This document shows positions 1 through 64,000 of a stretch of DNA of 64,000 bases, piece by piece. The DNA is from a virus (Duplodnaviria; Caudoviricetes), in IMG/VR virus record IMGVR_UViG_3300034126_000020, positions 192,001 through 256,000 of that record. The stretch is one strand, 5' to 3'. The position numbers and the translations under genes are program-made. The notes below the pieces were generated by a model, which saw only the letters and a program-made list of their open reading frames with translations, searched no databases and had not been told where the DNA came from. How positions within the stretch are numbered: position 1 is the stretch's first letter; the number at the start of each line of letters is the position of its first letter.

Positions 1-1819
1 TGATCATGATCTCTTTATCGACCATGAACCAATCGAGTTTCTCGATCAGCGGGAAACCATTCAACCAGATCTCCAACAACCCAGCTGGGATCTCCACCAA
101 GCCTTCGTAAAGAATGCCGTCAATGCGGATCTCTTTCACGTTCAGGCTGAACCGCAGCAATGCATCCGCGTAGTCCAACTCAAGGTTGTACGTCAGGAAC
201 GAGTCATCGAACTTGACCGCGGTGTAGAACATCTGCGGATTGACCTTCCACACCACTTCCCCTTCAATGAGGTCGTAGTGCGTGCCTTTGTCCGTGACGT
301 CGAACCAATCACCCGTAGGCAATGCGTTCTCAATCGGGCAGACGTAGCAGCGATAGGTCAGGCCTGCCTTGACCTTGGCATTCTTCCCGTAAACGGTCGT
401 CATCACGTCGGTACCACGGCCCACGATGCCCTCAATGTAGCGGCATGCTTCAGCACGAGGCACGTAGTTCTGCACGTTCTGGTTCAAGTACCAGCCCAAC
501 AGGCGACCACTGCCATCGTACTCGTAGACGGTGCTCTCACCACGCAGCCCGAACGGCAACTCCGTCCAAGCCTTGGGAGACGCGATCTTCTGCGGCGTGT
601 CAGCCACGATCCGAGTGATGGTGTTGTAGCCATAAGCGGCTTCGACCATCTCACGGGTGATGCCACCCGACGGGCTGCGCATCAAGGCGGTGTACTGAGA
701 CTTCTCCAGCTCCTCGATACGCCACACATCCACCACAGCCTCAGTACCGAGCACTGCGCCCAGCCAATCAGCGTCTTCGAGCTTGTACAGCTCTTTGATG
801 TGATGTGCTTCGCTCATCAGCGTACGATCCAGCCCAGAACGGCGAATGAACATCTGCACCGTGATCTGGTTGTTGACTGCCCAGTTGGGATTCTGGTTCA
901 GAAAGCGGTCCACTTGAGCCGTTGGAATGGAATAGTCGCGATGGGTGACCATGCGCAACGAATCCTCGACGTTCTTGTGGTAGTACACGCCCTTGTGAAT
1001 GTACGGGGTCTTCTTGTACATCAGGAAGATGTCTTGATCGTCCCGGTACCAGATGAGGTCGTCGTTGTTGACCTTTGGATGAAGCAAGTACTTCTGCTTC
1101 TGATCCATTTCCGACAGGAACACCGGAAGGTCTTTGACTTCGAACTCTTCGACGCGGATCACCGAGCTATCACGCACGATCTCAACAAGGTCACCCGTTT
1201 TCATGGTGCTCACGTTGAGTTCATTGACCCGCCAGCCATTCACGAAGGCAAAGCAGTAACCCGTCTTCAGGCGCATGTCCCGCAACTTGAACGTCAAGGC
1301 GTTGATCTGCGAACTGGAGGCCGGTTGAGCGTAGTGGTACTCAATGCCCGCGTACTGATCAATCGTGTCGTCACGATCGAAGAAGGCGTTGCTGTAGAAC
1401 CGGACGTAGACGTTCTCTTGACCAAAGTCACCGATGGTGAGCAGGTTCTCGATGGCGATCACGAGGTTGCCGTCGTCCGTATAAAGGAAGTACGCCAAAC
1501 GCCGAGGGATCATCAGACCCCGTTCGGTGTAGATGTCGATCAGCAGGATGGAGTCCACCATCTGGCTGCTGACCGCAGTCCACGTGTTTCGCTTCAGGTC
1601 AAGGTCCAGATTGCTCAGGGCGATGTTACCGAATTGGAACACATGGTAGCGTTCTTTTACAGTCGGGAGATTGAAGCGCGTCCATAGCACTTCAATACTT
1701 CCCCGAGCCCCGACTTTAGGGCTGATGCGTGCAGGACGAAGGATGTGCTGCCGGTCCTGCTCCGGTGCACACCACACGTTCTTGTACGCATGGTTGATCA
1801 GAAAATCATCGGAGGTCAT
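1..1819 (-). CDS. Virion structural protein, phiKZ gp27-like (3' end runs off the window)
   Basis: Absent from the ORF track because there is no stop in the window. Manual translation gives MTSDDFLINHAYKNVWCAPEQDRQHILRPARISPK..., an N-terminus typical of this family. The frame is still open at position 2. It sits next to gp28/sheath/tube-like genes. Confidence 0.7.
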   Translation of the reverse strand, partial: MTSDDFLINHAYKNVWCAPEQDRQHILRPARISPKVGARGSIEVLWTRFNLPTVKERYHVFQFGNIALSNLDLDLKRNTWTAVSSQMVDSILLIDIYTERGLMIPRRLAYFLYTDDGNLVIAIENLLTIGDFGQENVYVRFYSNAFFDRDDTIDQYAGIEYHYAQPASSSQINALTFKLRDMRLKTGYCFAFVNGWRVNELNVSTMKTGDLVEIVRDSSVIRVEEFEVKDLPVFLSEMDQKQKYLLHPKVNNDDLIWYRDDQDIFLMYKKTPYIHKGVYYHKNVEDSLRMVTHRDYSIPTAQVDRFLNQNPNWAVNNQITVQMFIRRSGLDRTLMSEAHHIKELYKLEDADWLGAVLGTEAVVDVWRIEELEKSQYTALMRSPSGGITREMVEAAYGYNTITRIVADTPQKIASPKAWTELPFGLRGESTVYEYDGSGRLLGWYLNQNVQNYVPRAEACRYIEGIVGRGTDVMTTVYGKNAKVKAGLTYRCYVCPIENALPTGDWFDVTDKGTHYDLIEGEVVWKVNPQMFYTAVKFDDSFLTYNLELDYADALLRFSLNVKEIRIDGILYEGLVEIPAGLLEIWLNGFPLIEKLDWFMVDKEIMI

Positions 1820-1840
1820 GACACTCGCCCTTTTGAGTAA

Positions 1841-3151
1841 TCAGTCATTACCTGCGATGATCTCATCCAGGTACTTGCTGAAGGTGGTCTTCATTGGCGT
1901 TTCGCCAGACGGGCTCACTTCGTAGAGGTTGCCCTTGGAGTCGGCTGCAATGAACACCGAATCCACGCCCACGCTTTCGATCACGTACAGGCCTTTGGTC
2001 TTGAAGTACTTGCTGATCTCTTTGGTGCCAGCGATCACGTCGAGGTGACCAGCCTTCTGGCCCAAACCGTAGATCTCGTGACTACCCACCGACAACACGC
2101 CGAACTTCTTCAAGAAGGCCACGTAGTCAGGAGCAAACTTCACGCCCAGTTCTTTCTGTGCCAGATCCACTTCAGCCTGAGAAGCTGGAGCGTTGGATTC
2201 GAACGTTTCCATCGACACGGTCATCGGACGGATCTTGCCCGCCAAGGTTTCCATGGACTTCACGAAACCAGACAGGTTCGTTTCGTTCAAACCGATCTTC
2301 TGCACGAGGCTGCCGAGGCTGGTCTTGCGCCACACTTTCGCGTTAGCAGCAGACTCGATCAACGACAGGAACACCGGTGGGTATTCCAAGGCTACGCCGC
2401 AGATGGCTTCCTTGCCCCAACCGAACCACGAACGACCCAGGGACATGGTAATGAAACCCACGTTGACCTGAGTGATGCGGGTGTTGGAGGAGAAGTGAGC
2501 ACGCAGCACAGACACGAAGTCTTCCAGCAACGCCATGTACGGCGAGGTTTCAACGACGTTCTGAATGATCGCAATCGGGTGACGGGTCCAGCGCTGAAGC
2601 AATGCACAAGCGGTCCCTTTACCATAAGTCGACAGTGCTTCGTCTGCACCATAAAACTGATGGATGTAAAAAAGTCCCGTAATGATCTGAACCTCGCGTT
2701 GTGCTACTTCGTCGACGCCGAGCTTACCTGTGATGAGCCCAGCGACCCAAGCGATGTACACTTGGGGAGCCAAATCGCCCACACGCAGGAAGTCATCCCG
2801 CACAGAGCGGTCTTTAACCCACAACGCAGTCAACTCTCCCATGCGGACTACAAAGTCAGCTTGGGTTTGGTTAGCGACGATGAAGCCTGTAGCAGAGCGC
2901 TGTTCCTTGCGCATGAACGAACGACCGTCAGCAAACACGACGCCGTTTTCGTTCAGCTTACGACTGCCGTATTCCTCGGAAGTAATCGGCAGGACAAAGG
3001 CGTCAATCTTCTCGACAGCCGGTGTAACCAGAACAACAGCGGGACCGTCGGCGACCAACCCACCCATGGCTTTTGCCACGGCAAGTTCGCTGATAATTTC
3101 GCCAGTTCTGTGTTGGCGAAGTACGGTGGAGTTCCAGGGGCTGGTGATCAT
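1841..3151 (-). CDS. phiKZ gp28-like virion (minor capsid) protein with a C-terminal SMI1/KNR4 (SUKH) domain
   Basis: Start MITSPW with GAGG RBS; divergent from the sheath gene as in phiKZ-like phages. The last ~115 aa (ASQAEVDLAQKELGVKFAPDYVAFLKKFG...) match the SUKH pattern and follow VSME. Confidence 0.7.
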   Translation of the reverse strand: MITSPWNSTVLRQHRTGEIISELAVAKAMGGLVADGPAVVLVTPAVEKIDAFVLPITSEEYGSRKLNENGVVFADGRSFMRKEQRSATGFIVANQTQADFVVRMGELTALWVKDRSVRDDFLRVGDLAPQVYIAWVAGLITGKLGVDEVAQREVQIITGLFYIHQFYGADEALSTYGKGTACALLQRWTRHPIAIIQNVVETSPYMALLEDFVSVLRAHFSSNTRITQVNVGFITMSLGRSWFGWGKEAICGVALEYPPVFLSLIESAANAKVWRKTSLGSLVQKIGLNETNLSGFVKSMETLAGKIRPMTVSMETFESNAPASQAEVDLAQKELGVKFAPDYVAFLKKFGVLSVGSHEIYGLGQKAGHLDVIAGTKEISKYFKTKGLYVIESVGVDSVFIAADSKGNLYEVSPSGETPMKTTFSKYLDEIIAGND

Positions 3152-3317
3152 CTTCGACCTCTTCTGTCGCAACCAGTAAAAAATAACAAAATAGTATGTG
3201 GTGATGGTATCGAATACATCGAGTACCGAATCCTACGGTTTTTAAATGTAGGCAAGGGCCATACCATTCGTAACTTCACGCGCGAAGTTGATATTCTTTC
3301 CCATGGGAGACATGAAC

Positions 3318-5375
3318 ATGTCGTCTGTTTCGATGGCTTCGTCTTTGCCGAGAACGGAAGTTCTTGGTTTTAAAGATGTGAGCGGTCAGGGTCAACCGCT
3401 GGAGATCGTCAACCTGCCGATCTTCCTGCCCTGGACCCCGCTGTTCACATCCTGGGGTCCCTCCGACACCGCCATGCTGGTGAGTGGGGGTGGCTTCAGC
3501 ACTATTTACGGTGCGGACAACTTCTACCCTGGTTCGGCATTCCTGAGCCACCAAGGCGCCATGTTGCAGAAAGTCATGCAGACTGGTGCAATGGCCTTGG
3601 TCCGTCGACTGAAGGCAATTGGTGCTGCAACGGCCAACCTGCGTATCTGGGTTGACATGGTCGATGACAAGATCGATCAGTACGAGCGTAACCCGGACGG
3701 TACCTTCAAACGTACCAATGGTCAGCTCGTGGTTATCGGTGAGCCTGTGCTTGGCTACCGCCTGCGTTTCGTGGTCGAGAAGATCGACGGCGAAGACGGC
3801 GTGAAGAAAGCATCGCCGACCACCGGCACCATGACCAACTGGGACGGCAAACCGTCTACCCAGTACCCGCTGATGGATCTGGAAGCCCGTTTCGACGGCG
3901 CCAAGGGTTCCAACTTCGGTCTGCGTCTGGTTGCCCCAACCACCAACAGCTCGACTCCGGTCAACGCTGAACTGGTTGAAGGCCAAGGTGCGTACGTGTA
4001 CCGCCTGTCGATCCTGGAACGTGCAAGCGTCAACAGCACTGGCCAGGTCCGCATGAACCTCGACGGCAACCCGTTCGTTGAGTTCACGCTGAAGCAGGGT
4101 GTGGTCGATCCAAAGTCCAACCTGAACTACAGCTACGACAAGCGCATCCTCAAGGCGTTCGAAAATAACGACCCTGAAGTGTTCTCCGGTTACGGTCCGC
4201 TGAAGACGTTCCACGTCTACAACGCTCACCTCAAAACCGTGCTGGATGCCATCTACGCTACCGAGAAAGACTTCGGTCTGATCGAAAGCGAGATCACTCC
4301 TGAGCATTCGATCAACCTGTTCGGTGGTACCAACGTCAATGGCGTTCCGTACTACTCGGTCAAGATCGAAGGCCCATCGGCTGGTGGCGTGCTGTTCGGC
4401 GAAACCGCGACTCACTGGCTGCAAGGCGGTGAAGACGGTACCGTGACCCCTGAGTCTTACGACGAAGCGGTGAATGGCGAGCTGAACGTGTTCGGTGAAG
4501 GCGATGTGCCTTACGCTGACCGTGCAAGCTTCCCGATGTCCAGCTTCATCGACACCGGTTACACCCTGCCGACCAAGCGTCTGATGTCGAACGTCATGGC
4601 TGTGCGTCCCGACGCATGGGTACTGGCTTCCACCCAGGACGTTCTGGAGCCGTTGAACACTCCGGAAGAAGATTCGAGCATCGGCGCTACCCTGCGTAAC
4701 GCGCTGAGCTTGGTTCCTGAATCCGAGTTCTACAACACCGGCGCTTGCCGTGCTATCGTAATGAAGCACGCTGGTACCTACCTCGATTCCGAGTACGACG
4801 GTATCCTGCCGTTCACTGTGGACTTCGCGGTCAAGGTCGCTACCTACATGGGTGGCGAGCGCATGAAAGCAGGCTACGCGCCTGACGGCCAGGCTGGTCG
4901 CATTGTGACTCGATTCGTCGACCACAACGCCAAGTTCCGCCCAGTCAAGCCACGCAACACCGACTGGCAAGCTGGTATCAGCTCGGCAGAGCCCTTCGAC
5001 CACCGCGGTCAAGTGTTCTTCCCTGGTATCCAGACCGTCTACCACGACAACACGTCGGTCCTCAACTCGTTCTTCCCAATGGCGATCTGCTGCCACCTCA
5101 ACCGTATCGGTGAGTTGGCCTGGCGCATGTTCACTGGCGACAGCCGCATGACTGCTGCTGAATACGCCACGAACGTGGACCGCTTCATCGAAGAAGAGAT
5201 CAAGGATCGCTACGACGGTCGTGCGGACATCACCCCGAGTTCCTACTACACTGCGGCTGACACTCAGCGCGGCTACAGCTGGCACACGGACATCGAAGGT
5301 CTTTTCGACGGCATGAAGACGGTGGAAGTATTGACCGTTGTTGCTGGCCGTCGTCCTGGTACGGAGACTGAGTAA
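3318..5375 (+). CDS. Tail sheath protein (phiKZ gp29-like)
   Basis: ~685 aa, GGGAG RBS, N-terminal PRxxxxGxKDxS and P..LP motif, C-terminal sheath-like domain (AICCHLNRIGELAWRMFTG). Immediately upstream of the tube gene. Confidence 0.85.
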   Translation: MSSVSMASSLPRTEVLGFKDVSGQGQPLEIVNLPIFLPWTPLFTSWGPSDTAMLVSGGGFSTIYGADNFYPGSAFLSHQGAMLQKVMQTGAMALVRRLKAIGAATANLRIWVDMVDDKIDQYERNPDGTFKRTNGQLVVIGEPVLGYRLRFVVEKIDGEDGVKKASPTTGTMTNWDGKPSTQYPLMDLEARFDGAKGSNFGLRLVAPTTNSSTPVNAELVEGQGAYVYRLSILERASVNSTGQVRMNLDGNPFVEFTLKQGVVDPKSNLNYSYDKRILKAFENNDPEVFSGYGPLKTFHVYNAHLKTVLDAIYATEKDFGLIESEITPEHSINLFGGTNVNGVPYYSVKIEGPSAGGVLFGETATHWLQGGEDGTVTPESYDEAVNGELNVFGEGDVPYADRASFPMSSFIDTGYTLPTKRLMSNVMAVRPDAWVLASTQDVLEPLNTPEEDSSIGATLRNALSLVPESEFYNTGACRAIVMKHAGTYLDSEYDGILPFTVDFAVKVATYMGGERMKAGYAPDGQAGRIVTRFVDHNAKFRPVKPRNTDWQAGISSAEPFDHRGQVFFPGIQTVYHDNTSVLNSFFPMAICCHLNRIGELAWRMFTGDSRMTAAEYATNVDRFIEEEIKDRYDGRADITPSSYYTAADTQRGYSWHTDIEGLFDGMKTVEVLTVVAGRRPGTETE

Positions 5376-6241
5376 TGACCGTCCGTCATCGCGACACCCT
5401 GCTCGGTAACGGTTTGGGCTACGGCGAGTATAACAACTCGCCGATGGTCAACTTGGCGATTGGTGGGCAGAACGCCTACCAGTCTGACCTCCGTTACTTC
5501 CACGCCAACACCGACTACGTGCGCCGCAACCTGATCATCAAGGTTCTGCAAGCGCCACGTGGTTTCCAATACCTGGACAACCCAGACGCTTACTACAAAG
5601 CCCTCAAAGGCATTGTAGAGATGCACGCACAGACGTGGGACGGCTTCAACCGTACCCTGACTGTGAACAGCGTCGAAGCTCCGGTGTCGGGTGCTGGCGA
5701 AATGCAACAGACCCCAAGCAACGTGACGCGTCAGCGTTCCGATCCATCGATGACCATCCGTGAGAAGTACGGCCGTCCAGTTCAGCGCTTCTTCGAGAGC
5801 TGGATTACCGAGCTGATCATGGACCCGGACTCGAAGGTGCCTGGGATCTCCACCCGTGTCAACAAGCCTACCGACTTGCTGCCGGACATCTACTCGATGA
5901 GCATCATTGCTTTCGAGCCGGACCCGTCCTTCACCAAGGTTAACTCGGCCTGGCTGATGACCAACATGTACCCAACCACTGCCGGTGATTTCACTGGCCG
6001 CCGTGACAAGACGGCTGATGGTGAAGAGTTGGTGCTGTCGATCCCTTGGACCGGCATGCAGCAAGTGGGTCTGGCCGTCGACCGTTTCGCTCAGCAACTG
6101 CTGGACGCGATGCCGAAGACCGGTACCTCTCCAAACCTGAAGCCGTCGTTCGCGACGGGCGTGGAAGCAGACGTTGCCAAACACAACGTAGGTTTCACCG
6201 AGCAGGTAGCGGACTTCAACCGCACTTACATCAAGCTGTAA
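5375..6241 (+). CDS. Tail tube protein (phiKZ gp30-like)
   Basis: 288 aa, coupled to the sheath stop (TAATG). Family-typical YVRRNLI...APRGF and EPDP...AWL.TNMYP motifs. Confidence 0.8.
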   Translation: MTVRHRDTLLGNGLGYGEYNNSPMVNLAIGGQNAYQSDLRYFHANTDYVRRNLIIKVLQAPRGFQYLDNPDAYYKALKGIVEMHAQTWDGFNRTLTVNSVEAPVSGAGEMQQTPSNVTRQRSDPSMTIREKYGRPVQRFFESWITELIMDPDSKVPGISTRVNKPTDLLPDIYSMSIIAFEPDPSFTKVNSAWLMTNMYPTTAGDFTGRRDKTADGEELVLSIPWTGMQQVGLAVDRFAQQLLDAMPKTGTSPNLKPSFATGVEADVAKHNVGFTEQVADFNRTYIKL

Positions 6242-6272
6242 GGCTTGGTGCAAAGAAAAAAAGAAGAGGCAA

Positions 6273-6307
6273 GGAGGGAGTCCCCAATGGGGACTCCCTC
6301 CTATGCC
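6273..6307. terminator. Bidirectional hairpin terminator between convergent genes
   Basis: 13-bp perfect stem GGAGGGAGTCCCC-AAT-GGGGACTCCCTCC. U-rich tail on the minus strand, TATGCC tail on the plus strand. Confidence 0.8.
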
Positions 6308-6314
6308 GTCTCGA

Positions 6315-7874
6315 TTAGTGGAAGAGGACGAACGGACGCAGACGACCCGGTTCTACGGGCAGTTGGCCTTTCTCATTGGTCAGGTCTGGACGACCCGTGG
6401 TGGTGCGTGCAGCGCGTTCACGACGAAGGCTATCGGCCAGTACGAGCAGGAACTTGTGCTCGTACTGATCGTAGTCAGCGATGAAGTACATCTCTTTCTT
6501 CGCATCGTCTTCGATGTAGACGAACTGGTTGATTTGCGGAATCCACTCGCGAGTTGGGATACGGGACGGACGTTCTGGATCAGCATGACGCTCCAGACGA
6601 ACTTCCATATCCGCACGGTTTGGATAACCGTCGTTGCGTGGAGGGCGAGGAGGCAGACGGGCATCGGAGCGATCATTGCCCCGAGCGCTGTCACCACGAC
6701 GACCGGAATGACCAGCGTCACGACCATTGGCCTTGAACGTCAGGTCTTCGAGAGTGAACACTGGGCCTTCCAGACCTTTGGTGTCCATGTGATGGCGATC
6801 GAGGACCAGGTTGTTGTGGATGTCGAGGTGGTAGATGTCACCACGCCCTTCAGCGTGTTCACCAGTGCGAACGCGTTCAACGTGCAGCTTGCCAGCGTAC
6901 GCCTGAGGGCTAGTGATAGCCTTGATGGTGTAGCTGTTCATCCACTTGCGAGCCAGGACCGAAGTCTCGCTCATCAGGATGGCCTTGATGACGGCTTCCA
7001 GATTGTCAGCACCCAGCAGGTCGAACAGTTCTTGCTCTTCGAGCTTGGACTGCGGAACGAACTGAGCACCTACTTCTTCGAAGTCGAACAACTTCGGCGC
7101 TACCGGTTTTGGCACGTTACGCTTGACGTCGCTGACGATGATGCGGATGTTCGTTTCTTCATCGAACTTGGCATTAGGGTCAACGGGTTGTTTTGCCACA
7201 GCGAACATGTCCTTGGACTCGAAGTCCAGGCGAAACAGAGTTTCCTGTTCACCGACCACGATCACCTGAGGCACCACTTCAGCACCAAGGCCGATGATGG
7301 CGTAGAACTCCAGCTCGAACGCATTCGGTTCACGCAGGGCCTCGATGTTGTGGGCAATCACGCCGATCACGTTACGGGCATAATGCGCTTCCGCATTGAA
7401 GTTGCCGAAACGTTCAACATCAGTTGGGTTCTGGAAGATCACTGTAGCGCTGAGATCACCGTGGACCCACTGAGTCTTCACCGGACCTTCGCCCAGTTCC
7501 AACTGCATGATCTTGTCTTGCCCTTGCGAGGCAGGATCGCCCAGGCCGTCGTGCTGTGCTTCGAGGCTGGTACGCGTCCAGGTCATCAGGATAGTGCTGG
7601 CATTGATCGGGTCAACAGCAACCAGACCTTTGCCATCTTCGCTGATGCCCAGAGGCATGTAACGCTCTTTGCCCAGATCCAGCTCGACGCTCATGGCGCC
7701 ACGTTGACCGCGACGGACACGGAACATCTCGTACGGTTGGAACAGGACTGGATCACCTTCGACGTTGGTGAAGGCGTTAACCTTTTGCAGCAACTGGAAG
7801 ATCGTGAAGATCTTGCCGGATTTGGTCATGTTCTCTTGACCGTGGGTAATCTTCAATTCAGCAGTAGGTTGCAT
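6315..7874 (-). CDS. Hypothetical protein (519 aa)
   Basis: Long ORF with AAGGAG RBS and phage-like codon usage; upstream conserved motif; no recognisable domain. Confidence 0.75.
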   Translation of the reverse strand: MQPTAELKITHGQENMTKSGKIFTIFQLLQKVNAFTNVEGDPVLFQPYEMFRVRRGQRGAMSVELDLGKERYMPLGISEDGKGLVAVDPINASTILMTWTRTSLEAQHDGLGDPASQGQDKIMQLELGEGPVKTQWVHGDLSATVIFQNPTDVERFGNFNAEAHYARNVIGVIAHNIEALREPNAFELEFYAIIGLGAEVVPQVIVVGEQETLFRLDFESKDMFAVAKQPVDPNAKFDEETNIRIIVSDVKRNVPKPVAPKLFDFEEVGAQFVPQSKLEEQELFDLLGADNLEAVIKAILMSETSVLARKWMNSYTIKAITSPQAYAGKLHVERVRTGEHAEGRGDIYHLDIHNNLVLDRHHMDTKGLEGPVFTLEDLTFKANGRDAGHSGRRGDSARGNDRSDARLPPRPPRNDGYPNRADMEVRLERHADPERPSRIPTREWIPQINQFVYIEDDAKKEMYFIADYDQYEHKFLLVLADSLRRERAARTTTGRPDLTNEKGQLPVEPGRLRPFVLFH

Positions 7875-7910
7875 TGCGTCACTCCTTGGTGGGATAGGTT
7901 ACTCAACTGT

Positions 7911-7930
7911 ATCATGTATTGCTACAGAAA
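7911..7930 (-). promoter_or_regulatory. Conserved promoter-like motif copy (TTTCTGTAGCAATACATGAT)
   Basis: One of four similar copies, each just upstream of a minus-strand gene. Confidence 0.55.
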
Positions 7931-7946
7931 GTTTCAATCGACCGGG

Positions 7947-7970
7947 CATAAAGGGAGGGCTAGGCCCTCC
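7947..7970 (-). terminator. Hairpin followed by TTTATG
   Basis: GGAGGGC-TAG-GCCCTCC immediately after the 7973 stop codon. Confidence 0.6.
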
Positions 7971-7972
7971 AT

Positions 7973-8344
7973 CTATTTACGCACTTCTATCTGTGGATCA
8001 ACGAAGTAGTCCAAGATCAGCCAGCCTTTACTGGAAGAGATCTTGAAGTGGTTCGTTTGCCACCCACGTTTGACATCTCGTTGGTATGGCGTGGTGTACT
8101 CGACCGGCTTTCCAGGGAACTTATTGAGGTCAAGTTCGAATCCGGGATCGCGGATCAGGTCATGCAGAGCTTTAACGCTCTCTACGTGCAGCATGGCGCG
8201 TATATCGAGGTTGTGATCAACAGAGTATGCCGGTACGTTGCAATCGCTCTCTACGGCTCTTATAGCAGCCTCTAGAGCGACATGGTTGTACTCACTGTCA
8301 AGGCTCGTGTCGTGGCCGATGTAATCGTCACTCGCATCCATCAC
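7973..8344 (-). CDS. Hypothetical protein (123 aa)
   Basis: ORF coupled to the upstream gene (ATGA-type overlap) in a tight minus-strand run. Confidence 0.65.
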   Translation of the reverse strand: MMDASDDYIGHDTSLDSEYNHVALEAAIRAVESDCNVPAYSVDHNLDIRAMLHVESVKALHDLIRDPGFELDLNKFPGKPVEYTTPYQRDVKRGWQTNHFKISSSKGWLILDYFVDPQIEVRK

Positions 8345-8853
8345 TGAACCACGCGGAACTGAGCCTTGCGTTGATTACGGGCCTCAAGCGCTTCTTGGGC
8401 TCTCTTCAACTCAGCGTGGTGTTCCACCTCAAGCTTGCCACAGAGGTCAAACACAGCCAACGCTTGAATGACACTGCCCATGTCCATGAGGTCGGAGTAG
8501 GGCGGGTGAGGGCATTCGCAGGGATGTGTCAACAGACAGTCACCCGTGATGGTGTTGAGGTCCAAGACAATGCCACCGACTTCTTCGACCTCTTCACCGT
8601 CCGCCGCATCGAAACCCACAATGATGGTGAGGTTGAACCCATCGGTTGCCGAAGGATGGAACGACAGCTTGATAAAGTCGTTGTCCGCATCCACGGAATC
8701 TCGGATGGTGTTGCCACCACCGTACACCGGGAAGTTACCGAACTGGTACGTCCAGGTTTCCTTCTCTTGTATTGCGGTCTCGATGCGTGACTCCATGACC
8801 CGGAGGATTCCAACCAACGCACCGGCCATAGGGGCCAGAAAGTCCATAGACAC
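8341..8853 (-). CDS. Hypothetical protein (170 aa)
   Basis: GAGG RBS, tight packing with neighbours. Confidence 0.7.
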   Translation of the reverse strand: MSMDFLAPMAGALVGILRVMESRIETAIQEKETWTYQFGNFPVYGGGNTIRDSVDADNDFIKLSFHPSATDGFNLTIIVGFDAADGEEVEEVGGIVLDLNTITGDCLLTHPCECPHPPYSDLMDMGSVIQALAVFDLCGKLEVEHHAELKRAQEALEARNQRKAQFRVVQ

Positions 8854-8854
8854 C

Positions 8855-9382
8855 TCAGTTGACGTGATGGCGGATGGTAGTGAACTTACGCTTGCCAGAG
8901 GTCACCACTGGCCCAGGGAGGGCTTTGGGTACCATCGCAGCCTTGTGGGCTACGTCTTTCAAATTCGTGCGCTTCACACGGTCTTCACGAGGGGTGTGCT
9001 TACGCTCACTCACGTAGAAACCGGAGCAGGAGTTCTTGAAGAGGATCAGGTTCGCATTCTGCGCCTTGTCCTCGATCACGTCGATGCCAAACTCTTCCCA
9101 GTTCGGTTCACCGCCAGCGATCACTTCAAGCAGTTGTGGCTTGTAGTTGCGTACCAGGTTGTCGATACGGCTTTGCAGGGCAGTTCCCACGCACAGGCCG
9201 TAGAAGAACCCATTCTCCTTGTCGACCTTGCCCAGCCAGTTCAGGCCGGCCTTAGCGCGATCGCGGATGTCGTGCATGTTGTCGATGTCGTCGCTCATGA
9301 TCAAGCGGAAGTAAACGCCGGTCTTGCGAAGGTCGCTACCAATACTTTCCAGCTCGTCTTTCAAATACTGCAACTTGCTCAT
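8855..9382 (-). CDS. Hypothetical protein (175 aa)
   Basis: AAGGAG RBS, tight packing with neighbours. Confidence 0.7.
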   Translation of the reverse strand: MSKLQYLKDELESIGSDLRKTGVYFRLIMSDDIDNMHDIRDRAKAGLNWLGKVDKENGFFYGLCVGTALQSRIDNLVRNYKPQLLEVIAGGEPNWEEFGIDVIEDKAQNANLILFKNSCSGFYVSERKHTPREDRVKRTNLKDVAHKAAMVPKALPGPVVTSGKRKFTTIRHHVN

Positions 9383-9443
9383 GGTCGCTCCTTGATGGTG
9401 CTTGGTGTATGTTCTATAGGTTTAGCAGAAAAAAGATCGCTGA

Positions 9444-9476
9444 CATAACCCAGCAGCCGGTTAGGGCTGCTGGGCT
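9444..9476 (-). terminator. Hairpin followed by TTATG
   Basis: CCCAGCAGCC...GGCTGCTGGG stem downstream of the 9495 stop; CATA at 9444-9447. Confidence 0.6.
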
Positions 9477-9494
9477 GGCCGGGCTACGCAGGTG

Positions 9495-9959
9495 TTACTT
9501 GTTGAACTGCGCGGCGAAGCTTTCGGAGACGTGGGTCACGATGCGCTTCAGGTCGCCACGCTTGGCAGCGGCGCCGGAGTCCAGCTTCAGGGAGACGTTA
9601 CCGAACTTCGGCTTTTCTTCGGACGAGCCTGGAGCACGGACCATGATCTTGCGGTCAACGCTTGCGCGGATGGTGTTGTTGCCGTAGTCGATCGAACCGG
9701 TTACACGGTCGCAGCCAGCTTGTGCAGTCATGTGCACTTGAGCGGCATTGCCCAGGCCCAGAGCCAGAGCACCGGCGAAGGTGGCTTCTTGGTCTTGGAC
9801 GAGCTTGACGGTTTCGAGGCTCAGTTCGGCAGGCAGGTTGTCTTTGACGAAGGTTTCAGGCAGGGTGGCAGCACCGTCGTCGTCGAAGGTGATGGAGTCC
9901 TGGATCTTTACGCCGAGGTCTTTGATGGACTGGCTGACTTTGTTCAGAGCATCGCTCAT
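9495..9959 (-). CDS. Hypothetical protein (154 aa)
   Basis: Start MSDALNK with AGGAG RBS; preceded by the conserved motif at 10063. Confidence 0.75.
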   Translation of the reverse strand: MSDALNKVSQSIKDLGVKIQDSITFDDDGAATLPETFVKDNLPAELSLETVKLVQDQEATFAGALALGLGNAAQVHMTAQAGCDRVTGSIDYGNNTIRASVDRKIMVRAPGSSEEKPKFGNVSLKLDSGAAAKRGDLKRIVTHVSESFAAQFNK

Positions 9960-10062
9960 GGTGTAACTCCTGATGGGTGTGAAAAGTTTATTCGACGTGT
10001 GTAGTCGCACAGTAAGCGCCGCATGCGTTTTTATTTACGCACTAGGTTCAATGTACACCTTG

Positions 10063-10080
10063 ATAATGTATTATCGAAGA
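10063..10080 (-). promoter_or_regulatory. Conserved promoter-like motif copy (TCTTCGATAATACATTAT)
   Basis: Shares the AATACATKAT core with copies at 7911, 11197 and 35897. Confidence 0.5.
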
Positions 10081-10139
10081 TCGCTTGAATGGAATGGAAA
10101 CAAACAAAGAAAAAGCCACTAGGGCCTTTTCTTTTCGGG

Positions 10140-10466
10140 TCACGCCTTTGCAGTCCCTTGAGGACGCTCAGGGTGTTGGAACTTCGGGTCCAGCAGAGTA
10201 GGTTCTGCTGGAGTGGCTGGATCTGCTTCAGGAGCGGCCACAGGAGCCGCTACAGGAGTGATCAGGTCCGCCAGAGTAGCAGTGGGGGCTACGGCAGGTG
10301 CTGCCGCTTTAGCAGCCTTGTGGGCTGCATAGCGACGCTTGGCATAGATGCCGCCACCACCGAGGACCAGGACGCCGCCACCGATAGCGGCAGCAGCGAC
10401 TGGGTTCTCTTTGATAGCTTCAACAGCAGTGCCAGCGATTTCTTTCAGGGTGTCGAGGAAGGACAT
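10140..10466 (-). CDS. Small putative membrane protein (108 aa), Ala/Pro-rich tail
   Basis: GGAG RBS; hydrophobic AAAAIGGGVLVLGGGGIY followed by basic AKRRY. Confidence 0.7.
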   Translation of the reverse strand: MSFLDTLKEIAGTAVEAIKENPVAAAAIGGGVLVLGGGGIYAKRRYAAHKAAKAAAPAVAPTATLADLITPVAAPVAAPEADPATPAEPTLLDPKFQHPERPQGTAKA

Positions 10467-10533
10467 GGTGTATCTCCAGAATGAGGGTATTGCTAAATGA
10501 GGGATGGGTGTTACAGGTACGCGGGTATTTCAA

Positions 10534-10668
10534 TTAGCAGCGGGTGGCACCGCGCAGCTTGGTCTTCTGACGCTTGTCGTACGAATGACCGATGTAGCAG
10601 ATGACAGCCAGCACCGCAAGGGCACCAACGATAACTGCGACGTCGATCCATGGGTTAAAGCCTGTCAT
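10534..10668 (-). CDS. Small single-pass membrane protein (44 aa)
   Basis: Not in the track. Manual translation MTGFNPWIDVAVIVGALAVLAVICYIGHSYDKRQKTKLRGATRC; starts 1 nt after the upstream stop. Confidence 0.65.
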   Translation of the reverse strand: MTGFNPWIDVAVIVGALAVLAVICYIGHSYDKRQKTKLRGATRC

Positions 10669-10669
10669 C

Positions 10670-10831
10670 TTAGTTGTTCCCTTTGTCAGTGTTTTTAGTA
10701 GCTTCTTGTTCACGCAGTTTTGCCATCAGGATGGCGTTGTCTTCTTTCAAGCGCTTACGCTCGTTAGAAGCACCACGCAGCCAGAAGCCGATGGCAATAC
10801 CGGTACCAATGAGGATCGCTTCTTTAAACAT
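10670..10831 (-). CDS. Small single-pass membrane protein (53 aa)
   Basis: Not in the track. Manual translation MFKEAILIGTGIAIGFWLRGASNERKRLKEDNAILMAKLREQEATKNTDKGNN; GGAGA RBS. Confidence 0.7.
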   Translation of the reverse strand: MFKEAILIGTGIAIGFWLRGASNERKRLKEDNAILMAKLREQEATKNTDKGNN

Positions 10832-10858
10832 GATGTCTCTCCAAATGTGTAGGGGTTA

Positions 10859-11140
10859 TTAGGAAGCTCGATTGCCGGTGCGTTTCACACCGTCAGCAAT
10901 GAACTCCCGCTGGAACTGGACGTCATCATTCAAGCCGATGACTTGGATCTCGATCTTGGTCCCTTTGACCCAGGCCAAGATCTGGACGCATTCGAACTTA
11001 ACGTGATCTTCACGATAAGCCACACCGAATGCATCTTCCAATTCACGACGGACAAAGAAGTACTTGGCATCCTTGTCACTGCCGAAGTTCTCTTGGGCGT
11101 GCTTGATGGCGTCCAACAGCTCAACGATATCGTGTTGCAT
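10859..11140 (-). CDS. Hypothetical protein (93 aa)
   Basis: AGGAGG RBS; first gene downstream of the conserved motif at 11197. Confidence 0.75.
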   Translation of the reverse strand: MQHDIVELLDAIKHAQENFGSDKDAKYFFVRRELEDAFGVAYREDHVKFECVQILAWVKGTKIEIQVIGLNDDVQFQREFIADGVKRTGNRAS

Positions 11141-11196
11141 GTTTTGTCCTCCTAAGGACTGGGTAAGGGTGAGGATTAGTTCCTCTATTCACCGTA

Positions 11197-11217
11197 ATCA
11201 TGTATTGTTGAAATAAA
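11197..11217 (-). promoter_or_regulatory. Conserved promoter-like motif copy (TTTATTTCAACAATACATGAT)
   Basis: 19/21 identical to the copy at 35897-35917. Confidence 0.6.
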
Positions 11218-11237
11218 TTCGAATCACATTGAAACGG

Positions 11238-11270
11238 CATACAGGGCAGGCCTAAGGCCTGCCCTGTATG
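11238..11270. terminator. CATA...TATG-bounded hairpin
   Basis: CATACAGGGCAGGCC-TAA-GGCCTGCCCTGTATG, a perfect stem just after the 11276 stop. Confidence 0.75.
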
Positions 11271-11275
11271 TTCTA

Positions 11276-12523
11276 TCAGCTGCGGGAGTTCTTGCGTGCG
11301 TCTTTGGCCACACGCTCAGCCGCGAGGTTGATCTCACGGATGATGAAGTACAGCACGGTCACTGCGCCGTTCAGGCACTGCCAGCCGAGACGGGAGGTCT
11401 CGATGATAGCGCGTTGTACGCCCTGCGCATCGCCCGAACCCTGCACGTCTTTCTTCATGCGCACGGTCAGTGCTTTGTGCTCGGTCCACTTCTTCGGCGA
11501 GTTGGAACGCATTTGCTGGGTAGCGGTTGCAGCAGCCAGGAACTTGTCCAGCGCACCGGTCAGCTCTTCTACTTTGATGACCCGCTTACGAGAGCCCTCA
11601 ACCACCATCACGACGCCCGGATCGAAGATGAAGTCCACGAGGGTGCTCTTCGGCCAGCTCACGTTCAGGGAGCCGCCAGTGGACCAGTTCTTCAGGCCAT
11701 CAGGCGCGCCCTTGATGTCGAACTTCTTCACGTTCAGGCGACGGTTGCCCATGGTGAAGGTGTGGTCGAAGCGACGGTACACTTCGTCGATCTTCGGGTT
11801 GATGCCGTTGATCGCACTGATCGCCTTGTCAGCAGCGTCCTGGTCTTTCCAGTCAGCACGCATGGCAATGTCAGCCGCTTTCTTGGCGTCGTCAACCAGT
11901 TGGGTACCGAACTTGATCAGGTCGCCAATGATGCTGGCAGTTTCACCGGCAGCCTTTGGAATGTTGTCAGGAACGGAACCGTCAACACGGAAGGCGTAAA
12001 CCAGCGAACGACCGAACGCAGGAGTGATGGCCAGCTTGGCATGAGCCGAAGCGTAGTTCTTCAGGACAGAGACGTTGTCCTTCAGGTTTGGCACTTCACG
12101 GTTCAGCAAACCGATCTTGTCCCACAGGTCAGTCATGGAGTAGCTTTCCATGGCGACAGTGATCTGACCTTCCAGTGACGCGTTGATGCCACGGATCTGA
12201 GCAGCCAGTTCTTTGGCCTTAGGGCCCTGCTCAACGGACTCCAGAGACGCGGTGTTCACGGTGATGCCGTAACGGCCCATGACTGCCGAGACCAGTGCTG
12301 CTGCACTGTCCAGGGACTCCTGACTGACCAGAGTATCGCCATCAAGGACGACAGCGGTCTCTTCCAGGGTGTTCATGTCCTGCTCGAGTTCCAGACGGTC
12401 CTCGACGTAGCTGTCGGCCGACACTGGGTTCGACTCGTCGCGAAGCTGGTCCAGCAGCTCTTCGCTATTATCAGCACTTTCCTGCGACACTTTCAGCGCG
12501 GCAGTAAGAACGGAGTTTTTCAT
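11276..12523 (-). CDS. Internal head protein with acidic propeptide (prohead-protease substrate)
   Basis: Acidic N-terminal ~120 aa with repeated S/A-x-E motifs (VSQE twice, ASLE twice, AME), typical of phiKZ-like processed head proteins; upstream neighbours include the protease. Confidence 0.6.
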   Translation of the reverse strand: MKNSVLTAALKVSQESADNSEELLDQLRDESNPVSADSYVEDRLELEQDMNTLEETAVVLDGDTLVSQESLDSAAALVSAVMGRYGITVNTASLESVEQGPKAKELAAQIRGINASLEGQITVAMESYSMTDLWDKIGLLNREVPNLKDNVSVLKNYASAHAKLAITPAFGRSLVYAFRVDGSVPDNIPKAAGETASIIGDLIKFGTQLVDDAKKAADIAMRADWKDQDAADKAISAINGINPKIDEVYRRFDHTFTMGNRRLNVKKFDIKGAPDGLKNWSTGGSLNVSWPKSTLVDFIFDPGVVMVVEGSRKRVIKVEELTGALDKFLAAATATQQMRSNSPKKWTEHKALTVRMKKDVQGSGDAQGVQRAIIETSRLGWQCLNGAVTVLYFIIREINLAAERVAKDARKNSRS

Positions 12524-12532
12524 GACCTTTCC

Positions 12533-13825
12533 TTACTTGGATTTTTTGAGGACTTCGTTGGAGATGATGGTGATATTGCGATACACGTAGGACGCATGGT
12601 CCTCCATCATGGTGGCGATGGCCTTGCCCAGGAACATGTACTGCGAAACGCTGCGGCGAGCCGAGCGGTACAGGGCACGAAGAGTCCTCAAACGAACGAT
12701 GTTGTCGCCCATCTGCTTCTCGTCGTTGACAAAGCGATAGGAGTCGTCCATGTCGCCAGTCAGTCGAACAATTCGCTCAGACATCGTTGCAGCCATCTGA
12801 GCAAACTTCACGGTCTGGTTGTTCAGGTTGATAGCCTTGTCGACTACCGACATGAAACCACTCACGTCCGTCTCACCACCGGTGGACTTGACCTGAGCCA
12901 GTACTTGACGCTTGGCAGCGACATCGTTCATGCCTGCCACGCCGGTGACTGCCTTGAGAGGCCCACCGATACTGAAGCCGTGGATCTGTTTCTTGGCGAG
13001 TTTGGTCTTGAGACCGTTCTCGTCCGAGTCCTTGGTGGTGAACTTCCAAGGGTTGCCATCTTTCTTGAACTGCGGGAAGCCCCGTTTGTCCAAGAACACC
13101 GTACGGTTACCCAGCAAGTGATACGCCGTCAGGTCTTCGAACTCAGTGCGGTCAATCAGGTGCTCGTCGAAGTAATCGACCGCAGCCCGAATGGCAGCAT
13201 CATCGTCCTCGTTGCACGCTTCACGGAAACGCTTGGCCAGGTCTGTCGAGATGTCGAACAGTTTCTGGTAGTGCTTCATGGCCGTGTCGATGAACTTGAG
13301 GTCTTCGTCGATCGAACCCACCAACTTGACGGGTTTGTTGTCCCGAGTCAAGAAGGCATAAGAAGCAGCCGAATCAAGCAGTACAGGGCTGGCACTGATC
13401 GAGGCTTTGTTCTGGCTGATCTTGGACTTGATGTCAATCAAATCCTTACCGAAGGTCTTCAGGGTCAACGTCATGGAACCGAAGGTGCGTTTGAGTTGCT
13501 GCACCAGATCAGATTCCATGGAAGGACTGTTCAGCATTTCCATGGTGGCACGGATCTCATCGACCAATGCATCACCCGTCATCGCACGACCACGAATTAC
13601 GTCGTGGTGATCGGCACGCCAATCCAGGTAGGACTGCTCGGCATCCAAGACATCCACCACCGAACCGTCTGCCATGGTGAGCCGCTCGACACATTGCTCG
13701 AGGACCATGCGACTGTCAGCAATGTCTGCCATGTCGGAAATAACCGAAAGCGCAGGAGCCAGAGATGCCTCTGACTCCATTCGCTCAACAGCCCCCACCA
13801 ACGCTTCGTTGATGGTGTCTTGCAT
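12533..13825 (-). CDS. Internal head protein with propeptide (prohead-protease substrate)
   Basis: Acidic N-terminus ending in PSMES; directly downstream of the protease gene. Confidence 0.55.
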   Translation of the reverse strand: MQDTINEALVGAVERMESEASLAPALSVISDMADIADSRMVLEQCVERLTMADGSVVDVLDAEQSYLDWRADHHDVIRGRAMTGDALVDEIRATMEMLNSPSMESDLVQQLKRTFGSMTLTLKTFGKDLIDIKSKISQNKASISASPVLLDSAASYAFLTRDNKPVKLVGSIDEDLKFIDTAMKHYQKLFDISTDLAKRFREACNEDDDAAIRAAVDYFDEHLIDRTEFEDLTAYHLLGNRTVFLDKRGFPQFKKDGNPWKFTTKDSDENGLKTKLAKKQIHGFSIGGPLKAVTGVAGMNDVAAKRQVLAQVKSTGGETDVSGFMSVVDKAINLNNQTVKFAQMAATMSERIVRLTGDMDDSYRFVNDEKQMGDNIVRLRTLRALYRSARRSVSQYMFLGKAIATMMEDHASYVYRNITIISNEVLKKSK

Positions 13826-14623
13826 TTACCACCTCCAGGCGCTAGGAACGTAAACCCGGATTGGGCGTTCGATCTCAGCAATGAGGGACATCATGTTGTT
13901 GCCGGATTCAAAGCCCACGCCTGCACCTACGCCGACTGGATTGGCCAGTGCTTCTTTACGCAGTGCATCAGCGTAGAAGACGGTTTCCAGTTCTGCTTCT
14001 GGCATGTGGATCAGACCACCTGCTTCAGGAGCCGATTCCAGCGAAGGAGTCGCGTACTTCGAAGAGTTACGAATGCCCGGTTCGTTCACGGTGTCCCAGG
14101 TTACGATCTTCTTCAAGAACTTGGTCTTGACGCCACCGACGATCTTGTCTTCGGTGAAGGACCGGATGGAGAAGCAGACGTTCTCGTCACGGTTCTCCAG
14201 TTGACGGTCAAACCAGGCACTCTCTTTACCCGATGCACGAACTTCGCCGAGCACCATGGTGATAGCGCGGCCACGTTCGTCCTTGGCAGGATCGAGCATC
14301 AGGCGGCGCATGTGGAAGCAGACGTTCGGTTCGAAGATGTCGTTCACACGACCAAACCAAGCGAGCTGGTTCATGCCAGTCTGGAAGCGCGGGTGACCGC
14401 ACTCGCCACGCAGGGCATTGTTCTGGTTGATCATCCGCATCAGGCCGGCAGAGCCTTCCATCAGTTGACGACCTTCACGCTCATTGTAGAGCCAGCCAGC
14501 TTCGTTGAATGCACCAAGTGCACCCAGACGAACTTCGTAGTAACCGTTGTCGAGCTTCTTCAGGTCCCCAACCTTATTGATGCCCTTCAACACGTTACAC
14601 TGATAAATGATTCTTTGGTCCAT
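13826..14623 (-). CDS. Prohead (head maturation) serine protease, phiKZ gp175-like
   Basis: GECGHP (catalytic His), FSIRS (catalytic Ser), WDTVNEPG, and a C-terminal SLE autocleavage-type site. Confidence 0.9.
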   Translation of the reverse strand: MDQRIIYQCNVLKGINKVGDLKKLDNGYYEVRLGALGAFNEAGWLYNEREGRQLMEGSAGLMRMINQNNALRGECGHPRFQTGMNQLAWFGRVNDIFEPNVCFHMRRLMLDPAKDERGRAITMVLGEVRASGKESAWFDRQLENRDENVCFSIRSFTEDKIVGGVKTKFLKKIVTWDTVNEPGIRNSSKYATPSLESAPEAGGLIHMPEAELETVFYADALRKEALANPVGVGAGVGFESGNNMMSLIAEIERPIRVYVPSAWRW

Positions 14624-14633
14624 GGTGCAGTCC

Positions 14634-15365
14634 TTACGTTCGGAGTACCATCTCGGTCCGCTCTACGCGATCGCCAGGGTTGACAATAGCGGAGGTCATG
14701 CCTTCGTCGAAGCGGGAACCACTCAACTTTGCGATGGTATTAGTCGCACCGTAACTCACGTTACGAAGCGGGATGATGGTCGGCGGTGTATACCGGATGT
14801 CTTCGTAGGTCTCCACCGTTTGACGATAGTAACGACGCAAGTCGACTGTATCGCGGCAGATGACGCTGGCAATGATTTCCATCACCGTCGGGGTCTTACC
14901 TACCCGAACGCCCGCATGTTTCAGCGAGGTTTGGAAGATCCCACCGATCTCAGGGTAAAGGACGTACCAAGGCACGCGACCCTTTGCAATGATCTCGTCG
15001 TAAATCCGATAAAGCAGGTTGTCGATCATCACCAGTTCATCACTACAGATCACCCGATCTCCGGGTTCAAAGTGCATCTCGATGTATTCGACATCGTCGA
15101 TGACGGCAGTGTTGACCAGCGAAGGTTCACTACGGATGGGAGCACAGATACGGGACGCCATGTAATACTGGTCGTCCAACACTACGGCACAGATGCCAAC
15201 GAACGTGATTTCATCTTCGAACGTGGCCAAATCGCGCTGAGGGAACCGAGAGGGAATGTACACCTTCAACGGCTTTAGTGCCACCATAGAACCTTCGGCG
15301 GTTTTCTCCCAGGCTTTGTGGACACGGGCTGCGTCTCGGGTGAACTTACTCGATTTGATACTCAT
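14634..15365 (-). CDS. Probable virion RNA polymerase beta' C-terminal fragment (phiKZ gp176-like)
   Basis: C-terminus LRNVSYGATNTIAKLSGSRFDEGMTSAIV..GDRVERTE resembles the beta' C-terminal LGITKASL...SFQET...AA..GK.D.L block; located between the protease and vRNAP beta genes. Confidence 0.6.
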   Translation of the reverse strand: MSIKSSKFTRDAARVHKAWEKTAEGSMVALKPLKVYIPSRFPQRDLATFEDEITFVGICAVVLDDQYYMASRICAPIRSEPSLVNTAVIDDVEYIEMHFEPGDRVICSDELVMIDNLLYRIYDEIIAKGRVPWYVLYPEIGGIFQTSLKHAGVRVGKTPTVMEIIASVICRDTVDLRRYYRQTVETYEDIRYTPPTIIPLRNVSYGATNTIAKLSGSRFDEGMTSAIVNPGDRVERTEMVLRT

Positions 15366-15416
15366 AGCGAACTCTCGATGATAGCTGGAGGGTCACCCCT
15401 CCAGCAGATGTGGGTG

Positions 15417-16769
15417 TTAAGCCTGGGCCAAGCCGAGTTGACGGCACAGCCAGAAGTTCACGTACTTGATGGTCGCCATCAGCGCCACTTCGCGTGGATC
15501 GGTGTCTGCGGCCAACGTGCTGCCAACGCGGTTCATCAGACGAATGAACGTCAGTGCGTCAGTGCGCGGGTAGAACACTTCACACACGATCTCGGTGACC
15601 AGAGTGTTCAGGTCATCGCAGTTGGACGAATTGACTTTACCAGTCAGCTCTACCAAGCGCTTGTTGGCATCGACGGCTTCGTCGCCCATGTCACGTGCAG
15701 CCAGTTCAGTACCGATCACACCGCGCAGTGCATCACGAACGATACCGGCCATCGAGGTTTGCACCTTAACGGCTTGCAGGTTCATTTCGCGGTTGTAGAT
15801 GGTTTCGAGAATGGTTTTGTTCTCGATCAACTGACCTTGGGTGAAACGACGGCTGGCCATTTCGTTGCCGATCAGGGCTTCAGGAGTCAGGCCCTTTTCC
15901 AGCAGCGCACGGTAGGTCTTGCCCATGACCACGATCTGGGTCAGGGATTCACGACCATCGGTGCTGTACAGAATACCGAGCTTTTCTTGCTCAGCATAAC
16001 GCATCATCGCACCGCGCAGCAGTTGAGCGCACTTGCCCAGCAGGCGGTTGACGTTGTCGTTGTACTCGACCAAGGTCAGGTTCACACCCGGCTCTGGTTC
16101 GTCGTAGATCGACTGCGCAGCGACCAGGACACCCGGGAGGTAATCTTGGTTGACAGCTTGCACACCAACGCGACCTTGCAGCACGTCCATGACGGCGGCG
16201 TAGCCTTCGTTGTTCTTCAGGCTGAGGGACAGGTCCAGTTCAGCATCGAAACCAGCCATGCCGGTCTTGACGAGTTCCTTGACGCGATCCAGCGTGACCG
16301 GAGCCAGGTTGCGGACCACGTAGTCCATCTGCGACGGCGTTGGGTAACGCTCAGCCAGTTGGCGCAGGGCAGGGTTGCTGTACACCGCAGGGATTTCACG
16401 CATCACCACGGAATAAGGCAGCGAAGCCTCGAGGCGACGGACATTGACGTATTCCTGCACCTTGCCAGCCAGCTCTTTAATAGCAGGCAGGACTTGGTTG
16501 CGGGAGATGTCATGCAGACGAGAAACCGATGCAGACGCCAGACGGATGATGTCGGCCTTGGCAATGCGGTGAGCGTCATCGCCAGCGCGCGATTGCAGGA
16601 CGCTGATGATGTCAGTGTTTTCGACCAGCGAGCGATCCACCAGAGTGTTGTCAACCGCGAGGGTCAACGACATCAGCGGGCTGTTCTGGCTCGGCAGGAT
16701 ACGAAGGCCGCGTTCATCCAGACGCTGAGCGACTGGGAATGCTGCCTCGATGGCGATACGGTTAAGCAT
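15417..16769 (-). CDS. Virion/head structural protein (phiKZ gp177-like)
   Basis: Start MLNRIAIEAA with GAGG RBS; conserved position between vRNAP beta and the protease. Confidence 0.6.
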   Translation of the reverse strand: MLNRIAIEAAFPVAQRLDERGLRILPSQNSPLMSLTLAVDNTLVDRSLVENTDIISVLQSRAGDDAHRIAKADIIRLASASVSRLHDISRNQVLPAIKELAGKVQEYVNVRRLEASLPYSVVMREIPAVYSNPALRQLAERYPTPSQMDYVVRNLAPVTLDRVKELVKTGMAGFDAELDLSLSLKNNEGYAAVMDVLQGRVGVQAVNQDYLPGVLVAAQSIYDEPEPGVNLTLVEYNDNVNRLLGKCAQLLRGAMMRYAEQEKLGILYSTDGRESLTQIVVMGKTYRALLEKGLTPEALIGNEMASRRFTQGQLIENKTILETIYNREMNLQAVKVQTSMAGIVRDALRGVIGTELAARDMGDEAVDANKRLVELTGKVNSSNCDDLNTLVTEIVCEVFYPRTDALTFIRLMNRVGSTLAADTDPREVALMATIKYVNFWLCRQLGLAQA

Positions 16770-16953
16770 TATCGCGACCCTCGATGACGTTGTTGATGTC
16801 CGCAGCCGCGATGGCGGCAATGGTACGGTCGTTCAACGGGGCACCGTCCATGTAACTGGAGATCTGGTTCCCTGCGACGTTCGCCACGATCTCAACGGAG
16901 AGGTCAATGGCATTCGCGACGAGCGCGAGGTTGTCAAAAGTAGTGGTGCTCAT
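16762..16953 (-). CDS. Small hypothetical protein (63 aa)
   Basis: AGGA RBS; stop overlaps the start of the next gene. Confidence 0.6.
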   Translation of the reverse strand: MSTTTFDNLALVANAIDLSVEIVANVAGNQISSYMDGAPLNDRTIAAIAAADINNVIEGRDNA

Positions 16954-16993
16954 GAGCAAGTTCCTGTGAAATTTCGAGGCGCTGTAAAGGAAG

Positions 16994-17021
16994 GTCCGGG
17001 AGCCTCAATGGACTCCCGGAC
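16994..17021 (-). terminator. Hairpin after the vRNAP beta gene
   Basis: GTCCGGGAG...CTCCCGGAC inverted repeat next to the 17027 stop. Confidence 0.5.
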
Positions 17022-17026
17022 TTCGA

Positions 17027-20000
17027 CTACTTGGTATCGTTGCTCATCCACATCTCTGCTGCCTTCTCGCCGATGGCGCGTTGGACAGAGATAGACATGC
17101 CGATCAGCAGGGCCGAACTTACGATACGGTCCATGACCGACTTAGCGCCGAAGACGGCATTGATCCGTGAACCGGATTTGGTTTCGTTGACACCGCTCAA
17201 GCGATGACCAACTACTGTCTTCATCTGGTTGCAGAACACTGCCTTGTCGCCGACACCCATGCCTTCACGGTGAGTGATGTAGACTTTGATTGCAACGTGA
17301 TCGAGTTCCAGACCGTTCCCGTCAATGCGAAGGGATTGGTCGACCTGACCTGTGACAACCGGTTTGCCGAGACGTTTGGACACCTTACGACGTTGTTTGT
17401 CGTGGGCAGTGACCAGCTCCAGTAGCGAGTCCGACATGTCGTCCGGGTCACCATGGTAGAACACCTCGATCTTCGAGACTTCGCCAACAGCACCTGCAAG
17501 AGGTGCAGCCGAGCCCATCTTGCGAAGGGTTTCAAGGTCTTCGTCCGAGAACAGTCCAGCTTCCGCCGTTACAGCATCTTCAATCGTGCATAGAATACTC
17601 GAGATGTCCGTGTGGTCGCCCTGTTTAACCAGGTTACGGATGTGCTGCCCGAATTGCACGACGATGGTCTTGACCTTTGTTACTTCCGACCCAAGCTGCC
17701 CGGCCAACCAATCATCGATTGCCGAGGAGTCTTCCAGTGTGTAGCCTGCTTCCATCAGAGCCGTACGTGCGATTACCCCAGCCTTCCACTGCACTTGACG
17801 TGGTTCGAACCGGCTCGGCTTAAAGAAGCCCGAGTTGAATTTCAAGATGTCGCCTGGCTTGACTTTGTCACCCAACTGGAAGGTGGTGTCTTGCTTCTGC
17901 GGGTAGACCGAACCGGCGGAGATGCCGTACTGGGTGGTCAGGTCCAGATGCTCGAAGGTACCGTCATCGTACGCCACGACCATGTGAGTGTCGGTGCGTT
18001 CAATCACTTCACCCGACTTGGTAGCCGGGACAGCAAAGATCTCATCAACACGGTGGGCCAACACGTGGTCATAGCCGGTGGAGATTGGAGACTCACGATA
18101 ACCGTCCGAAGAGATTACGTGCGATTGCTGGATACCAATGAAGTTCACCCGCTTCGGGTCGTCTCGGTCAGCGAATGGACTGATCAGGGCGGAGGTCGAG
18201 ACGATGTTAGCTGCCCCATCCGTTTCCTTATCGTAAGCCCGCACCGTACCGCGCACACTGGTGATGTTCGCGTTAGGAGACATGTAGGTAATAACCGCCA
18301 CGTCGCCGGAGTCTACGGTACTTTCCGAGATGAAGCCAATGTCGGATTCCTTGTACAGACGCGCCTCAGCAGTCATCGACCGGCTACTGCGGCCACCACG
18401 GCCACCGTAAGTGATGATCTCTTTCTGCTTGAGGTTTTGGATCGGGTTGATGTCATCGACAATGGCCGAAGCCGGGTCTTGTACGATGTTAGTCCAGACC
18501 TCGTGCGGCTTCATGGTCACTTGCGACGTAGCACCAGCACCACGCGAGTTGTAGACCCGGATGGACCGGACCAGCTCTGCGTAGATAGCGCCTGGGATAC
18601 GCTCGTAACCTTTCGCACGTTCTTGACCATCAACCAACCCATCAGCCCCTTCAACCTTCGTTGGGACGTAACGGGTGACCAGCATTTCTACAGCCCGAGT
18701 CAACAGCGGAATGAACTCGGTCGGTTCCTTCATCCACTCAAGGACGCCTTTGGTGATCGGGTCGACCCACATGGCATTCATGAGGTCCAGTTCACGCAAG
18801 TAGCGCAAGCCGATGCCGTTGGCTTCCAGAATGTTGAAGTACACATCCTTGTCGTTGAAGCTGTGACGGGAGAACTGACGGACGGACTTGTGGTAATGGA
18901 GGAAGCCAGCAAAGATCATGCTGTTCTTCACATCACTCTTTTCCATGACCAGCGTTTCATCGAGGAACTTGATGGCGTACTCATCGTCCGACATCTGTAC
19001 ACGGGTACCCAACGGCACTGCCCGGTAACGAGCCCCTGTCAGCTCCAGCAGGCCTTTCAGACCGAGCAGGTACGCCAGAGCGATACCGACCGGCATGACC
19101 TTACCGAAGATGCTGATCTCAGCCATGGAGACCGGTGACTTGTCCTTGTTCAAACCAAGGATGTCTTCGATCTGACCCAGTTCGCTGACCTGGTTGTTCT
19201 TGCTGTCGACCAAGTAGAACGCGCTTTCACGGTCCACCATGATGTAACGCTGGCCACGACGACCAACCACCACCATACCCTTGTGTTCTGCTTCAAGGGT
19301 CTCGACCAACTTCATGTCGAACAGGCGGCTACGCTCACGGTTCTTGTAGTCGAACCAGTAATGACCGTTCGCCTCAAAGCTCATCACCCGGCTACCGATC
19401 ACGGTGTACGCAGTCGGCAGGTCCAGCGAGTAGTCTGCCACGTTGGCAATCTTCACGTTGGTGATGGTGGTGTCACCTGGGTCCATGCCTTTAGCGATGA
19501 TCTGCTTGGCAATCCAGTTGTCGTAGTTGAACACAGCACGTTGCGAACGCTCAACGAAGAGCTTGCTGTAGTACGACGTCAGGGCGACACGAATGGCGTT
19601 GACCTTGCGGATCGGTACATCGGACTTCTGAGTCCGCAGGCGATACTTCTGGCCGTTGGAGGTGTACGAACCACGCTTGTCGACCACTGGCACCCGGAAG
19701 GAGATAGTGGACGGCTTGCCGGTGACCGGAGTCAACTGGACCTTGTGGATCTCGTAGTGACTGACCGCATCTTGCACGGTCTCGATCTCGTACCCAGTTA
19801 CAGCCACACCCGCTTTCTGCACGGACATAACGGCGTTCAGGATGTCGGACTTCATCACCTTTTCGATGTACTGACTGTCCATCTTCTCGACGGTCGACTG
19901 TAGCATCGATTTGTCACGCACCGATTCCATTTCTGGATACGGCTCAGATTCCTGAAGAACAAGGTCTTCCTGCTTGATGTCCAAGGACGTCTCAACAGTC

Positions 20001-21415
20001 TTCGACTTGTCCCACGGGTCTGGCATCGTCTTGTAGGATTCTGCCAGCCGTTGCATCCGGCGATACTGCGCTGCCGTCAGGATGTCCTTCTCCACCAACT
20101 CGTCGATCTTGCTTTGGATCGAACTGGTCAGGGTGTGTTCAGTTGCACCGTCAGCCACGATCTGCGAGACTTGAGCCACAGGCTCTGCACCGGTCTCAAT
20201 GACCAGTTCACCGTCTTCGTCTTCCATGATAGCGTCGGAGGTAGACACTGCTGGCTCGTCCAAAGACTCGGCCAGTTCTTCTTCCTCTTCTACCAGCATC
20301 TCGTCAGCACCCAATTCCTTACGGGCCTGTGCTTCTTGCTGCTTGTCTTCTTCGGCTTCAGCGGCATCGTCAGCGGCTGTGACCTGTTGCTGCGCTTCAG
20401 CCTCTTGAGGCGTGATCACCGCGACCGGGTTGGTCTGATCAATGATCTTGGTCAGCAACTTCAGGAATCGCACCTGTATGATCTTAGGATCAAGACCTTG
20501 CCCAGCTTCCATCGACACGCCCATGTCTTCGTCAAGGGTTTCATCCCCTGCGTTTTCCATGGAGACGTAACGCTGGTAAGTGTCTTCGAAGTCGAAGTCT
20601 TCACTCACCGGTTGTTCGACGAACGATTCCATCGACACGCCAACGCCTTGCTTACGCCAGCCGTTGAGCAGGCCGAGGTTCAGGCTGATCCAACCAGCGT
20701 CCTTACGGATAACCAGTTCGATCTCACTCAGGCGTGACTCATCCAGCTTGGCCATCGGTGCACGTTGACGGTTCTCACCCAACCAGATAAACAGGTCGAG
20801 CAAGTCCAGACGTTCACGCGTGTTGAACACCTGCATCAGCGTCGGAGTCATGCCCCGTTCAGCTTTACGCAGGTCAGACAACGCTGGCAGGGTCTGAGGC
20901 AGATCAAACAGGATGATGTGATGCCGTTCGTGTTCAGTCTTCAACTGATTGAACCGATCCCACTGAGTGGTCCTGAGGTTGCGCCAGTTCCACCAGCGAC
21001 TCAAGGCCGACCGTTGATACTTGTACATCTGCGCGACCATGGCGTAGTTGACTACGAGCATGTTCAGGGGTTCTTTTGCCGCTGCTTCATAATCCCGCAT
21101 TGGGCGGATGGTCATGTTCTCGCGACGGTACTGCTGCATCATTGGAGCGAGTTGCTTGAACGTGGAACGAGGGTTACCCTCCTTCGATAGCAGGTCAGGG
21201 ACATGGTCAATGAAGATCAGTCGCTGAGCCGCTTGAATGATCTGGCTGCCAGCAGCCGGACCCAGTTCGGTTTCATTCATCGGCATGTAGTGGACGTTGG
21301 CACCACGAGGCAAACCGAATCGTGCGATTGGTCTTACTCGTGGGTTCTCCAACTCTCCTAGCCTACGGATGCCGAACAGTTTCATGTAGCGGTCATACAG
21401 AAACATTACGGCCAT
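17027..21415 (-). CDS. rpoB: Virion RNA polymerase beta subunit, large N-terminal fragment (phiKZ gp178-like)
   Basis: 1462 aa with beta motifs GGRGGRS, ESTVDSGDV, DDPKRVNFIGIQQSH, GYTLEDS and GDKAVFCNQMKTV. Confidence 0.92.
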   Translation of the reverse strand: MAVMFLYDRYMKLFGIRRLGELENPRVRPIARFGLPRGANVHYMPMNETELGPAAGSQIIQAAQRLIFIDHVPDLLSKEGNPRSTFKQLAPMMQQYRRENMTIRPMRDYEAAAKEPLNMLVVNYAMVAQMYKYQRSALSRWWNWRNLRTTQWDRFNQLKTEHERHHIILFDLPQTLPALSDLRKAERGMTPTLMQVFNTRERLDLLDLFIWLGENRQRAPMAKLDESRLSEIELVIRKDAGWISLNLGLLNGWRKQGVGVSMESFVEQPVSEDFDFEDTYQRYVSMENAGDETLDEDMGVSMEAGQGLDPKIIQVRFLKLLTKIIDQTNPVAVITPQEAEAQQQVTAADDAAEAEEDKQQEAQARKELGADEMLVEEEEELAESLDEPAVSTSDAIMEDEDGELVIETGAEPVAQVSQIVADGATEHTLTSSIQSKIDELVEKDILTAAQYRRMQRLAESYKTMPDPWDKSKTVETSLDIKQEDLVLQESEPYPEMESVRDKSMLQSTVEKMDSQYIEKVMKSDILNAVMSVQKAGVAVTGYEIETVQDAVSHYEIHKVQLTPVTGKPSTISFRVPVVDKRGSYTSNGQKYRLRTQKSDVPIRKVNAIRVALTSYYSKLFVERSQRAVFNYDNWIAKQIIAKGMDPGDTTITNVKIANVADYSLDLPTAYTVIGSRVMSFEANGHYWFDYKNRERSRLFDMKLVETLEAEHKGMVVVGRRGQRYIMVDRESAFYLVDSKNNQVSELGQIEDILGLNKDKSPVSMAEISIFGKVMPVGIALAYLLGLKGLLELTGARYRAVPLGTRVQMSDDEYAIKFLDETLVMEKSDVKNSMIFAGFLHYHKSVRQFSRHSFNDKDVYFNILEANGIGLRYLRELDLMNAMWVDPITKGVLEWMKEPTEFIPLLTRAVEMLVTRYVPTKVEGADGLVDGQERAKGYERIPGAIYAELVRSIRVYNSRGAGATSQVTMKPHEVWTNIVQDPASAIVDDINPIQNLKQKEIITYGGRGGRSSRSMTAEARLYKESDIGFISESTVDSGDVAVITYMSPNANITSVRGTVRAYDKETDGAANIVSTSALISPFADRDDPKRVNFIGIQQSHVISSDGYRESPISTGYDHVLAHRVDEIFAVPATKSGEVIERTDTHMVVAYDDGTFEHLDLTTQYGISAGSVYPQKQDTTFQLGDKVKPGDILKFNSGFFKPSRFEPRQVQWKAGVIARTALMEAGYTLEDSSAIDDWLAGQLGSEVTKVKTIVVQFGQHIRNLVKQGDHTDISSILCTIEDAVTAEAGLFSDEDLETLRKMGSAAPLAGAVGEVSKIEVFYHGDPDDMSDSLLELVTAHDKQRRKVSKRLGKPVVTGQVDQSLRIDGNGLELDHVAIKVYITHREGMGVGDKAVFCNQMKTVVGHRLSGVNETKSGSRINAVFGAKSVMDRIVSSALLIGMSISVQRAIGEKAAEMWMSNDTK

Positions 21416-23063
21416 GTTTGAATCGTCCTGTCAGGTTGGTTACGACGTACTTGATGGTGTCGTAGTCGTAGGAGGATGTGAGGTTGCCCCCTGCATCGAT
21501 CCAGTGGTTACGTGACCTGAGGATACGGTCATTCTCAACCAGAGCCTCTTTAGACATTACCAGTGTTGCTGAGCCAGTGTCACCATCGAAGTCCGCTGCC
21601 AACCCAACCAATTTGGTCGAGTGTGGGGACTGAGTGTCCATAAAGGACGTCGATCCCGTTTTAGGGAACTCTTGCGCCACATGCTCGTCATCGTCGTACG
21701 GTTGCCAGTTGTCATCGAGCTCTACTCGACGTTCACCGACCACAGTCGTCTTGACGTACACACGGCTTGGGTAGATGGACCCTAGACCCGAGATCGGGTA
21801 ACGACAGATCTGTGCATAGTAGCGGTTCCAGTATTGGTAACCACACAGGTACAGCAGTTCCACGAGGTTGATCGGGTGCACGTCATTGCGGTTCAAGTGA
21901 GCCGGCATGTCGTGGATGTCGAAGAACACCTTGAACGTGTTGTCCGGGCCTTTGTAGATGAGGGCCAAGTAATGACCTTCGATCTCAACCGGCCGTGTCC
22001 GCATCTCCGTCATCTGGTAACGGTCGATCACGCTGGTCAGACCATCACGGGTCGACCATTGGTCTCGGGTGTCTGGCGAGAGACTCACCCACGCTGGACG
22101 CAGGGTCTTCGGATCGATCAATTGAGCCTGACCTTCCCCGTTCTGAATCAGGTGCCCGAAGGTCCGACGCATGTGGTGAAGGGTCAATGGAGTCAGGCCT
22201 TTGATAACCTGGAACAACCCGAGGGTCGTGCTATCGAACCCTGGAGCGTTGGTGTCGTTGAGGTTGGCAATGGACGTATCCATCACGGTCAACACGTTCC
22301 GCGTACCGTAGACCACTTTACGAGAGGCCCACTTGTCCAAGATGAAACCGTTCTTACCTGCCAACATGCCTTCAATGAGGTCGTAGATCTCAGAGAGGGT
22401 ATTGGTCAGCGCGTTCCGGGCAATGTTGAGTGCCGGAGATTCCATGTCGCTGGTGATCGGGATCGTGTTGGAGATCGACAGTGCACGGTAGTACAAGTCG
22501 TGGATCTCGTTCTTGGTGGTCACGCCGTTATCATCGACTTCGATGTCACGCATACCAGCAGGCAACACAGGGATGAATCGAGTCAGGGCAAACTCACGCC
22601 ACTTCTCGATGAATTCCACCCGAATACGACGGGTCGGTGATTTGGACTTACGCAGTTCCAGCTGTGGGAAGTGCTTCACGAAGAAGCTGTAGCCAGTCTC
22701 GGCCTTCTCAGAACTGTCAGCGATGAAGTCTTTGGTCACCGGGTCAAAGATAGCTGTCTCACGACCGGACACAATGCCGCGGTAGATAGACTTCAGACTC
22801 ATGAGGTCACGGAAGATCTTCGGATGGAAGATTTGGACCTTCAAGTCGATGTAAGAAAACGCACCATCACGCTCATCAGAACCCACACGTCCGAAGATGG
22901 TGGTGGAGTACAGACCTTGGTCATGGAACTCAGCGCTGGCCCCGTCATAAATGTCGAGACTGGTGACGGGGGTCATGCGTGCGACACGTTCACGTGTGAG
23001 CACCATGGGCCAAACCTTGGCTGGAGTCTGGGCGTATCTAATGCCCGAGCCAGAGTCCGTCAT
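21393..23063 (-). CDS. rpoC: Virion RNA polymerase beta' fragment carrying the catalytic motif (phiKZ gp180-like)
   Basis: Catalytic AADFDGD, GLYSTTIFG, IPVLPAGMRD and QICRYP. Start moved to MTDSGSG (AAGGAG RBS). Confidence 0.92.
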   Translation of the reverse strand: MTDSGSGIRYAQTPAKVWPMVLTRERVARMTPVTSLDIYDGASAEFHDQGLYSTTIFGRVGSDERDGAFSYIDLKVQIFHPKIFRDLMSLKSIYRGIVSGRETAIFDPVTKDFIADSSEKAETGYSFFVKHFPQLELRKSKSPTRRIRVEFIEKWREFALTRFIPVLPAGMRDIEVDDNGVTTKNEIHDLYYRALSISNTIPITSDMESPALNIARNALTNTLSEIYDLIEGMLAGKNGFILDKWASRKVVYGTRNVLTVMDTSIANLNDTNAPGFDSTTLGLFQVIKGLTPLTLHHMRRTFGHLIQNGEGQAQLIDPKTLRPAWVSLSPDTRDQWSTRDGLTSVIDRYQMTEMRTRPVEIEGHYLALIYKGPDNTFKVFFDIHDMPAHLNRNDVHPINLVELLYLCGYQYWNRYYAQICRYPISGLGSIYPSRVYVKTTVVGERRVELDDNWQPYDDDEHVAQEFPKTGSTSFMDTQSPHSTKLVGLAADFDGDTGSATLVMSKEALVENDRILRSRNHWIDAGGNLTSSYDYDTIKYVVTNLTGRFKHGRNVSV

Positions 23064-23170
23064 GAGACTCCTTGCTTCAGTGGTCATAAATGCTTCCCGT
23101 AAGTTTAGGAGTCGTTTCGACAGTTGGTATGAAGGAGGCTTAGTATAATAAGCCAATTTGGAGAATTTCG

Positions 23171-26100
23171 ATGGCAAAGAAAGATGTCGATTTGGACCAT
23201 CTCGACCTCGACGATTTCGACTTTGACATCCCTGAGTGGAAGTCCGACTCCGAAGTCGACGACAATTCGAGAAAGCCCATTGAACGAGTTGCCAAAGGCG
23301 CTCTGTCCGGGGTTAAAGACGAGCTGGCCAGCAAGAACGCCCTGCGCAAAGCCTTGACACTGGCTTTGCCCTCGGGCTATGGCTTGGCCGCAGACACCAT
23401 TGAGAACGTCGCAACCGACGCACGATCGCTATACGATAAGGTGACTGGCGACTCGCCTCAACTGGTTCGTGGTAGTAAAGCTTTCGGTCGTAAAGCCATG
23501 CAGCTGGTTGGTAACAAGCTTCTGACGAAGAAGGCTTCGGACCGACTCAACAGCGCACTGGAAGATAACGACGACGGCCCGGTCAAATCCGCGGCGCAAT
23601 ACCGTAAGGAACAAGAAGACAACGACATCGCTCAATTGGCTGAGATCTTCAAAGCCAAGACCGGTGCCGATGAAGAGCGTGCGAAGCAAGAAGCCGCTGG
23701 GAAACTGGAAGACAAAGCTCTTGACCAGGTCCGCTTCAAGTCCAACATCCAAGTTCTGTCTGCTATCAACCGCTCCATGGCGCGGATGGTTGGCTACCAG
23801 GACAAGATCACTGCCAAGTACCAGCAGAAGATGCTGGAACTCAACTACCGTCAGTTTGCGACACAGAAGCAACTGCTGGATGTAATGGCAGAAGCAACTC
23901 AGAAGCAAGCCCAGATCCTTGAATCCATTCGCCACAACACCGCGCTTCCTGAGGCAGTGAAAATCCGTGGCAGTGAGATGTTCAAGCAGATGGCGCATCA
24001 GCGTCTGATGGGGAGTGGTCTCAACACCATTTCCAACTGGTCTCAAAACTACACCAAACAAATCATGGACAACGTCCAAGGTCTTGTGCAAGGCGTCGTC
24101 AGTCCGCTGACTGAAGCCCAAAACATGACTGAAGGCATGGACATCGACAAACACGCGATGGGCGGTCGTGTTGTAGGTTCGATGATCGGTTCCGGTATCC
24201 GTGATCAAGCTGCGATGCACGTTGCACCGTGGCTGTACAAGAACAAAACGATTGCCAAAGGCGGTGAAGCACTGCGCACCACGTTCTCTGGCATGCCTCA
24301 AAAGGTTAACGAATACGCCCAGTCGGAAACCAAAGGCAACGGCTTCAAGTCTGTCATGACGCAGATGTTCAAAACCTTCCTGCCGCAGTTCTCTTTGGAC
24401 TCGCGACCAGGTGGTGACAGCGTCGACAAACTGGATGAGATCGGCACGTTCGACAAGATTGCCCGTCGTTCCCTGATCGAGATCATCCCGGGGTACCTGT
24501 CTGAGATTGCTCACTGGTCCAAAGTGGCAGTCACGGGTGAAAAGGATTCCGAGAAGCAAGTGTACAACGTGGTCCGTGGTGGCTTTACATCTCAGGGTGA
24601 AAACCTGAAGGATGTGGGTCGTCAGATCATGAGCCGTTCGGAGCGTGATTCGCTGCGTACTGCCGCTGATGACTTCATCAAGACGATCGGTGGCGACACT
24701 ATGTCGTCCAAGGCCCAGCGCGCCCTCAAGAAGAAATTGCTTGATGAGCTGGCCAACGGTCGTGACCTTGTGCCTAAACGCTTGGTTGATCCTGCCGAAT
24801 ACCCTAACGTTGACGTTGGGATTGTGGATGAGATCACTTCGCTGATTGCCGACACATTCAACCTTGATCACGAGGGGAATCGTCAGGACCAATCGACTGA
24901 AGGAGCTGGGCGATTCAACGACATCCGTGACAAGTTCCTGGGTATGGCGAGCATGATCCCCGCTGCGGGTGATCGCATTCGTATCTTGGGCGATGTCCTC
25001 GGCAAAGACTCCCTGCGCAAGTTGGGCTATGTTGAGCGTCAAGGCCGTGACGACCGGATCAACTACGACAAGATCTGGGGGTCAGTACTCGATGAAGATG
25101 ACGAAGACGGCGCAGGCGGAGCTCCGAAAGGTGGCCCGGATGCTGATAATAGCGGTGGTAAGCGTTCTGATCGTGGTTCTCGGTCTTCTAAAGGTCGTCG
25201 CGATCTTTCCCGTCGTGCTGATCGAGCTGATCGCATGGATGGTGCTCGGCGTGGACTCGGACAAGGAGCCTCGGGCCTAGAACATTACCTCGGTGACAAG
25301 TCTACCCTGATTACCCTGATCACTCAGTCGCGTGACTTCCATTCGGAAACGGTGGAACTGCTCAAGCAACTGGCAGCCTGTGGTTGCCATGGTGAAGGCA
25401 GTGGTGGGAGTAAGCTTGGCGATTACGGAACCCAGACCAAAGCCGCTATGAAGCGCATGCGCAAACGCGGTGGTCAGTTCGCTACACAAGCGAATCAATG
25501 GGGGCAAGACAAGTTCAAGATGGGCCAAGAGAAGTACGGCACCGCTAAGCAACTTGCGAAGGACATCTGGATTCAGGGTGAAGACCACCCTCGCTTGGTA
25601 GAGGCTAAGCTTCAAGCCGGCGAGTACCGCGACAAGGTCTCCAACAAGGTGATCAAGAAGTGGGAAGACATCCAAGGTGATGTGATTGACCTCAAAGGCC
25701 GGACGGTAGCCCGTTACAACGAGATCGTCGATGAAGGCGTGATCGCGGACTATAAAGGAAAGATCACTGGCACGTTTGCTGAGAAGTACGCCAAGCTCAA
25801 GAACAGTGGGGCTGGGATGTGGGCAGCCGGTGCAGTTGCTGGAGGCCGTGCTCAGCTCGGCAAGTTGGGCGGTACCATCAAGGACATGAAAGGTACAGGC
25901 GGTGCTAACGAGTTCATCGACAACCTCGGTCGTCGGGTGTCTGATAAGGGCGCCATGGTCTCGAAAGAACTGCAACAACAACGTCGTAAGTTCAGGCCTC
26001 GTGTCAAGCGCATGATGTCTCGTTTCACTGGCGGTAAGGTGGGGGCTGATGTCACCAGCGAACTGACCGGGGATCAAGAACAAGACATGCTGACTCTGAC

Positions 26101-29100
26101 GCTTCGTTCTGTGCAATTGCAGTACGAAACCTTGAAACAGGTGACCAAGGAAAAGGTGCGTAAGGGTTCGTTCACGGAGATCAACTCCAAACGTGACGAG
26201 ATGGTGAACAAAGCCAAGGAGATGGCGAAAGAGAAAGGTCAAGCGGTGCAGGGGCTGTTTGGTAAGGCAGGAGGTCTCGCCGGCCTCATGGCAATGCTGA
26301 GCGGCAAGAAAGGACAGGATGGCGGAGATGAGGAAGGCGGTGGTGGTGGGATTATGGACAGCCTTGGCGATCTCTTCGGAGGCGGTGAGGAAGGTCGTAA
26401 ACGCCGTGGCGGTCGGACTAACTCTCGTCGTGCAGGGCGTGTCGGTAAGCTGGGCAAGATTGCCAACTGGGGCGGTCGCCAACTCGACAAGATGGGGACG
26501 GCTGGTAAAATCCTCAAAGGCGGTTTGAAAGGTGGTGCCTGGTTGACCAAGAACACAGCCAAACTCGGATGGTGGGGCGCTAAGACCGCTGGCCGTTTGG
26601 GGATGGGTGCGTTGCGGTTGGGCGGTAGTATCCTGACGAACCCGCTGACACGGATGGCAGCAGGCTTTGCAGGCCGGATGGCCATGGGTGCTCTGTTGGG
26701 TGCGGCTGGTCTGGTATCGGCGCCTGTATTGGCCGCTGTCGCAGTCGTAGGTGGTGCAATTGCAGTAGGTGCTTACATCTACAGTCGCAACAAGGACAAG
26801 TTGCCTCCACTGACTCGCCTTCGCATGGTTCAGTACGGGATCAAACCCAAGACTGACAGCGATGAGCTGAAGACCCTGCTGGAACTGGAGAAGATCTTCG
26901 CTTCCCAGACTGCTGTCGACTCGGAAGGTAAAGCCACGGTTAACTCTCAAGGCCTGCCTCAAGACAAGATCATGCAGCTGTTCAAGATCGACACCAGCAT
27001 CCCGGCTGAAGAGAACGAAACCTACGGGCGCCTCATCAAATACCTGACGGGTCGTTTCTCTGCTGTCTACCTGCAACACGTTTCCAACATGCACGCACTG
27101 ACCAAGTCCATGGATCTGAGCCAGATCGACGCTAAGATCACTGGCAAGGTAGCCATGGGCTTTGTTGATAAGGTGGCAATGGCTGATCGTCAGGAAGTGT
27201 TCAATGCCATGGTCGGTCCTTTCGAGGATGAGAAACTGGACATGGACTCTGGTGACGTGAAGGACACCGTTGCTGAGGTCAAGGGAGAGATCCAGGAATA
27301 CATCAATGAAAACGAAAAGACAGGCAAAGACAAAACCGACCAGAACATGGTCGACGCTGTGGCTGCTGCTGGTGGGATCAGTGCTGGTGCTGTTGCTAAG
27401 GTCGCAGCCAATGCTGATAAGCAATCCAGTGCGGGTACAGCTGCCTCGAAACCATCCGGAGCTGGTACTGGCGTAGAAGCCACCAGCAAAACCACTGGCG
27501 CTAACCTCACTGCGGCTCAAACCGTTTCGTGGGCTGGCAATGGCGGCATGGCGGCTGCTGCAACTGCGGCTATCTTGGCTGGCAGTAACCGTGACGGTGA
27601 AATCGACGATGGCAAACCAGTGCGGTACCGTGTCTACGGTCTGACTGAGATGCTGATGATCAAAGTCGGTCAACTGGATCGGTTGGAGGGTGCACTGTAC
27701 CCACTGGTGACCTACGACAACGAGAAGCAGGCGTTCTTCAAAGACCCTGCTCAGGCGTACGGCATTGCGGAAGCTTTGTTCTCGCCGATCGGCCCTGAGG
27801 CTGATTCGTTGTACGTGTGGTTCTACCGTCGGTTCATGCCTACCTTCTTGCAGTTCTGTTCCTCGGTCCGTGCGCGTGCTAACATTGACGCCAAGGATGC
27901 CGCTGAACGCCTGAAGCCACAAGAACTGTTGGAAGTCCTGAGAGAGACAGCCACCACTCGCGACAACTCCGGTATCTCCGTGTGGGATATCTCGGAATCG
28001 CCGTGGCCCGGTTACTACCTCAACGATGATGAAGAGACCGTCAAGGAACCTCTTTACATGCTGTCCACCAAAGTCAAAGACAAGACTCTCACTGAGAACG
28101 CTGCTGCGGTAGCGGGTCAAGTCCGAGACAAGGATGGCAAGATCATCGAACAGGATGCGACTCAGGTTAACCGTCCAGCTTCGGCTGATGGTCAGGGTTC
28201 GCAGTCCGCAGGCTCTGGTGGTGCAAGTGGTGCACCTAAGGAAGAGCAAGGCATCTTCTCCAGCATGTGGAGTGGTGTCAAGTCGGTCTTCGGTGGCGGT
28301 GATGACAAAGCCCCTCAACAAGGTAATGTCAGTCCTTCCGGCCAACCGGCAGGCACAGCCTCTGGCCCTACCGCATTTACACCCGGTACTCCGTTGACTC
28401 ACCCAGGTGGTGGTTCGGGCGGTAACATCAACGATGTCCCAGCTCCAACGGGCGATGGTTGGGCGGCTACTCGTGCTACACTCATGTCGGCAGCTAACAT
28501 GGTGGGGGTTGACCCTAACTTGGCAGCGTCGATTGCAGGTGTGGAATCGAACTTCAAGCCAAACGCCATTCCGTACAAGAACCCACGTAACCCAGGCGCA
28601 GGAGTCCTCTCCTCGGCAGCGTCGTTCTACCAAGTGATTAAAGGCACTTGGAAGTCGCTGATGGGCAAGTACGGTGCGAAGTACGGCATCAACCCGAACA
28701 CCACCCAGCATGACCCTCGGGCTAACGCCTTGCTGGGTCTGGAGTACATCAAGGAAAACATCGACGTCATCAAGAAGGTGAAGAACAACGTCACTGACAC
28801 CGACGTTTACCTCGCTCACTTCTTGGGACCGTATGGGGCCAAGCGCTTCCTGTCGGCCCCTCCTGGTGACCCAGCGATCAACCATGTAGGTCCTGAACAA
28901 GCCGCGGCGAACCCGTCTATCTTCTACGATAAGAACAGGAACCCTCGTACCGTAGCGGCGGTGTATAACGACTTCGATGGGAAGTTGCAAAAACACCGTC
29001 AAGCTGATGCCATGCAGATCGCCAGTTCCATGAAAGGCGGTCAGCCAGTAGCAGGCGCTAGTACAGCTGCTGAAGGACCTTCCACCGCCGCAGAAGAGCA

Positions 29101-29557
29101 AGCCTCAGGTCAATCTACCGTTGCAGCCACCGGACCAGAAGTACCGTCCATGGTGAAACCGGCTGATGGGGCTACTCCAAATACTGTGGCAGAAAGCCCA
29201 GCCAATGCTGACACCCCAGGAATGGCGGAGAAAGCAGACGCTCGTCAAACGCAGAACACCACTGCGTCCTTGGCGATGGCGGCCAAAACGGCTGAGGTGC
29301 AAAGCTCTGGCCAAACCGCTGCAAACACCAACACGTATGGTGGTGCAGATAAAATGATGAGCCGTCTGGTTGAAGTCAACGAGGGACAACTTGAACAGTT
29401 GATCTCCTTGGTGGAATTGATCAGGAACGGTGGCTCTGCAATGCCGAATGCGGCTCAGACTCCTTCGGGACCTCAGGTTGCACAGACAACGCAGAACCCA
29501 TCGATCAACACCCCTAAAGCTGCAAACAAGGGGACGGTTTCGGTAGGTCGGACGTAG
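23171..29557 (+). CDS. Tape-measure / tail-associated lytic transglycosylase (phiKZ gp181-like)
   Basis: 2128 aa, helical N-half and a central hydrophobic segment. C-terminal SLT domain: GVDPNLAASIAGVESNF...DPRANALLG...YLAHFLG. Confidence 0.9.
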   Translation: MAKKDVDLDHLDLDDFDFDIPEWKSDSEVDDNSRKPIERVAKGALSGVKDELASKNALRKALTLALPSGYGLAADTIENVATDARSLYDKVTGDSPQLVRGSKAFGRKAMQLVGNKLLTKKASDRLNSALEDNDDGPVKSAAQYRKEQEDNDIAQLAEIFKAKTGADEERAKQEAAGKLEDKALDQVRFKSNIQVLSAINRSMARMVGYQDKITAKYQQKMLELNYRQFATQKQLLDVMAEATQKQAQILESIRHNTALPEAVKIRGSEMFKQMAHQRLMGSGLNTISNWSQNYTKQIMDNVQGLVQGVVSPLTEAQNMTEGMDIDKHAMGGRVVGSMIGSGIRDQAAMHVAPWLYKNKTIAKGGEALRTTFSGMPQKVNEYAQSETKGNGFKSVMTQMFKTFLPQFSLDSRPGGDSVDKLDEIGTFDKIARRSLIEIIPGYLSEIAHWSKVAVTGEKDSEKQVYNVVRGGFTSQGENLKDVGRQIMSRSERDSLRTAADDFIKTIGGDTMSSKAQRALKKKLLDELANGRDLVPKRLVDPAEYPNVDVGIVDEITSLIADTFNLDHEGNRQDQSTEGAGRFNDIRDKFLGMASMIPAAGDRIRILGDVLGKDSLRKLGYVERQGRDDRINYDKIWGSVLDEDDEDGAGGAPKGGPDADNSGGKRSDRGSRSSKGRRDLSRRADRADRMDGARRGLGQGASGLEHYLGDKSTLITLITQSRDFHSETVELLKQLAACGCHGEGSGGSKLGDYGTQTKAAMKRMRKRGGQFATQANQWGQDKFKMGQEKYGTAKQLAKDIWIQGEDHPRLVEAKLQAGEYRDKVSNKVIKKWEDIQGDVIDLKGRTVARYNEIVDEGVIADYKGKITGTFAEKYAKLKNSGAGMWAAGAVAGGRAQLGKLGGTIKDMKGTGGANEFIDNLGRRVSDKGAMVSKELQQQRRKFRPRVKRMMSRFTGGKVGADVTSELTGDQEQDMLTLTLRSVQLQYETLKQVTKEKVRKGSFTEINSKRDEMVNKAKEMAKEKGQAVQGLFGKAGGLAGLMAMLSGKKGQDGGDEEGGGGGIMDSLGDLFGGGEEGRKRRGGRTNSRRAGRVGKLGKIANWGGRQLDKMGTAGKILKGGLKGGAWLTKNTAKLGWWGAKTAGRLGMGALRLGGSILTNPLTRMAAGFAGRMAMGALLGAAGLVSAPVLAAVAVVGGAIAVGAYIYSRNKDKLPPLTRLRMVQYGIKPKTDSDELKTLLELEKIFASQTAVDSEGKATVNSQGLPQDKIMQLFKIDTSIPAEENETYGRLIKYLTGRFSAVYLQHVSNMHALTKSMDLSQIDAKITGKVAMGFVDKVAMADRQEVFNAMVGPFEDEKLDMDSGDVKDTVAEVKGEIQEYINENEKTGKDKTDQNMVDAVAAAGGISAGAVAKVAANADKQSSAGTAASKPSGAGTGVEATSKTTGANLTAAQTVSWAGNGGMAAAATAAILAGSNRDGEIDDGKPVRYRVYGLTEMLMIKVGQLDRLEGALYPLVTYDNEKQAFFKDPAQAYGIAEALFSPIGPEADSLYVWFYRRFMPTFLQFCSSVRARANIDAKDAAERLKPQELLEVLRETATTRDNSGISVWDISESPWPGYYLNDDEETVKEPLYMLSTKVKDKTLTENAAAVAGQVRDKDGKIIEQDATQVNRPASADGQGSQSAGSGGASGAPKEEQGIFSSMWSGVKSVFGGGDDKAPQQGNVSPSGQPAGTASGPTAFTPGTPLTHPGGGSGGNINDVPAPTGDGWAATRATLMSAANMVGVDPNLAASIAGVESNFKPNAIPYKNPRNPGAGVLSSAASFYQVIKGTWKSLMGKYGAKYGINPNTTQHDPRANALLGLEYIKENIDVIKKVKNNVTDTDVYLAHFLGPYGAKRFLSAPPGDPAINHVGPEQAAANPSIFYDKNRNPRTVAAVYNDFDGKLQKHRQADAMQIASSMKGGQPVAGASTAAEGPSTAAEEQASGQSTVAATGPEVPSMVKPADGATPNTVAESPANADTPGMAEKADARQTQNTTASLAMAAKTAEVQSSGQTAANTNTYGGADKMMSRLVEVNEGQLEQLISLVELIRNGGSAMPNAAQTPSGPQVAQTTQNPSINTPKAANKGTVSVGRT

Positions 29558-29564
29558 CTACGAG

Positions 29565-29600
29565 GGGTGAGTGGGGGAAACCCTGCTCACCCTTTCTTTT
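29565..29600 (+). terminator. Rho-independent terminator
   Basis: GGGTGAGTGGGG-GAAA-CCCTGCTCACCC followed by TTTCTTTT. Confidence 0.7.
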
Positions 29601-29615
29601 ATCAGAGGTCAAGAC

Positions 29616-31691
29616 ATGGAAAACATTCTGGATGACAGCTGGGTCAAATCAGCGTTCCTGCTGCCCTCCGATCAGATCATGGGTGGTAACCAGGCGGCCA
29701 TCAATCGCATCTACTCCACGTCGATGCAGAAGGCTACTGATACGACCCTGGGTGGCAACTTTGTTATCAACCCACTGCCTCAGTTCACCCGTTACTGTGA
29801 CCTGAAGCACAACATCCTCACCAAGCCCAGTGGCCGTGGTAAAGACACCTTGATCCCTAAGGTCAGTCGCACCAACGGTACCAGTGCTAACTCGACCAAC
29901 GGCATGGGTCGGGTGTACAGTGAGAAGTTCGACGACAACATGCAGGTGGTGCACTTCCGGTGTGGCTATCCGCAGTTCAACAGCCTGACGTCGTTCTATG
30001 CCAACTACTACTCGATCCCTGCTGCCTCCATGGCGCGTTCGGGTCGGGCTCCAGGGTTCTTCTACACCTTGGGCTGGGCCGTAGGTTCGGTAGCCACCAT
30101 TGGCCTCTTGCCGTTCATCATGGCAGGTAAGGCAATCAAGTTCTTCCTTCGTCGTCCTGCGTCGAAGTACTATTACCTCAAGCCGTCGATGCTGCCTTAT
30201 TGGGGCGCTGTAAGCTCGATGGTCAACGCAATTGCCGCGAACATGGGTCTCATCCCTCGACCTATCTACGAGGGCGCTAAGGCGCTCTACGAGAAGGAGA
30301 ACGGGATGGATCAGACTGACGTCGATTCGTATCACCGTCTGATCCCGTCCATCTACCGTGCCAACGGCGGTATTGACGTATTCGCTGTAGCGCAGCGTGG
30401 TCAGAAGTTGGTGAACCACCGGCGTAAGTTGCTGGACAAACAGCTCGACAAGATCACCAACAAAGCAGAAATGCGTGAGGTGTTCAAGAAGCGGCTGTAC
30501 GGTGAAGACATGGGTGATGTGTACGCTATTGTCAACAAGATTGACAGCAGCTACGAAGCCTACGTGGACATCTGGAAGAACTCGGAGATGATGGGTCAGA
30601 TCTCTGAGAAAGACACCAAGAACGAAGCCGTTGTTGAGAAGACAGGTCGGATGGATGAAGGTCTGTGGGAACGGACCAAGTCAGCCTTCAAGTCTGAATC
30701 GCGCATGGCCTCTGAGTTCGTCAGCTTCCGTGTGGACCACACCGGTACTCAAACCGAGTCCTTCAGCAACGGTACCAAAGAACCTTCGATCCAAGGTCAG
30801 ATCAACGGCATCTCTGCCTCTGCTCGTGAAACCCGGTTCAGCATGTTCGACGGTAACATTGAAGGTTCGGGGATTGTGCAGGGTGCGTTGGGTGCAGTGA
30901 AAGACTTTGCTCTCGGCATCGGGCAAGGTATCGGTATCCAAGGTCTGGCGCAGTTGGCCGGTTCTGCTTACGTCGACATTCCAAAGGTCTGGGACAGTTC
31001 CAGTGCAGAGTTCAACAAGCTCTCGCTGACCATCCCTCTGCGTTCCCCGTACGGTGATCCATTGTCTCGGTTGCAGAACCTGATCCTGCCGATGTGTTGT
31101 TTGTTTGCCATGGCGGTTCCACTGTCCACCGGTAAACAATCGCACACCTCTCCATTCTTGGTAGAGTACTTCGCTCAAGGGCGTGCTCACTCTCGACTGG
31201 CGATCATCGACAGCCTCACCATTACCCGTGGTGTTGGTGATGTGGGTTGGAACAACACCGGTGGTTTCCTCGGTGTGGACATTCAGGTTGGTTTGCTCGA
31301 CCTGTCCAACGCTGTGAACATGCCTCTGAACCCTTCGTTCGAGATCTCTGACCGTATCATCCAAGCCGCAGGCTATGGGGTCGGTGCAGGCGTTTCGTGG
31401 CTGGGCGGTGGGTCAGCCTCCACAGGCGGTGAAAACGGCGTAGCGGTCTCCTCAGCGATGCTGGGCTCTACGTACGACGACGATAACAACTACACGGACT
31501 ACTTGGCCATCTTGGCAGGCATTCCGTTGGAAGCTGAGATCAACAGTCTGCGTAAATGGGCCGTTCGTTTGGCTCGTCAACAGGCAGCGTTCGACGACAT
31601 GGTGTCGCCAGAACGGATTGGTATGTGGGCGATGTCTGGTGTGACTGGCGAAGCTATCAAAGGCTTCAGTCAGGCTACCGATCGACAGTAA
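29616..31691 (+). CDS. Tail tip / baseplate hub protein (phiKZ gp182-like)
   Basis: Follows the tape-measure gene. Family-typical DDSWVKSAFL, TDTTLGGNFVINPLPQFTRYCD and LRSPYGDP motifs. Confidence 0.75.
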   Translation: MENILDDSWVKSAFLLPSDQIMGGNQAAINRIYSTSMQKATDTTLGGNFVINPLPQFTRYCDLKHNILTKPSGRGKDTLIPKVSRTNGTSANSTNGMGRVYSEKFDDNMQVVHFRCGYPQFNSLTSFYANYYSIPAASMARSGRAPGFFYTLGWAVGSVATIGLLPFIMAGKAIKFFLRRPASKYYYLKPSMLPYWGAVSSMVNAIAANMGLIPRPIYEGAKALYEKENGMDQTDVDSYHRLIPSIYRANGGIDVFAVAQRGQKLVNHRRKLLDKQLDKITNKAEMREVFKKRLYGEDMGDVYAIVNKIDSSYEAYVDIWKNSEMMGQISEKDTKNEAVVEKTGRMDEGLWERTKSAFKSESRMASEFVSFRVDHTGTQTESFSNGTKEPSIQGQINGISASARETRFSMFDGNIEGSGIVQGALGAVKDFALGIGQGIGIQGLAQLAGSAYVDIPKVWDSSSAEFNKLSLTIPLRSPYGDPLSRLQNLILPMCCLFAMAVPLSTGKQSHTSPFLVEYFAQGRAHSRLAIIDSLTITRGVGDVGWNNTGGFLGVDIQVGLLDLSNAVNMPLNPSFEISDRIIQAAGYGVGAGVSWLGGGSASTGGENGVAVSSAMLGSTYDDDNNYTDYLAILAGIPLEAEINSLRKWAVRLARQQAAFDDMVSPERIGMWAMSGVTGEAIKGFSQATDRQ

Positions 31692-31696
31692 AGCGG

Positions 31697-31731
31697 CATA
31701 AGGGCCAGGGGCAACTGCCCCTGGCCCTATG
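31697..31731. terminator. CATA...TATG-bounded hairpin at a convergent junction
   Basis: CATAAGGGCCAGGGGCAACTGCCCCTGGCCCTATG. Confidence 0.75.
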
Positions 31732-31735
31732 TTCG

Positions 31736-32743
31736 TTAGGTAAGGTTCGTGACCATCTTGGGGAATTGAATGCGGATGACTTCTTCCACGCTCAACTCCG
31801 GGGCGAATGGTGCAGCGATGGCGTAGCGTCCCAGTTCTGGATGCAGCTCAAACAACGAGAGTGCATCTGCGCTGGCAATGCCGAGGTTAGTCAGGTCCAC
31901 AATGGTCTGATCGTCCTGACGCTTGAACTTGTACCAGTTGACGTCAAGGCGGTTCAAAGTGTCCACCAAGTCTTGGGCGTAGGCTTCCCGTGTCATCGGT
32001 ATATCGGCAGGCGTCTTGAACTGTTGCAGGAACGACTTGATGAAGTCCGGCTTGGTAGCCATGGCCGTATCGGGTGTCATCTGAGCCAGCAGTTCTTTCA
32101 CGGCTGTCAGAGAACCTGACGTCGACACCATGGGGACGCTGTACACCAACGCTTGCTGATACACCGCAGGGTCAATGTACTGCTTCACGTCACCGATGTA
32201 CTGGTACTGCCCGTACTCAACCGACTTGGCAATGGCCGAACCAAAGACCGCTGACTCAAGCCCCAAGTTAACGTAACTGGCGTAGTTCTCATTGCCTGTC
32301 AGTTCACCCAACAGTGTGGTCAGTTCCCCGTAGTTGGACAGGTCGCTGGGGTCGCCGTATTCGAGCCGAGAGAACAGTTGCTCCCCTGTACCCTTGATCT
32401 TGTTGACCGTTTCAGGGTTCAGGTCGATGAACTCAGCCGCCTTGTCGAAGATACCGTTACCAGCGGTCTTCAGGATGCCCATGGTGCTCGTGCCGAACAT
32501 CCCCAGGCCAGCCTCAAGCATTTGCTTGCCCGTGGCTCCAGAGCGCTTAGCGGTGATCAGGCTCTGTATGCCGGTCGCAATGCCTTGACGACCACCGAGA
32601 CGGTCATAGACGTTCTTGGCTCCGTCTTTGGCTGCATCGTAGATCTTGTTGATGGGGCGGGAGTTCGAGATGTCGTAGGAGTCAGCCGCCTCCAGCTTCT
32701 CGGTTTTGTCCGTCTTGAAAAACGGAATAGCGATCAAAGACAT
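31736..32743 (-). CDS. Putative virion structural protein
   Basis: Start MSLIAIPFF with GAGG RBS; resembles conserved phiKZ-like tail/baseplate-associated proteins. Confidence 0.55.
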   Translation of the reverse strand: MSLIAIPFFKTDKTEKLEAADSYDISNSRPINKIYDAAKDGAKNVYDRLGGRQGIATGIQSLITAKRSGATGKQMLEAGLGMFGTSTMGILKTAGNGIFDKAAEFIDLNPETVNKIKGTGEQLFSRLEYGDPSDLSNYGELTTLLGELTGNENYASYVNLGLESAVFGSAIAKSVEYGQYQYIGDVKQYIDPAVYQQALVYSVPMVSTSGSLTAVKELLAQMTPDTAMATKPDFIKSFLQQFKTPADIPMTREAYAQDLVDTLNRLDVNWYKFKRQDDQTIVDLTNLGIASADALSLFELHPELGRYAIAAPFAPELSVEEVIRIQFPKMVTNLT

Positions 32744-32809
32744 GTCAGCCTCGGACAAAGAAAAAAGAAAGAGGGTGTCATGAGGACCCGGAGGCCCTCA
32801 TGCGGTCAA

Positions 32810-33379
32810 TCACTCATCAACCTTTGGACTCTTCGGGTTGGCAAGGTGGTACTTGATCGACTCTTCCAGCTCGTTGCGAATCACATCAAGCGAGCCGGTG
32901 TTGATCAAGGTACTGCGCAGCAGAATCCAGAAGTCCAACTGCCACTGGTGACGATCAAGCTGAACGATCTTCTTGCCACCGCCGTACGAGTAGTAGTGCG
33001 CGAGTGGCTTGTCGTTGTTGATCAGTTCCTGGATGAGCGATGGATTGCGCTCCAGTTTCACCAACATGCCCAACTTGAACATCTTGTTGAACAGTGGGTA
33101 CGGTTCCGTTGGCATCGACTTGCCGAGATCCCGGGCAGCGATACCTTTGAGGATGCGGAACTGATCATCCTTGAAGTCGGTCTTCATGTAGAACCACAGG
33201 CCTTCCAGTGTGCGGAAGTGACCGAAGTAGGGGTGTTCGATGTTGCATTCGGAGAGGTTGCTCAGACCTCGACCCAAAGTGGTCGCACCGCGAGTATAGA
33301 CGTTGATGTGGGTTACACCATCGTCCTCCGGCTTGTAGGGGAGGTTGCTCTGAGTTTTCGCTGGGGTGTCAGTAGACAT
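32810..33379 (-). CDS. NADAR-superfamily protein (T4 gp30.3/YbiA-like)
   Basis: GRGLSNL...FRTLEGLWFYMK (E-x6-K as in YbiA and T4 30.3), GIAARDLGK, KLERNPSLIQEL. Confidence 0.6.
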   Translation of the reverse strand: MSTDTPAKTQSNLPYKPEDDGVTHINVYTRGATTLGRGLSNLSECNIEHPYFGHFRTLEGLWFYMKTDFKDDQFRILKGIAARDLGKSMPTEPYPLFNKMFKLGMLVKLERNPSLIQELINNDKPLAHYYSYGGGKKIVQLDRHQWQLDFWILLRSTLINTGSLDVIRNELEESIKYHLANPKSPKVDE

Positions 33380-33418
33380 GGCACTGTTCCTGTTATAACT
33401 GGGTAGACGACCGAGGAC

Positions 33419-34021
33419 CTAGTCTTTGACTTGAGTCGTTTTCGCGCTGACTGTCGAGAGGACTCGACCGAGCCGTGCGCGTTGTTCGGGACTGCGTGAA
33501 CGATACACCGGACTTTGAATCTGATGAATCATCTCATCAACAGCTTCGTCAGTGATGTCGGCTTCCAGCTCTTCTTCGTCTTCGTCATAATCGACGTTGT
33601 CGTTTTCCGGGTTCAGCCCTTTACCTGTCATGGTCGCATTGAGCGAATCAATCTGGGAATAGGGGTTGTTAATCAACCCTGTAGAGACCGTCAGCTCTTT
33701 ACCATCGCGCATGACCAGGGTAATGCTCATAGAATACTTGAGCGGACCCAGAATCTGGATGGCTTTCTGAAAGGTTTTAAACGTGATGTGACGCTTTGCA
33801 ATAGCTCGGTTGAAGTTATTGCGCTCTTGTCCAATGTCTTTGGCGTTCTTTGGGACACGGGAAAGATGGCTCTGAAGGAACGTGGTGAGTCGGCGGTTCC
33901 ACGACTGCGTTTCAACACGCATCTCCTTTAGAACACGACGGAACAGATTAGTCAGCGGGTTACCCGCTTCCTTGATCAGTTTATCGTCGTCGTTCATCAT
34001 GCGAACTTGTTCTTTACTCAT
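33419..34021 (-). CDS. Hypothetical protein (200 aa), basic N-half and acidic C-terminal patch
   Basis: ORF in a tightly packed minus-strand run. Confidence 0.7.
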   Translation of the reverse strand: MSKEQVRMMNDDDKLIKEAGNPLTNLFRRVLKEMRVETQSWNRRLTTFLQSHLSRVPKNAKDIGQERNNFNRAIAKRHITFKTFQKAIQILGPLKYSMSITLVMRDGKELTVSTGLINNPYSQIDSLNATMTGKGLNPENDNVDYDEDEEELEADITDEAVDEMIHQIQSPVYRSRSPEQRARLGRVLSTVSAKTTQVKD

Positions 34022-34039
34022 GATGTGATTCCTGGGTGG

Positions 34040-34519
34040 TTATCTCAGGCACTCCCGACTGGCTTTAAGCAAGGCAAGGAGGTCTTCGACTACGAAGTTG
34101 CATTTACGTTGGTAGTAGTCGCGGTCTGCGCTGTCCATTTTCAGGAACGCATCCAGCAACTTCACGATGTACAGCTTATGGTGGATCACCCAATCGATCG
34201 GATGGATCAACTCATTAGCCTCAGATATAAATGATTCGAGGGTGCCTAACTCGTACCGAAATTCCCGTGTAGTCCATCGACCAGGAAGCGAATCGCCTTT
34301 GGTGATGGTAACAGAAGCCTCGATCAAGTAGTCAGCCAGATCCTCTAGGTTGACTGTGGCCGTCTCTAAAAGCACGGTACGTGTCTTGGGTAAGTTGAAT
34401 CCGCGTTTGGCTATTTCATGGATGTCTTCCAGTTGGTTGATGAGAGTTTCGTAGATGTTCTCGCCTTCAAGAGGCAAGGGTTCTTTACGCCTGAACCAGG
34501 CTAAAAACTGCTTGAGCAT
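34040..34519 (-). CDS. Hypothetical protein (159 aa)
   Basis: ORF in a tightly packed minus-strand run. Confidence 0.7.
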   Translation of the reverse strand: MLKQFLAWFRRKEPLPLEGENIYETLINQLEDIHEIAKRGFNLPKTRTVLLETATVNLEDLADYLIEASVTITKGDSLPGRWTTREFRYELGTLESFISEANELIHPIDWVIHHKLYIVKLLDAFLKMDSADRDYYQRKCNFVVEDLLALLKASRECLR

Positions 34520-34583
34520 GTGTGGGCCCTTATTCGCACCACTGATCCTATGAACCTATACCTTTTCCTAACGGAGTGGAGCT

Positions 34584-35126
34584 ATGAACTCTATCAATCC
34601 GCTCGAAGGCGAATTTCTCGCTAGAGACGATATGGACCCTGTACAAGATGGGGAATACCTGAATCCAGATCAGGCACCTATCCATATCAATCAGTCTGTT
34701 GATCCCAGTGATGTGATCAAGACCACCCAAGGCATTCGCTTGAGAATCCTCAAGAGCCGATTCGCCAAGGGCATTCCGTCTGACGACAAAGAACTCAGCC
34801 TGAACATGCAGCTGCTGCGTGACCTGGACTCGGCTGCACTCACCACGCGGAAGATCGACGTGGAAGAAATGGGTGTCAACGAATCCGAACGTCTGGCCAA
34901 CGCGAACAACGAACTGCTGCGCATCTTGGGCGGCAAGAACCCGTTTGCTGTGGAGCTGGGCTCGGCACCTGTGGCTACCCGCAGATCCGAACCTGTACTG
35001 CCTCCAGTTGTACTGGTTCCAGACATCACCACCCAAGGCACTCAGCCAGTGGAATACGACGACTTTGTTCAGAGTGTCGAAGCTTCCGAACGCGCCATGC
35101 GCGAAGAGAACTCCGAGGACAACTGA
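34584..35126 (+). CDS. Hypothetical protein (180 aa)
   Basis: GGAG RBS; phage-like codon usage. Confidence 0.7.
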   Translation: MNSINPLEGEFLARDDMDPVQDGEYLNPDQAPIHINQSVDPSDVIKTTQGIRLRILKSRFAKGIPSDDKELSLNMQLLRDLDSAALTTRKIDVEEMGVNESERLANANNELLRILGGKNPFAVELGSAPVATRRSEPVLPPVVLVPDITTQGTQPVEYDDFVQSVEASERAMREENSEDN

Positions 35127-35881
35127 GGTTCGTCTTCTTCCTCTTCCGGCAGCTTGTAGGTGCGCGGCAACAAGAAGCAAAAGTCAGTCACGGGAATGTG
35201 CTCGATATGGACGAAGTCTTCCATAATCAACTCGAGCAGCCCGTGCTTGTCCATGTCCTTGAAGATGTCCTCCTCACTGCTCTCAGACTCCCCAGGCTCT
35301 TTCTTAAAGAGCTTGGGGGTTATGCACGCAAGTTCGTTAATGGGCACGCCCAGCAACTCTTCTTTGTGCATGGCCAACCACGAGTCCAGATCGTAAGTGA
35401 TCCAGCCGTTGTAGTGACCGCCCATGAATGTCGGGGTCATGGACGCCGGAGAATGGTGACACATGTTCACTTGGACATAAGCCGGCAACAGAGTCCTGAG
35501 GCAGTTTTGGAATGTCTCTGCCAGAGGACCCGGTAGCGTGTACGGCCACGAGTTGATGTCAACCGAAATAGACGTGATGTCGACACCCCGGAAGAATCGC
35601 TCCTTCAGACTGTCCACGTAGTTCATTAAGACTGGCACCATCCCAGTGATGATACTGCGCTTGAGGACGAGAATGTCACGCCGAGCATAACGCTCATTGA
35701 ACGCCTCCTGGGTGATTGCTCCGCCGGTTAAGGTTTCCCAATCATCCATCGTGCGTCCGCGGTATGCTGCAAGCGGGAGAACCTTAGGCAGGTCTTCCCG
35801 CAAACACAACAACGTCCCCATGCGGCTGTCAAACATCGCGTCCATGTCGAACATGAGATTGAAAGCGCTTGATCTTTGCAT
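35069..35881 (-). CDS. Hypothetical protein (270 aa), possible degenerate HAD-like DxD N-terminus
   Basis: FDMDAMFDSRMGTL near the N-terminus; preceded by the conserved motif at 35897. Confidence 0.7.
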   Translation of the reverse strand: MQRSSAFNLMFDMDAMFDSRMGTLLCLREDLPKVLPLAAYRGRTMDDWETLTGGAITQEAFNERYARRDILVLKRSIITGMVPVLMNYVDSLKERFFRGVDITSISVDINSWPYTLPGPLAETFQNCLRTLLPAYVQVNMCHHSPASMTPTFMGGHYNGWITYDLDSWLAMHKEELLGVPINELACITPKLFKKEPGESESSEEDIFKDMDKHGLLELIMEDFVHIEHIPVTDFCFLLPRTYKLPEEEEDEPQLSSEFSSRMARSEASTL

Positions 35882-35896
35882 GGTATTGTCTCAAGG

Positions 35897-35917
35897 ATAA
35901 TGTATTGCTGAAATAAA
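35897..35917 (-). promoter_or_regulatory. Conserved promoter-like motif copy (TTTATTTCAGCAATACATTAT)
   Basis: Near-identical to 11197-11217; fills the short intergenic gap before the 35881 start. Confidence 0.6.
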
Positions 35918-35919
35918 GA

Positions 35920-36405
35920 CTACTGGAGATCCAGCATGGACAGCAGGATCAAGAACACAGCCCAGTGGTTACCCTTGAGGAAGCCTTCGATCTGCACTTG
36001 TTCAGCCGCATGTTCTTTGAGGTCAGGAGGCACCAGTTGGCACCGCTTCATCCAAGACAGGTTGGTGCACAGGTGCGCGATGAACGCATCGTAGTTTTCA
36101 CTGGCTGTTGGGTTAACCAACCAGATGTACGACGCCCCTGTCACGTAGAAGTCGAACACCGTTTCCTTGAGCTCACCTTCAAGCTCAAGGTTCTCCACGT
36201 AACGCTGCCACAGATCTGTTGCGTGCACCTGATCGTGCATCGCATACCAACGTACCCGCCGAAGCTGAGGCAGGTCTTGCTCCATGATCTGCGCGCGTAG
36301 GCCAATGGCAGTGTTGGTGGTGTCGTTGAACTGCATTTCAGTCCATTTGCGCAGCGCTGCGTTCAGGTTGTCCAGTGTGCTGCGGTCTGTATCCGTCGCT
36401 GCCAT
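35920..36405 (-). CDS. Hypothetical protein (161 aa)
   Basis: GAGG RBS, directly downstream of the vRNAP beta C-terminal gene. Confidence 0.7.
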   Translation of the reverse strand: MAATDTDRSTLDNLNAALRKWTEMQFNDTTNTAIGLRAQIMEQDLPQLRRVRWYAMHDQVHATDLWQRYVENLELEGELKETVFDFYVTGASYIWLVNPTASENYDAFIAHLCTNLSWMKRCQLVPPDLKEHAAEQVQIEGFLKGNHWAVFLILLSMLDLQ

Positions 36406-36410
36406 GTTAC

Positions 36411-37112
36411 CTATACCTCGTCAATGTCAGTATCAATCATCATGCCCCTGAGGAGCTTCCCGACGGTGGAAGTCGACGTGGTTACACCCGTGCCTTCCGT
36501 AACATCGACGATGCTGGCTTCCCCATGCTCGATCAACTGACGATCAAACTCTACTTGTGCGGCACGGTCACCGCCTCGCACCTTGATCTCTTCGATCAGG
36601 GTGTGCTCAAGCCCTTGGGCGAGCTGTGCCTGTAGTTCAGGGAACGAAATCTTGGAGCCTTTCGATTTACCGGTCACCTGGCCTGACATCTCATCGACGT
36701 GGCGGGAGTTCTCTGGGATCGAAGACTTCTTGGTGAGCATCTGTGCCTGACGCCTTACGGTCATGTCAATCACGAGATACTTCTGGGGTGTAAGGAATAC
36801 CCGACCTGTTTGCGGGTCTGTCAGCCAAAGCTGTTCAAAGAACTCAAAGCCGATGAGGTCTGCCACCTTCAAGAGGTTAGGCATTGTCACTCGTGGGTCT
36901 TTCAGGTTAGGAGAGTAGAACGGCAGGATTTCCTGCGTCGCAATCCCTTCTTCAGTCGTTGGCTTCGCCAGTGCACGAATGTATTCATCGAACTCATCGT
37001 CCGACATTTCGTCTAGGCGTTTCTTGGTCAGGTCGCTGTTATAGGTGTCACCCGGAATAATCTCCGCAATGGCGCCTGCAATGAACGCGGTGACTTCTTG
37101 ACGACTGGCCAT
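36411..37112 (-). CDS. rpoB: Virion RNA polymerase beta C-terminal fragment (phiKZ gp149-like)
   Basis: RRQAQMLTKKSSIP...SGQVTGKSKGSKISFPE...EEIKVRGGD corresponds to the beta C-terminal conserved block. Confidence 0.8.
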   Translation of the reverse strand: MASRQEVTAFIAGAIAEIIPGDTYNSDLTKKRLDEMSDDEFDEYIRALAKPTTEEGIATQEILPFYSPNLKDPRVTMPNLLKVADLIGFEFFEQLWLTDPQTGRVFLTPQKYLVIDMTVRRQAQMLTKKSSIPENSRHVDEMSGQVTGKSKGSKISFPELQAQLAQGLEHTLIEEIKVRGGDRAAQVEFDRQLIEHGEASIVDVTEGTGVTTSTSTVGKLLRGMMIDTDIDEV

Positions 37113-37122
37113 CTAACGTACC

Positions 37123-37407
37123 TCAGTGAATGGTGGGCAGATCGTGAGAGACGATCGTTGGCAGCACCAGTTGTTCAAAATGACGCAGCCAATCGCGCGG
37201 CATGATGTTGTCGACCAGGCAGGTGCGTGCCGAGATGGTCGAGGATTGCAGACGAGTCAGCTGGTCACGCCAGTAGCGATTCAGCTCACGGATTTCGTCA
37301 TGCTCATCGGCAAGCCGGACATTGAAGTCACGGGCGAAACGAGTAGCAGCATTAGGGTTACGGTCCGCCAGCATATCAACGACGGCGGACACAATCGAGT
37401 TGCTCAT
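37123..37407 (-). CDS. Hypothetical protein (94 aa)
   Basis: GGAG RBS; between uvsX and the vRNAP fragment. Confidence 0.7.
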   Translation of the reverse strand: MSNSIVSAVVDMLADRNPNAATRFARDFNVRLADEHDEIRELNRYWRDQLTRLQSSTISARTCLVDNIMPRDWLRHFEQLVLPTIVSHDLPTIH

Positions 37408-37469
37408 GAGAGTGTCTCCAGGGATTGTGGGATAGAGACCGGCGGCTTGCGCACACCGGCCTCAGATTA

Positions 37470-39032
37470 TTAGGAAACTTTCGCATCCTGACGGGCGGCG
37501 ATCTTCTTCAACAGATCAGCGCCTGTAACAGGCTTCGGAAGGTCCGGTTGTTGCGATGGAGCAGCAGCCGTAGCCACGGCCTTGGTAGCGATGCCTTTAG
37601 CTTTCAAGGCAGCATCGTACCAGTACGGACGGTAGGTACCGGCACGCATGTTGAGCAGGTCCATCGTCGACAAGAACGGAATGTCGGCGTAAGTGCCTTT
37701 CTCTTCAAGCGGTAGCCAGAAGCCACGAGTGTCCAACAGCAGGTCCCAATCGTACCCAGCGGCAGCGATGCTGTCGTAGAGTTCTTTCGGGTTGCACAGC
37801 AGGTCCTCTGGCAGGTCGTGCCACAGGTTACGCATCATGCACAGCTCAGCAGTGATGTTCATGGCGCGTTGCAGACGCGAATCGGATTCCAGCAGCTTGC
37901 GGACCGTTTTGCGCGTGAGGTTTTGTTGCGGGTACAGATCAAGGCGGAAGTTCGGTTTGCCCTTCGCCTTGTTGCCGTCCTTGTCAGAGATACCGAAGTA
38001 CTCGAAGCCTTTGCAGTAACTGAACTCAGTCAGTTCTGGCTTGAGGCCTTCGGACTGAGACACGATCACTTCGAACGGAATGCCGGATGGACCGGACTTG
38101 CCACGCAGGTTCACCAACGTGATGCAGATCAGGTCGGTGTCGCCCTTCAGATCGTCTTCATCGTCACGTGGGTATTCAGGCTGCTTGTCGCCATCGAGCA
38201 AAGGCTGGAGGGACACGCAGTACCAGCAGTTCGCCGTGAGGAAGGAGAAGTTCTCTGGGACCTTCTTCATCTTGAGGTCGCCTTTCAGGAACTTCAAGCG
38301 CTTCACGTTCGGCTTGTACATGTCGAGCTGGTATTCCTGACCCACGTGCGCAGTCATGGTCAGCAACAGGCCCGATCCGCTGGTGACCGAAGTCACTTGG
38401 TCGATCAACTGGCTCTTTGCACCGGCAGCCTTCATGGCCACCATGTTCAGCTCTTTGTTACCGATGTCGCCCTTCTCGTACATGTTCATGACGCCTTCAG
38501 TCTGAAGACCAGACAGGGAGTCAAGGAACGAAAGGGTTGGACTTGGAATCTTGATCAGCTCGCCACTACTCTCGTCAACGAACGGAGTGGTGATGAGGAT
38601 CGACTTGTCCTTGCGACGGCTTTCACCGTACTCGCGCATGACGTTCCACCATTCGTTACCGTTGTACACGGTCGCGTCGGTGAAGAGGAGACGGCCCTGC
38701 TCGACCAGATCGATGCCGAACAGTTCAGGGAACTGACGGAATACGTGCATGATTCGGCCGGGGGACAGCGTATTCTCTGAGTCATGCGCCATCATAATGG
38801 CCAGTGAGACTCGGTTCAATACGGAACCTTGCTGAAAGAGCGAGATGACCGTCTTGAACATGTTGGGCAGGCCGGCGACGCCAGTGAAGTGGTTGAGACC
38901 ACCACACAGGATCGACTCGCCGTGCTTGCCCTTATAGTACTTACCGGTCTGGATGTCGAAGAGCGCGCCGATGTTCCACATGGGACGAATCGACGGAGCC
39001 TTCTTGAACATGGCAAAAGGGTTGTTGGACAT
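37470..39032 (-). CDS. uvsX: RecA/UvsX-like recombinase (phiKZ gp152-like)
   Basis: Divergent Walker A GLPNMFKT, Walker B SFLDSLS, LTMTAHVG. Start set at MSNNPF. Confidence 0.8.
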   Translation of the reverse strand: MSNNPFAMFKKAPSIRPMWNIGALFDIQTGKYYKGKHGESILCGGLNHFTGVAGLPNMFKTVISLFQQGSVLNRVSLAIMMAHDSENTLSPGRIMHVFRQFPELFGIDLVEQGRLLFTDATVYNGNEWWNVMREYGESRRKDKSILITTPFVDESSGELIKIPSPTLSFLDSLSGLQTEGVMNMYEKGDIGNKELNMVAMKAAGAKSQLIDQVTSVTSGSGLLLTMTAHVGQEYQLDMYKPNVKRLKFLKGDLKMKKVPENFSFLTANCWYCVSLQPLLDGDKQPEYPRDDEDDLKGDTDLICITLVNLRGKSGPSGIPFEVIVSQSEGLKPELTEFSYCKGFEYFGISDKDGNKAKGKPNFRLDLYPQQNLTRKTVRKLLESDSRLQRAMNITAELCMMRNLWHDLPEDLLCNPKELYDSIAAAGYDWDLLLDTRGFWLPLEEKGTYADIPFLSTMDLLNMRAGTYRPYWYDAALKAKGIATKAVATAAAPSQQPDLPKPVTGADLLKKIAARQDAKVS

Positions 39033-39107
39033 TGACTCTATTCCATCTGAAAGAGGTTCGGTTGTGCGCAAACGATATGAAAAACTACTTTCTTTTAACA
39101 CGGAGCC

Positions 39108-39944
39108 ATGTGGATGACCACCGACTACCAAACCGCCCTCGACACCGTATCCATGGAAGACTTGCAGAACCTTGCCCGTGTCATCTCCATGGAAAGTTCA
39201 GTTGTACCCACCTTCACCATTGACTCGAAGCAGCGCTTCGGTCAGTTCTTCAAGCGTGCTGGCACCTTCTTCAGCGCAATGAAGATGCCGTTCCTGGCTG
39301 GCGTCAAGTTGTTCTCCAACGACATGGATGGCCTCGTTGGCAAAGTTGGCTTCGTCGACGCCGCTAACAAGAACGTCATCGTCCCTGAAGGCTTCATCGG
39401 CCTGTGGTTGCCTTACTCTGCCCTCCTGAACGAGGCCATGGGTCGTGCGGTTAAAACCGAATACATGATCCGTAGCTTCAACGAGACACTGGGTCAGTTG
39501 GCTAACGATCCAATGATCCTTGAATCGGCATCGGGCATTGGCTACAGCGGTCCGACTGATCTGGGTCTGACCACCAGCATGCAAGATGCAGGTAAAACCT
39601 ACTTCGACGGTAACAGCAACAACATCACCCGCACCCTCGGTGCTGTGGTAGAACGTGCTGCTGACATCCGCGCGGTACACAACAACATCAACGACGCCAT
39701 TGCCAAGGACAAAGCTCACCCAGCGTCCAAGTCTCTGGCAGCTGTACAGCGCTCCATGGAGCTGTCTGAGAAGCTCATGCCTTACGTGGAAGGTAACTCC
39801 CGCGTGTCCAAGGCTTCGATCCAGGAGCTGATCGACATCACCTTGCAGATCGCCAAGGAGATGGAATCGTACGGCGTGTTGCTGTTCCGTATCCGCCAGT
39901 TCTCTGAAGCACTGAAAGACAGCGTCAAAGAGCTGAAAAAATAA
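39108..39944 (+). CDS. Processed head protein (SME motifs)
   Basis: N-terminal VSME and ISME prohead-protease-type sites. Confidence 0.55.
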   Translation: MWMTTDYQTALDTVSMEDLQNLARVISMESSVVPTFTIDSKQRFGQFFKRAGTFFSAMKMPFLAGVKLFSNDMDGLVGKVGFVDAANKNVIVPEGFIGLWLPYSALLNEAMGRAVKTEYMIRSFNETLGQLANDPMILESASGIGYSGPTDLGLTTSMQDAGKTYFDGNSNNITRTLGAVVERAADIRAVHNNINDAIAKDKAHPASKSLAAVQRSMELSEKLMPYVEGNSRVSKASIQELIDITLQIAKEMESYGVLLFRIRQFSEALKDSVKELKK

Positions 39945-39951
39945 CAACGGG

Positions 39952-39991
39952 CATAAAGTCGATGGGAGGGCACGAGTCCCTCCCATCTATG
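39952..39991. terminator. CATA...TATG-bounded hairpin at a convergent junction
   Basis: GATGGGAGGG...CCCTCCCATC stem flanked by CATA and TATG. Confidence 0.7.
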
Positions 39992-39996
39992 CTGCG

Positions 39997-40377
39997 TCAT
40001 GCCAATCTTTCGTGGTGCTGCGATTGACGAAGAACACGTTCAACGTCTCTGCACATGGTCTCCCTGTCCAAGTAACGTAACCATTTAGGCATGGTTCCAT
40101 AGACAAGTTCGACCGCCTGTTTATAATCCCCCTCTTCACAGCACTTGACGATCTGGTCGACATTCTTACCCTTCCAAAGCATCCGAGCAGACATCGCTGG
40201 GAAGGAAAGGGTCGTCGGATCATTGACCAGGTAGAAAAGCTTGTTGAACTCTGTAAGTAGGGAATCGTCAGGGTCGTAGTTCCGAATCAAACGGAAGTAC
40301 AGACTTACAACAAACACAATGCGTTTGAAGGAAGTCCAGAACCCCATTGACTGGTTTATCGCAACAGATCGGTACAT
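39997..40377 (-). CDS. Hypothetical protein (true start may be MGFWTS at 40347)
   Basis: ORF directly downstream of RNase H. Confidence 0.6.
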   Translation of the reverse strand: MYRSVAINQSMGFWTSFKRIVFVVSLYFRLIRNYDPDDSLLTEFNKLFYLVNDPTTLSFPAMSARMLWKGKNVDQIVKCCEEGDYKQAVELVYGTMPKWLRYLDRETMCRDVERVLRQSQHHERLA

Positions 40378-40387
40378 AGCCGAGCCC

Positions 40388-41887
40388 TTAGTTCACAAGT
40401 TTGAAATTGCCGAACGGGTTGGCCCAGATTCCAATGTCGTGCTCTGTTTCGATAATAGTTGCGTAACGGATCACCGAATCAGACTCACGCCAGGTCAGAG
40501 CCACCACTCGCTTGACTACATCCGCGAGCGCCGACAGCGCATTTCGACCAATGATGTCGGAACCCACGATGAGTCGGACTTTCGCCTTCGTCGTCGGGAC
40601 CTCTTCCATCGCCCTCAGCTCGCGGGCGAAGCCAGTGTTGTAATTCACGTTCACGTCCAGGTGTTTCACCGCTGAGGTGATCTCCTTACGCAACTTGAAC
40701 GTCACCACTGCCTTCTTTTCCACGGCTTCATATAGTAGGTCGGTCAAATCGGTAGCGATCACCGACTTGTCACCCTCCATGAACTGGTCAAGGATTACCG
40801 ACATACATTCCAGGTTGTCCACGTTGTAGTAGGACAGCCCAGTGGGTGTAACGTGATGGATGACCGGGATCTTCTTTTCAGTCTGAAGACTCCAGTTCGA
40901 CTTGTTACGCCTGAGCACGTCCAGACCGAAACGCATGATGTCTTCGGTGGTGTTGGCGTTCAGAATGTTGCGCAGCGCACCTACGAACAGATGCCCTACT
41001 TGTGAGGTGTCCATTTTGACGAAATGCTGACGCACCTTCTCCAAGACTTCAACGTCGTCTTTCAAATAAAGAACAGCGTTGCTTGAGTCGGATTGCGGCT
41101 TAGCGATGTCTTCGTCATCCCCATGCTGACCAGTCCAGTAAACGTGGCGACCGTCCTTTGAGACCCTGCGCTCCGTAGCGTCAGAACTGAAATACCACTT
41201 GGGTTGGTCAAACATGCGGTTGTACGTACCGGTTGCTTTCCAGTACCCTTCCGGCTGTTGCTCGAGCTTGTACGTGAGTTCGTAGCCATTGAGGCCCAGA
41301 CTGTTGCCCTTACCGGCCCAACTGTCTGCCTTCTCATTCCCGGTGTGTCCGTTGTGCCCTTTGATCCACGCCAGGGTGACTTTGTTCTCTTTGTCGCGCA
41401 ATTGGCCCAGCAGTGTGTCGACGGCTATCCAGTCGGCCTTGTTGGCCACCTCTTCGCCATCCTGCTTACGCCAGCCGGTTTGCTTCCATTTGTTCAGGTA
41501 CTGGTTAACGCCTTTGACCACATACTGGGAATCCGAGTAGATGATCGTTTCGTTCAGCCCTTTGTCAAGTACGTATGACAGCGCCTCCTTTGCAGCAAGC
41601 AGCTCGGTGTGGTTGTTGCTGCCTGCTTTAGGCACCCCACCGAAGCTATCAATGTAGTTTAGGATGTTGACGGCTTTCTGCTCATCCTTCGTGTCGGAGT
41701 AGCCGACAGCCGTTGGTGTCGATCCAGGCACACCACTTCCACGGGTCTTGTCCGGTAACGCGTCTGCTGTGTACACGTAACCATGTAGACCCCACCCCCC
41801 AGCGCGTTCACTGCTATAAAACCCACCGTCGGCGTACAATACCCCATTGTACCCGCCGGATGCCGGGCTTTCCTTAACATCCGTCAT
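40388..41887 (-). CDS. rnhA: Ribonuclease HI with long C-terminal extension
   Basis: YADGG, SNNHTELLAA, YSDSQYVVKG, WIKGHNGHTGNEKADSWA supply the D-E-D-D active site. Confidence 0.9.
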   Translation of the reverse strand: MTDVKESPASGGYNGVLYADGGFYSSERAGGWGLHGYVYTADALPDKTRGSGVPGSTPTAVGYSDTKDEQKAVNILNYIDSFGGVPKAGSNNHTELLAAKEALSYVLDKGLNETIIYSDSQYVVKGVNQYLNKWKQTGWRKQDGEEVANKADWIAVDTLLGQLRDKENKVTLAWIKGHNGHTGNEKADSWAGKGNSLGLNGYELTYKLEQQPEGYWKATGTYNRMFDQPKWYFSSDATERRVSKDGRHVYWTGQHGDDEDIAKPQSDSSNAVLYLKDDVEVLEKVRQHFVKMDTSQVGHLFVGALRNILNANTTEDIMRFGLDVLRRNKSNWSLQTEKKIPVIHHVTPTGLSYYNVDNLECMSVILDQFMEGDKSVIATDLTDLLYEAVEKKAVVTFKLRKEITSAVKHLDVNVNYNTGFARELRAMEEVPTTKAKVRLIVGSDIIGRNALSALADVVKRVVALTWRESDSVIRYATIIETEHDIGIWANPFGNFKLVN

Positions 41888-41945
41888 TTACTGAACCCTT
41901 AGATGTGTTAGCGCACTTGTCACAGTGCTCATGTGATACACCGGA

Positions 41946-42314
41946 TTATTTCTGAAAAACAGGACGTCCGCTCTTGCCGCATTTCATGTTGTGGCGAGCG
42001 ATGTCTTCGCGAAGGTACTGTTCTTCATGGTCAAGGTAGACCTTGAGCTTTTCGGTGTGTGCGAGGAGGACATCATTGATCTCATCCGGCGTGAGCTTGG
42101 CAATGTTGACCTTAGGAAGTGTGGGCCTGACGTGCTGCAAGTAAACAGTGCGCTTGAATTCTCCACAAGGTGAGTCAGCGGTCTCGTCCGGTAGTTGGAA
42201 CGAGAACACTGTGGTACGGTTGTCGATGGTCTGCACGACTGAGCAGGAGCCAAGGAACACAAATATCCAGCAAAGGTGGAAGATCCGGCTTCCTTTCACT
42301 AAACCAGCAATCAT
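41946..42314 (-). CDS. Putative outer-membrane spanin (o-spanin) lipoprotein
   Basis: Signal-like KGSRIFHLCWIFVF followed by lipobox-like LGSC; Pro-rich linker, additional Cys; immediately downstream of the i-spanin-like gene. Confidence 0.55.
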   Translation of the reverse strand: MIAGLVKGSRIFHLCWIFVFLGSCSVVQTIDNRTTVFSFQLPDETADSPCGEFKRTVYLQHVRPTLPKVNIAKLTPDEINDVLLAHTEKLKVYLDHEEQYLREDIARHNMKCGKSGRPVFQK

Positions 42315-42324
42315 GGTGGTAAAC

Positions 42325-42759
42325 CTATTGGCTAAGCTTTTTCCAACGTTCGACAAGATCGTTGTTAGGCGGGCGAATGATCACCGGCTTGTCTTCCGGT
42401 GTTTTTTGGGGTTTGGTTGGCTCCGGCGGACCAGTGGTCGTCGGTGTCTTAGGAGGTTTGGACTTCAACTCGTAATAGCGATCGCGATACCACTCCATCC
42501 TCTCCTTGAGGTATGGAATCTGTTCGTCAATCTCTTTCTTCATGGCAGTTTCAGCTCGCTCGTGTTCGGCGATGACATCTTCTTGGTCGAGAACGATCAG
42601 GTAGACGTGGATGAACATGAGAGTCATGATCACGAAACCCAGCGTCGTCACGATTAATGAAAGGTTGTCTCGGACAAACTGCCTGAAGGTACGATCACGA
42701 AGCCAAATCTCCCGGACGAAGCGGAAGAGTGCTTTGAGTACCTTAAAGAGCGTTATCAT
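42325..42759 (-). CDS. Putative inner-membrane spanin (i-spanin)
   Basis: N-proximal TM helix (LSLIVTTLGFVIMTLMFIHVYLIVL), then coiled coil, then Pro/Thr-rich tail. Confidence 0.55.
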   Translation of the reverse strand: MITLFKVLKALFRFVREIWLRDRTFRQFVRDNLSLIVTTLGFVIMTLMFIHVYLIVLDQEDVIAEHERAETAMKKEIDEQIPYLKERMEWYRDRYYELKSKPPKTPTTTGPPEPTKPQKTPEDKPVIIRPPNNDLVERWKKLSQ

Positions 42760-42843
42760 CTTATTCCCTGGAAATGGTATGGACGTTCCGAGTATTCTTT
42801 AACGATTGTCATAGTGTACGTGACAATCAGCACGGAGATAGAC

Positions 42844-44199
42844 ATGTATAAACTCAAGGCTTTTTGCCAGATCGCCGCGTTGATTGACAACAGCGTCGAC
42901 ATCGTGGCACCGATCGGGGAACTGTCCGATCGTGGATTTACCTACGGTCGCAATAAAGAGAAGTTGAACTCGGCAGCCTCCCCTGGCTACACCCTGATTG
43001 GCTTCTCCAGCAAGCGTGACGGTGTAAGTGAGCAGATCAACGGTATCTTGGCTCAGGATCTCTTGGCTGTCTGCAAGTGGGCCTACGATTCGGCACTGGC
43101 GAACAAGTTCAACTCGAGCAGCGAAAGCTTCCGTGTGGCCTTCGTTCAGCAGTGGCAAGCCAAGTACTCGATCTTCACCACAGGGTCGATGACTCAGGCT
43201 GCTCAGGGCGTGTGGATGCCTACGGTCATTGAGATCCGCGACATCGCCAACGACGAACTCCAGTACAAACTGTGGTTCTCGTCGGAAACGTTCGAACAGC
43301 AGTACGACGAGTTCCACATTGAAGTCGTTGCGCCTGTTGAAGACCTGGACGTGTTCTTCCTGGGGCGTCAAGCGGTCATCACTGCCCTGGCTGAAATGAC
43401 TCACGACCTCAAGATGGAGAAAGTCCAAGCCATCCGTGAAGTCTACCCTGAGTCCTTCATCAGCGGTCCGATGTATGAGTGGTACGACCCGACTGACCCG
43501 GCCGACAAGACCCGTCGCATTGCCACGTACTGGACGCCTCTGGTCTACGGTATCGCCGGTAACAACGTTGATGCTATCAAGGAAGCGCTGCGGGACTACA
43601 TCCTGTCTCACTCCGACCATGGCAAAGACGACTGGGCTGCGATCTTCCCAGAGATCTTCACCTCGACCGAGTTCATCTTCGTGCCGATGTGGAAGAAGTA
43701 CTCCATCCCTAACCGGGTCCTGGAGAGCGGTCTCTACAGCTCGGTGTCGAACTTCAACTACGGTAAGGCGGAACTGATTCGTCTGGTGCGTGGTGAAGGT
43801 TATACCGATGCCTACCTTGATGGCAACGCCGAGATCTTCGGTGCATCTCACAAGGCGATCACCGTGGCAGTGGCAGGCAGTCCGTACAACCGTGACGGCG
43901 TGACCAGCTTCGTGCAGCGGTACTTCGACTACATCAACGTCGACCCTACGTCGCTTGACTTTGGTCGGATGGGTCCTGAGACCCGTCGCATGGTGTTGGC
44001 TCTGGCAGAGATGCTGGCTGTGGCTGAAGACATGACCCCTGATTCGGCTGTGCCAGTGAAGTTCACTCGCCTGCTGCGTGACGGTGTCCTGTACGTGTCC
44101 TACACGCTGGACCGCTTCCAACTCATCGTGACGTCGAAGTACTCGGCTGAAGATGCGACCTTGGCAGGCAACAGCACTGATGAGCCGGTGCTGAACTGA
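42844..44199 (+). CDS. Virion structural protein (phiKZ gp157-like)
   Basis: Start MYKLKAF with GGAG RBS; family-like W..IFPEIF..TEF..VPMW..YSIPN motif. Confidence 0.65.
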   Translation: MYKLKAFCQIAALIDNSVDIVAPIGELSDRGFTYGRNKEKLNSAASPGYTLIGFSSKRDGVSEQINGILAQDLLAVCKWAYDSALANKFNSSSESFRVAFVQQWQAKYSIFTTGSMTQAAQGVWMPTVIEIRDIANDELQYKLWFSSETFEQQYDEFHIEVVAPVEDLDVFFLGRQAVITALAEMTHDLKMEKVQAIREVYPESFISGPMYEWYDPTDPADKTRRIATYWTPLVYGIAGNNVDAIKEALRDYILSHSDHGKDDWAAIFPEIFTSTEFIFVPMWKKYSIPNRVLESGLYSSVSNFNYGKAELIRLVRGEGYTDAYLDGNAEIFGASHKAITVAVAGSPYNRDGVTSFVQRYFDYINVDPTSLDFGRMGPETRRMVLALAEMLAVAEDMTPDSAVPVKFTRLLRDGVLYVSYTLDRFQLIVTSKYSAEDATLAGNSTDEPVLN

Positions 44200-44202
44200 C
44201 AG

Positions 44203-44235
44203 CATAGAGAGCGGGCCAATGGCCCGCTCTCTATG
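44203..44235. terminator. CATA...TATG-bounded hairpin at a convergent junction
   Basis: CATAGAGAGCGGGCC-AAT-GGCCCGCTCTCTATG, a perfect 15-bp stem. Confidence 0.8.
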
Positions 44236-44240
44236 TCGTT

Positions 44241-44582
44241 TCACCGAGGACAGCCCAGTGTGTCAAGGATCTCGTCCTTGGACTCTTTCAGGTAGACGCC
44301 CGGAGAGCCCGCCAGCAACGCGATCAACTTACCTTCACCAAAGTGCTTGGCAAAGTCATCCACTTTCATCAAGCGCATGCCTTGACCTTCAACGAAGGCT
44401 ACCATGCAGCCCCAGGCCCGCCAGTCTGCAATGCTCGGTTCGATTGAGCATGACCGACCGGGAGCCCACTGACGACGATAGAGGTAAGGTAGGTCACGGC
44501 CTGGAGCAGACCACTTCCCCTTCCCTTCGCCCATCGTCCCAGCTCCCATAAAGAACTGTACCGTGTGATCCTGAATCCTCAT
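44241..44582 (-). CDS. Hypothetical protein (113 aa)
   Basis: TAATG coupling to the sbcC-like stop. Confidence 0.6.
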   Translation of the reverse strand: MRIQDHTVQFFMGAGTMGEGKGKWSAPGRDLPYLYRRQWAPGRSCSIEPSIADWRAWGCMVAFVEGQGMRLMKVDDFAKHFGEGKLIALLAGSPGVYLKESKDEILDTLGCPR

Positions 44583-47065
44583 TACGCAATCTCCACATGC
44601 TCGTTGTACGTCCGGGTCATGGAAACGTGCGTATCGTCCATCACCACCAGTTGGCTATTGGGGTAGCTGTTCTGACTCTCGAAGGAGTGACTGATGAAGA
44701 ACACCTGCGAGTAGGTGTCATCGTCGATCAGGTCCTTGATGGCCAGTGTCAGGTTCAAGCGGTGGACTTCATCGAACGTTCGACCCAGCTCATCGAGGTA
44801 CAGCGGGAATTGCTGCAACTCAAGGAACTTGTACACCACCAGAACGAACGCCTGGTTAACAATGTCAACCTGGCTGTCTGACCCATACTTGATGTCTGGG
44901 ATCAGGTTCTCTGAGGAGTGTACGTAGATCGGGAACTTGTAGTCCAGCTCACCACCGTCAATGTTGCAGGTGTCCAACGCAAGGTTATAACCCCATACCT
45001 TAGCGATGACGTCGTTGATGCCGCTGATGAAGGTGTTGATGAACACCATGATCTGTTCAGCGATGATCCCGTCTTTAGGGGACAGGAGTCGCTCCAACTG
45101 GATCAGGGCTTCCTCTTCCGCCCGAGCATCCTCCAACGACCGGTTCAGGTCATTGATGATCCCCATCTGGACTTCAGCTTCGGCCAACGATTGTTCCAGC
45201 ATGCCCAACTGCACTTGGTGACGCTTGACCTGAGCCTCGACTTCCTCAACAGCCACGAACCGAGTCATGTTGGTCATCAGTTCATCAAGGCGAGCCATGC
45301 CCATCTCGATGGTCCGACTGATCTCACGGGCTTCAGTCATGCGGTTGTGGAACTGCTCCACCTCTTTCAAGGTGACACGGGCATCGAGCAAGTGACCTTT
45401 CAAGTCAACAACCCGATCACCCAACGAGTTAGCCACTTCACGCAGATGACCTGACTTGTCCATCCGAGCCAGTGCCGCTTCCCGCTCACGCAGAGGATGC
45501 AACTCACGCTCAAGATCCGCGATGGCCATGTTGGTCTTCACATCACCCATGAACTGAGTGCACACCGGGATCAGTCCACGTCCCGCACTGAAGCCCCCAT
45601 TGGCATTGATCACCCGCCACAGCTCATTGAGATCAGGGTTACGGTCACGGATCTGCTGGAGGCCGTACAGCCCTTCACTGACCGTGTTCGCTTCCTGTAA
45701 CCACGAGCTGATAGTCTCGATCTTCTCCTGCATGGACTGTCGGAAGCCGTACCCTTTTGCCAACGATGCTTTGATCTCGTCTTCTTCACTGCCATTCACG
45801 CCTTCTTTGAAGGTATGGTTGCAGTTAGGGCACTGAGTGGACTTGCAGTTACGGATGTGTTCGAGACGATACTCCAATTCCCCGATCCGAGACTGTCCCT
45901 TCATCATGTTGTTCTGATGTTCGGCCAACTCACGCTGTTTGGCAGCGTAGACATGGCGGTCAAGGTACGCATCGTCCTTCACATCCACGCCATGCAGCAG
46001 GTTCATCACTTCATTGATGGTCGAGAAGCAGTACTCACTCACCGGCAGGTTGCTACCGTCCTTGACCAGACGGAATTTAGCAATGAGATCCTGTTTCTGA
46101 TCACACAACTCGGTCAATCGGTCGGCCAAAGCCTTCGGATCGATCTCTTCCAGCTCTGTCAGGTCATGGATCTGCTTGTCGATCTCGTGATGACGCTCTG
46201 AGACCTCCTGTAAGGCTGCCTCAAGCATTTGCACACGGGACTTGAGGCTATCCTTGAGTTGGACAACCGCTTCGTTGTCGACGTCTTTGACGACCGCAGG
46301 CGCAGAACCTTTCAAGTACTTGGTACGCTGCAACAAACCGTCAATGTCAGAGAGCAGTTCGTGGTACTGACGTTCGTAATGGGCAAAGGTTGGGGCCAAT
46401 CCATCACGACGTGAGACCTGATGCAGCTTCATGAGCTTGTCGTAGACCGCAGCCGACTGTTGACGCAACGTCTGGAACGTCTCGTCGTCGATCTTCTTCG
46501 CTGTCTCGTTAACCAAACGACCCGAGAGGTGTTTGATGACGGCGTTGGTGTCACGCACTGCCCGTTTGATCCGACCGTGCAACTTGATGACGTAGTCGAA
46601 GTCAGCAGAGGACAGCAAGGTGATCCATTCGCGACGTTGGTTGGTGCTCATGTCGGTGAACTTCAACTGCCCTGTCAACACTTGGTGCAGGTCGTTGGTC
46701 ATGCCGAAGTGTTCACGTACCAGTTCACGCTGGACTGCCCCAGTGTGTCCGTCGTTCAGCTCTTCAAACTCTTCATCGTTCAACCACATCTTGAAACTGT
46801 GCGACATGCCCTTGCCTGAGTACTCACTGCGGAGTTCATAGACACGGCCATTGTTCAACACCTTGACGTATTTGTAGCCACCCTTTTCAAAGTCGTCTTT
46901 CTCGCCCGGCAAGACACTGAAGCCTACCTTGAGTAGACTGGACTTACCCGAGCCATTGGTGCCCAGTACGATCTGGGTCTTGAGGCTTGGGTTGATCCTC
47001 AGAGTCTCGATGCCCTTCAGATAAAAACGATTGCAACGGTGTAAGACCATTTCAGAAATAAACAT
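44582..47065 (-). CDS. sbcC: SbcC/Rad50-like SMC ATPase
   Basis: Walker A GTNGSGKS, coiled coils, zinc hook CPNC, Walker B LYLDE, H-loop FISH. Confidence 0.9.
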   Translation of the reverse strand: MFISEMVLHRCNRFYLKGIETLRINPSLKTQIVLGTNGSGKSSLLKVGFSVLPGEKDDFEKGGYKYVKVLNNGRVYELRSEYSGKGMSHSFKMWLNDEEFEELNDGHTGAVQRELVREHFGMTNDLHQVLTGQLKFTDMSTNQRREWITLLSSADFDYVIKLHGRIKRAVRDTNAVIKHLSGRLVNETAKKIDDETFQTLRQQSAAVYDKLMKLHQVSRRDGLAPTFAHYERQYHELLSDIDGLLQRTKYLKGSAPAVVKDVDNEAVVQLKDSLKSRVQMLEAALQEVSERHHEIDKQIHDLTELEEIDPKALADRLTELCDQKQDLIAKFRLVKDGSNLPVSEYCFSTINEVMNLLHGVDVKDDAYLDRHVYAAKQRELAEHQNNMMKGQSRIGELEYRLEHIRNCKSTQCPNCNHTFKEGVNGSEEDEIKASLAKGYGFRQSMQEKIETISSWLQEANTVSEGLYGLQQIRDRNPDLNELWRVINANGGFSAGRGLIPVCTQFMGDVKTNMAIADLERELHPLREREAALARMDKSGHLREVANSLGDRVVDLKGHLLDARVTLKEVEQFHNRMTEAREISRTIEMGMARLDELMTNMTRFVAVEEVEAQVKRHQVQLGMLEQSLAEAEVQMGIINDLNRSLEDARAEEEALIQLERLLSPKDGIIAEQIMVFINTFISGINDVIAKVWGYNLALDTCNIDGGELDYKFPIYVHSSENLIPDIKYGSDSQVDIVNQAFVLVVYKFLELQQFPLYLDELGRTFDEVHRLNLTLAIKDLIDDDTYSQVFFISHSFESQNSYPNSQLVVMDDTHVSMTRTYNEHVEIA

Positions 47066-47130
47066 TAGCTAGGTCCTTCCCCTAATTCTGTAGGATAGGT
47101 CGTAGAGTTTCATTTTAACAAGAGGTGTGT

Positions 47131-47928
47131 ATGGCAGAGCAAACGGCCAGTATGTTTCGTCTGGTAGCTGTCGGCACCGCTGTGGAAAACCTCAAGTTAG
47201 GTTCCGTTGAATTGATGGTTTCGCCCCATGAGAAGCTGGGCTTCACGGACGGGGAAGCTGTCGATAAAGTCGATGCCATGGAATATGGCCATCAGAACTC
47301 AGACGGTAAAGAAAACAGCGGTGTCGCATTCGTGTCCGGTAACCACCCAGCTACATGGATACCAGACAGTAACCGCAAGACCCCACCCAACGTTCGCCGT
47401 GGTGAGCGGATCAAGATCTACCAGTTCGGCGCTAACGACAAGTACTACTGGCGTGTGTTCGGACTGGATGACCACCTGCGGCGCTTGGAGACTGTGGTCT
47501 TTGGGATCAACGCCAACCCGGCTGAAGCATCGGATGGCGCAGATCCTGAGAACATGTACTTCGTGGAATGGTCAGCTCACAAGAAGATGATCACCCTCAG
47601 CACCAGCAAGAAGAACGGTGAGGTCTGTACGTACGACGTGCAGTTCGACATGGCATCGGGCAAGATCATCATCCAGGATGATCAGGGTAACCACATCCTG
47701 TTTGACACGGCGAACACCCACATCCTCATCAAGAACATGTTGGGTGCGTTCATTGAGTTGAACAAGCGCGACATCAATGGGTACGCTCCGCAGAACATCA
47801 GTCTGACAGCCGACAGCAATGTTGACGTCAAGGCCAAGAAGATCACTCTCAATGGCGGGGGCAGTATCTTCCAACTGCAAGGCGGCGGTACAACACTCAA
47901 GACGCCTCGATTTGATGGGAGTAGCTGA
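47131..47928 (+). CDS. Baseplate central spike protein (gp5/gpV-like)
   Basis: OB-fold-like N-terminus (TPPNVRRGERIKIYQ), beta-strand-repeat C-terminus, directly upstream of PAAR. Confidence 0.7.
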   Translation: MAEQTASMFRLVAVGTAVENLKLGSVELMVSPHEKLGFTDGEAVDKVDAMEYGHQNSDGKENSGVAFVSGNHPATWIPDSNRKTPPNVRRGERIKIYQFGANDKYYWRVFGLDDHLRRLETVVFGINANPAEASDGADPENMYFVEWSAHKKMITLSTSKKNGEVCTYDVQFDMASGKIIIQDDQGNHILFDTANTHILIKNMLGAFIELNKRDINGYAPQNISLTADSNVDVKAKKITLNGGGSIFQLQGGGTTLKTPRFDGSS

Positions 47929-48194
47929 TGGGCAATAAAGTCTCGTTGGTCGGTGTCGATCAAGCAGGGGGTGTCATCACAGGTCCGGGGAAACCTAACT
48001 GGACGTGGAATGGCAAACCCATGTCTGTGGTCAACGACGGTGTAGCAGGTCATGGTGCAGGGGCTCACGCAGGACCTAAGATTGCCAACGGCAGTCCTTG
48101 GTTCAGCATTGATGGGATTCCCGTCACACGGGCCACCAGCAAGGCCACCTGTAATGATGATGCAACAGGTTCGGCTGACATGTACATCCCATGA
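47928..48194 (+). CDS. PAAR-repeat spike tip protein
   Basis: 88 aa with three pseudo-repeats (NGKPMSVVND, DGIPVTRATS), GHG..H and C-x-D metal ligands. Confidence 0.85.
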   Translation: MGNKVSLVGVDQAGGVITGPGKPNWTWNGKPMSVVNDGVAGHGAGAHAGPKIANGSPWFSIDGIPVTRATSKATCNDDATGSADMYIP

Positions 48195-48199
48195 TGCGG

Positions 48200-48233
48200 C
48201 ATAGAGGAGGAGCCACTGGCTCCTCCTCGTATG
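48200..48233. terminator. CATA...TATG-bounded hairpin at a convergent junction
   Basis: GAGGAGGAGCC-ACT-GGCTCCTCCTC flanked by CATA and TATG. Confidence 0.75.
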
Positions 48234-48236
48234 TTG

Positions 48237-49532
48237 TCACGCCACAGGAACCACGATCTCAACGGTGCTGGTGCTCCATTGGATCAGATCACCACGGGCG
48301 AAAGTCTGGGGCTCAGAAGAGACCCGCTTCTCATCGACCTTGGGCTGCAAGGTGTAGTCCGTGGTGTCCATGAAGCGGTGTTGACGCAGGTTGTTGTTGA
48401 CCCGGATCACCCACACGCCATTTTCTTCTTCGCTCACGTACGATGGCAACGCACCCAGTTCGGTACGCAATGGCCACAGTGGACGTTCGTCCAAGTAGAA
48501 CCGACCCGGCAAGTGAGTGCGGCCTGTCCCGATGACGTTGGTCACCAAGTGGTCAACCTCAATGCCCACGATGAACGACTGGCTCAGGGTCAGCAATTCG
48601 AGCATGCACTCGTTACTGTAGAACCCTTGCAGGTCATAGTCGAGTTCGTTGGTCGGTGACACATCGTGGAAGCGTTCCATCGACGTCTGGTCAATCAGGT
48701 AACGAGAGACCATGTACCGCTCAAGGAATGGCAACTTGCGCATCTCCACTTTCATGGAGTTACTGCCGATGACTTTGATGTCACTGGTAGCCAAGTGCAG
48801 GTAACCGCCGATGACGATACCCATCACCTTGTTGGTGGTGTCGAACGGGACCTTGACGTAGAAGTTGTACGACAGCTTCTTTGTCTCATCGGGCTGGTAG
48901 ATCATCTCAGGAGTGATCGAGGCAGTGTGAACCTTCCCCAAGTTCTTGAAGCTGATCAGACCAACCAGAGCGTTCTGAGAACGACGGAATGTAGTACCGC
49001 CATCCTTGATGTACGCGCCATCATTATCGGCGTCCAGTCGGTGCACCAGACCGTTAACCGTTGCCAAGCAATGCTGCTGCACGTCAACGTAGTCGATCTT
49101 GACCTCTTGGGCAGCATCAGCCTCAAGATCACGAACCAACCAGATGTCAGTCTTGTCAGAGTCGATCGCATCGTTGAAGGGCGAGCCGATAGGTACAGTC
49201 AGGTCGCACTTGTAACCTGCCTGCCAAGCATCCCGAGCCAACGCTTTATAAGTAGTCGGCTTCGGGATGCCCTTGACGGTAGGCAGTGTCAGGTTTGCGT
49301 TACTGGTCAGCCATTGGTTAACCGTGACGGTTTCCAGAACTGTGGCCAGACGATCATTCACGTCGGTCAATTTAAGCGTGTGTTTCTCGCCAAGGACCGG
49401 GTGAGTAAGGATCAGGTAGACTTCGGCATAAATGCGCAGGAGCGACTTGACCGGAATGTTGCTGACGTTCAGTTCCTCGAATTTCACGTCAGGCTTTCGG
49501 TGTTTCACCAAAGCGCCTTGGTATTCGTACAT
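48237..49532 (-). CDS. Putative virion structural (tail/baseplate) protein
   Basis: 431 aa with GGAG RBS; beta-rich; HCLATVNGLVH-type motif seen in phiKZ-like structural proteins. Confidence 0.6.
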   Translation of the reverse strand: MYEYQGALVKHRKPDVKFEELNVSNIPVKSLLRIYAEVYLILTHPVLGEKHTLKLTDVNDRLATVLETVTVNQWLTSNANLTLPTVKGIPKPTTYKALARDAWQAGYKCDLTVPIGSPFNDAIDSDKTDIWLVRDLEADAAQEVKIDYVDVQQHCLATVNGLVHRLDADNDGAYIKDGGTTFRRSQNALVGLISFKNLGKVHTASITPEMIYQPDETKKLSYNFYVKVPFDTTNKVMGIVIGGYLHLATSDIKVIGSNSMKVEMRKLPFLERYMVSRYLIDQTSMERFHDVSPTNELDYDLQGFYSNECMLELLTLSQSFIVGIEVDHLVTNVIGTGRTHLPGRFYLDERPLWPLRTELGALPSYVSEEENGVWVIRVNNNLRQHRFMDTTDYTLQPKVDEKRVSSEPQTFARGDLIQWSTSTVEIVVPVA

Positions 49533-49677
49533 TTATCGAGTCTCCCACGATAATGGTATGCCAGTTGTCTGATATTCAATATTAGACAAGCTTCGTTTTT
49601 AAGTAACGCCCCAAAGATTTCACGGCCCCTTTTCCAAGCGGCATCTGAACCGATGGAGATCCCAACGGAGAGCATAA

Positions 49678-52068
49678 ATGAGTACTGTCCTTCCACAATA
49701 CCCTTTCGATCCGACGGGTGTCGCGGCAACAAACAAGGTGACCGAGACCCAGTCGATTCGTTCGCGGGGTACGTTCGATCACTATTACATCATTCCGCGC
49801 CTCGGTCCGTTCTACGCCACAAGCGTAAAGCTGCGACTGTATCCGCAGGGTGCAAACGTCAACAACCCAGCGTTGGGTACTGACCTTCACGAAGGTGAGC
49901 ACTACAACTTCGGGTATCACTTCGCTTACGCGTCTCATACCATTGGTTTGCCGGTCTACGGCGCCATTACGTTCTACGATCGCAATCTCGAAGGTCAGCT
50001 CCGCATGGAGTACCAGACCATCGGTGACGATTGGGTACTGGATGATCAGGCGTACAGTGAACTCCTGCTTAACGTGGCGTTTAACCCACGCATCGCAAAC
50101 TGGGAACAGGTGGTTGAACTGCCTCGTGAATTCCCGGTGGTCAACCATGACTTCAGCATTGACGACTTTGTCGGCATGTCGGAAGTGGTCGATGAGCTGG
50201 CGGACATTGAGCGAGCATTGCTTCAACAAGGTGTCGGTGGCATCGCAGAACACATCGCCGACAAGTCCAACCCTCACGCTGTCACTAAAGCGCAGGTCGG
50301 ACTGAGCCTGGTGGATAACTTCCCTACTGCTACTGTAGGTGAAGCGACCGCTGCGGTAGCCAATAACCGTTTTATGACGCCTCTGCGAACCAAGCAGTTG
50401 ATCGACGCTGTCGCCACTGCCGCGCTCAATGCGCACATGGCTGACATGAACAACCCACACACCGTGACCAAAGCGCAAGTCGGTCTCGGTAGTGTGCAGA
50501 ACTTTGCCTTGGCCACACAGGCTGAAGCCGAAGCCGGTGCCTCGAACGCCCGTTACATGACTCCCCTGCGGACTCGTGAAGCAATCGAAGCCATCGCAGG
50601 TGCAAAGATCGACGGTCACATTGCGGACAAGAACAACCCTCACGGCACTACCAAAGCGCAGGTAGGTTTGGGTAACGTCATCAACATCGGCATTGCAACC
50701 AACGCGGCTGCTCTGTCCGGTACCGATGACTCAGGTATCATCACCCCTCGTCTGTTGTCGTTGGTGTTGAGTGAAACGGTAGGGTCGGGTGTTACTGACC
50801 ACATCAATAACTTCAACAACCCACACAGCACGACCAAGTCCCAAGTCGGCTTGGGCAGCGTTGAGAACTTCGGTATTGCTACACCTGCCGAAGCTGCTGA
50901 TGCGACTGCCAACAACAAGTACATGACGCCGCTGGCTGTTCGTCAAGCGATCAACGCCTTGGTGGGTGACAGTTCGAATGCTCACGTCAGTGACTTCAAC
51001 AACCCGCACAAAGTGACGGCTGCTCAGGTTGGTACGTACACCGAGCAAGAGATTGACGCTCTGCTGCTGGACAAGTTGGACGTGACTGCCGCGGCAGCTA
51101 ACGCCCTGAAGGTCTACGGCTTGACTCAAGCTCAGTTGGCTGCATGGGTAGGGACTCTGAAGGCAGGCGATACCATCCTGTTCGATGGCAAGACCTACAT
51201 CGATGTCATGAACACCTTCTTGGCCAGTAAGGTTGCTGACACGTCGAAGTTTGACGGGAAGACCTACGCTGAAGTGAAGGCCGACATGGCCGGTCAGGTG
51301 GCGGGCAGCAAGATTCAGTACGCTGTCCCTGAAATGCCTCTGCTGATCGACGGTACCGGTAACGAAGTCCCTGCTCCGGTTCACTGGATCTTGTTGGGTA
51401 GCTTCAAAGCCCCAATCAATGGTCTGCATGCAGACCTGACGTTGATGCTGACTGGTGGCCGTAACGATGAATCCCTCAACGCAGACAAGCAACACACTGC
51501 GCTGTTGGAGATCGGTGCGACCTACGACCAAGAAGGCGGTGTAGGTGACTTCACTCTGCATCCTCGTGGTGCGGCAGTCAAGCACTTGTCGGCTGGTGCG
51601 TACCCAATGACGTTGGGCTTTGTGGTTACAGGTACTAACCTGAACTCGAAGATCGATGTCTACCTCAAAGGGGTGGGTCAGCGCAACCCGATCAACATCA
51701 CTGAGCTGTCGGACAAGCTCTGGATTCCGGCTACGTTCCCATCGTGGGAAGATCTGGCTGACATCGTTACTGTGGAACCTACCGGGATTGTTTACCCGGC
51801 TGTCTTCACTGACGGTACAGCAGACATCGCGGCATTGCAGGCTTTCCAAGCCCGTCGTGATAACCCTCACGTTGTGACCAAAGCTCAAGTAGGGCTGGCA
51901 TCCACGCCGAACTACGCTGCGGCAACCAACGCCCAGGCGGTAACCGGCACTGCAACGAACCTGTTGATGACCCCTGCAACAACCACCGCCAAAGTCGATG
52001 ATTCTATCGGCAAGATGTGCGATGAGTTGATCACGGTCATTGATGCGTCGATGCCGCTGTTCGCTTGA
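49678..52068 (+). CDS. Tail fibre protein with HxxDxxNPHxxTKAQVGL repeats (phiKZ gp145/146-like)
   Basis: N-terminal YPFDPTG baseplate-anchor motif and six repeats. Confidence 0.8.
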   Translation: MSTVLPQYPFDPTGVAATNKVTETQSIRSRGTFDHYYIIPRLGPFYATSVKLRLYPQGANVNNPALGTDLHEGEHYNFGYHFAYASHTIGLPVYGAITFYDRNLEGQLRMEYQTIGDDWVLDDQAYSELLLNVAFNPRIANWEQVVELPREFPVVNHDFSIDDFVGMSEVVDELADIERALLQQGVGGIAEHIADKSNPHAVTKAQVGLSLVDNFPTATVGEATAAVANNRFMTPLRTKQLIDAVATAALNAHMADMNNPHTVTKAQVGLGSVQNFALATQAEAEAGASNARYMTPLRTREAIEAIAGAKIDGHIADKNNPHGTTKAQVGLGNVINIGIATNAAALSGTDDSGIITPRLLSLVLSETVGSGVTDHINNFNNPHSTTKSQVGLGSVENFGIATPAEAADATANNKYMTPLAVRQAINALVGDSSNAHVSDFNNPHKVTAAQVGTYTEQEIDALLLDKLDVTAAAANALKVYGLTQAQLAAWVGTLKAGDTILFDGKTYIDVMNTFLASKVADTSKFDGKTYAEVKADMAGQVAGSKIQYAVPEMPLLIDGTGNEVPAPVHWILLGSFKAPINGLHADLTLMLTGGRNDESLNADKQHTALLEIGATYDQEGGVGDFTLHPRGAAVKHLSAGAYPMTLGFVVTGTNLNSKIDVYLKGVGQRNPINITELSDKLWIPATFPSWEDLADIVTVEPTGIVYPAVFTDGTADIAALQAFQARRDNPHVVTKAQVGLASTPNYAAATNAQAVTGTATNLLMTPATTTAKVDDSIGKMCDELITVIDASMPLFA
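50251..51030 (+). repeat. Five tandem ~61-aa fibre repeats (a sixth lies at ~51850-51920)
   Basis: H-x5-NPH-x2-TK[AS]QVGLG units; first two His starts at 50251 and 50434 (183 nt apart). Confidence 0.85.
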
Positions 52069-52075
52069 TCTTGAG

Positions 52076-52109
52076 ACACGCTGCGTCTAACGGCGTAGCG
52101 TGTTGTTTT
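52076..52109 (+). terminator. Rho-independent terminator / attenuator between the fibre genes
   Basis: ACACGCTGCGTC-TAAC-GGCGTAGCGTGT followed by TGTTTT. Confidence 0.6.
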
Positions 52110-52138
52110 CGAAACTATTCGGATGATGGAGTTTCTCC

Positions 52139-53584
52139 ATGAGTGTACCACCGATTATCCAGTACCCTCTTGACCTAGACGGTACGTCACTGACGAACAA
52201 GATTGTCGGTGAGCGACGGGAAATCAGTACAAACACGGCTCGCGCGTTTGTTCCCAAGGCAGGTCCTTTCTACACCAGTTCGTTTGTCATCATCAACGCA
52301 GACACCGGGGTTCCCTTGGTGCCGGTTGACGACTACGTGCTGGCCCAACCGTTTTCTCAGGCTTCCTTGCGAAGCGGTAAAGACGTGCAGTGCGCTGTGG
52401 TCCTTAAAGTGCAAGCCCCTATCACGGTGATCATGGATTACCAAGTGGTGGGTGGTGAGTACTCCTGGAACCTGAAGGCGCTGGCTGACTTGATCGAACA
52501 GGTCAACCTCGATGAACGCCCTATCAAATGGGGTTCCATCATCGGACGTCCTACGGCGTATCCGCCGGCTCCTCACATCCACGACATCGGCGATACATAC
52601 GGCTGGGAATACGTGGTGTGGCAACTGGAGCGAATCACCAACGCGATCTTGGTCGGTGACGAAGCGTCTCACGATGAACTGCGTCAACAGATGCAATTCA
52701 TTCGGGATCAACTGCAAGCGAACATCGATGCAGTGGACCTGAAGATCGACAACCACCTGAACGATTTCAATAACCCTCACAACACCACGAAAGCTCAAGT
52801 GGGTCTGGGGTCTGTTGAGAACTATCCGGTGGCATCGAACGCTGAGGCTCTGGCGGGTGTCGTTGGTAACCGTTACATGACGCCTACGCTGGTGTCGATT
52901 CTGGCCAACCGTATCTCTCAGGAGATCACGGATGCTCACGAAGCCAAGAAGAACAACCCTCACGCCGTTACAAAGGCACAGGTTGGTCTGGGCAGCGTAG
53001 ACAACTTCGCCACGGCTTCGCAAGCCCAGGCAGAAGCCGGTACAGCCCCTGATGTGTTCATGACACCTCAGCGCACGTACCAAGCGATCATGGTGTTCGC
53101 AGGCAACAAGATCAACCAGCACGTTGCTGACGTCAATAACCCACACCAGACCACCAAGGCGCAAGTCGGTCTCGGTTTGGTTGACAACTTCCAGACCGCG
53201 TCGGTGGCTGAAGCTCAGCAAGGTATCCTGAACGATCGCTTCATGACACCTGCTCGTACCAAGGCGGCTATTGATGCCATGGTCGGCAACGTGATCAACC
53301 AGCACATCTCGAACTTCAACAATCCGCACAACACGACCAAAGCGCAAGTGGGGTTGGGGAACATCCCGAACAACATCACTCGTTCTCGTGGGTTGAACTC
53401 CGACGATTACCTGCTGACCGCTGGCGGCATCTTCGATCACGTGAACTCTGCGGATCACGATGCTCGTTACGCACCCAAGAACACCCCGGGTGTCGACTGC
53501 TCTGTTCACTGGAACGGTTCGGCGGCCTACGTGTGGGGCGGCGGTGCTTGGCGTCAAGTGTGGCCACCGCTGTGGCAAGATTGA
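52139..53584 (+). CDS. Second tail fibre paralogue with four NNPH repeats
   Basis: YPLDLDGTSLTNKI N-terminus paralogous to the upstream fibre; Trp-rich C-terminus WRQVWPPLWQD. Confidence 0.8.
   Translation: MSVPPIIQYPLDLDGTSLTNKIVGERREISTNTARAFVPKAGPFYTSSFVIINADTGVPLVPVDDYVLAQPFSQASLRSGKDVQCAVVLKVQAPITVIMDYQVVGGEYSWNLKALADLIEQVNLDERPIKWGSIIGRPTAYPPAPHIHDIGDTYGWEYVVWQLERITNAILVGDEASHDELRQQMQFIRDQLQANIDAVDLKIDNHLNDFNNPHNTTKAQVGLGSVENYPVASNAEALAGVVGNRYMTPTLVSILANRISQEITDAHEAKKNNPHAVTKAQVGLGSVDNFATASQAQAEAGTAPDVFMTPQRTYQAIMVFAGNKINQHVADVNNPHQTTKAQVGLGLVDNFQTASVAEAQQGILNDRFMTPARTKAAIDAMVGNVINQHISNFNNPHNTTKAQVGLGNIPNNITRSRGLNSDDYLLTAGGIFDHVNSADHDARYAPKNTPGVDCSVHWNGSAAYVWGGGAWRQVWPPLWQD
52754..53375 (+). 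repeat. Four tandem ~61-aa fibre repeats
   Basis: NNPHNTTKAQVGLG, NNPHAVTKAQVGLG, NNPHQTTKAQVGLG, NNPHNTTKAQVGLG. Confidence 0.85.
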
Positions 53585-53608
53585 TCTGACTACCTAGAGG
53601 ACTGCATC

Positions 53609-54115
53609 ATGTTTCAACGGCTGGATAACCTGTTCGCTGAGATCAGTGAAGAACTGCTGGACCTTGACGTCCTGATGATGAGTCCTTTTGTGTACGAGCA
53701 GGGCTTGGTGAAGTTTATCAAGAACGGCGGTAGTCATGACGTATTCACTATTTCCGATTACCTTGAGATTGACGACAAGCCAGTCAAGGTAGAAGGCATG
53801 GAACGCCTCAACGGAACCATGTGGAAAGTCTGTAAGCGGTTGGCAGATCACTTCGGCCATGAAGGCCCGGTGACCTGTCACCTGTTTATATCCCCTAAAG
53901 ACGGGGTGAGTTTCCCGATGCACACTGACCTGGATGATGTGGTTATTCACATGGTCACAGGACAAAAGACTTTCGAGTCAACGGACGGGTCGATGGACCT
54001 TGTAGCCGGTGACTCCATTTACATCCCGAGAGGCACGAAGCATCGTGCCATCAACACTGACAGTTCCCTTATGCTGAGTTTTGGCTTGGAACTCTTCACG
54101 GAAGCCAAACTGTGA
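53609..54115 (+). CDS. JmjC/cupin 2-oxoglutarate-Fe(II) oxygenase (Cupin_4/RoxA-like)
   Basis: SFPMHTDLDDV (HxD), GQKTF, GDSIYIPRGTKH (distal His). Confidence 0.85.
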   Translation: MFQRLDNLFAEISEELLDLDVLMMSPFVYEQGLVKFIKNGGSHDVFTISDYLEIDDKPVKVEGMERLNGTMWKVCKRLADHFGHEGPVTCHLFISPKDGVSFPMHTDLDDVVIHMVTGQKTFESTDGSMDLVAGDSIYIPRGTKHRAINTDSSLMLSFGLELFTEAKL

Positions 54116-55149
54116 ATCAAAAGACCATTTACGTCAAGACCACCGGTACTTGCAACCTGAACTGTCAGCACTGTTTCACCAACGGGAAGAACGGGGATAA
54201 GACCCACTTCAACCCAGAGGCCACAGTGGCCTGGATCAAAGACTTTATGTCTCGGTATCCGGAAGACACCCACTACCACATCGAGTTCCATGGTGGGGAG
54301 CCTTTCCTCGTGCCCTTGGAGAAGATGCAGATCGTAGCGGATGCGTTCATCGAACAAGAGAACGTGTCCATGTGTGCCAACAGCAACTTGACCTTCAAGA
54401 TGACTGATGCGCACATCGACTTCATCAAGCATTATTTTGGTGGTTACATCGGGACCAGTTGGGATCATTGGATTCGCTGGAGCAACGAGAAGCAGGTGAA
54501 CCTGTGGAAGAGCAATCTTCGGTTGCTGAAGTCCCATGGCATTGACATTGGTCTCAAGGTGTCTGTCAGTCGTCCTCTGATTGAGACCACGCCTGATTGG
54601 TTCATTGATCAGATGGAAGCCATTGCGGTGGACGATGTGTCGCTTGAGCGTCTGACCCACGACGGCAGTGCTGAGGTCAACCTCGACATCTTCCCCAACA
54701 ACGAGGCTCAGGATAACTGGTACCTCGCGCTTTATTTGCGTTACAAAGAAAGGAACCCGCGCGTAAAGATTCGCACCTTGGACATCATCGAGCAAAAGCT
54801 CAAGATGAAAATGGTAAGAGTCGACACCAACTGCCGGAACTGTGAGCAGAACCTTGTGACGATGAACCCAGATGGGTCGTTGTCGGGTTGCCCTAACGCA
54901 GCCACCAAGCTTCACCATGCCAAGTTAGAGCAGGGCGTCGATGCGTTCCTCAATTCCGACAGTCGGATTGATGAGATCGTAAGCGAAGTGACGCGGAGTG
55001 ATACGTGCATTACGTGCGACGTGTACGATCTATGTGGGGGTGATTGCCATCGTCTCCCATGGCAGAAAGGTCGCTGTGGTGGTCTGAAAAACACACTGCG
55101 TTATTTGTCTGGTCGTGCTCAACAGTCCAACCTGATTATAAAGGTGTGA
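54112..55149 (+). CDS. Radical SAM/SPASM protein 1
   Basis: CNLNCQHC (CxxxCxxC), FHGGEP, C-terminal C..C...GCP...CxxC....CGGDC...C. Confidence 0.92.
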   Translation: MNQKTIYVKTTGTCNLNCQHCFTNGKNGDKTHFNPEATVAWIKDFMSRYPEDTHYHIEFHGGEPFLVPLEKMQIVADAFIEQENVSMCANSNLTFKMTDAHIDFIKHYFGGYIGTSWDHWIRWSNEKQVNLWKSNLRLLKSHGIDIGLKVSVSRPLIETTPDWFIDQMEAIAVDDVSLERLTHDGSAEVNLDIFPNNEAQDNWYLALYLRYKERNPRVKIRTLDIIEQKLKMKMVRVDTNCRNCEQNLVTMNPDGSLSGCPNAATKLHHAKLEQGVDAFLNSDSRIDEIVSEVTRSDTCITCDVYDLCGGDCHRLPWQKGRCGGLKNTLRYLSGRAQQSNLIIKV

Positions 55150-55150
55150 T

Positions 55151-55687
55151 ATGGCCGAAGTAATTACTCGGAACCGGATGGCCGTCAACGCCAACTCCAT
55201 TCTGAAGAACAACATGAACAGCGGAATCAGTTGGGGGACGAATAACTATCCTGCCAACTCCATTCCCGGCTGGTTCGCTGGTACGACTGCTGGGGTAGAC
55301 TTCACTGCCACTGTAGCGCACTTCCAAGCCGGTAAACCCAGTGCGTCTCAGACAGTAGCTGTGCTGCGTAACATCGCAAACGTCTTCGGTGGCGTGCGGA
55401 CTACGCGGATCGTCATCTACTACAACAACAACGGAAACCTGCAAGTCCAGTACGATGGAACTGCGGTGGCCAACACTATATACGGTGTAGGTGATTTCGC
55501 CTCCCAAGCCAACCTCGGTGGCCTTGGCGTCAACACTCCTTTGTCCTTGAACATGTTCAACGCTGCCTGTCTGGCGCTTTGGAACGTGTACGTGGCCAAC
55601 TGCCGTAACCAAGTCCTTACCCTGACCAACACCGTTTGCCACACGAGCTGCCACGTAAGTTGCCACTCGTCCCGCGGTCGTCGGTAA
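55151..55687 (+). CDS. Asn/Gly-rich protein with C-terminal CHxS repeat (CHTSCHVSCHSSRGRR); candidate radical-SAM substrate
   Basis: 178 aa; starts 2 nt after the rSAM1 stop; triple C-H-x-S at the extreme C-terminus. Confidence 0.75.
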   Translation: MAEVITRNRMAVNANSILKNNMNSGISWGTNNYPANSIPGWFAGTTAGVDFTATVAHFQAGKPSASQTVAVLRNIANVFGGVRTTRIVIYYNNNGNLQVQYDGTAVANTIYGVGDFASQANLGGLGVNTPLSLNMFNAACLALWNVYVANCRNQVLTLTNTVCHTSCHVSCHSSRGRR

Positions 55688-55704
55688 TCATCGAGGAGAA
55701 CATC

Positions 55705-56514
55705 GTGGACAAGACTACCGAAGTGGAAGTCAAGAAAGAGCCTAACAAGCTGCCAGTACCGCGCTTTGCACCCATTGAAGGTGAGCTGGTTGTCATTGAG
55801 ACCACCGTGCCTGTCCCCATCATGGTCATGCGTCGTAAGTTCACCGAGAACATCAAGTTCATCGTGGACTACGACAACAGCCGTCACAAAGGCAAGGTGT
55901 TCATCACGTACATCACCAACATGGGTGTTGAATGTGAACTGCGGTTCGGGTCCGTTGAGTCTAAACTGGAACTGGTGAAAGAGTATCTTCACGTCACCTC
56001 CATGGTGGACCTGCCGCAATTGGAAGACGTCGTGATCAATCTGTTGCTGGCAGCGACGGGCAAGCCTTACCACTTGGACTTCAATCCTCTGGACTTCATT
56101 CTGGAGAACGAAGAGATCCTTCAGGTATGGATGCGGAACTGCTGCATGGTCCCGACGTACGCCCTGCACAGTTACCCGCCCACTGAGGACCAGGTCAAGA
56201 ACTACGAAGAGATCCCAGGTGATGACCTGAGCGGTATCAACTTCGTGCACTTGGCCAGCCACATCTTGTTCCCGATGTTGATTTCTGACGTCCCTGAAGA
56301 GCACTGGTGCTGGAACAAGACGTTCTTCAAGGAGTACTGCTTCGGTGGACACAACCTGTTCTACTACACGCAGTCGGAGAACAACCCGTTCTTCATGGCG
56401 TTGCTGGTGATCAGTGAACCGGAAGCAGTGGGTGATCTGGGGATTGCAGCGGCTACCATCCTGCAAGAAAACCACACTTACCTAAAGGGCCTCGAACATG
56501 TACCATCTGCTTAA
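55705..56514 (+). CDS. Hypothetical protein of the radical SAM cluster
   Basis: GTG start with GAGGAG RBS; stop overlaps the next gene. Confidence 0.7.
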   Translation: MDKTTEVEVKKEPNKLPVPRFAPIEGELVVIETTVPVPIMVMRRKFTENIKFIVDYDNSRHKGKVFITYITNMGVECELRFGSVESKLELVKEYLHVTSMVDLPQLEDVVINLLLAATGKPYHLDFNPLDFILENEEILQVWMRNCCMVPTYALHSYPPTEDQVKNYEEIPGDDLSGINFVHLASHILFPMLISDVPEEHWCWNKTFFKEYCFGGHNLFYYTQSENNPFFMALLVISEPEAVGDLGIAAATILQENHTYLKGLEHVPSA

Positions 56515-57553
56515 CCAGACGTACGTCGATTCTGAAACACGGATTGACCGTACAGCAAATACGATCACCATCTCGCCACAGGTGGGGTTCGAATACATCC
56601 CTCAGCCTAACGAGAAGGTCGGGACTCACTTGGGTTACGGGACCAGTCTGGATGCTTTCACGCCAGAACAGTTCCATGACCTGATGGTGGCGGCTAATGA
56701 GCTGAACGAGAAGGTTGTCATCTACAGCGATGGCCGGACCTACGCTCGCATGTACGCCATGTTGGTCAAAGCGGTGTTCCCGAACATCGACTTCGACAAC
56801 TTCTGCTGGTTCATGCTCTGCAAGAAAGCCACGTTCAACTCGATCATCGTGGCCATGGGCGAACCCCGGGTTGACGTGCTGTCGAGCGTGGTGATCAACC
56901 GGGCTGTCTGCAAAGAACTGTTCGAAGCTGAAGAGCCTCTTCAAGAGACCTTCAATGAACTGGTCGCTGACGACGCTGATGCACTGTCGCTGGAATGGCA
57001 CATTGCTCGGTTGCGGACTGAAGGCATTTCGGGAAAGATCCCAAAGGCAACCAAGACCATCTTGCGCCGCATCGCTCTGTCGAACGCGCATGATGCCATG
57101 GATGTCTGGGCCCGTCACCTGACCCGTCCTCAGTTCTGGGACATGGCCGGTGCTGACATGGACACTCTGCTCAATGCACCGTCCGTGTTTGAAGGGTGCT
57201 TGGGTCTGCCTCACTTGGCCTCCCAACAGTTGCTGCGTCCTGGCCTGTACGATTTCCGTCCGAACGACACGTGGATCAAAGGCATGCTGCGTGAAGCAGT
57301 GGACCTGATGCACCGTCTTGAAGATGGTTCGTCGGCTGAACGTGCCGCTGAGATCCTGCGTCTGCTGGAAGATGACCGCAACATGGTCGAGGCAGCTAAC
57401 TGTCTGGACCGGGTCAACCGGATGTTCAATGGCGAGATGCGTATTGCCCTGGCCATGCGTGACACCGGCAAGTACGACGAGAACCTCATTCGTCACATCC
57501 TGAACATGGAGCTGTCTGTTCTCAAGGCAGCCTTGGAAGGGGCGACCTGGTAA
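56498..57553 (+). CDS. Hypothetical protein of the radical SAM cluster (351 aa)
   Basis: Overlaps the upstream gene; TAATG coupling to rSAM2. Confidence 0.75.
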   Translation: MYHLLNQTYVDSETRIDRTANTITISPQVGFEYIPQPNEKVGTHLGYGTSLDAFTPEQFHDLMVAANELNEKVVIYSDGRTYARMYAMLVKAVFPNIDFDNFCWFMLCKKATFNSIIVAMGEPRVDVLSSVVINRAVCKELFEAEEPLQETFNELVADDADALSLEWHIARLRTEGISGKIPKATKTILRRIALSNAHDAMDVWARHLTRPQFWDMAGADMDTLLNAPSVFEGCLGLPHLASQQLLRPGLYDFRPNDTWIKGMLREAVDLMHRLEDGSSAERAAEILRLLEDDRNMVEAANCLDRVNRMFNGEMRIALAMRDTGKYDENLIRHILNMELSVLKAALEGATW

Positions 57554-58548
57554 TGGAACTGATCCCTGTAGTGAACATACTCAGGGATAAGAAGGGTCGC
57601 CGTAAGGAGGCCCATCTGATCCTGTTCGAATGGTGCAACCTGCGGTGTTCCTTCTGCCATCAGGACCACGATTCCAAAGTGGGCTTCGATGCGGTTGACA
57701 TGATCCGTAAAGCACAAACGCTGATCGACGAAGTGGACAGTGAATCGGAGATCGTGATCAACATCACCGGTGGTGAACTGTTCATGGACGATGTACCGGA
57801 CTGGATGTTCGGTTACTACCTGACGATTGGCAGAATGCTGCTCGAGAACTTCCCTCATGCCAAATTGGTCTGGGGGACGAACTTGATCTTCAAGGATGTC
57901 TGGCGAGTGGCTCGTTTGATCCACATGCTGAGACCGTATGGTAAAGTCGTTCTGGCTACGTCGTATGATCCTGCTGGGCGGTTCAATGAGATGCAGCGTA
58001 TTCGCTTCTTCGAAGTGCTTGAAGAAGTTGCTCCTCTGGTTGAAACGGTCAACGTGGTGATCACCAAGCAGAACATCGAGTCCTTCCTTGCGGGCCGGGA
58101 AGGTCGGGAAGTGGCTTGGCTCTGTGAGCAGTTCGACGTGTACTTCGATCACTACATCCCTAGCCAGATGTACGAGTACATTCAGCCGGATGAAGAGTTG
58201 ATCAGCGCCTTGTACCTGCACCTGAACAAGAAGTACCCCAACTCCTACCCGATCAAGGACTGGAAGGCTAACGTGATCAATGAGACCACGTGCCGTTCTA
58301 CCAAGATCATCAACAAGGACGGCGTTGTCAGTACTTGTTGGTCTGAGGCAGGCAAGGGTGCGATCTTGGATGAGGCTGAAGGCTTGCGGGCTAAGGACGA
58401 AGCAGAGATTGCGTTCGTGGAACATTACGAGTGCTTCTCCTGTGAGTACTACACCCGGTGTGGCTTGCGGTGCTTCCTCCATGACACTGTCTTGGGTGAG
58501 AAGTCCAAGGTGTGCAGCATCAAGACCATGTTCGACGAAATCTTGTGA
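57553..58548 (+). CDS. Radical SAM/SPASM protein 2
   Basis: CNLRCSFC, ITGGE, C-terminal TC...TC...CFSC....CGLRC...C. Confidence 0.92.
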   Translation: MELIPVVNILRDKKGRRKEAHLILFEWCNLRCSFCHQDHDSKVGFDAVDMIRKAQTLIDEVDSESEIVINITGGELFMDDVPDWMFGYYLTIGRMLLENFPHAKLVWGTNLIFKDVWRVARLIHMLRPYGKVVLATSYDPAGRFNEMQRIRFFEVLEEVAPLVETVNVVITKQNIESFLAGREGREVAWLCEQFDVYFDHYIPSQMYEYIQPDEELISALYLHLNKKYPNSYPIKDWKANVINETTCRSTKIINKDGVVSTCWSEAGKGAILDEAEGLRAKDEAEIAFVEHYECFSCEYYTRCGLRCFLHDTVLGEKSKVCSIKTMFDEIL

Positions 58549-58553
58549 CACGG

Positions 58554-58586
58554 CATAAAGGCAGGGGCTGATGCCCCTGCCCTATG
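58554..58586. terminator. CATA...TATG-bounded hairpin at a convergent junction
   Basis: GGCAGGGGC-TGAT-GCCCCTGCC flanked by CATA and TATG. Confidence 0.75.
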
Positions 58587-58592
58587 TTCGCT

Positions 58593-59615
58593 TTACAGGC
58601 CGGCCTTCTTGATAAGGTTCAGCAGCAGTTCAGAGTGCAGCGCTTGAGCGAGGCCGATTGGGACGCCCTTCATACCAAACTGGTTGCAGTATTCGAAGAT
58701 GCCCCACTTCTCATCTTCGGTGATAAACAGATCCACTGACGACAATGGACCAATCACCGTCAGTACCAGTTCACGCAGGCCTTCAAGATCAGCGCCGCCC
58801 AGTACGTCATTGATAGCGCAGATGTCGTTACCCTTGGCGCTGTTGGTTTCAGAGCCCGTGGCTTGAGCCAGACCGGTGTTGTCCTTGTCACGGATGTTGC
58901 GACGTTGGCAGTACGCGATCTCACCGCCTTGACCTGTCAGGAGACGGTATTCTAACTTGATGCCGGGTACATAGTCCTGAATGCAGAAGCCCTGAGACTG
59001 GATGGCTGTCAGACCTTCGTTCTCGAACTTCTCAGCAGAGGTTGCATACTTGAACGACGGGTCGTACTTATGCAGCTCAGGCAAGACGTCAGCCAGTTGA
59101 GTACGGCCTGTCTTTAGGCCATCAAGAACGTCCACCACAGCAGTCAATGGAATCTTGTCCGGGTCAATGAGGAACTGACCAATACCACGAGCCCCGTCCA
59201 GCGGCTTGACCACGACGCGGTTGTCCGGGTTCACCAATTGACTGAAGCCGTGCAGTTGTGGGTTGTGATGCATCGTCAGCGGATAGAAGTTCTTGAACAG
59301 GTGTTCGTTTTCTTCATCGCTGTTCAGTTCCACCGCAGCCAAGAGACGCAGTTGTTGCTCGACCTTGTTGTACCGCTTGATGGTGTGCATCCGACGGGGA
59401 GGGAGCAGGTTCTGCATGTCCATGCCGTCGATCTTCAAGGAGCCGTCATTGACGACCACGTCGAAGTTGAAGCGGGCATGTCCACCGTTGATGCTCATCT
59501 GTGGATCACGGTGGAAGTAGACCTCGTAGTTACCGTTATCCAGTGACATCCCTTGACTCAGTACATCCCAATTGTTCATGGCATGGGAGGCCACTACGAC
59601 ATTGATACGCTTCAT
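58593..59615 (-). CDS. ATP-grasp (RimK-like) ligase
   Basis: VVVKPLDGARGIG, IQDYVPG...EYRL, SVDLF...GIFEYCNQFG. Confidence 0.75.
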   Translation of the reverse strand: MKRINVVVASHAMNNWDVLSQGMSLDNGNYEVYFHRDPQMSINGGHARFNFDVVVNDGSLKIDGMDMQNLLPPRRMHTIKRYNKVEQQLRLLAAVELNSDEENEHLFKNFYPLTMHHNPQLHGFSQLVNPDNRVVVKPLDGARGIGQFLIDPDKIPLTAVVDVLDGLKTGRTQLADVLPELHKYDPSFKYATSAEKFENEGLTAIQSQGFCIQDYVPGIKLEYRLLTGQGGEIAYCQRRNIRDKDNTGLAQATGSETNSAKGNDICAINDVLGGADLEGLRELVLTVIGPLSSVDLFITEDEKWGIFEYCNQFGMKGVPIGLAQALHSELLLNLIKKAGL

Positions 59616-59701
59616 GAAACACTCCTTTATTGGCTATAGGAGACGAACCCTATTTAAAACTTTACTGGATCATTCCTATGAATATATCTGGAGGGTTAAC
59701 C

Positions 59702-59872
59702 ATGGCTAAGTGTTGGACTCCTATACAGGAACGCTACCTGCGCTTCAAGATGGCAAGTCCGTTAAGACGTCTTGAGATGTACCTTGAATGCGGACCTAAA
59801 CCTGCTCCTCGGAAATCCCCTGTAGGTGAGCCGCATTGGAGAGACCTTCTTAACGAACAACGAGCGAGATAA
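59702..59872 (+). CDS. Small basic hypothetical protein (56 aa)
   Basis: GGAGG RBS before MAKCWTP. Confidence 0.5.
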   Translation: MAKCWTPIQERYLRFKMASPLRRLEMYLECGPKPAPRKSPVGEPHWRDLLNEQRAR

Positions 59873-59876
59873 TTCC

Positions 59877-60095
59877 ATGACCGATTCCATTCTGCCAATA
59901 CGTCGCCGTAAACCACTTGTGCCTCGTTTTCCACGTACGCTCGGTGATAGCGATTGGCTGTTGAAGAAGTTAAGAGAAGCGAACAGTCCAGAGAACGAAC
60001 AGTTCCGTCGTGACTACCTCGGTCAATGGACCGTACAGCCTGCTGATAAGGAAAAGCCCGATGGACCTGATCGTCAAACCGACCGTCAACTGTAA
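59877..60095 (+). CDS. Small hypothetical protein (72 aa)
   Basis: Starts 4 nt after the previous stop; overlaps the rSAM3 start. Confidence 0.45.
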   Translation: MTDSILPIRRRKPLVPRFPRTLGDSDWLLKKLREANSPENEQFRRDYLGQWTVQPADKEKPDGPDRQTDRQL

Positions 60096-61146
60096 CTTCA
60101 AGTGCACGTTCTGCTCGAGCACTCATCTCTCTGAAGACGCCACCGACATTGTTGAGTTGGCCCAGATCGAGGAGTTCATCCAGCGGTTCCACACGCACAC
60201 GATCATCATCAACGGCGGTGATCCTCTGATGATGCCTCCAGAGTACTACTGGAAGCTGATCGAGATCCTCGACAAGCATGGCAGTGAGGCCAGCATTAGT
60301 TTCACCTCTAACCTGTGGCCGTTCTACAAGAAGCCAGAGTTATGGGAGGAGTTGCTCAAACACCCCCGTCTGGGCGTCACAACGTCCTTCCAGTACGGCG
60401 ACAAGCGTTTGAAGGGCGATGGTACAGTCTTCAGCGAAGAGGACTTCTGGAACGTCTCAGACATGTTCCTGGAGCGCATCGGTTACCGCCCGGGTTTCAT
60501 TGCGGTGATCGACAAGGACAATGAACACACAGTCCTTGATACGGTGCGTCTGGCTCAGAAGATGGACGTCGAAGCCAAGATCAACCATGTGGTCGCTTCG
60601 GGCCCCGTGGTTGTGAAGAAAGGGATTGCCATGGGCAGTATCGACAACTTCTTTACGCAGGCTGACATCTACGGCCACTACATCGAGATCTACAACGCCG
60701 GCTTGATGGAGTGGGAATACAACACCAAGCAGATGGCGAAGAAGCTCAAGCATCAGCACACGACCTGTCCATTGGCGCGTGAGTGTGATTCGGGCATCCG
60801 TACACTGCAACCGGGTGGTGGTTACTTCTCCTGTGGTTCTTTTGCAGATGACGGGGCGTACCCGATCGACTTCAAAACCGAGATGGACGGTGGGATGGTC
60901 TATCCATTGCAGAACCAGCCGGAACTGCAAAGCATGAAAGACTCGTGCTACATCTGTCCGATGTTCAACATCTGTAATGGGTGTCGGAAGACGATCTCTG
61001 ACACCAAGCGCATGGGGCTGACTGAACAGCACTGTCGCAAGATGAAGAGTCAAGCTGCCCAGATCATCGAAATCAATGGCATGTCCGCTCACCTAGAGCC
61101 GACGCCGTACGAAGATGAATCCCTTCCCTTGATTGCACGAGGTTGA
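60061..61146 (+). CDS. Radical SAM/SPASM protein 3
   Basis: MDLIVKPTVNCNFKCTFC, INGGDP, C-terminal CP....C...SC...CxxC....CNGC...C. Confidence 0.92.
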   Translation: MDLIVKPTVNCNFKCTFCSSTHLSEDATDIVELAQIEEFIQRFHTHTIIINGGDPLMMPPEYYWKLIEILDKHGSEASISFTSNLWPFYKKPELWEELLKHPRLGVTTSFQYGDKRLKGDGTVFSEEDFWNVSDMFLERIGYRPGFIAVIDKDNEHTVLDTVRLAQKMDVEAKINHVVASGPVVVKKGIAMGSIDNFFTQADIYGHYIEIYNAGLMEWEYNTKQMAKKLKHQHTTCPLARECDSGIRTLQPGGGYFSCGSFADDGAYPIDFKTEMDGGMVYPLQNQPELQSMKDSCYICPMFNICNGCRKTISDTKRMGLTEQHCRKMKSQAAQIIEINGMSAHLEPTPYEDESLPLIARG

Positions 61147-61147
61147 C

Positions 61148-61363
61148 ATGTCCTTTCCTATCTTGGATCAAATGGCGTTCTTTCCACCCGGTCATGAAGT
61201 CAAGCTTCAGATCCCTGAGGTCTTGAAGAAGATCGTCCTCAAGCGCTGCGTTGAAAGCGTTGATGACTTCCTCGACGTGGTCAGTGATTCCCGGGGTCTT
61301 AAACTGAGCCCTTATCAACGAGATTTCTACAAATGCCTAAGTCAAGAATCAACGTCTCGCTGA
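61148..61363 (+). CDS. Small hypothetical protein (71 aa) in the radical SAM cluster
   Basis: Starts 1 nt after the rSAM3 stop; overlaps rSAM4. Confidence 0.6.
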   Translation: MSFPILDQMAFFPPGHEVKLQIPEVLKKIVLKRCVESVDDFLDVVSDSRGLKLSPYQRDFYKCLSQESTSR

Positions 61364-62265
61364 ACCCGTGGTACTACTGCAACTTCCGGTGTGACTTCTG
61401 TTACCTCACCGAGCAACAGTTGAGCGACAAGCAGTTCATCCCGCTGGACGTCTTTGAACAACGCATCGACGAACTGCTGGAGCACTTCGAGATCGGTCAC
61501 ATCGACATCTACGGTGGGGAAGTCTTCCTGTTGCCTCAGCAGTACCTGATGGACATCAAAGACATCCTGCACATGCGGGGCATTGATGACATCGTGGTCG
61601 TCACCAACCTGTCGCATGTACCGGACATCGCTCATGACCCAGCGTTCGACATCTCGGTGTCGTATGACTTCGGGGCTCGTGAGAAGCACGACCAGGTGTT
61701 GCAGAACATCTTCCAACTCAGCAACAAGTTCAACATCCTGACGTTGGCCGGCCGTACGTTCTTGGATCTGGTGACCCCAGACGAATACGTGCAGACCATG
61801 AACGGGTTCCCACATCTGAAAGGCTGTGAGATCAAACCGTACAGTTCTAACCAAGCCAACGATCAGGACGTGTCGTTTAAGGAATTCGAAGAGTTCGTCT
61901 GGGCTGTCATCAAACACCCCGAACGTAACTTCTATTTCGAGAACGAGACTCAGGTCAAGGAAGCGGTAGACGGTAGCCGCAATGCTTTCTCTGATGACCA
62001 CATCTACATCACTCCAACCGGCGATTACGCCGTACTGGAGTTTGACAAGAATGACCGCGAGTTCTTCCTGACAGTAGACGGCATCGAAGGATACCTCGAC
62101 TGGTGCGGGAAAGAGTATGAGCGAGTAGCGGACAATCCGTTCTGTGCATCGTGTACGTTCCACGGCGGGTGCCTCTCTGAGCACTTGCGGGAAGTCACAA
62201 CCCTTGAGAACTCCTGTAACGGGTTCCGGGGTCTCTTGTTAAAGTGGGTGGAGCATGGAACTTAA
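61333..62265 (+). CDS. Radical SAM protein 4 (SPASM/twitch-like C-terminus)
   Basis: CNFRCDFC, IYGGE, C-terminal CASC....CLSEH...SC. Confidence 0.9.
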   Translation: MPKSRINVSLNPWYYCNFRCDFCYLTEQQLSDKQFIPLDVFEQRIDELLEHFEIGHIDIYGGEVFLLPQQYLMDIKDILHMRGIDDIVVVTNLSHVPDIAHDPAFDISVSYDFGAREKHDQVLQNIFQLSNKFNILTLAGRTFLDLVTPDEYVQTMNGFPHLKGCEIKPYSSNQANDQDVSFKEFEEFVWAVIKHPERNFYFENETQVKEAVDGSRNAFSDDHIYITPTGDYAVLEFDKNDREFFLTVDGIEGYLDWCGKEYERVADNPFCASCTFHGGCLSEHLREVTTLENSCNGFRGLLLKWVEHGT

Positions 62266-63313
62266 ACACGTAGAGCATCGGCAGCGATTGGAGATCACCC
62301 TCGACATCTTCCGAGGGTGTCAACACCATTGTTCAGGTTGCATGATTGATAAACAGTTGGGGGGAGACGTCGATGACATCCCTCAGTTGGCAATCATGAT
62401 CAAAGAGATGGTTGATGCAGGGTATGTTGCGTTTGACATGGGGATCGGTCCCACTGACTACATGTCTTCTGATAACACCTCTGACGTCATGACCCATCCG
62501 GTCTTTCAAGAAATGGCTCAGTGGTTTCATCAGGTCACGTTCAATGCTGCCTTCCTCGAGAAGGACATGGACAAGTACAAGACCATGTGCGAAGAGATCG
62601 ACCAAGCCATTCCGGGTAAGGCCGTTCGCTTCCTGATGCCTGCGGCTCCGCACTTCTTCAAGAGCGAGAAGTTCGGGGACATGATCAGTGAGAAGCTTGC
62701 GTTCGTCAAAGAGCACCTGAAGGTCGCTTACTTGAACGAGGCAGGCTTCGTGGTCAACTGCACTCACGAGACGGTGGGTGAAGACTTCGATGACTTGATG
62801 AAGAATGGGTTCGCTGTGGACTTCCCGGTGGACAAGGACGACATCTTGAACATCCCCTATGGTCGTCTCAAGGTCAAAGACCTGATGACCGCTCAGCGGA
62901 TCACCCGGATGTCTCACCGCATCACGCAGTTCTACTCAGGACTGAATGGCACGGATGAACGTCGTCGCAATCCTGACCTTTGTTACCACACCGGGACGAT
63001 GGTCAACCTGTTGTACACGGCAGGCAAGCTGTATTGGGTGCCTTTCCTTAAAGACGACTGTCCGTTCCTTGAGGACGAGTTCGTCGTTCCTCGCCCCTGG
63101 TCTATGGATAACCTTCTGAACACGCGTCAGAAGGCCATGGAGCGCGCTATGGAGTATCTGAAGGACACTCCGTGCATGAGTTGCGTCTACATGAGTAGTT
63201 GCAGCGAAAAAGGGATCATCAACATCATGGAACGGATGCAAATCCGTGAATGCCTCGTGGGGTTGCAGTATGTCGACAATGATTCAGAGCAGAGCGTTCA
63301 ACCTAACGCTTGA
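62255..63313 (+). CDS. Divergent radical SAM-like protein 5
   Basis: CQHHCSGC; no GGE motif (IGPTD instead); C-terminal CMSC....C...C. Confidence 0.75.
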   Translation: MELKHVEHRQRLEITLDIFRGCQHHCSGCMIDKQLGGDVDDIPQLAIMIKEMVDAGYVAFDMGIGPTDYMSSDNTSDVMTHPVFQEMAQWFHQVTFNAAFLEKDMDKYKTMCEEIDQAIPGKAVRFLMPAAPHFFKSEKFGDMISEKLAFVKEHLKVAYLNEAGFVVNCTHETVGEDFDDLMKNGFAVDFPVDKDDILNIPYGRLKVKDLMTAQRITRMSHRITQFYSGLNGTDERRRNPDLCYHTGTMVNLLYTAGKLYWVPFLKDDCPFLEDEFVVPRPWSMDNLLNTRQKAMERAMEYLKDTPCMSCVYMSSCSEKGIINIMERMQIRECLVGLQYVDNDSEQSVQPNA

Positions 63314-64000
63314 GATTCTGCAAGGCTGTAAGTTCCAATGCGTCGGTTGCATGGTGGACAAGGACTTTGATCCAGGTCCCTTCAACAAAGACCGTCGAGA
63401 ACTGTTGGACATGGTCGATGACATGAAAGCTGCTGGCTATCGCCTGCGAGAGTTCACTGTCGGGCCGGTGGACGTCATTGCCTCCAAGGCAGGTGTGGAC
63501 ATCCTTGACCATCCGTTGATCTTCCAACTGGCTCAGCGCTACGATTCGATGGTGCTGCCGTTGGCTCTGTTGACGGACGACGGGTTGGAAGAGCTGTGTG
63601 AGAAGGTCAACTTCTTGATGAAGGGTAAATCCTTCACCATCGCTACACCGTTCCCGCTCAAGAGCACGTACAACCCCAAGCATCAGGACCTGATCAACCG
63701 CCGTGTGCAGTTCATCATTGACCACTTGCCGGATGTGAAGTTCGAGTTGCTTTACTTGACCGTGAACATGACGGGTGACTCCATTGACCAGTTCAGTGTC
63801 GAGACCAATCGTGACATCCATCAGCTGGACTTTGGGGTCAAACGCTTGGTGGAGTACGTGTTCCCTCATGTGCGCAAAGGGTTCGACGACCTGCTCAACC
63901 GTTCTGCCTTCCTGAGGGCCTTTGGTAAGTTCTGTGACGTGATTCACGATTGCAAGGACACCGAGTTCACCAGGTACCTGATCAAGCCTCTGGCGGACTC
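63279..64000 (+). CDS. Divergent radical SAM-like protein 6 (truncated by the window end)
   Basis: Not in the track. Manual translation MIQSRAFNLTLEILQGCKFQCVGCMVDKDFDPG...VGPVD..., open to 64000; paralogue of protein 5. Confidence 0.75.
   Translation, partial: MIQSRAFNLTLEILQGCKFQCVGCMVDKDFDPGPFNKDRRELLDMVDDMKAAGYRLREFTVGPVDVIASKAGVDILDHPLIFQLAQRYDSMVLPLALLTDDGLEELCEKVNFLMKGKSFTIATPFPLKSTYNPKHQDLINRRVQFIIDHLPDVKFELLYLTVNMTGDSIDQFSVETNRDIHQLDFGVKRLVEYVFPHVRKGFDDLLNRSAFLRAFGKFCDVIHDCKDTEFTRYLIKPLAD

Follow-up and report, generated by a model that had tools for sequence, protein, structure and literature searches.

Why does a phage capsid protein end in a domain known from toxin immunity, placed directly behind a putative prohead-protease site? 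The gene in question lies on the minus strand of the window, the whole analysed stretch of 64,000 nucleotides, and its open reading frame (1841-3172) is real as judged from sequence and translation. We set the start codon at the ATG at 3151 (MITSPW...), because the nearest deposited homologue (PA10_00110 of phage DT01) and the database protein P0002 both align there. So defined by reading frame, translation and alignment, the gene occupies 1841-3151 (minus strand) and encodes 436 aa, with the stop codon at 1841-1843. An earlier note, made from the letters alone, had described the product as a gp28-like protein fused to a SUKH/SMI1 domain, and the reading frame, Pfam and fold matches confirm this description. 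In our reading, to which we assign a probability of about 0.58, the gene encodes an inner-capsid vertex carrier for a swappable, protease-released and ejected inhibitor of a nuclease toxin. Phages T4 and P1 are known to package anti-restriction proteins, and phiKZ is known to inject proteins of its inner body. A toxin-immunity domain carried by a capsid protein and preceded by a protease site was not described in the literature we searched and, if confirmed, it would represent natural, modular loading of counter-defence proteins into jumbo-phage virions.

The carrier is a helix-rich phiKZ gp28 (PhiKZ_VTX) domain formed by residues 1-305 (2237-3151, minus strand). Pfam PF25614 matched residues 8-310 of the 443-aa reading with an E-value of 2e-66 and the match is full-length, covering profile positions 1-300 of 303 with 224.7 bits against a cut-off of 27. 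The same part matched phrog_3227 (E 4e-44) and chain D, gp28, of the phiKZ capsid structure 8Y6V, the latter both by Foldseek (E 3.5e-12, TM 0.82 normalised to the target) and by phmmer (E 3e-14). We also recovered gp91, the contact partner of gp28, in the window's own genome (PF25618, E 5e-27). The divergently transcribed tail sheath (gp29) gene adjoins the fusion gene at 3288-5372, a gene order also found in DT01 and relatives, and the gene downstream of the fusion is a structural gene of 856 aa. In phiKZ, gp28 sits at the capsid vertices, on the inner face of the shell (PMC11297242), and homology suggests the same position for the fusion protein. This placement may fail in some chimalliviruses, given that the gp28 homologue of phage Goslar is not visible in the capsid map.

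The C-terminal cargo is a SUKH (SMI1/KNR4) domain encoded at 1844-2188 (minus strand). Pfam placed SUKH_5, SUKH_6 and SMI1_KNR4 at about residues 325-417, and when the C-terminal 121 aa were scanned on their own, PF14567, PF14568 and PF09346 scored 43.5, 30.8 and 29.0 bits, all above the curated cut-off. The AlphaFold model of this part reached a pLDDT of 92 and matched B. subtilis YobK (2prv, TM 0.80), 2icg and 3d5p, each with a Foldseek probability of 1.0 (TM range 0.71-0.80). The proposed SUKH fold, with PF09346 and PF14568 as the families of interest, was therefore borne out by Pfam profiles and Foldseek alike. A conserved G-S-H-E sits within this fold, and bacterial SUKH proteins such as YobK share both the fold and the Pfam families with the phage cargo.

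The same architecture was found in at least 17 independent metagenomic protein clusters and in three IMG/VR contigs; since so many independent contigs share the reading frame, a sequencing or assembly artefact is ruled out. The domain is lineage-specific, as the earlier note had supposed. It is missing from phiKZ gp28 (320 aa), from the DT01 homologue, which belongs to the nearest deposited phage (311 aa), and from 18 of the 35 close homologues on the gp28 tree, so SUKH as a universal structural element is ruled out as well. On the gp28 tree the cargo state changed at least three times, and two relatives (L026 and L033) retain only a decayed SUKH remnant. Two others, P0030 and P0032, are 86-100% identical at the DNA level over 3.9 kb and only 38-55% identical over the SUKH core of about 300 nt. 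DUF6985, a second immunity-type domain, occupies the same slot in some relatives, sometimes together with SUKH. The cargo thus behaves as a cassette that is gained, lost, decayed and swapped, and at the sequence level such turnover and swapping look like signatures of an arms race. Host-range differences among near-identical phages could follow from the swapping of the SUKH cassette.

The many relatives without SUKH and the two decayed copies would also suit a functionless passenger, left by a recent accidental fusion that was tolerated at the free C-terminus of gp28. We regard this as very improbable. The fusion persists among relatives down to 42% identity, and the domain is as conserved as its carrier (77-93% identity in the closest relatives, against 67-82% for the gp28 part). 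Purifying selection on the SUKH domain was seen, intact replacement cassettes are maintained and the site in the linker is invariant.

That linker comprises residues 306-321 (2189-2236, minus strand) and is predicted by AlphaFold to be disordered, with pLDDT below 50 for residues 309-319. Within it we found the noted V-S-M-E, encoded by GTG TCG ATG GAA at exactly 2218 to 2207 (minus strand) and followed by TFESNAP; the predicted prohead-protease cut falls after E315. The S and E of the S-x-E are invariant in 22/22 fused relatives, in a linker that is otherwise unalignable and variable in both length and sequence. S-x-E alone is a weak motif, and another instance, the G-S-H-E within the SUKH fold, is likewise conserved. 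We compared the 283 predicted proteins of the phage, a gene set filtered by codon usage, with within-protein shuffles. VSME was observed 11 times against 0.7 expected (z 13, 15-fold over-represented), SME 34 times against 9.9 and VS.E 50 times against 22.6, and none of the controls (VA.E, VG.E, VS.D and the reversed motif) was enriched in the same comparison. The sites concentrate in the N-terminal parts of the MCP, the phiKZ_IP paralogues, a virion RNA polymerase subunit and a phrog_3004 head protein, and VSME clusters in the propeptides of head proteins. The MCP site (cut between PSME140 and A141) aligns gap-free with VGLE163 and N164 of phiKZ, where cleavage between E163 and N164 has been mapped by experiment (PMC11297242). 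Conservation, enrichment in head proteins and this alignment all support the claim of a prohead-protease-type site in the linker. One example of VSME in a packaged protein is the virion RNA polymerase beta-type subunit at 17027-21415 (minus strand, phrog_3148), which has three such sites within residues 260-304.

A second, upstream KSME (2249-2257) was considered as a tandem cleavage site and dropped. It falls within the final helix of the gp28 domain, is conserved also in unfused homologues and is probably structural.

The window's own genome also encodes an enzyme that would be expected to cut the linker. Searching with PHIKZ175 recovered a homologue of the phiKZ head maturation protease gp175 at 13826-14623 (minus strand; E 3e-29, 34% identity over residues 16-213). 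It was detected only with phiKZ gp175 as the query, and the T4-type protease model PF03420 gave no match. One gene away, at 11276-12523 (minus strand), lies a gene for a 415-aa protein whose first 120 residues contain four [VA]S[QL]E sites. This protein had no PHROG or Pfam match and, by its motifs, is likely a protease substrate.

We propose that the gp28 part joins the vertex-binding complex at the inner face of the procapsid and that SUKH would thereby come to lie within the shell, in about 55 copies per head provided that the phiKZ stoichiometry holds. The gp175-type protease would then cut the exposed linker after V-S-M-E, an event in virions to which the motifs point, and release a folded domain of residues 316-436 (121 aa, computed 13.0 kDa and pI 5.1). 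The freed SUKH would be retained in the head with the DNA and delivered to the cell at ejection, and there it would block a toxin-type effector ahead of any phage gene expression. In other words, the virion probably comes loaded with a nuclease inhibitor that is ready to act. A free acidic domain of 13 kDa might nevertheless be lost from the procapsid before the DNA is packaged, or be unable to pass through the tail.

Precedents come from phiKZ itself. In SPN3US, all mapped substrate cleavages but the protease's own remove an N-terminal propeptide (PMC10052503), which would make it unusual for a globular domain to be freed from the C-terminus. The phiKZ proteins gp93 and gp162 approach this situation: both are cut by gp175 at S/A/G-x-E, which leaves the N-terminal part capsid-bound and frees the C-terminal domain (PMC11297242), and gp93 is injected (10.1101/2024.03.24.586471). 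The phage family is the same as for our fusion, and so would be the protease, whereas the domains freed from gp93 and gp162 are native inner-body folds (PF12699) and the one described here is an acquired bacterial immunity domain. The carrier also differs, being the vertex protein gp28, whose cleavage in phiKZ is not reported in the literature that we examined.

T4 IPI* inhibits a nuclease of the host; this small folded protein is built into the prohead, cut free by the prohead protease after a Glu and retained there until it is ejected along with the DNA, and the internal-protein repertoire of T4 (IPI, IPII, IPIII, Alt) differs between related phages (PMC9026906). Head packaging, release by the prohead protease and ejection are what the two systems would share, as predicted in our case from the sequence. 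In T4, an N-terminal targeting peptide of 10-19 residues binds the scaffolding core, while the address here is an entire structural protein (gp28, or in a relative gp89). The fusion lacks a short N-terminal capsid-targeting sequence and has a structural domain of 305 aa instead, with the cargo at its C-terminus. Taking both carriers together, the cargo is C-terminal or internal and belongs to a family of polymorphic-toxin immunity proteins, in contrast to the orphan fold of the T4 cargo. The anti-defence Dar proteins of P1 are attached, in 55 copies, to the inner face of the capsid at each penton-hexon junction, and heads lack them after DNA ejection (PMC12810830). Their location and copy number equal those expected for gp28. 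The Dar proteins are, however, themselves capsid-bound; they have no SUKH, no relation in sequence or fold and no modular cargo behind a protease site.

Support for the hitch-hiking route for loading effectors, suggested in the earlier note, came from a second carrier. P0038, a gp89 homologue of another phage, bears the same SUKH (78% identical) inside its propeptide, flanked by ASME and TSME, and the gp89 homologue of the window's own phage lacks the insert. This insert and the DUF6985 domains in the gp28 slot both favour such a route, while its cleavage, retention, ejection and binding steps are ones that we infer. In phiKZ, gp89 remains in the head at infection (10.1101/2024.03.24.586471), and cargo on gp89 would therefore need cleavage to leave. 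C-terminal fluorescent-protein fusions to head proteins have been packaged and injected (10.1101/2024.03.24.586471). Foreign domains are naturally tolerated at the gp28 C-terminus and in the gp89 propeptide, which makes these two sites useful for studying what such phages deliver into cells.

A broader version of our proposal is that gp28, at the inner vertices, and gp89, in the inner body, together form a general cargo-slot system of the nucleus-forming jumbo phages in this clade. Both would carry exchangeable SUKH/DUF6985 cassettes, single or in tandem and bracketed by S-x-E; on maturation the head would hold a dose of free nuclease-toxin inhibitors, and these, injected pre-made, would cover the minutes before phage protein synthesis or nucleus building. 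We advance this generalisation only tentatively and consider it somewhat less probable than not. If true, it would mirror, on the side of counter-defence, the MuF polymorphic toxins of temperate phages, in which a capsid-internal protein carries a variable, recombining C-terminal toxin/immunity-repertoire cassette (PMC12226406). The cargo here is an immunity domain flanked by explicit protease sites, and its carrier belongs to a lytic jumbo phage. Pfam detected no MuF domain in the fusion protein, and no partner gene adjoins it.

That both carriers, gp28 and gp89, stay in the head in phiKZ would fit a role of SUKH within the particle, where the domain, tethered or freed, would bind a head component as an adaptor or internal inhibitor, for example by loading a partner protein into the procapsid or keeping it silent. 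SUKH domains are protein-binding modules (PMC3113570), and in phage P1 it is the Dar proteins, at this same penton-hexon site inside the capsid, that organise how other proteins are loaded (PMC12810830). We nevertheless find such a role unlikely. The closest relatives share these head genes yet manage without SUKH, and cassette replacement in near-identical phages points to an external, fast-changing target. A tethered domain would have no need of a conserved cleavage site. No partner of the LHH, HNH or EndoVII type was found in the phage genome.

This last result also bears on self-immunity against a phage-borne nuclease, which we rejected: LHH, HNH, Endonuclease_7 and DUF6985 were all searched for in the phage's own 277-kb genome and none was found. 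The neighbours of the fusion gene are structural genes, and no toxin gene is adjacent. Recent capture from the host was rejected as well, as no close standalone homologue was found among proteins of 65-209 aa and the nearest cellular SUKH relatives, from rumen/gut Bacteroidota and Firmicutes, are only about 30-35% identical.

These distant relatives, on which the LHH link rests, do indicate a possible target. The three nearest standalone SUKH clusters with a readable neighbourhood lie directly behind LHH (HNH/EndoVII) nuclease toxins, and P0042 consists of two SUKH domains fused to an LHH domain. Cellular SUKH genes therefore adjoin their toxin gene (LHH), whereas the phage SUKH is fused to a capsid protein and has no toxin neighbour. 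Judged from these sequence neighbourhoods, the most likely target would be a DNase of the HNH/EndoVII (LHH-like) kind, produced by the host or by bacteria nearby, and LHH/HNH-type DNases form a concrete, testable target class. Searches with PADLOC and NCBIfam gave no match for the gp28-SUKH fusion, the DUF6985 domain or the LHH toxins, the latter matching no PADLOC defence model.

Orphan immunity domains shield cells from polymorphic toxins, and with LHH immunity proteins as its cellular relatives, SUKH could instead act late in the producing cell, against nuclease toxins of neighbours or a suicide effector of the host. Fusion to gp28 would then merely provide late, high expression together with the structural genes, and cleavage at the protease site would rid the head of SUKH, much as cleaved propeptides are normally cleared from heads (PMC10052503). 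We consider this explanation distinctly improbable. A free-standing gene would be simpler, yet we found no standalone copy among proteins of 65-209 aa, and tblastn of the SUKH domain against 50,697 phage records gave no match. Late expression would leave the early, unprotected stage uncovered, and in two carriers SUKH sits exactly where protease sites would free it within the shell. Outside phages, SUKH is likewise combined with other immunity domains: cellular polyimmunity proteins join it with DUF6985, Tli4_C or PoNi.

The window comes from a complete virus record of 276,810 bp with terminal repeats, and the source is a phiKZ-like, nucleus-forming jumbo phage. Its closest deposited relative is Pseudomonas phage pPa_SNUABM_DT01 (DT01), with ~62 % protein identity for the fusion gene. 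This gene lies on the minus strand at 1841-3151 and translates to 436 aa, the start codon having been set by alignment with the DT01 homologue and a database copy of the protein (P0002). Pfam recovered a full-length PhiKZ_VTX (gp28) domain (E 2e-66) and, when the final ~120 residues were scanned alone, three SUKH-family models, each above its curated cut-off. In the AlphaFold model, built with 22 homologues as input, residues 1-305 form a helical domain, residues 309-319 a low-confidence linker (pLDDT below 50) and residues 325-433 a compact alpha/beta domain. Foldseek matched the helical domain to gp28 in the phiKZ capsid structure (8Y6V chain D; E 3.5e-12, TM 0.82) and the alpha/beta domain to the SUKH proteins 2icg, YobK (2prv) and 3d5p. 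Modelled separately, the SUKH part reached pLDDT 92 and TM 0.80 to YobK (probability 1.0). V-S-M-E was read directly at nt 2207-2218, within the disordered linker. The earlier note, which had placed a SUKH domain behind VSME at the C-terminus of a gp28-like protein, was right throughout in what it observed: the position holds, and the Pfam models and Foldseek matches, YobK included, bear out the fold. Long ORFs antisense to real genes, among them window 2-1687 (+) (e.g. 561 aa opposite a phrog_3184 gene), are composition artefacts of the 54 % GC genome.

The gene order beside the tail sheath gene is retained in the window, and the phage genome encodes a homologue of gp91, one contact partner of gp28. 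The capsid map of coliphage Goslar does not show that phage's gp28 homologue, a caveat on the location of gp28. We consider it very probable that the fusion would be incorporated in the procapsid through gp28.

The linker in 22 distinct fused or remnant sequences varies in length and is unalignable save for [V/I/A/F]-S-x-E, in which S and E are invariant. Among 283 predicted genes that passed a codon-usage filter, VSME occurred 11 times against 0.7 expected from within-protein shuffles (z 13), SME 34 times against 9.9 (z 7.6) and VS.E 50 times against 22.6 (z 5.9), while the controls VA.E, VG.E, VS.D and the reversed motif showed no enrichment in the same test. Sites are concentrated towards the N-terminus, within the first 20-300 residues, of the major capsid protein, three phiKZ_IP-type inner-body paralogues, a phrog_3004 head protein, the gp89 homologue and a virion RNA polymerase subunit, the last with three VSME sites inside 45 residues. 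Cleavage of the phiKZ capsid protein was mapped experimentally to Glu163/Asn164 (PMC11297242), which aligns gap-free with P-S-M-E140|A141 of our phage's capsid protein, and in another chimallivirus capsid chain (36za) the modelled part begins at the same point. The published consensus for phiKZ is S/A-x-E; for SPN3US it is A-x-E with a preference for Val at P4 (PMC9026906; PMC10052503). By motif enrichment, capsid-site alignment and consensus, the linker VSME is thus a predicted site in an exposed position that matches the phage's own best protease consensus. The homologue of the phiKZ protease gp175 is encoded at 13826-14623 (E 3e-29), and we put the probability that it would cleave after VSME at roughly 0.75. 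The upstream K-S-M-E was rejected as a cleavage site, since it falls within the final helix of the gp28 fold and is conserved in unfused homologues too.

Several other proteins carry such sites. A 415-aa protein encoded at 11276-12523 (-), one gene away from the head protease gene, matched neither PHROG nor Pfam families; four [VA]S[QL]E sites fall in the first 120 residues, and the protein could be a substrate of the protease, of a scaffold or inner-body-like kind. The 278-aa product of 39108-39944 (+) (phrog_4682, function unknown), with VSME at residue 14, ISME at 26 and SME at 216, is shared among deposited genomes with DT01 and a single Burkholderia jumbo phage and no others, and is probably another processed virion protein. 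Outside the window, in a 1321-aa head protein (L011; G000:266543-270508, minus), the phrog_3004 profile stops at residue 958, the ~360 C-terminal residues have no family match and residues 167-314 contain four VS.E/AS.E sites; it could be another carrier with unrecognised cargo.

A search of 5.8 billion proteins gave 36 relatives of the fusion protein. Roughly half are ~311 aa long and lack the extension, the rest having SUKH at 42-83 % overall identity, so the SUKH part is lineage-specific among gp28 orthologues, as the earlier note had supposed. IMG/VR contained three further fused phages and many unfused ones; none of the deposited phage genomes had the SUKH part. Four clusters (569-604 aa) have a third domain C-terminal to SUKH, with VSLE or VSQE also at the junctions, and in P0021 this domain is joined directly to gp28 and SUKH is absent. 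It weakly matches DUF6985, and since cellular DUF6985 is fused to SUKH and to Tli4_C and, via SUKH, stands alongside PoNi immunity domains, it looks like an immunity-type module as well. On the maximum-likelihood gp28 domain tree, SUKH state required at least 3 changes, and a SUKH-only protein was sister to a DUF6985-only protein (support 98/93). Two IMG/VR relatives (L026, at 3380-3580, and L033) carry decayed cargo: the linker and the final ~35 SUKH codons persist, the middle of the domain is missing through an internal deletion, and gp28 ends ...RRASLEAF at a stop codon, the SUKH remnant being still recognisable downstream. A third (L032) kept V-S-F-E followed by a nine-residue stub. The unfused relatives, state changes and remnants therefore mean that the cargo is not needed for head building and is gained, lost and exchanged.

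The proteins P0030 and P0032 are 98 % identical in the gp28 domain and ~95 % in DUF6985, most of the SUKH core being divergent. Their contigs (L047 and L048) share 86-100 % DNA identity across 3.9 kb, except for ~300 nt (L047:1700-1980) at 38-55 %, exactly the SUKH core, which is a clean cassette replacement within a capsid gene. Such allele swapping is typical of polymorphic toxin/immunity loci and speaks for an external binding partner that changes fast. One main rival has SUKH act within the particle, where it would serve another head protein as adaptor or inhibitor. A second rival, the neutral passenger, is disfavoured: the SUKH part is conserved to the same degree as its carrier, the S-x-E site is invariant and replacement cassettes are kept intact.

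The SUKH cargo also appears on a second carrier, in line with the "hitch-hiking" loading route of the earlier note. P0038, encoded on a 247-kb compost contig, is homologous to the inner-body/head protein gp89 of phiKZ and contains a 78 % identical SUKH domain. This domain interrupts the variable N-terminal propeptide right after the conserved ...SME and is followed by T-S-M-E; in our phage the gp89 homologue shares that site and lacks the insert. In both carriers, protease-type sites are located exactly where release would need a cut. Since gp89 remains in the phiKZ head at infection (10.1101/2024.03.24.586471), and capsid-bound gp28 should by analogy do likewise, cargo on either could exit only once cut free. 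Phage phiKZ head proteins with C-terminal fluorescent proteins were packaged and injected (10.1101/2024.03.24.586471), and by this analogy head and tail would tolerate such passengers. For the SUKH fragment (13 kDa, pI 5.1), retention in the head and ejection along with the DNA would be an even bet; a third main rival is that SUKH acts late in the cytoplasm and the protease merely discards the domain.

The logic resembles that of T4 IPI*, a core-targeted protein that gp21 releases and that is ejected to inhibit a type IV restriction enzyme (PMC9026906), and that of P1 DarA/Hdf, present in 55 copies on the inner capsid at penton-hexon junctions and gone after ejection (PMC12810830). Within phiKZ, gp93 and gp162 are cleaved to a capsid-bound and a free part (PMC11297242), like the predicted gp28-SUKH split, and MuF polymorphic toxins, in which a head-internal protein bears the toxin cassette (PMC12226406), are the mirror case. 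Unlike these, gp28-SUKH has a different carrier and cargo placement, explicit sites flanking the cargo and polymorphic-toxin immunity domains as cargo. Full-text searches pairing SUKH or SMI1 with phage capsids, jumbo phages or anti-defence turned up no account of the arrangement.

As for the target, the phage SUKH profile searched against 1.84 billion representatives found a large family of ~130-aa standalone proteins. Among clusters with interpretable gene context, the three closest are P0044, P0045 and P0047; at every one of their loci an LHH (PF14411) toxin, a nuclease of the HNH/EndoVII fold, lies directly upstream, and in P0042 LHH is fused to two SUKH domains. The phage genome had no match to LHH, HNH, Endonuclease_7 or DUF6985; SUKH is therefore best read, from these gene neighbourhoods, as a putative orphan immunity module directed at something outside the phage. 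The lead is moderate: the cellular relatives share only ~30-35 % identity and belong to Bacteroidota and Firmicutes of the gut or rumen. We lean slightly towards SUKH inhibiting a toxin-type nuclease. The LHH toxins had no match among PADLOC defence models. Possible targets are a host nuclease of the abortive-infection or restriction type and a toxin delivered by neighbouring bacteria. The same profile search recovered P0043 (572 aa, not in the window), in which the DUF7211 N-terminal motif GIKGMKWGVW is followed by two SUKH domains and which may be a separate, unrelated SUKH fusion to a mobile-element protein.

Follow-up and report, generated by a model that had tools for sequence, protein, structure and literature searches.

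A radical SAM and oxygenase cassette behind phage tail-fibre genes and the putative maturation of a Cys-His-tailed protein

What might a phage make with six radical SAM genes kept behind its tail-fibre genes? In the window, the whole 64,000-nucleotide stretch of viral DNA that we analyzed, two tail-fibre-like genes lead into a cassette comprising a cupin/JmjC-like oxygenase gene, six CxxxCxxC radical SAM genes (R1 to R6) and the gene for a 178-residue tailed protein. When coordinates were checked, the elements described in an initial annotation were all found where it had placed them, and its two fibre genes, JmjC-type oxygenase, six CxxxCxxC genes and CHxS-tailed protein were each confirmed. 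No published description of the function of this cassette was found.

Organization and distribution of the cassette

The first tail-fibre-like gene, F1 (49678-52068, plus strand, 796 residues), encodes repeated NNPH..TKAQVGLG units, matches the tail protein family phrog_13857 (E = 5e-138) as well as phrog_2163, a family of virion structural proteins, and is syntenic with PA10_00069 of phage DT01. The second, F2 (52139-53584, plus strand, 481 residues), matches phrog_2163 (E = 1.6e-130) and phrog_13857 (E = 7.7e-66). Tight coupling of the cassette genes was evident, as first described, from a GTGA overlap at 54112-54115 and a TAATG overlap at 57551-57555; R1 and the tailed-protein gene lie 1 nucleotide apart at a TGA-T-ATG junction (55147-55153). 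The whole genome of this jumbo phage contains six radical SAM genes. Beyond the window end the cassette continues for about 4 kb, with genes for three 2OG-Fe(II)_Oxy_5 proteins and a conserved 144-residue protein (H144), and is followed by an SLT transglycosylase and then an R2K ATP-grasp on the minus strand. Profile scans detected no glycosyltransferase, nucleotide-binding, TGT/DpdA-type or sugar-activating gene in the cassette.

One gene in this region does not belong with the others. The ATP-grasp-like protein (58593-59615, minus strand, 340 residues), originally counted as a component of the system, is encoded on the opposite strand, barely reaches the Pfam GSH-S_ATP cut-off (23.1 bits against 23) and shows no relationship to the R2K ATP-grasp further downstream. 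A terminator-like GC-rich hairpin (58560-58585), read from the sequence as the inverted repeat GGCAGGGGC...GCCCCTGCC, separates its gene from the convergently oriented R2. The ATP-grasp-like gene occurs in just 3 of 80 related loci and, by locus comparison, is absent from DT01, RSL2 and Atu_ph07; its rarity therefore marks it as an insertion outside the core.

We compared gene neighbourhoods across 80 viral loci of IMG/VR. They share the order cupin-R1-[tail protein]-A292-(A351)-R2-R3-R4-H144-2OG, and the tailed protein and enzymes occur together in fixed order in all 80; individual genes were present in 74 (cupin), 78 (R1), 77 (A292), 77 (R2), 71 (R3), 72 (R4), 62 (H144) and 54 (2OG). The cassette usually lies directly behind fibre genes, and does so in unrelated phage lineages. 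F1/F2 homologues precede it in 24 of the 80 loci, and other fibre-like proteins take their position in more distant ones, non-homologous fibre-like genes preceding the cassette in L043, L045, L050, L056 and L062. Fibre-like genes stand ahead of it here, in DT01 and in RSL2, and in Atu_ph07 it adjoins virion and baseplate genes. Known hosts of cassette-bearing isolates are all Pseudomonadota. As judged from these comparisons, the cassette is a self-contained unit found almost only in phages.

The tailed protein and its neighbouring enzymes

The candidate substrate (55151-55687, plus strand) consists of a folded alpha/beta body (residues 1-163) and a disordered tail in which three CHxS units are followed by RGRR (residues 163-178; codons at 55637-55684, plus strand). 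Its AF2 model has a mean pLDDT of 86, falling below 50 at residues 170-178, and comparison of the model with the PDB gave no fold match. Its sequence shows neither a signal peptide nor a peptidoglycan-binding domain, and no cleavage or export signal is evident in the system. We found 82 close relatives and 641 clusters at 50% identity; among 224 family members sampled, 203 end in CH..CH..CH..R.RR. In the family alignment, pairwise identity is 78% in the tail versus 27% in the body, and the tail is kept even where the body can hardly be recognized, as in RSL2, Atu_ph07 and several metagenomic loci. No other ORF in the 276,810-bp genome carries the CH-tail motif. Two variants have additional domains: P0163 has a Gly_rich_2 domain at its N-terminus, and in P0194 four CH units are followed by an intramolecular chaperone of the Peptidase_S74 type (E = 1.5e-11), such as characterizes trimeric spikes and fibres. 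The window protein and 91% of sampled members have the RxRR end and no S74. Viewed across the family, the tailed protein is the organizing element of the cassette.

The oxygenase encoded ahead of R1 (53609-54115, plus strand, 168 residues) matches Pfam JmjC_2 (35.8 bits, cut-off 22) and Cupin_2 (32.1 bits, cut-off 27.2), and in the PDB weakly matches the histidyl hydroxylase MINA53 (E = 0.0076). It has K120 and an H105-x-D107...H145 triad; among 67 orthologues, conservation of the triad is 95% or more. Directly 3' of the tailed-protein gene in every locus that has it lies A292 (55705-56514, plus strand; phrog_20767, E = 4e-33), whose open frame runs from 55636 and whose likely start is GTG 55705, behind a GAGGAG motif; its AF2 model (pLDDT 89) gave no match in a fold search. 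The accessory protein A351 (56498-57553, plus strand) is encoded at its present position in 47 of 80 loci and has no match in Pfam, NCBIfam or PHROG. No RRE or PqqD-like domain was detected in the system, which has these partners of unknown fold instead.

R1 (54112-55149, plus strand, 345 residues) has CxxxCxxC at residue 14, GGE at 61-63 and eight C-terminal cysteines invariant in 34 orthologues, and matches phrog_1802 (E = 3e-54) and the SPASM model TIGR04085 (29.2 bits, cut-off 27). Its nearest solved relatives are 8vpo, anSME 4k37 and CteB 5wgg, and the substrates of its nearest relatives (anSME, CteB, YydG and the PapB/DarE/DynA models) are peptides or proteins throughout. R2 (57553-58548, plus strand, 331 residues; phrog_1802, E = 9e-33) has CxxxCxxC at 28, GGE at 73-75 and seven C-terminal cysteines at least 95% conserved. 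R3 (60010-61146, plus strand, likely start ATG 60061; Pfam Radical_SAM, 51.1 bits) has CxxxCxxC at 28, GGD at 69-71, eight C-terminal cysteines and more than 100 positions at least 95% conserved among 63 orthologues; it is the most conserved enzyme of the set and is kept even in the minimal S74 variant. R4 (61333-62265, plus strand, 310 residues; Pfam Radical_SAM, 34 bits) conserves C16/C20/C23, GGE and C271/C274/C280/C295, a four-cysteine twitch-like or partial SPASM C-terminus. The remaining two are atypical paralogues with 24.5% identity. R5 (62255-63313, plus strand, 352 residues) has CxxxCxxC at 22, no GGE motif and conserved C307/C310/C316/C333, gave no match in a Pfam scan and is present in 28 of 80 loci, hence clade-specific. 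R6 (63246-64000, plus strand, cut by the window end) has CxxxCxxC at 28 and matches Pfam Radical_SAM under the cut-off (E = 5e-4); the full gene, read from L007:246-1295, encodes 349 residues and would end at window-equivalent position 64295. Cys-rich C-termini, described at the outset for five of the radical SAM proteins, were borne out, and completed R6 has one too.

With at least 95% conservation of the CxxxCxxC, GGE/GGD and SPASM cysteine motifs and of the HxD...H triad among orthologues, the cassette enzymes look functional by their motifs. The matches of four of the six radical SAM proteins to phrog_1802 (E about 1e-33 to 3e-54), together with this conservation of catalytic cysteines, GGE and SPASM cysteines, argue from sequence that the gene set is not a chance pattern. 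Assignment to the His-Xaa-Ser system, to sactipeptide/ranthipeptide or cyclophane maturases or to anSME did not survive: NCBIfam scores for maturase families were 10-50 bits against cut-offs of 340-650, and we therefore place the enzymes in none of them. Nor did we find support for nucleotide- or DNA-modifying radical SAM families, which the initial annotation had raised as the scenario opposed to its own.

A proposed maturation and its alternatives

On balance, we favour the reading that this is a RiPP-like protein-maturation cassette with the tail of the 178-residue protein as the substrate of its enzymes. Tail conservation, the fixed neighbourhood, intact enzyme motifs and the single ORF with such a tail all point to the tail as the likely substrate. 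The folded body would act as a recognition handle, probably held by the non-catalytic A292, A351 and H144, and the disordered C-terminal tail would be threaded into the SPASM-type enzymes R1-R4, where hydrogen abstraction would lead to covalent changes on the three Cys-His-x-Ser units. As products we would guess first at cross-links, of the thioether and/or His-centred C-C or C-S kind, joining residues of one chain or of separate chains in a multimer; confidence in any specific tail chemistry is low. The cupin/JmjC-like and 2OG oxygenases may add hydroxylations on His, Arg or Ser, and R5 and R6 would be clade-specific extras. Made late along with the fibres, the finished protein would join the particle in association with fibre or baseplate, possibly as a covalently locked multimer. 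If true, the cassette would represent a novel form of protein maturation in phages. The original proposal of a phage multi-enzyme system that matures one of the phage's own, probably fibre-associated, proteins thus gains co-occurrence in all 80 loci, tail conservation, fibre adjacency and detection of a homologue in particles, and loses the ATP-grasp component and any family-level assignment.

The link to fibres draws on the fibre-adjacent position, the S74 variant P0194, the Gly_rich_2 variant P0163 and the presence of gp170, the tailed-protein homologue of Atu_ph07, in a published particle proteome, where it is listed at 31.89 kDa with 8 peptides and 35% coverage and where none of the cassette enzymes is listed (PMC6102473, Table S5). 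The computed mass of gp170 equals the listed value, and the protein runs far above it, being most abundant in gel band 1, a zone of 87-127 kDa proteins (PMC6102473). Disulfides could explain this high-mass band, because no reductant is listed for the loading buffer (PMC6102473). The particles were PEG-purified only, and RecA-like, SSB, terminase and ribonucleotide reductase proteins appear in Table S5 as well (PMC6102473); since these are clearly non-structural, detection of gp170 is no proof of a structural role. In the RSL2 record, ORF057 and ORF065 are labelled virion structural proteins and the tailed ORF068 has no such label. Localization of the tailed protein to virion or fibre is a tentative suggestion, somewhat short of an even chance.

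RiPP precursors usually keep their leader constant and vary the core. The tailed protein reverses this pattern, with a conserved tail and a variable body, and a metal-binding or docking tail therefore also fits. The Cys-His tail would then be a metal- or Fe-S-binding or docking element, the protein a cluster carrier, electron donor, radical SAM scaffold or metal binder in a trimeric fibre tip, and the enzymes would have another target, whether a small molecule, a fibre protein or some other protein. Three Cys and three His within 12 residues form a plausible metal site, tail-over-body conservation suits a binding motif as well as a substrate, radical SAM enzymes require a reductant, and phage fibre tips and spikes such as T4 gp37 hold His-coordinated iron. 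However, the tail is predicted to be disordered and is at the extreme C-terminus, unlike known ferredoxin or cluster-carrier folds; adjacent Cys and His would face opposite sides of a beta strand, making joint axial coordination awkward; the abundance of the protein in the Atu_ph07 particle preparation far exceeds that of the enzymes; and the loci offer no other conserved candidate substrate, F1/F2 being confined to 24 of 80. We consider such a role for the tail quite improbable.

Also unlikely is that the matured protein is a non-structural effector resembling HxsA, whose H-x-S repeats are matured by two radical SAM enzymes and which binds DNA through basic repeats (PMC13128918). A basic H-x-S tail of this kind, here three units and terminal RGRR, would have the host envelope or DNA as its site of action and could serve in superinfection exclusion, assist entry of the phage's own DNA, or work against HXS-type defence as a counter-measure or decoy. 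In favour, 99.7% of HXS occurrences are in Pseudomonadota, the phylum to which all known hosts of cassette-bearing isolates belong; R2 and R3 have HxsC among their better NCBIfam matches, weak as these are; and proteome support for a virion role is not clean. [quoted passage not shown] There is very little to recommend the view that the product is not a protein but a glycan, a cofactor or a modified nucleotide or DNA base, the tailed protein being unrelated fibre-module cargo. Towards their N-termini R2-R4 do weakly resemble QueE, MoaA, NrdG and viperin models, yet these matches span only the shared CxxxCxxC region and stay far under cut-offs; the cassette lacks the sugar- and nucleotide-handling genes sought above; and nothing in this view explains why the enzymes strictly co-occur, and are translationally coupled, with the tailed protein.

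Comparison with known systems

Peptidase_S74 fibre tips of the endosialidase and T5 pb1 type resemble the proposed matured protein in that P0194 has S74 directly after its CH units and the tailed family sits directly behind fibre genes, but the window protein and most sampled members have no S74. We know of no radical SAM maturation of S74 fibres. With the JmjC_2/Cupin_4 ribosomal oxygenases (MINA53, NO66 and YcfD/RoxA), the phage cupin shares the DSBH fold signature, iron triad and conserved Lys; those enzymes hydroxylate protein His or Arg, and both residues are invariant in the phage tail. The phage protein, however, has only 168 residues, without dimerization and winged-helix domains, and only the final 37 positions of the Pfam profile align with it. 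Among radical SAM/SPASM maturases, we compared anSME (TIGR03942, PDB 4K36-39), CteB/PapB-type thioether synthases and the cyclophane-forming (triceptide) YhhB, AmcB and FxsB. R1-R3 share the CxxxCxxC core and a full seven- or eight-cysteine SPASM domain with these families, which supply their best profile and structure-sequence matches, and like anSME and QhpD would target a folded protein, not a short peptide. The tail motif, in contrast, has no counterpart among described cores, and the phage set brings four orthologous radical SAM lineages together with oxygenases.

The closest known analogue is the bacterial HXS antiphage system (HxsA/B/C/D; TIGR03976-03979), in which radical SAM enzymes mature an H-x-S repeat protein (Li et al., Nat Commun 2026, PMC13128918), although NCBIfam scans of the cassette proteins placed the HxsA, HxsB and HxsC models under their cut-offs and gave no HxsD match. 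In HxsA a +8 Da change falls on an SHRSS motif and requires its His and Ser (PMC13128918); the corresponding His and Ser are near-invariant in the phage tail. Both systems combine a ribosomally made protein bearing tandem H-x-S units in a region rich in basic residues with more than one radical SAM enzyme and small non-catalytic partners, and both are tied to the phage entry interface. Whereas HxsA combines five internal units with a peptidoglycan-binding domain, the present system is phage-encoded within a fibre module, its protein carries three units, each behind an invariant Cys, at the extreme C-terminus ahead of RxRR, and four to six radical SAM enzymes, a cupin and 2OG oxygenases stand in place of HxsB and HxsC.

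Genomic setting and conservation of the cassette

The source record spans 276,810 bp and carries direct terminal repeats, and it therefore represents a complete jumbo phage. Among cultured phages it has a single close relative, Pseudomonas phage pPa_SNUABM_DT01 (DT01; 265.5 kb), which shares the whole region in identical gene order with 56-75% protein identity (tblastn, two proteins compared). Two fiber-like genes, F1 (49678-52068, +) and F2 (52139-53584, +), both matching PHROG tail or virion structural families at E 1e-130 or better, are followed on their 3' side by genes for a cupin/JmjC-like protein (168 aa), the radical SAM enzyme R1, a 178-aa candidate substrate ending in (CHxS)x3-RGRR (the tailed protein; 55151-55687, +), the uncharacterized proteins A292 and A351, and the radical SAM enzyme R2. 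An ATP-grasp-like gene on the minus strand separates these from R3, R4 and the atypical R5 and R6, the last of which crosses the window end. The continuation of the genome (L007) completes R6 and then encodes three 2OG-Fe(II)_Oxy_5 proteins, H144 (144 aa, conserved) and a protein of 249 aa. Beyond these, 3' of the cassette, lie genes for an SLT transglycosylase that has a peptidoglycan-binding domain (L007:3861-4637, +, ~3.9 kb or more past the window end) and for an R2K-clade ATP-grasp (L007:4691-5431, -, up to ~5.4 kb past the window end; PF18299, E 9e-29). The last two are both present in DT01 and are not conserved with the cassette elsewhere. The whole phage has six radical SAM genes. The initial annotation had described a JmjC-like oxygenase, six CxxxCxxC genes and a CHxS-tailed protein after the fiber genes, many of them overlapping, and the window sequence bears out both the gene set and the overlaps.

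Upstream of the fiber genes, the true gene lies on the minus strand (48237-49532, 431 aa, 74% identity to DT01 PA10_00070), and the plus-strand ORFs that overlap it (48231-48659 and 48666-49553) are probably spurious. Between the convergent R2 and ATP-grasp genes is a GC-rich hairpin (58560-58585) that looks like a bidirectional terminator and would divide the plus-strand run into two transcription units here.

Comparison of gene neighborhoods, which the initial annotation had proposed, used 80 IMG/VR loci fetched via the tailed protein and scanned by phmmer with the window proteins. R1-type enzymes were matched in 78 of these, A292 and R2 in 77 each, the cupin in 74, R4 in 72, R3 in 71, H144 in 62, a 2OG oxygenase in 54 and A351 in 47. 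Cassette order is kept across the 80 loci, and the arrangement cupin-R1-[tailed protein]-A292-(A351)-R2-R3-R4-H144-2OG holds even at 25-30% tailed-protein identity. Ralstonia phage RSL2 has the same core, as does Atu_ph07, a T4-like Agrobacterium phage of 490 kb. ATP-grasp enzymes had been counted among the cluster's RiPP tailoring components, and this part of the proposal fails because they are not conserved with the cassette: the R2K ATP-grasp was matched within the flanks of 0/80 loci and the 340-aa ATP-grasp in 3/80, the latter therefore being inserted locally, with no tailoring role in the system.

The cassette costs each phage 8-14 kb. Its carriers include cultured jumbo phages of Pseudomonas, Ralstonia, Burkholderia, Agrobacterium and Sinorhizobium, which makes direct tests feasible. 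In RSL2, a dihydrofolate reductase gene (L008:18039-18575) is inserted between the R2 and R3 homologues, and one related viral contig has a tryptophan-halogenase-like gene (L033:4856-6451; phrog_2928, E 2e-144) a few genes 5' of the cassette. A scan of cellular genomes from 185,579 species gave 22 peptide-pattern matches (tail or N-terminal body motif), two of which are confirmed relatives. Both carry the cassette, on a 4.3-kb contig and a 92-kb MAG contig that may be phage DNA. On the former, from a Dysosmobacter segnis assembly (L090:3-359), the tail module is repeated: its eight CH units form three blocks with NVV between them, and ARGRR comes after; homologues of A292, A351, R2 and R3 come next. 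The latter, from a Rhodobacteraceae MAG (L091:6053-6876), encodes two tandem short paralogues of 136-140 aa, each with a CH-repeat tail end, that adjoin, in altered order, R6/R5-like, cupin, R1, R3, R4, H144 and R2 homologues.

Radical SAM enzymes, oxygenase and family assignment

All six radical SAM genes contain the CxxxCxxC motif of PF04055, at residues 14, 28, 28, 16, 22 and 28 in R1 to R6, and the three motif cysteines are at least 95% conserved among orthologues. This N-terminal motif binds the SAM-cleaving 4Fe-4S cluster. Only R3 (51.1 bits) and R4 (34.0 bits) exceed the Pfam gathering threshold of 29.5 bits; R1 (27.5), R2 (21.6) and R6 (~20) fall below it and R5 has no match. R1-R4 match the phage radical SAM family phrog_1802 (E 1e-33 to 3e-54). 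Each of these four forms its own orthologous group across loci, and pairwise identity among them is only 20-23% where BLASTP aligns at length (R2-R3 and R2-R4 align over short stretches only), which marks them as ancient paralogues with distinct functions.

We defined SPASM domains by TIGR04085 (cut-off 27 bits) and by a seven- or eight-cysteine C-terminal motif including CX2CX5CX3C, for two auxiliary clusters. R1 scores 29.2 bits on TIGR04085, and across 34 orthologues its three cluster cysteines, GGE and eight SPASM cysteines are invariant. R1, R2 and R3 all contain CX2CX5CX2-3C with every cysteine conserved, and R2 and R3 keep seven or eight C-terminal cysteines. The earlier claim of SPASM- or twitch-like tails thus stands in its SPASM form for R1-R3 and only in part for R4, R5 and R6, which have just four conserved C-terminal cysteines (partial, twitch-like). 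R5 and R6 (62255-64000 and L007:246-1295) are a tandem atypical radical SAM-like pair with 24.5% mutual identity. They keep CxxxCxxC and the four C-terminal cysteines, lack GGE, mostly fail Pfam and occur in 28 of the 80 loci, chiefly those most like the window phage.

The JmjC_2/Cupin_4 assignment (PF08007) was judged by a score above the Pfam threshold together with an HxD/E...H iron triad. The cupin/JmjC-like protein scores 35.8 bits vs 22, yet the match covers only profile positions 88-124 of 127; the triad H105, D107 and H145 is at least 95% conserved among orthologues, and K120 is kept too. Both score and triad support the JmjC-type oxygenase first proposed, here in a 168-aa form without the full multi-domain architecture of ribosomal oxygenases. 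From their sequences, the cassette enzymes look active.

We weighed several known pathways as alternative homes for these enzymes. The best matches of R1 are the models for thioether PapB (NF047865), cyclophane YhhB (NF041707), AmcB (NF041718) and FxsB (TIGR04269), at 37-49 bits against cut-offs of 340-445, and R1 belongs only to the same broad clade as these maturases. Its closest solved or modeled relatives (anSME, CteB and YydG, and models of PapB, YhhB, AmcB, DarE and DynA) all act on peptides or proteins, with every R1 score far under the family cut-off. On the anaerobic sulfatase maturase model (TIGR03942), R1 reaches 37.8 and R3 34.7 bits vs 349.45; the anSME substrate motif tested was (C/S)-x-(P/A)-x-R, and the sulfatase-type C-x-P/A-x-R is absent from the tail. 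The His-Xaa-Ser (HXS) profiles, which the initial annotation had named for checking, reached no cut-off: the best HxsB (TIGR03978) score is 27.3 bits (R1) vs 370, the best HxsC (TIGR03977) score 27.1 bits (R3) vs 267.9, and HxsD has no match among the cassette proteins scanned. TIGR03979 does not match the tailed protein, and its lone match in the genome (16.8 bits vs 121.65) is located elsewhere and has similar counterparts in control genomes. With all scores far under cut-off, we rejected membership of the HXS, anSME, PapB, triceptide or darobactin maturases. PADLOC returned nothing but weak viperin-type matches to the common radical SAM core. A DNA- or nucleotide-modification pathway, the alternative that the initial annotation had set against its own reading, was likewise rejected, as no genes supporting such a pathway are present.

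The tailed protein and its possible link to the particle

The tailed protein is the center of the system. It has 82 relatives in a word-indexed search and 641 clusters at 50% identity in an exhaustive profile search, showing that the cassette is not confined to one genome. The CH..CH..CH..R.RR terminus occurs in 203 of the 224 sequences in hand, with cysteines, histidines and three arginines fixed, and in a diverse 50-sequence alignment pairwise identity is 78% over the last 16 columns vs 27% in the body. A confident AF2 model (pLDDT 86) has an alpha/beta body and a disordered tail. Fold searches with it (PDB Foldseek, VIA-wide, AFDB clusters, BFVD, ESM Atlas) found only its own family, with no PDB match to the body. 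Atlas feature searches yielded nothing usable for A351, H144 or the tailed protein, and for A292 the only clear match across PDB Foldseek, VIA-wide and AFDB clusters was an uncharacterized AFDB protein (E 7.8e-13). The 277-kb genome has no second ORF with a CH..CH motif or an RxRR-stop end in a long frame.

Homologues of F1 and F2 lie 5' of the cassette in only 24 of the 80 loci. In distant loci the immediate upstream gene is again fiber-like (phrog_19602 or phrog_22593) and preceded by a giant phrog_358 protein, and the Atu_ph07 cassette adjoins baseplate-wedge and giant structural genes. In one tailed-protein variant, P0194, a Peptidase_S74 intramolecular chaperone (E 1.5e-11), a domain typical of trimeric fibers and spikes, comes immediately after four CH units. 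The P0194 locus has only R1 and R3 of the radical SAM enzymes, with A292-like and A351-like genes and a 2OG oxygenase, which hints, weakly and from a single lineage, that R2, R4 and H144 may need a free RxRR end. A second variant, P0163, gains a Gly_rich_2 domain at its N-terminus, and a B12-binding radical SAM enzyme is added at its locus. One variant cassette encodes a 521-aa B12-binding radical SAM enzyme (L096:16420-17985) along with four 2OG oxygenase-like genes, a gene content that suggests extra C-methylation chemistry in that lineage.

The Atu_ph07 homologue, gp170, is listed in Table S5 of the particle proteome at 31.89 kDa, exactly the mass we compute, with 8 unique peptides and 35% coverage; it is found in gel bands 1-9 and peaks in band 1, which holds proteins of 87-127 kDa, while the maximum for other proteins of ~30 kDa lies in bands 7-8 (PMC6102473). 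The particles were PEG-purified only, no reductant is named for the loading buffer, and the same table lists RecA-like, SSB, terminase and ribonucleotide reductase proteins and none of the cassette enzymes (PMC6102473). For PEG-purified particles with no reductant named, the gp170 pattern fits a stoichiometric product that forms a very stable or covalent high-mass species. The RSL2 homologue, ORF068, is not labeled structural.

Proposed function and comparison with HXS defense

Radical SAM/SPASM maturation is established for peptides and a few cellular proteins. The likeliest function of the cassette, which we consider reasonably probable, is that its enzymes mature the Cys-His tail of a fiber-associated phage protein; the virion localization and any specific chemistry are inferences. 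The initial interpretation is partly supported: the conserved cassette around the tailed protein and the fiber-gene context favor its core proposal that the phage modifies one of its own proteins, whereas the role given to ATP-grasp is not supported and no family assignment holds. If the tail is modified, the new enzyme chemistry would involve two types of oxygenase and four orthologous lineages of radical SAM enzymes, together with two or more partner proteins without match to known folds, and the product would be a newly identified factor in host contact or in the stability of the particle.

In agreement with the initial annotation, the function of such a cassette appears undescribed in the literature searched, which holds no radical SAM/SPASM-matured virion protein or virion-associated phage protein. 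Phage genome papers go no further than listing the radical SAM genes (PMC8066314, PMC11898562, PMC8541153, PMC5468394), one terms them 'highly unusual' (PMC12390700), and the word 'radical' is absent from a comparative review of jumbo phages (PMC7824862).

The closest described system is bacterial HXS defense, in which HxsA, with five H-x-S repeats, is matured by the radical SAM enzymes HxsB and HxsC with HxsD (PMC13128918). Part of this maturation is a +8 Da shift at an SHRSS motif, for which His and Ser are required, and the matured product blocks phage DNA entry (PMC13128918). Like HxsA, the phage tail has H-x-S units, three of them, and a basic end; unlike in HXS, the HxsA, HxsB and HxsC models are unmatched and no cassette protein matches HxsD, so that the likeness is one of motif and logic only. 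For this reason we file the cassette as working like a radical SAM protein-maturation system and assign it to no defined family.

If the tail is modified, the cassette may be a phage-side counterpart of the recently described HXS defense. A more specific reading, which we offer tentatively and regard as rather doubtful, is that at least four radical SAM enzymes rebuild the Cys-His-x-Ser tail of a particle protein at the fiber/baseplate interface, giving a cross-linked structure that possibly binds metal, through chemistry related to the +8 Da H-x-S change. Should this specific reading hold, it would be the first enzymatic radical SAM maturation of a virion protein, and one and the same rare radical chemistry would serve phage and host, each on its own side of DNA entry.

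Follow-up and report, generated by a model that had tools for sequence, protein, structure and literature searches.

A gene in the window, the 64,000-nt stretch of viral DNA that was analyzed here, encodes a 178-amino-acid (aa) protein that belongs to a large, undescribed phage family. The protein ends in a Cys-His tail whose conservation is far beyond chance, and searches in both directions support a reciprocal and specific link between it and the adjacent gene for a radical-SAM/SPASM enzyme, rSAM1. We read it, with about an even chance of being right, as a virion protein, probably a trimeric accessory or tip of a fibre, whose tail would be the substrate of rSAM1 and would acquire one cross-link per repeat unit.

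The tail protein gene (P0001; positions 55151 to 55687, plus strand) consists of an ATG start, 178 codons, and a stop, and is preceded by a ribosome-binding site (AAAGGTG). Its product comprises a folded domain of ∼160 aa and a C-terminal tail (positions 55637 to 55684, plus strand), the latter delimited by its conservation, its synonymous codons, and its low pLDDT. Translation of the open reading frame (ORF) confirmed that the last 16 residues, preceded by NTV, read CHTS-CHVS-CHSS-RGRR, as had been stated in an earlier note made from the sequence alone. That note called the three units perfect C-H-x-S repeats, which is accurate for the window protein, whereas the unit across the family is C-H-x-[S/N/A]. 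Its description of the protein as rich in Asn, Gly, and Thr is roughly right by composition (24 N, 20 A, 18 V, 16 T, and 16 G of 178 residues); its spacing of 2 nt from rSAM1 is not, since rSAM1 ends with its TGA at position 55149 and the gap to the tail gene is 1 nt. A six-frame regular-expression scan of the window found no second CHxxCH run. The phage genome is complete at 276,810 bp, with direct terminal repeats, and carries the tail gene once.

A word-indexed search recovered 82 homologous clusters at 90% identity, every one 174 to 193 aa long, and 81 of these end in CHxxCHxxCHxx followed by RGRR or a near variant (RSRR or GRGRR); in the sole exception, P0063, the third unit reads C-N. 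When a profile of the tail protein was searched against 1.84 billion representatives, 699 clusters at 50% identity were found at an E value of ≤1e-3, and 327 at ≤1e-10. Tail statistics were computed on 300 distinct C termini ending in R-x-R-R, in which every Cys and His of the three units, as well as the closing R-x-R-R, was at least 98% conserved (per unit position, Cys in 295 to 298 and His in 294 to 296 of the 300 tails). At position +3 of these tails, the first unit has S in 273 and N in 19, the second has S in 185 and N in 100, and the third has S in 212, A in 54, and N in 32. Position +2, right after the His, is unconstrained, as in the third unit (G 97, S 95, C 40, N 26, and A 11 of 300). 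Codons of the tail vary synonymously (TGT/TGC 60/39, CAT/CAC 52/47, and all six Arg codons in use), indicating that selection acts on the protein; selection at the nucleotide level, on an RNA element or on the ribosome-binding site of the next gene, is ruled out by this variation. The body is conserved too, with the blocks NSGISWGTNNYP, GWF.G.T.G, IR..RIVIY, and YDGTAVA in the family alignment and with P34, R86, and D102 invariant. The window protein matched no family in Pfam or NCBIfam (0 families), its match to phrog_35144 covers the tail only, and a marine member of the family (P0070) gave no match to cultured phages by tblastn.

AlphaFold2 modeled the window protein from the family alignment with a pLDDT of 89.5 and a pTM of 0.82, placing a confident alpha/beta domain at residues 1 to 163. 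The tail is predicted to be exposed and also flexible, because the mean pLDDT of its last two 10-residue blocks was low (68 and 51). The best fold matches reached an E value of 0.25 in Foldseek against the PDB, a Z score of 4.8 in the wide VIA-align search, and a TM score of ≤0.33 in the ESM Atlas. The family profile retrieved nothing below an E value of 0.87 from PDB sequences, and a search of the AFDB clusters with the model returned only two unnamed entries, probably family members. Across Foldseek, VIA-align, the ESM Atlas, and the AFDB clusters, no solved or predicted structure of known function resembling the window protein was found.

Because Cys and His, the invariant residues of the tail, are classic metal ligands, conservation alone fits an unmodified metal site. 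The three C-H pairs of each chain in a trimer might then hold Zn, Fe, or Cu along its axis, by analogy with T4, and the radical-SAM neighbors would act on other targets, for example, the fibres or a small molecule. We consider this reading, the chief rival to modification, unlikely, although it has a precedent: metal-stapled fibre tips are known in T4, where gp37 and gp12 carry His-x-His iron and zinc sites, and the tail protein resembles these in its virion fibre context and in its repeated metal-ligand residues near the C terminus. However, it has no sequence or fold similarity to the T4 proteins, and its adjacent C-H pairs differ from H-x-H in that residues i and i+1 of a beta-strand face opposite sides. 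The limitation of position +3 to S, N, or A would be left unexplained by metal binding, and the tail is disordered in the monomer model. Moreover, the third His is replaced by Tyr, which is also aromatic, in 2 of the 300 tails, a substitution that counts against a metal site and leans slightly toward an aromatic cross-link. Metal binding and modification of the tail could also coexist.

The genomic association of the tail gene with rSAM1 (positions 54112 to 55149, plus strand), with which it is translationally coupled across the 1-nt gap, was followed from both sides. Seeding on the tail protein, we found the order oxygenase-rSAM1-tail protein-hypA in all ∼80 IMG/VR loci with upstream sequence (25 to 96% identity), extending to rSAM2 wherever the sequence was present. 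In the reverse search, the tail ORF lay directly downstream of rSAM1 in 78 of the best 80 rSAM1-alignment loci, and the contigs of the remaining 2 end before the position of the tail ORF; hence, all 78 informative loci carry the pair. Likewise, the tail gene is beside rSAM1 in 15 of 15 cultured-phage records with an rSAM1 homologue (phages counted: pPa_SNUABM_DT01, RSL2, RSF1, FLC4-4C/5C/11C, FLC6, FLC8, SURPRISE13, RsoM3USA, Atu_ph07, and Phosso). The co-occurrence of the motif with a radical-SAM gene, which the earlier note had proposed to check, held in both directions. The lineages with the pair are very different (Chiangmaivirus, Polybotosvirus, and uncultured marine and soil phages); the cultured hosts include Pseudomonas, Ralstonia, Burkholderia, Agrobacterium, and Sinorhizobium, and the habitats are soil, freshwater, and sea. 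Among cultured phages, the sole close relative is Pseudomonas phage pPa_SNUABM_DT01, whose tail protein is 56% identical and ends in CHTSCHTSCHSARGRR. Its cluster is syntenic: a central spike gene is followed by two fibre genes, a cupin gene, a radical-SAM gene, the tail gene, and two unknowns, continuing with five more radical-SAM genes and 2OG oxygenases. Such a tie to a radical-SAM gene sets the family apart from the T4 fibres, and a purely metal-binding tail would leave the strict one-to-one, two-way linkage with rSAM1 unexplained. Adjacency is nevertheless not fully specific to rSAM1, since the whole fibre/radical-SAM/oxygenase block is inherited together.

On the basis of its motifs, its match to a SPASM model, and this coupling, rSAM1 is a radical-SAM/SPASM enzyme and the putative maturase of the tail. 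It carries CX3CX2C at residues 14 to 21 and a GGEP motif, its 7 conserved C-terminal Cys include CX2CX5CX3C, and its SPASM Cys set, with the ligands for two auxiliary Fe-S clusters, is complete (C241, C244, C260, C299, C302, C308, C312, and C322, invariant in 12 orthologues). The generic SPASM model TIGR04085 is passed with 29.2 bits (cut-off 27). The best NCBIfam matches (PapB, YhhB, AmcB, DarE, DynA, and anSME) are full length but weak, at 38 to 49 bits, and rSAM1 reaches the cut-off of no specific curated family in that scan. Neither Pfam nor NCBIfam detected an RRE or PqqD domain in rSAM1, whose radical-SAM motif already begins at residue 14, without an N-terminal extension; no match was found among PDB sequences, and no relatives were found in prokaryote genome contigs. 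With a full SPASM domain and best weak matches to peptide cross-linkers, rSAM1 looks like a cross-linking maturase, and we think it somewhat more probable than not that the tail is what it modifies.

By analogy, the pair appears to work most like known SPASM maturases with repeated substrates, and its leaderless action on a whole protein would recall anSME and QhpD. Triceptide systems (XyeB/YhhB, FxsB, GrrM/OscB, and AmcB) and daropeptide systems (DarE and DynA) likewise place a SPASM enzyme beside a repeated aromatic-X-X substrate, a unit that in the window tail would be H-x-[S/N/A], present three times and conserved in the 300 tails. In the case of DynA, the bond runs from a His ring to the beta-carbon of the second residue after it. 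Enzymes of these systems are among the best matches of rSAM1 (E values of 6e-13 to 2e-10), with scores of 48.4 bits for YhhB (cut-off 445), 44.4 for AmcB (425), 37.1 for FxsB (370), 41.0 for DarE (650), and 39.9 for DynA (450). Unlike their substrates, the unit studied here has a period of 4 with an invariant Cys ahead of each His, and it belongs to a virion protein of 178 aa that shows no sign of losing a leader; no RRE was found. Ranthipeptides/SCIFF (CteA-CteB and PapA-PapB) and sactipeptides share with the tail Cys repeats ∼4 residues apart that are flanked by Ser, Thr, or Asn, as well as a SPASM maturase, and a thioether joining Cys to position +3 would suit the window tail. PapB is the top NCBIfam match of rSAM1 (E value of 5.9e-13; 48.8 bits; cut-off 340). 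However, the SCIFF model of NCBIfam did not match the window protein, those peptides have no invariant His, and the context here is a phage particle rather than a secreted peptide.

The His-Xaa-Ser system (HxsA/HxsB/HxsC/HxsD), the chemistry of which is also unproven, resembles the present one in having H-x-S units beside radical-SAM enzymes. Its HxsA repeats have a period of 3 and no Cys, in contrast to the period of 4 with Cys found here; the window protein did not match the HxsA model in the NCBIfam scan, and no equivalent of HxsD was recognized. Scores against HxsB (27.3 bits for rSAM1; cut-off 370) and HxsC (20.6 for rSAM2 and 27.1 for rSAM3; cut-off 267.9) were low. Every curated cut-off was missed widely, which places the pair outside the Hxs, SCIFF/ranthipeptide, triceptide, daropeptide, and anSME families, including the two (His-Xaa-Ser and SCIFF) that the earlier note had brought up for comparison. 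SPASM enzymes that act on whole proteins are already known: anSME acts on sulfatases, and QhpD acts on QhpC, making Cys thioethers inside a protein subunit. Like these, rSAM1 has no RRE and would modify one loop or tail of a full-size protein whose body is retained; unlike theirs, its target would be a virus structural protein. Here too the scores were low (anSME, 37.8 bits, cut-off 349, E value of 1.1e-9, full length; QhpD, 25.2 bits, cut-off 453), and the sulfatase motif C/S-x-P/A-x-R is not kept, since the third unit reads C-H-x-x-R and its +2 residue is mostly G, S, C, or N (A in 11 of 300). The locus departs from a RiPP in the strict sense of leader and core, RRE, and core release: no RRE was found, and hypA gave no fold match. 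Of the "unusual RiPP architecture" proposed earlier, the full-size protein stands, while the novelty was overstated in view of anSME and QhpD.

Variation among the tails bears on which enzyme might act where. The number of C-H units ranges from 2 to 15 across the family; two relatives (L021, 227 aa, and L030, 234 aa) carry 13 to 15 units in cassettes separated by NVPV and still end in RGRR. Variable repeat number resembles multi-core precursors, an analogy in favor of modification, although extra units would equally just lengthen a metal-stapled needle. In one sub-family, the tail consists of four C-H units, then G-D-x-P-G, and then a Gly-rich end; in one member (L028/P0196) a Peptidase_S74 intramolecular chaperone comes next, from SDERLK (E value of 1.5e-11). 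This chaperone domain is used by trimeric fibres and spikes, and its occurrence in a relative argues that the family is trimeric and fibre-like. The relative thus resembles S74-chaperoned fibres and spikes, and a trimerization chaperone right after the C-H units would also suit a metal site on a trimer axis. The window protein itself has no Peptidase_S74 domain by Pfam, L028/P0196 being the only relative with one.

In the window, the gene ahead of rSAM1 encodes a JmjC/cupin Fe(II) oxygenase (positions 53609 to 54115, plus strand; Pfam JmjC_2, E value of 6.5e-9; Cupin_2, E value of 9.2e-8) and overlaps the start of rSAM1. In the G-D-x-P-G sub-family, this position is taken not by a JmjC cupin but by a prolyl-4-hydroxylase (P4H)-type 2OG-FeII_Oxy_3 enzyme. 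Tails ending in R-x-R-R have the JmjC cupin ahead of rSAM1 at 143 loci and neither oxygenase at 8, tails ending in G-D-x-P-G have the P4H-type oxygenase at 6 loci from three lineages, and either tail end with the other oxygenase type was seen at 0 loci. The C-H core and rSAM1 are constant across both types. JmjC_2/Cupin_4 enzymes are hydroxylases of Arg or His, and P4H enzymes of Pro. This co-variation is as expected if the C-H units are the target of rSAM1 and the terminal residues that of the oxygenase; a metal site would not account for it. The JmjC cupin possibly acts on the terminal R-x-R-R, with partial support from the co-variation for Arg as its target. The co-variation may, however, represent one historical event.

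The remaining genes of the module flank this pair. Directly upstream lie two tail-fibre genes (796 and 481 aa; positions 49678 to 53584, plus strand), identified by synteny and by an NPH..TKAQVGLG repeat that occurs nine times, mostly at intervals of 183 nt. They are syntenic with the pPa_SNUABM_DT01 genes that come after the central spike, and the RSL2 homologue of an upstream fibre gene, ORF065, is annotated as a virion structural protein. An obligate tie of the module to these repeat fibres was rejected, as the repeat is absent from Atu_ph07, RSL2, and marine loci that carry the module. Downstream, hypA (positions 55705 to 56514, plus strand; GAGGAG ribosome-binding site and GTG start) encodes a conserved 269-aa protein (phrog_20767, E value of 4e-33) and adjoins the tail gene in almost every IMG/VR locus that the tail-protein search recovered. 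The AlphaFold2 model of its product (pLDDT of 89.6) had no fold match in the PDB, the Swiss-Prot AFDB, or the wide VIA search (best Z score of 5.0, over 54 residues only). The next gene, hypB (positions 56498 to 57553, plus strand; 351 aa), is an ORF that overlaps hypA and rSAM2, has no Pfam, NCBIfam, or PHROG match, and is present in about half of the related loci; a feature search of a protein atlas gave no usable match for hypA or hypB. A second radical-SAM gene, rSAM2 (positions 57553 to 58548, plus strand; Pfam Radical_SAM, E value of 2.7e-4; phrog_1802, E value of 9e-33), is kept downstream in most loci and belongs to the same translationally coupled unit as the tail gene. Four further radical-SAM paralogues with CX3CX2C motifs, rSAM3 to rSAM6 (positions 60010 to 63998, plus strand; the last cut by the window end), are syntenic in pPa_SNUABM_DT01; rSAM3 and rSAM4 have Pfam and PHROG matches, and rSAM3 is the best conserved gene of the cluster. 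In all, the cluster encodes as many as six radical-SAM enzymes, together with several oxygenases and one ATP-grasp enzyme.

Proteomic data for a cultured phage place its homologue of the tail protein among particle proteins. The Atu_ph07 gene beside the rSAM1 homologue translates to 296 aa and 31.89 kDa, ending in FCHSSCHASCHNSRSRR, and hhalign joined its product, gp170, to the family with 98% probability over the last 72 residues. The gp numbering is secure, since the translations of gp170, gp176, and gp177 match the listed masses. In the particle proteome, gp170 (31.89 kDa) was detected with 8 unique peptides and 35.16% coverage, whereas gp168, gp169, gp171, and gp172 are absent from the list (PMC6102473 Table S5); these are the radical-SAM enzymes, the hypA homologue (gp169), and the cupin. 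Listing at 35% coverage indicates that a full-size protein, not a clipped peptide, is in the particles, so that the body is retained and no core is released. The protein is very probably a structural component of the virion, and it is probably trimeric and fibre associated. The earlier view of a full-size structural protein instead of a short precursor gained support from the detection of gp170 in PEG-purified particles (PMC6102473 Table S5) and from the relative fused to the S74 chaperone.

Contamination has to be weighed here: the Atu_ph07 preparation was purified by PEG only and has clear contaminants, such as ribonucleotide reductase and topoisomerase (PMC6102473). If gp170 were one of these, the tail might be a scaffold consumed for a cofactor or metabolite, as with PqqA or MftA, or an aid to Fe-S handling or electron transfer, and the enzyme complement of the cluster, with its radical-SAM enzymes (up to six), oxygenases, and ATP-grasp enzyme, does seem more than one tail would need. 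We regard such a helper role as very improbable: the homologue is covered to 35% in particles from which the enzymes are all absent, the ∼160-aa body is conserved and well folded, the S74 fusion in a relative argues for a structural role, and no peptidase gene was recognized among the annotated module genes.

The gel behavior of gp170 was unusual for its size. It was found in bands 1 to 9 and was most abundant in band 1, the top band, where mostly proteins of 75 to 139 kDa peak, whereas other proteins of ∼30 kDa peak in bands 7 and 8 (PMC6102473 Table S5). Samples had been heated to 95°C in SDS, in a loading buffer that lists no reductant (PMC6102473). The top-band peak suggests a form that resists SDS and heat, with the caveat that, in a buffer without reductant, the signal may be due to disulfides. 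A high-mass species would be compatible with a metal-stapled trimer. It would also suit an inter-protein cross-linker, in which rSAM1 or oxidation ties the tail to another virion protein or to other subunits as a covalent anchor: the 31.9-kDa gp170 tops in band 1 beside proteins of 87 to 139 kDa after treatment at 95°C in SDS, the tail gene always comes after fibre genes, and the basic R-x-R-R end could dock on an acidic partner. However, the band is accounted for just as well by ordinary disulfides or by a trimer that is stable in SDS. The SPASM maturases known to us make intramolecular links, which also counts against an anchor of this kind, and we hold it to be improbable.

In the preferred reading, a fibre-associated virion protein modified by rSAM1, the non-virion SPASM enzyme would take the tail as a dedicated substrate and install one short-range cross-link per C-H-x-S unit. 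This link could be a thioether between the sulfur of Cys and the residue at +3, as in ranthipeptides and sactipeptides, or a bond from the His ring to the beta-carbon two positions on, as in triceptides and dynobactin. The constraint on Cys, His, and the +3 S, N, or A fits either of these chemistries, both raised in the earlier note; thioether, His cross-link, and plain metal binding cannot be told apart from sequence, and each of the two chemistries taken singly is doubtful. The C-H-x-S unit could also harbor a new kind of cross-link, for instance, one requiring Cys and His together. The Arg residues at the end of the tail would probably be hydroxylated by the upstream JmjC oxygenase. The outcome would be a rigid tail that resists proteases and SDS, might still bind metal, and is kept on the full-size protein in the particle; the enzymes would be produced in the infected cell and would not enter the particle.

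As far as we know, cross-linking by radical-SAM/SPASM enzymes has been described for small secreted peptides and for a few enzyme cofactors or subunits, but not for virus particles. In the literature on phage radical-SAM enzymes with tail fibres, SPASM, or RiPPs, we found no description of the protein, the motif, or the role of the radical-SAM enzyme. Genome papers of pPa_SNUABM_DT01, FLC6, S13, and RP12/RP31 merely list radical-SAM genes, and published genome papers ascribe such genes vaguely to "DNA repair" or "metabolism." The present data show a strictly conserved motif, on what is very probably a virion protein, tied to a radical-SAM enzyme across hundreds of jumbo phages. Tentatively, and with somewhat less than an even chance, these proteins would form a widespread, undescribed class of phage particle proteins covalently stapled by phage radical-SAM and Fe(II)/2OG enzymes, and the tail protein may be the first radical-SAM-matured structural protein of a virus. 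Modification of the tail, if real, would account for the two to six radical-SAM genes of these phages and would add a new post-translational step to tail-fibre assembly. It would also mean that RiPP-type cross-linking chemistry is used in building a virus structure, and it would offer chemists a short, portable pair of motif and enzyme.

Among all genes of the cluster, the radical-SAM gene rSAM3 (60010-61146, plus strand) was the most conserved. In distant loci, its product retained 48 to 61% identity, compared to ~40% for rSAM1, the radical-SAM/SPASM gene directly upstream of the tail gene, and ~30% for the tail protein itself. Where the module is reduced to its minimum (L028, L079, and L087), only two radical-SAM genes remain, one of which is rSAM3. 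In almost every locus, the gene after the tail gene is hypA (55705-56514, plus strand); its AlphaFold2 model was confident (pLDDT 89.6), consisting of a small three-stranded alpha/beta unit and a helical domain, and the predicted fold returned no matches in the PDB, the Swiss-Prot portion of AFDB, or a wide structural search. The ATP-grasp gene (58593-59615, minus strand), which interrupts the cluster, had same-position counterparts only in a few close relatives (L006, L018, and L020) and is outside the conserved core.

The surroundings and length of the tail protein varied among loci. In a marine-lineage locus (L031; IMGVR_UViG_3300038712_000076, 3965-5964), a gene for the thymidylate synthase ThyX replaces the JmjC/cupin oxygenase gene ahead of rSAM1, and an inserted ORF of 100 aa, hydrophobic at its N-terminus, separates rSAM1 from the tail gene. 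Despite both changes, the tail protein still ends in R-G-R-R. In some lineages, represented by four IMG/VR loci found with rSAM1 (L120, L122, L136, and L151), the C-H tail lies 1.3 to 1.6 kb past the end of rSAM1, and this distance implies either that large insertions have expanded the tail protein to ~450 to 550 aa or that another gene intervenes. Insertions of lesser size in the body of the tail protein were found in gp170 of the cultured phage Atu_ph07 (296 aa) and in L065 (257 aa). Several members of the tail-protein family came from compost metagenomes. The phage studied here may belong to the group described in bioRxiv 10.1101/2024.08.29.610337.

Upstream of the module, both tail-fiber genes (49678-52068 and 52139-53584) carry the repeat NPH..TKAQVGLG.V.N, with nine copies across the pair (50284-53336, plus strand), spaced mostly by exactly 183 nt (61 aa). 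The same repeat was detected in fibers of L003, L025, L030, L079, and L087; it was not found in Atu_ph07, the cultured phage RSL2, or the marine loci, where the module is still present. The second fiber protein, fiber B (52139-53584, plus strand), contains a His-x-His motif, PHIHD (HLH in its L079 counterpart), which recalls the H-x-H of the T4 fiber metal sites. Its C-terminus bears a conserved W-R-x-V-W-P-P-x-W-Q sequence, a candidate docking site that could receive the Cys-His-tail protein.
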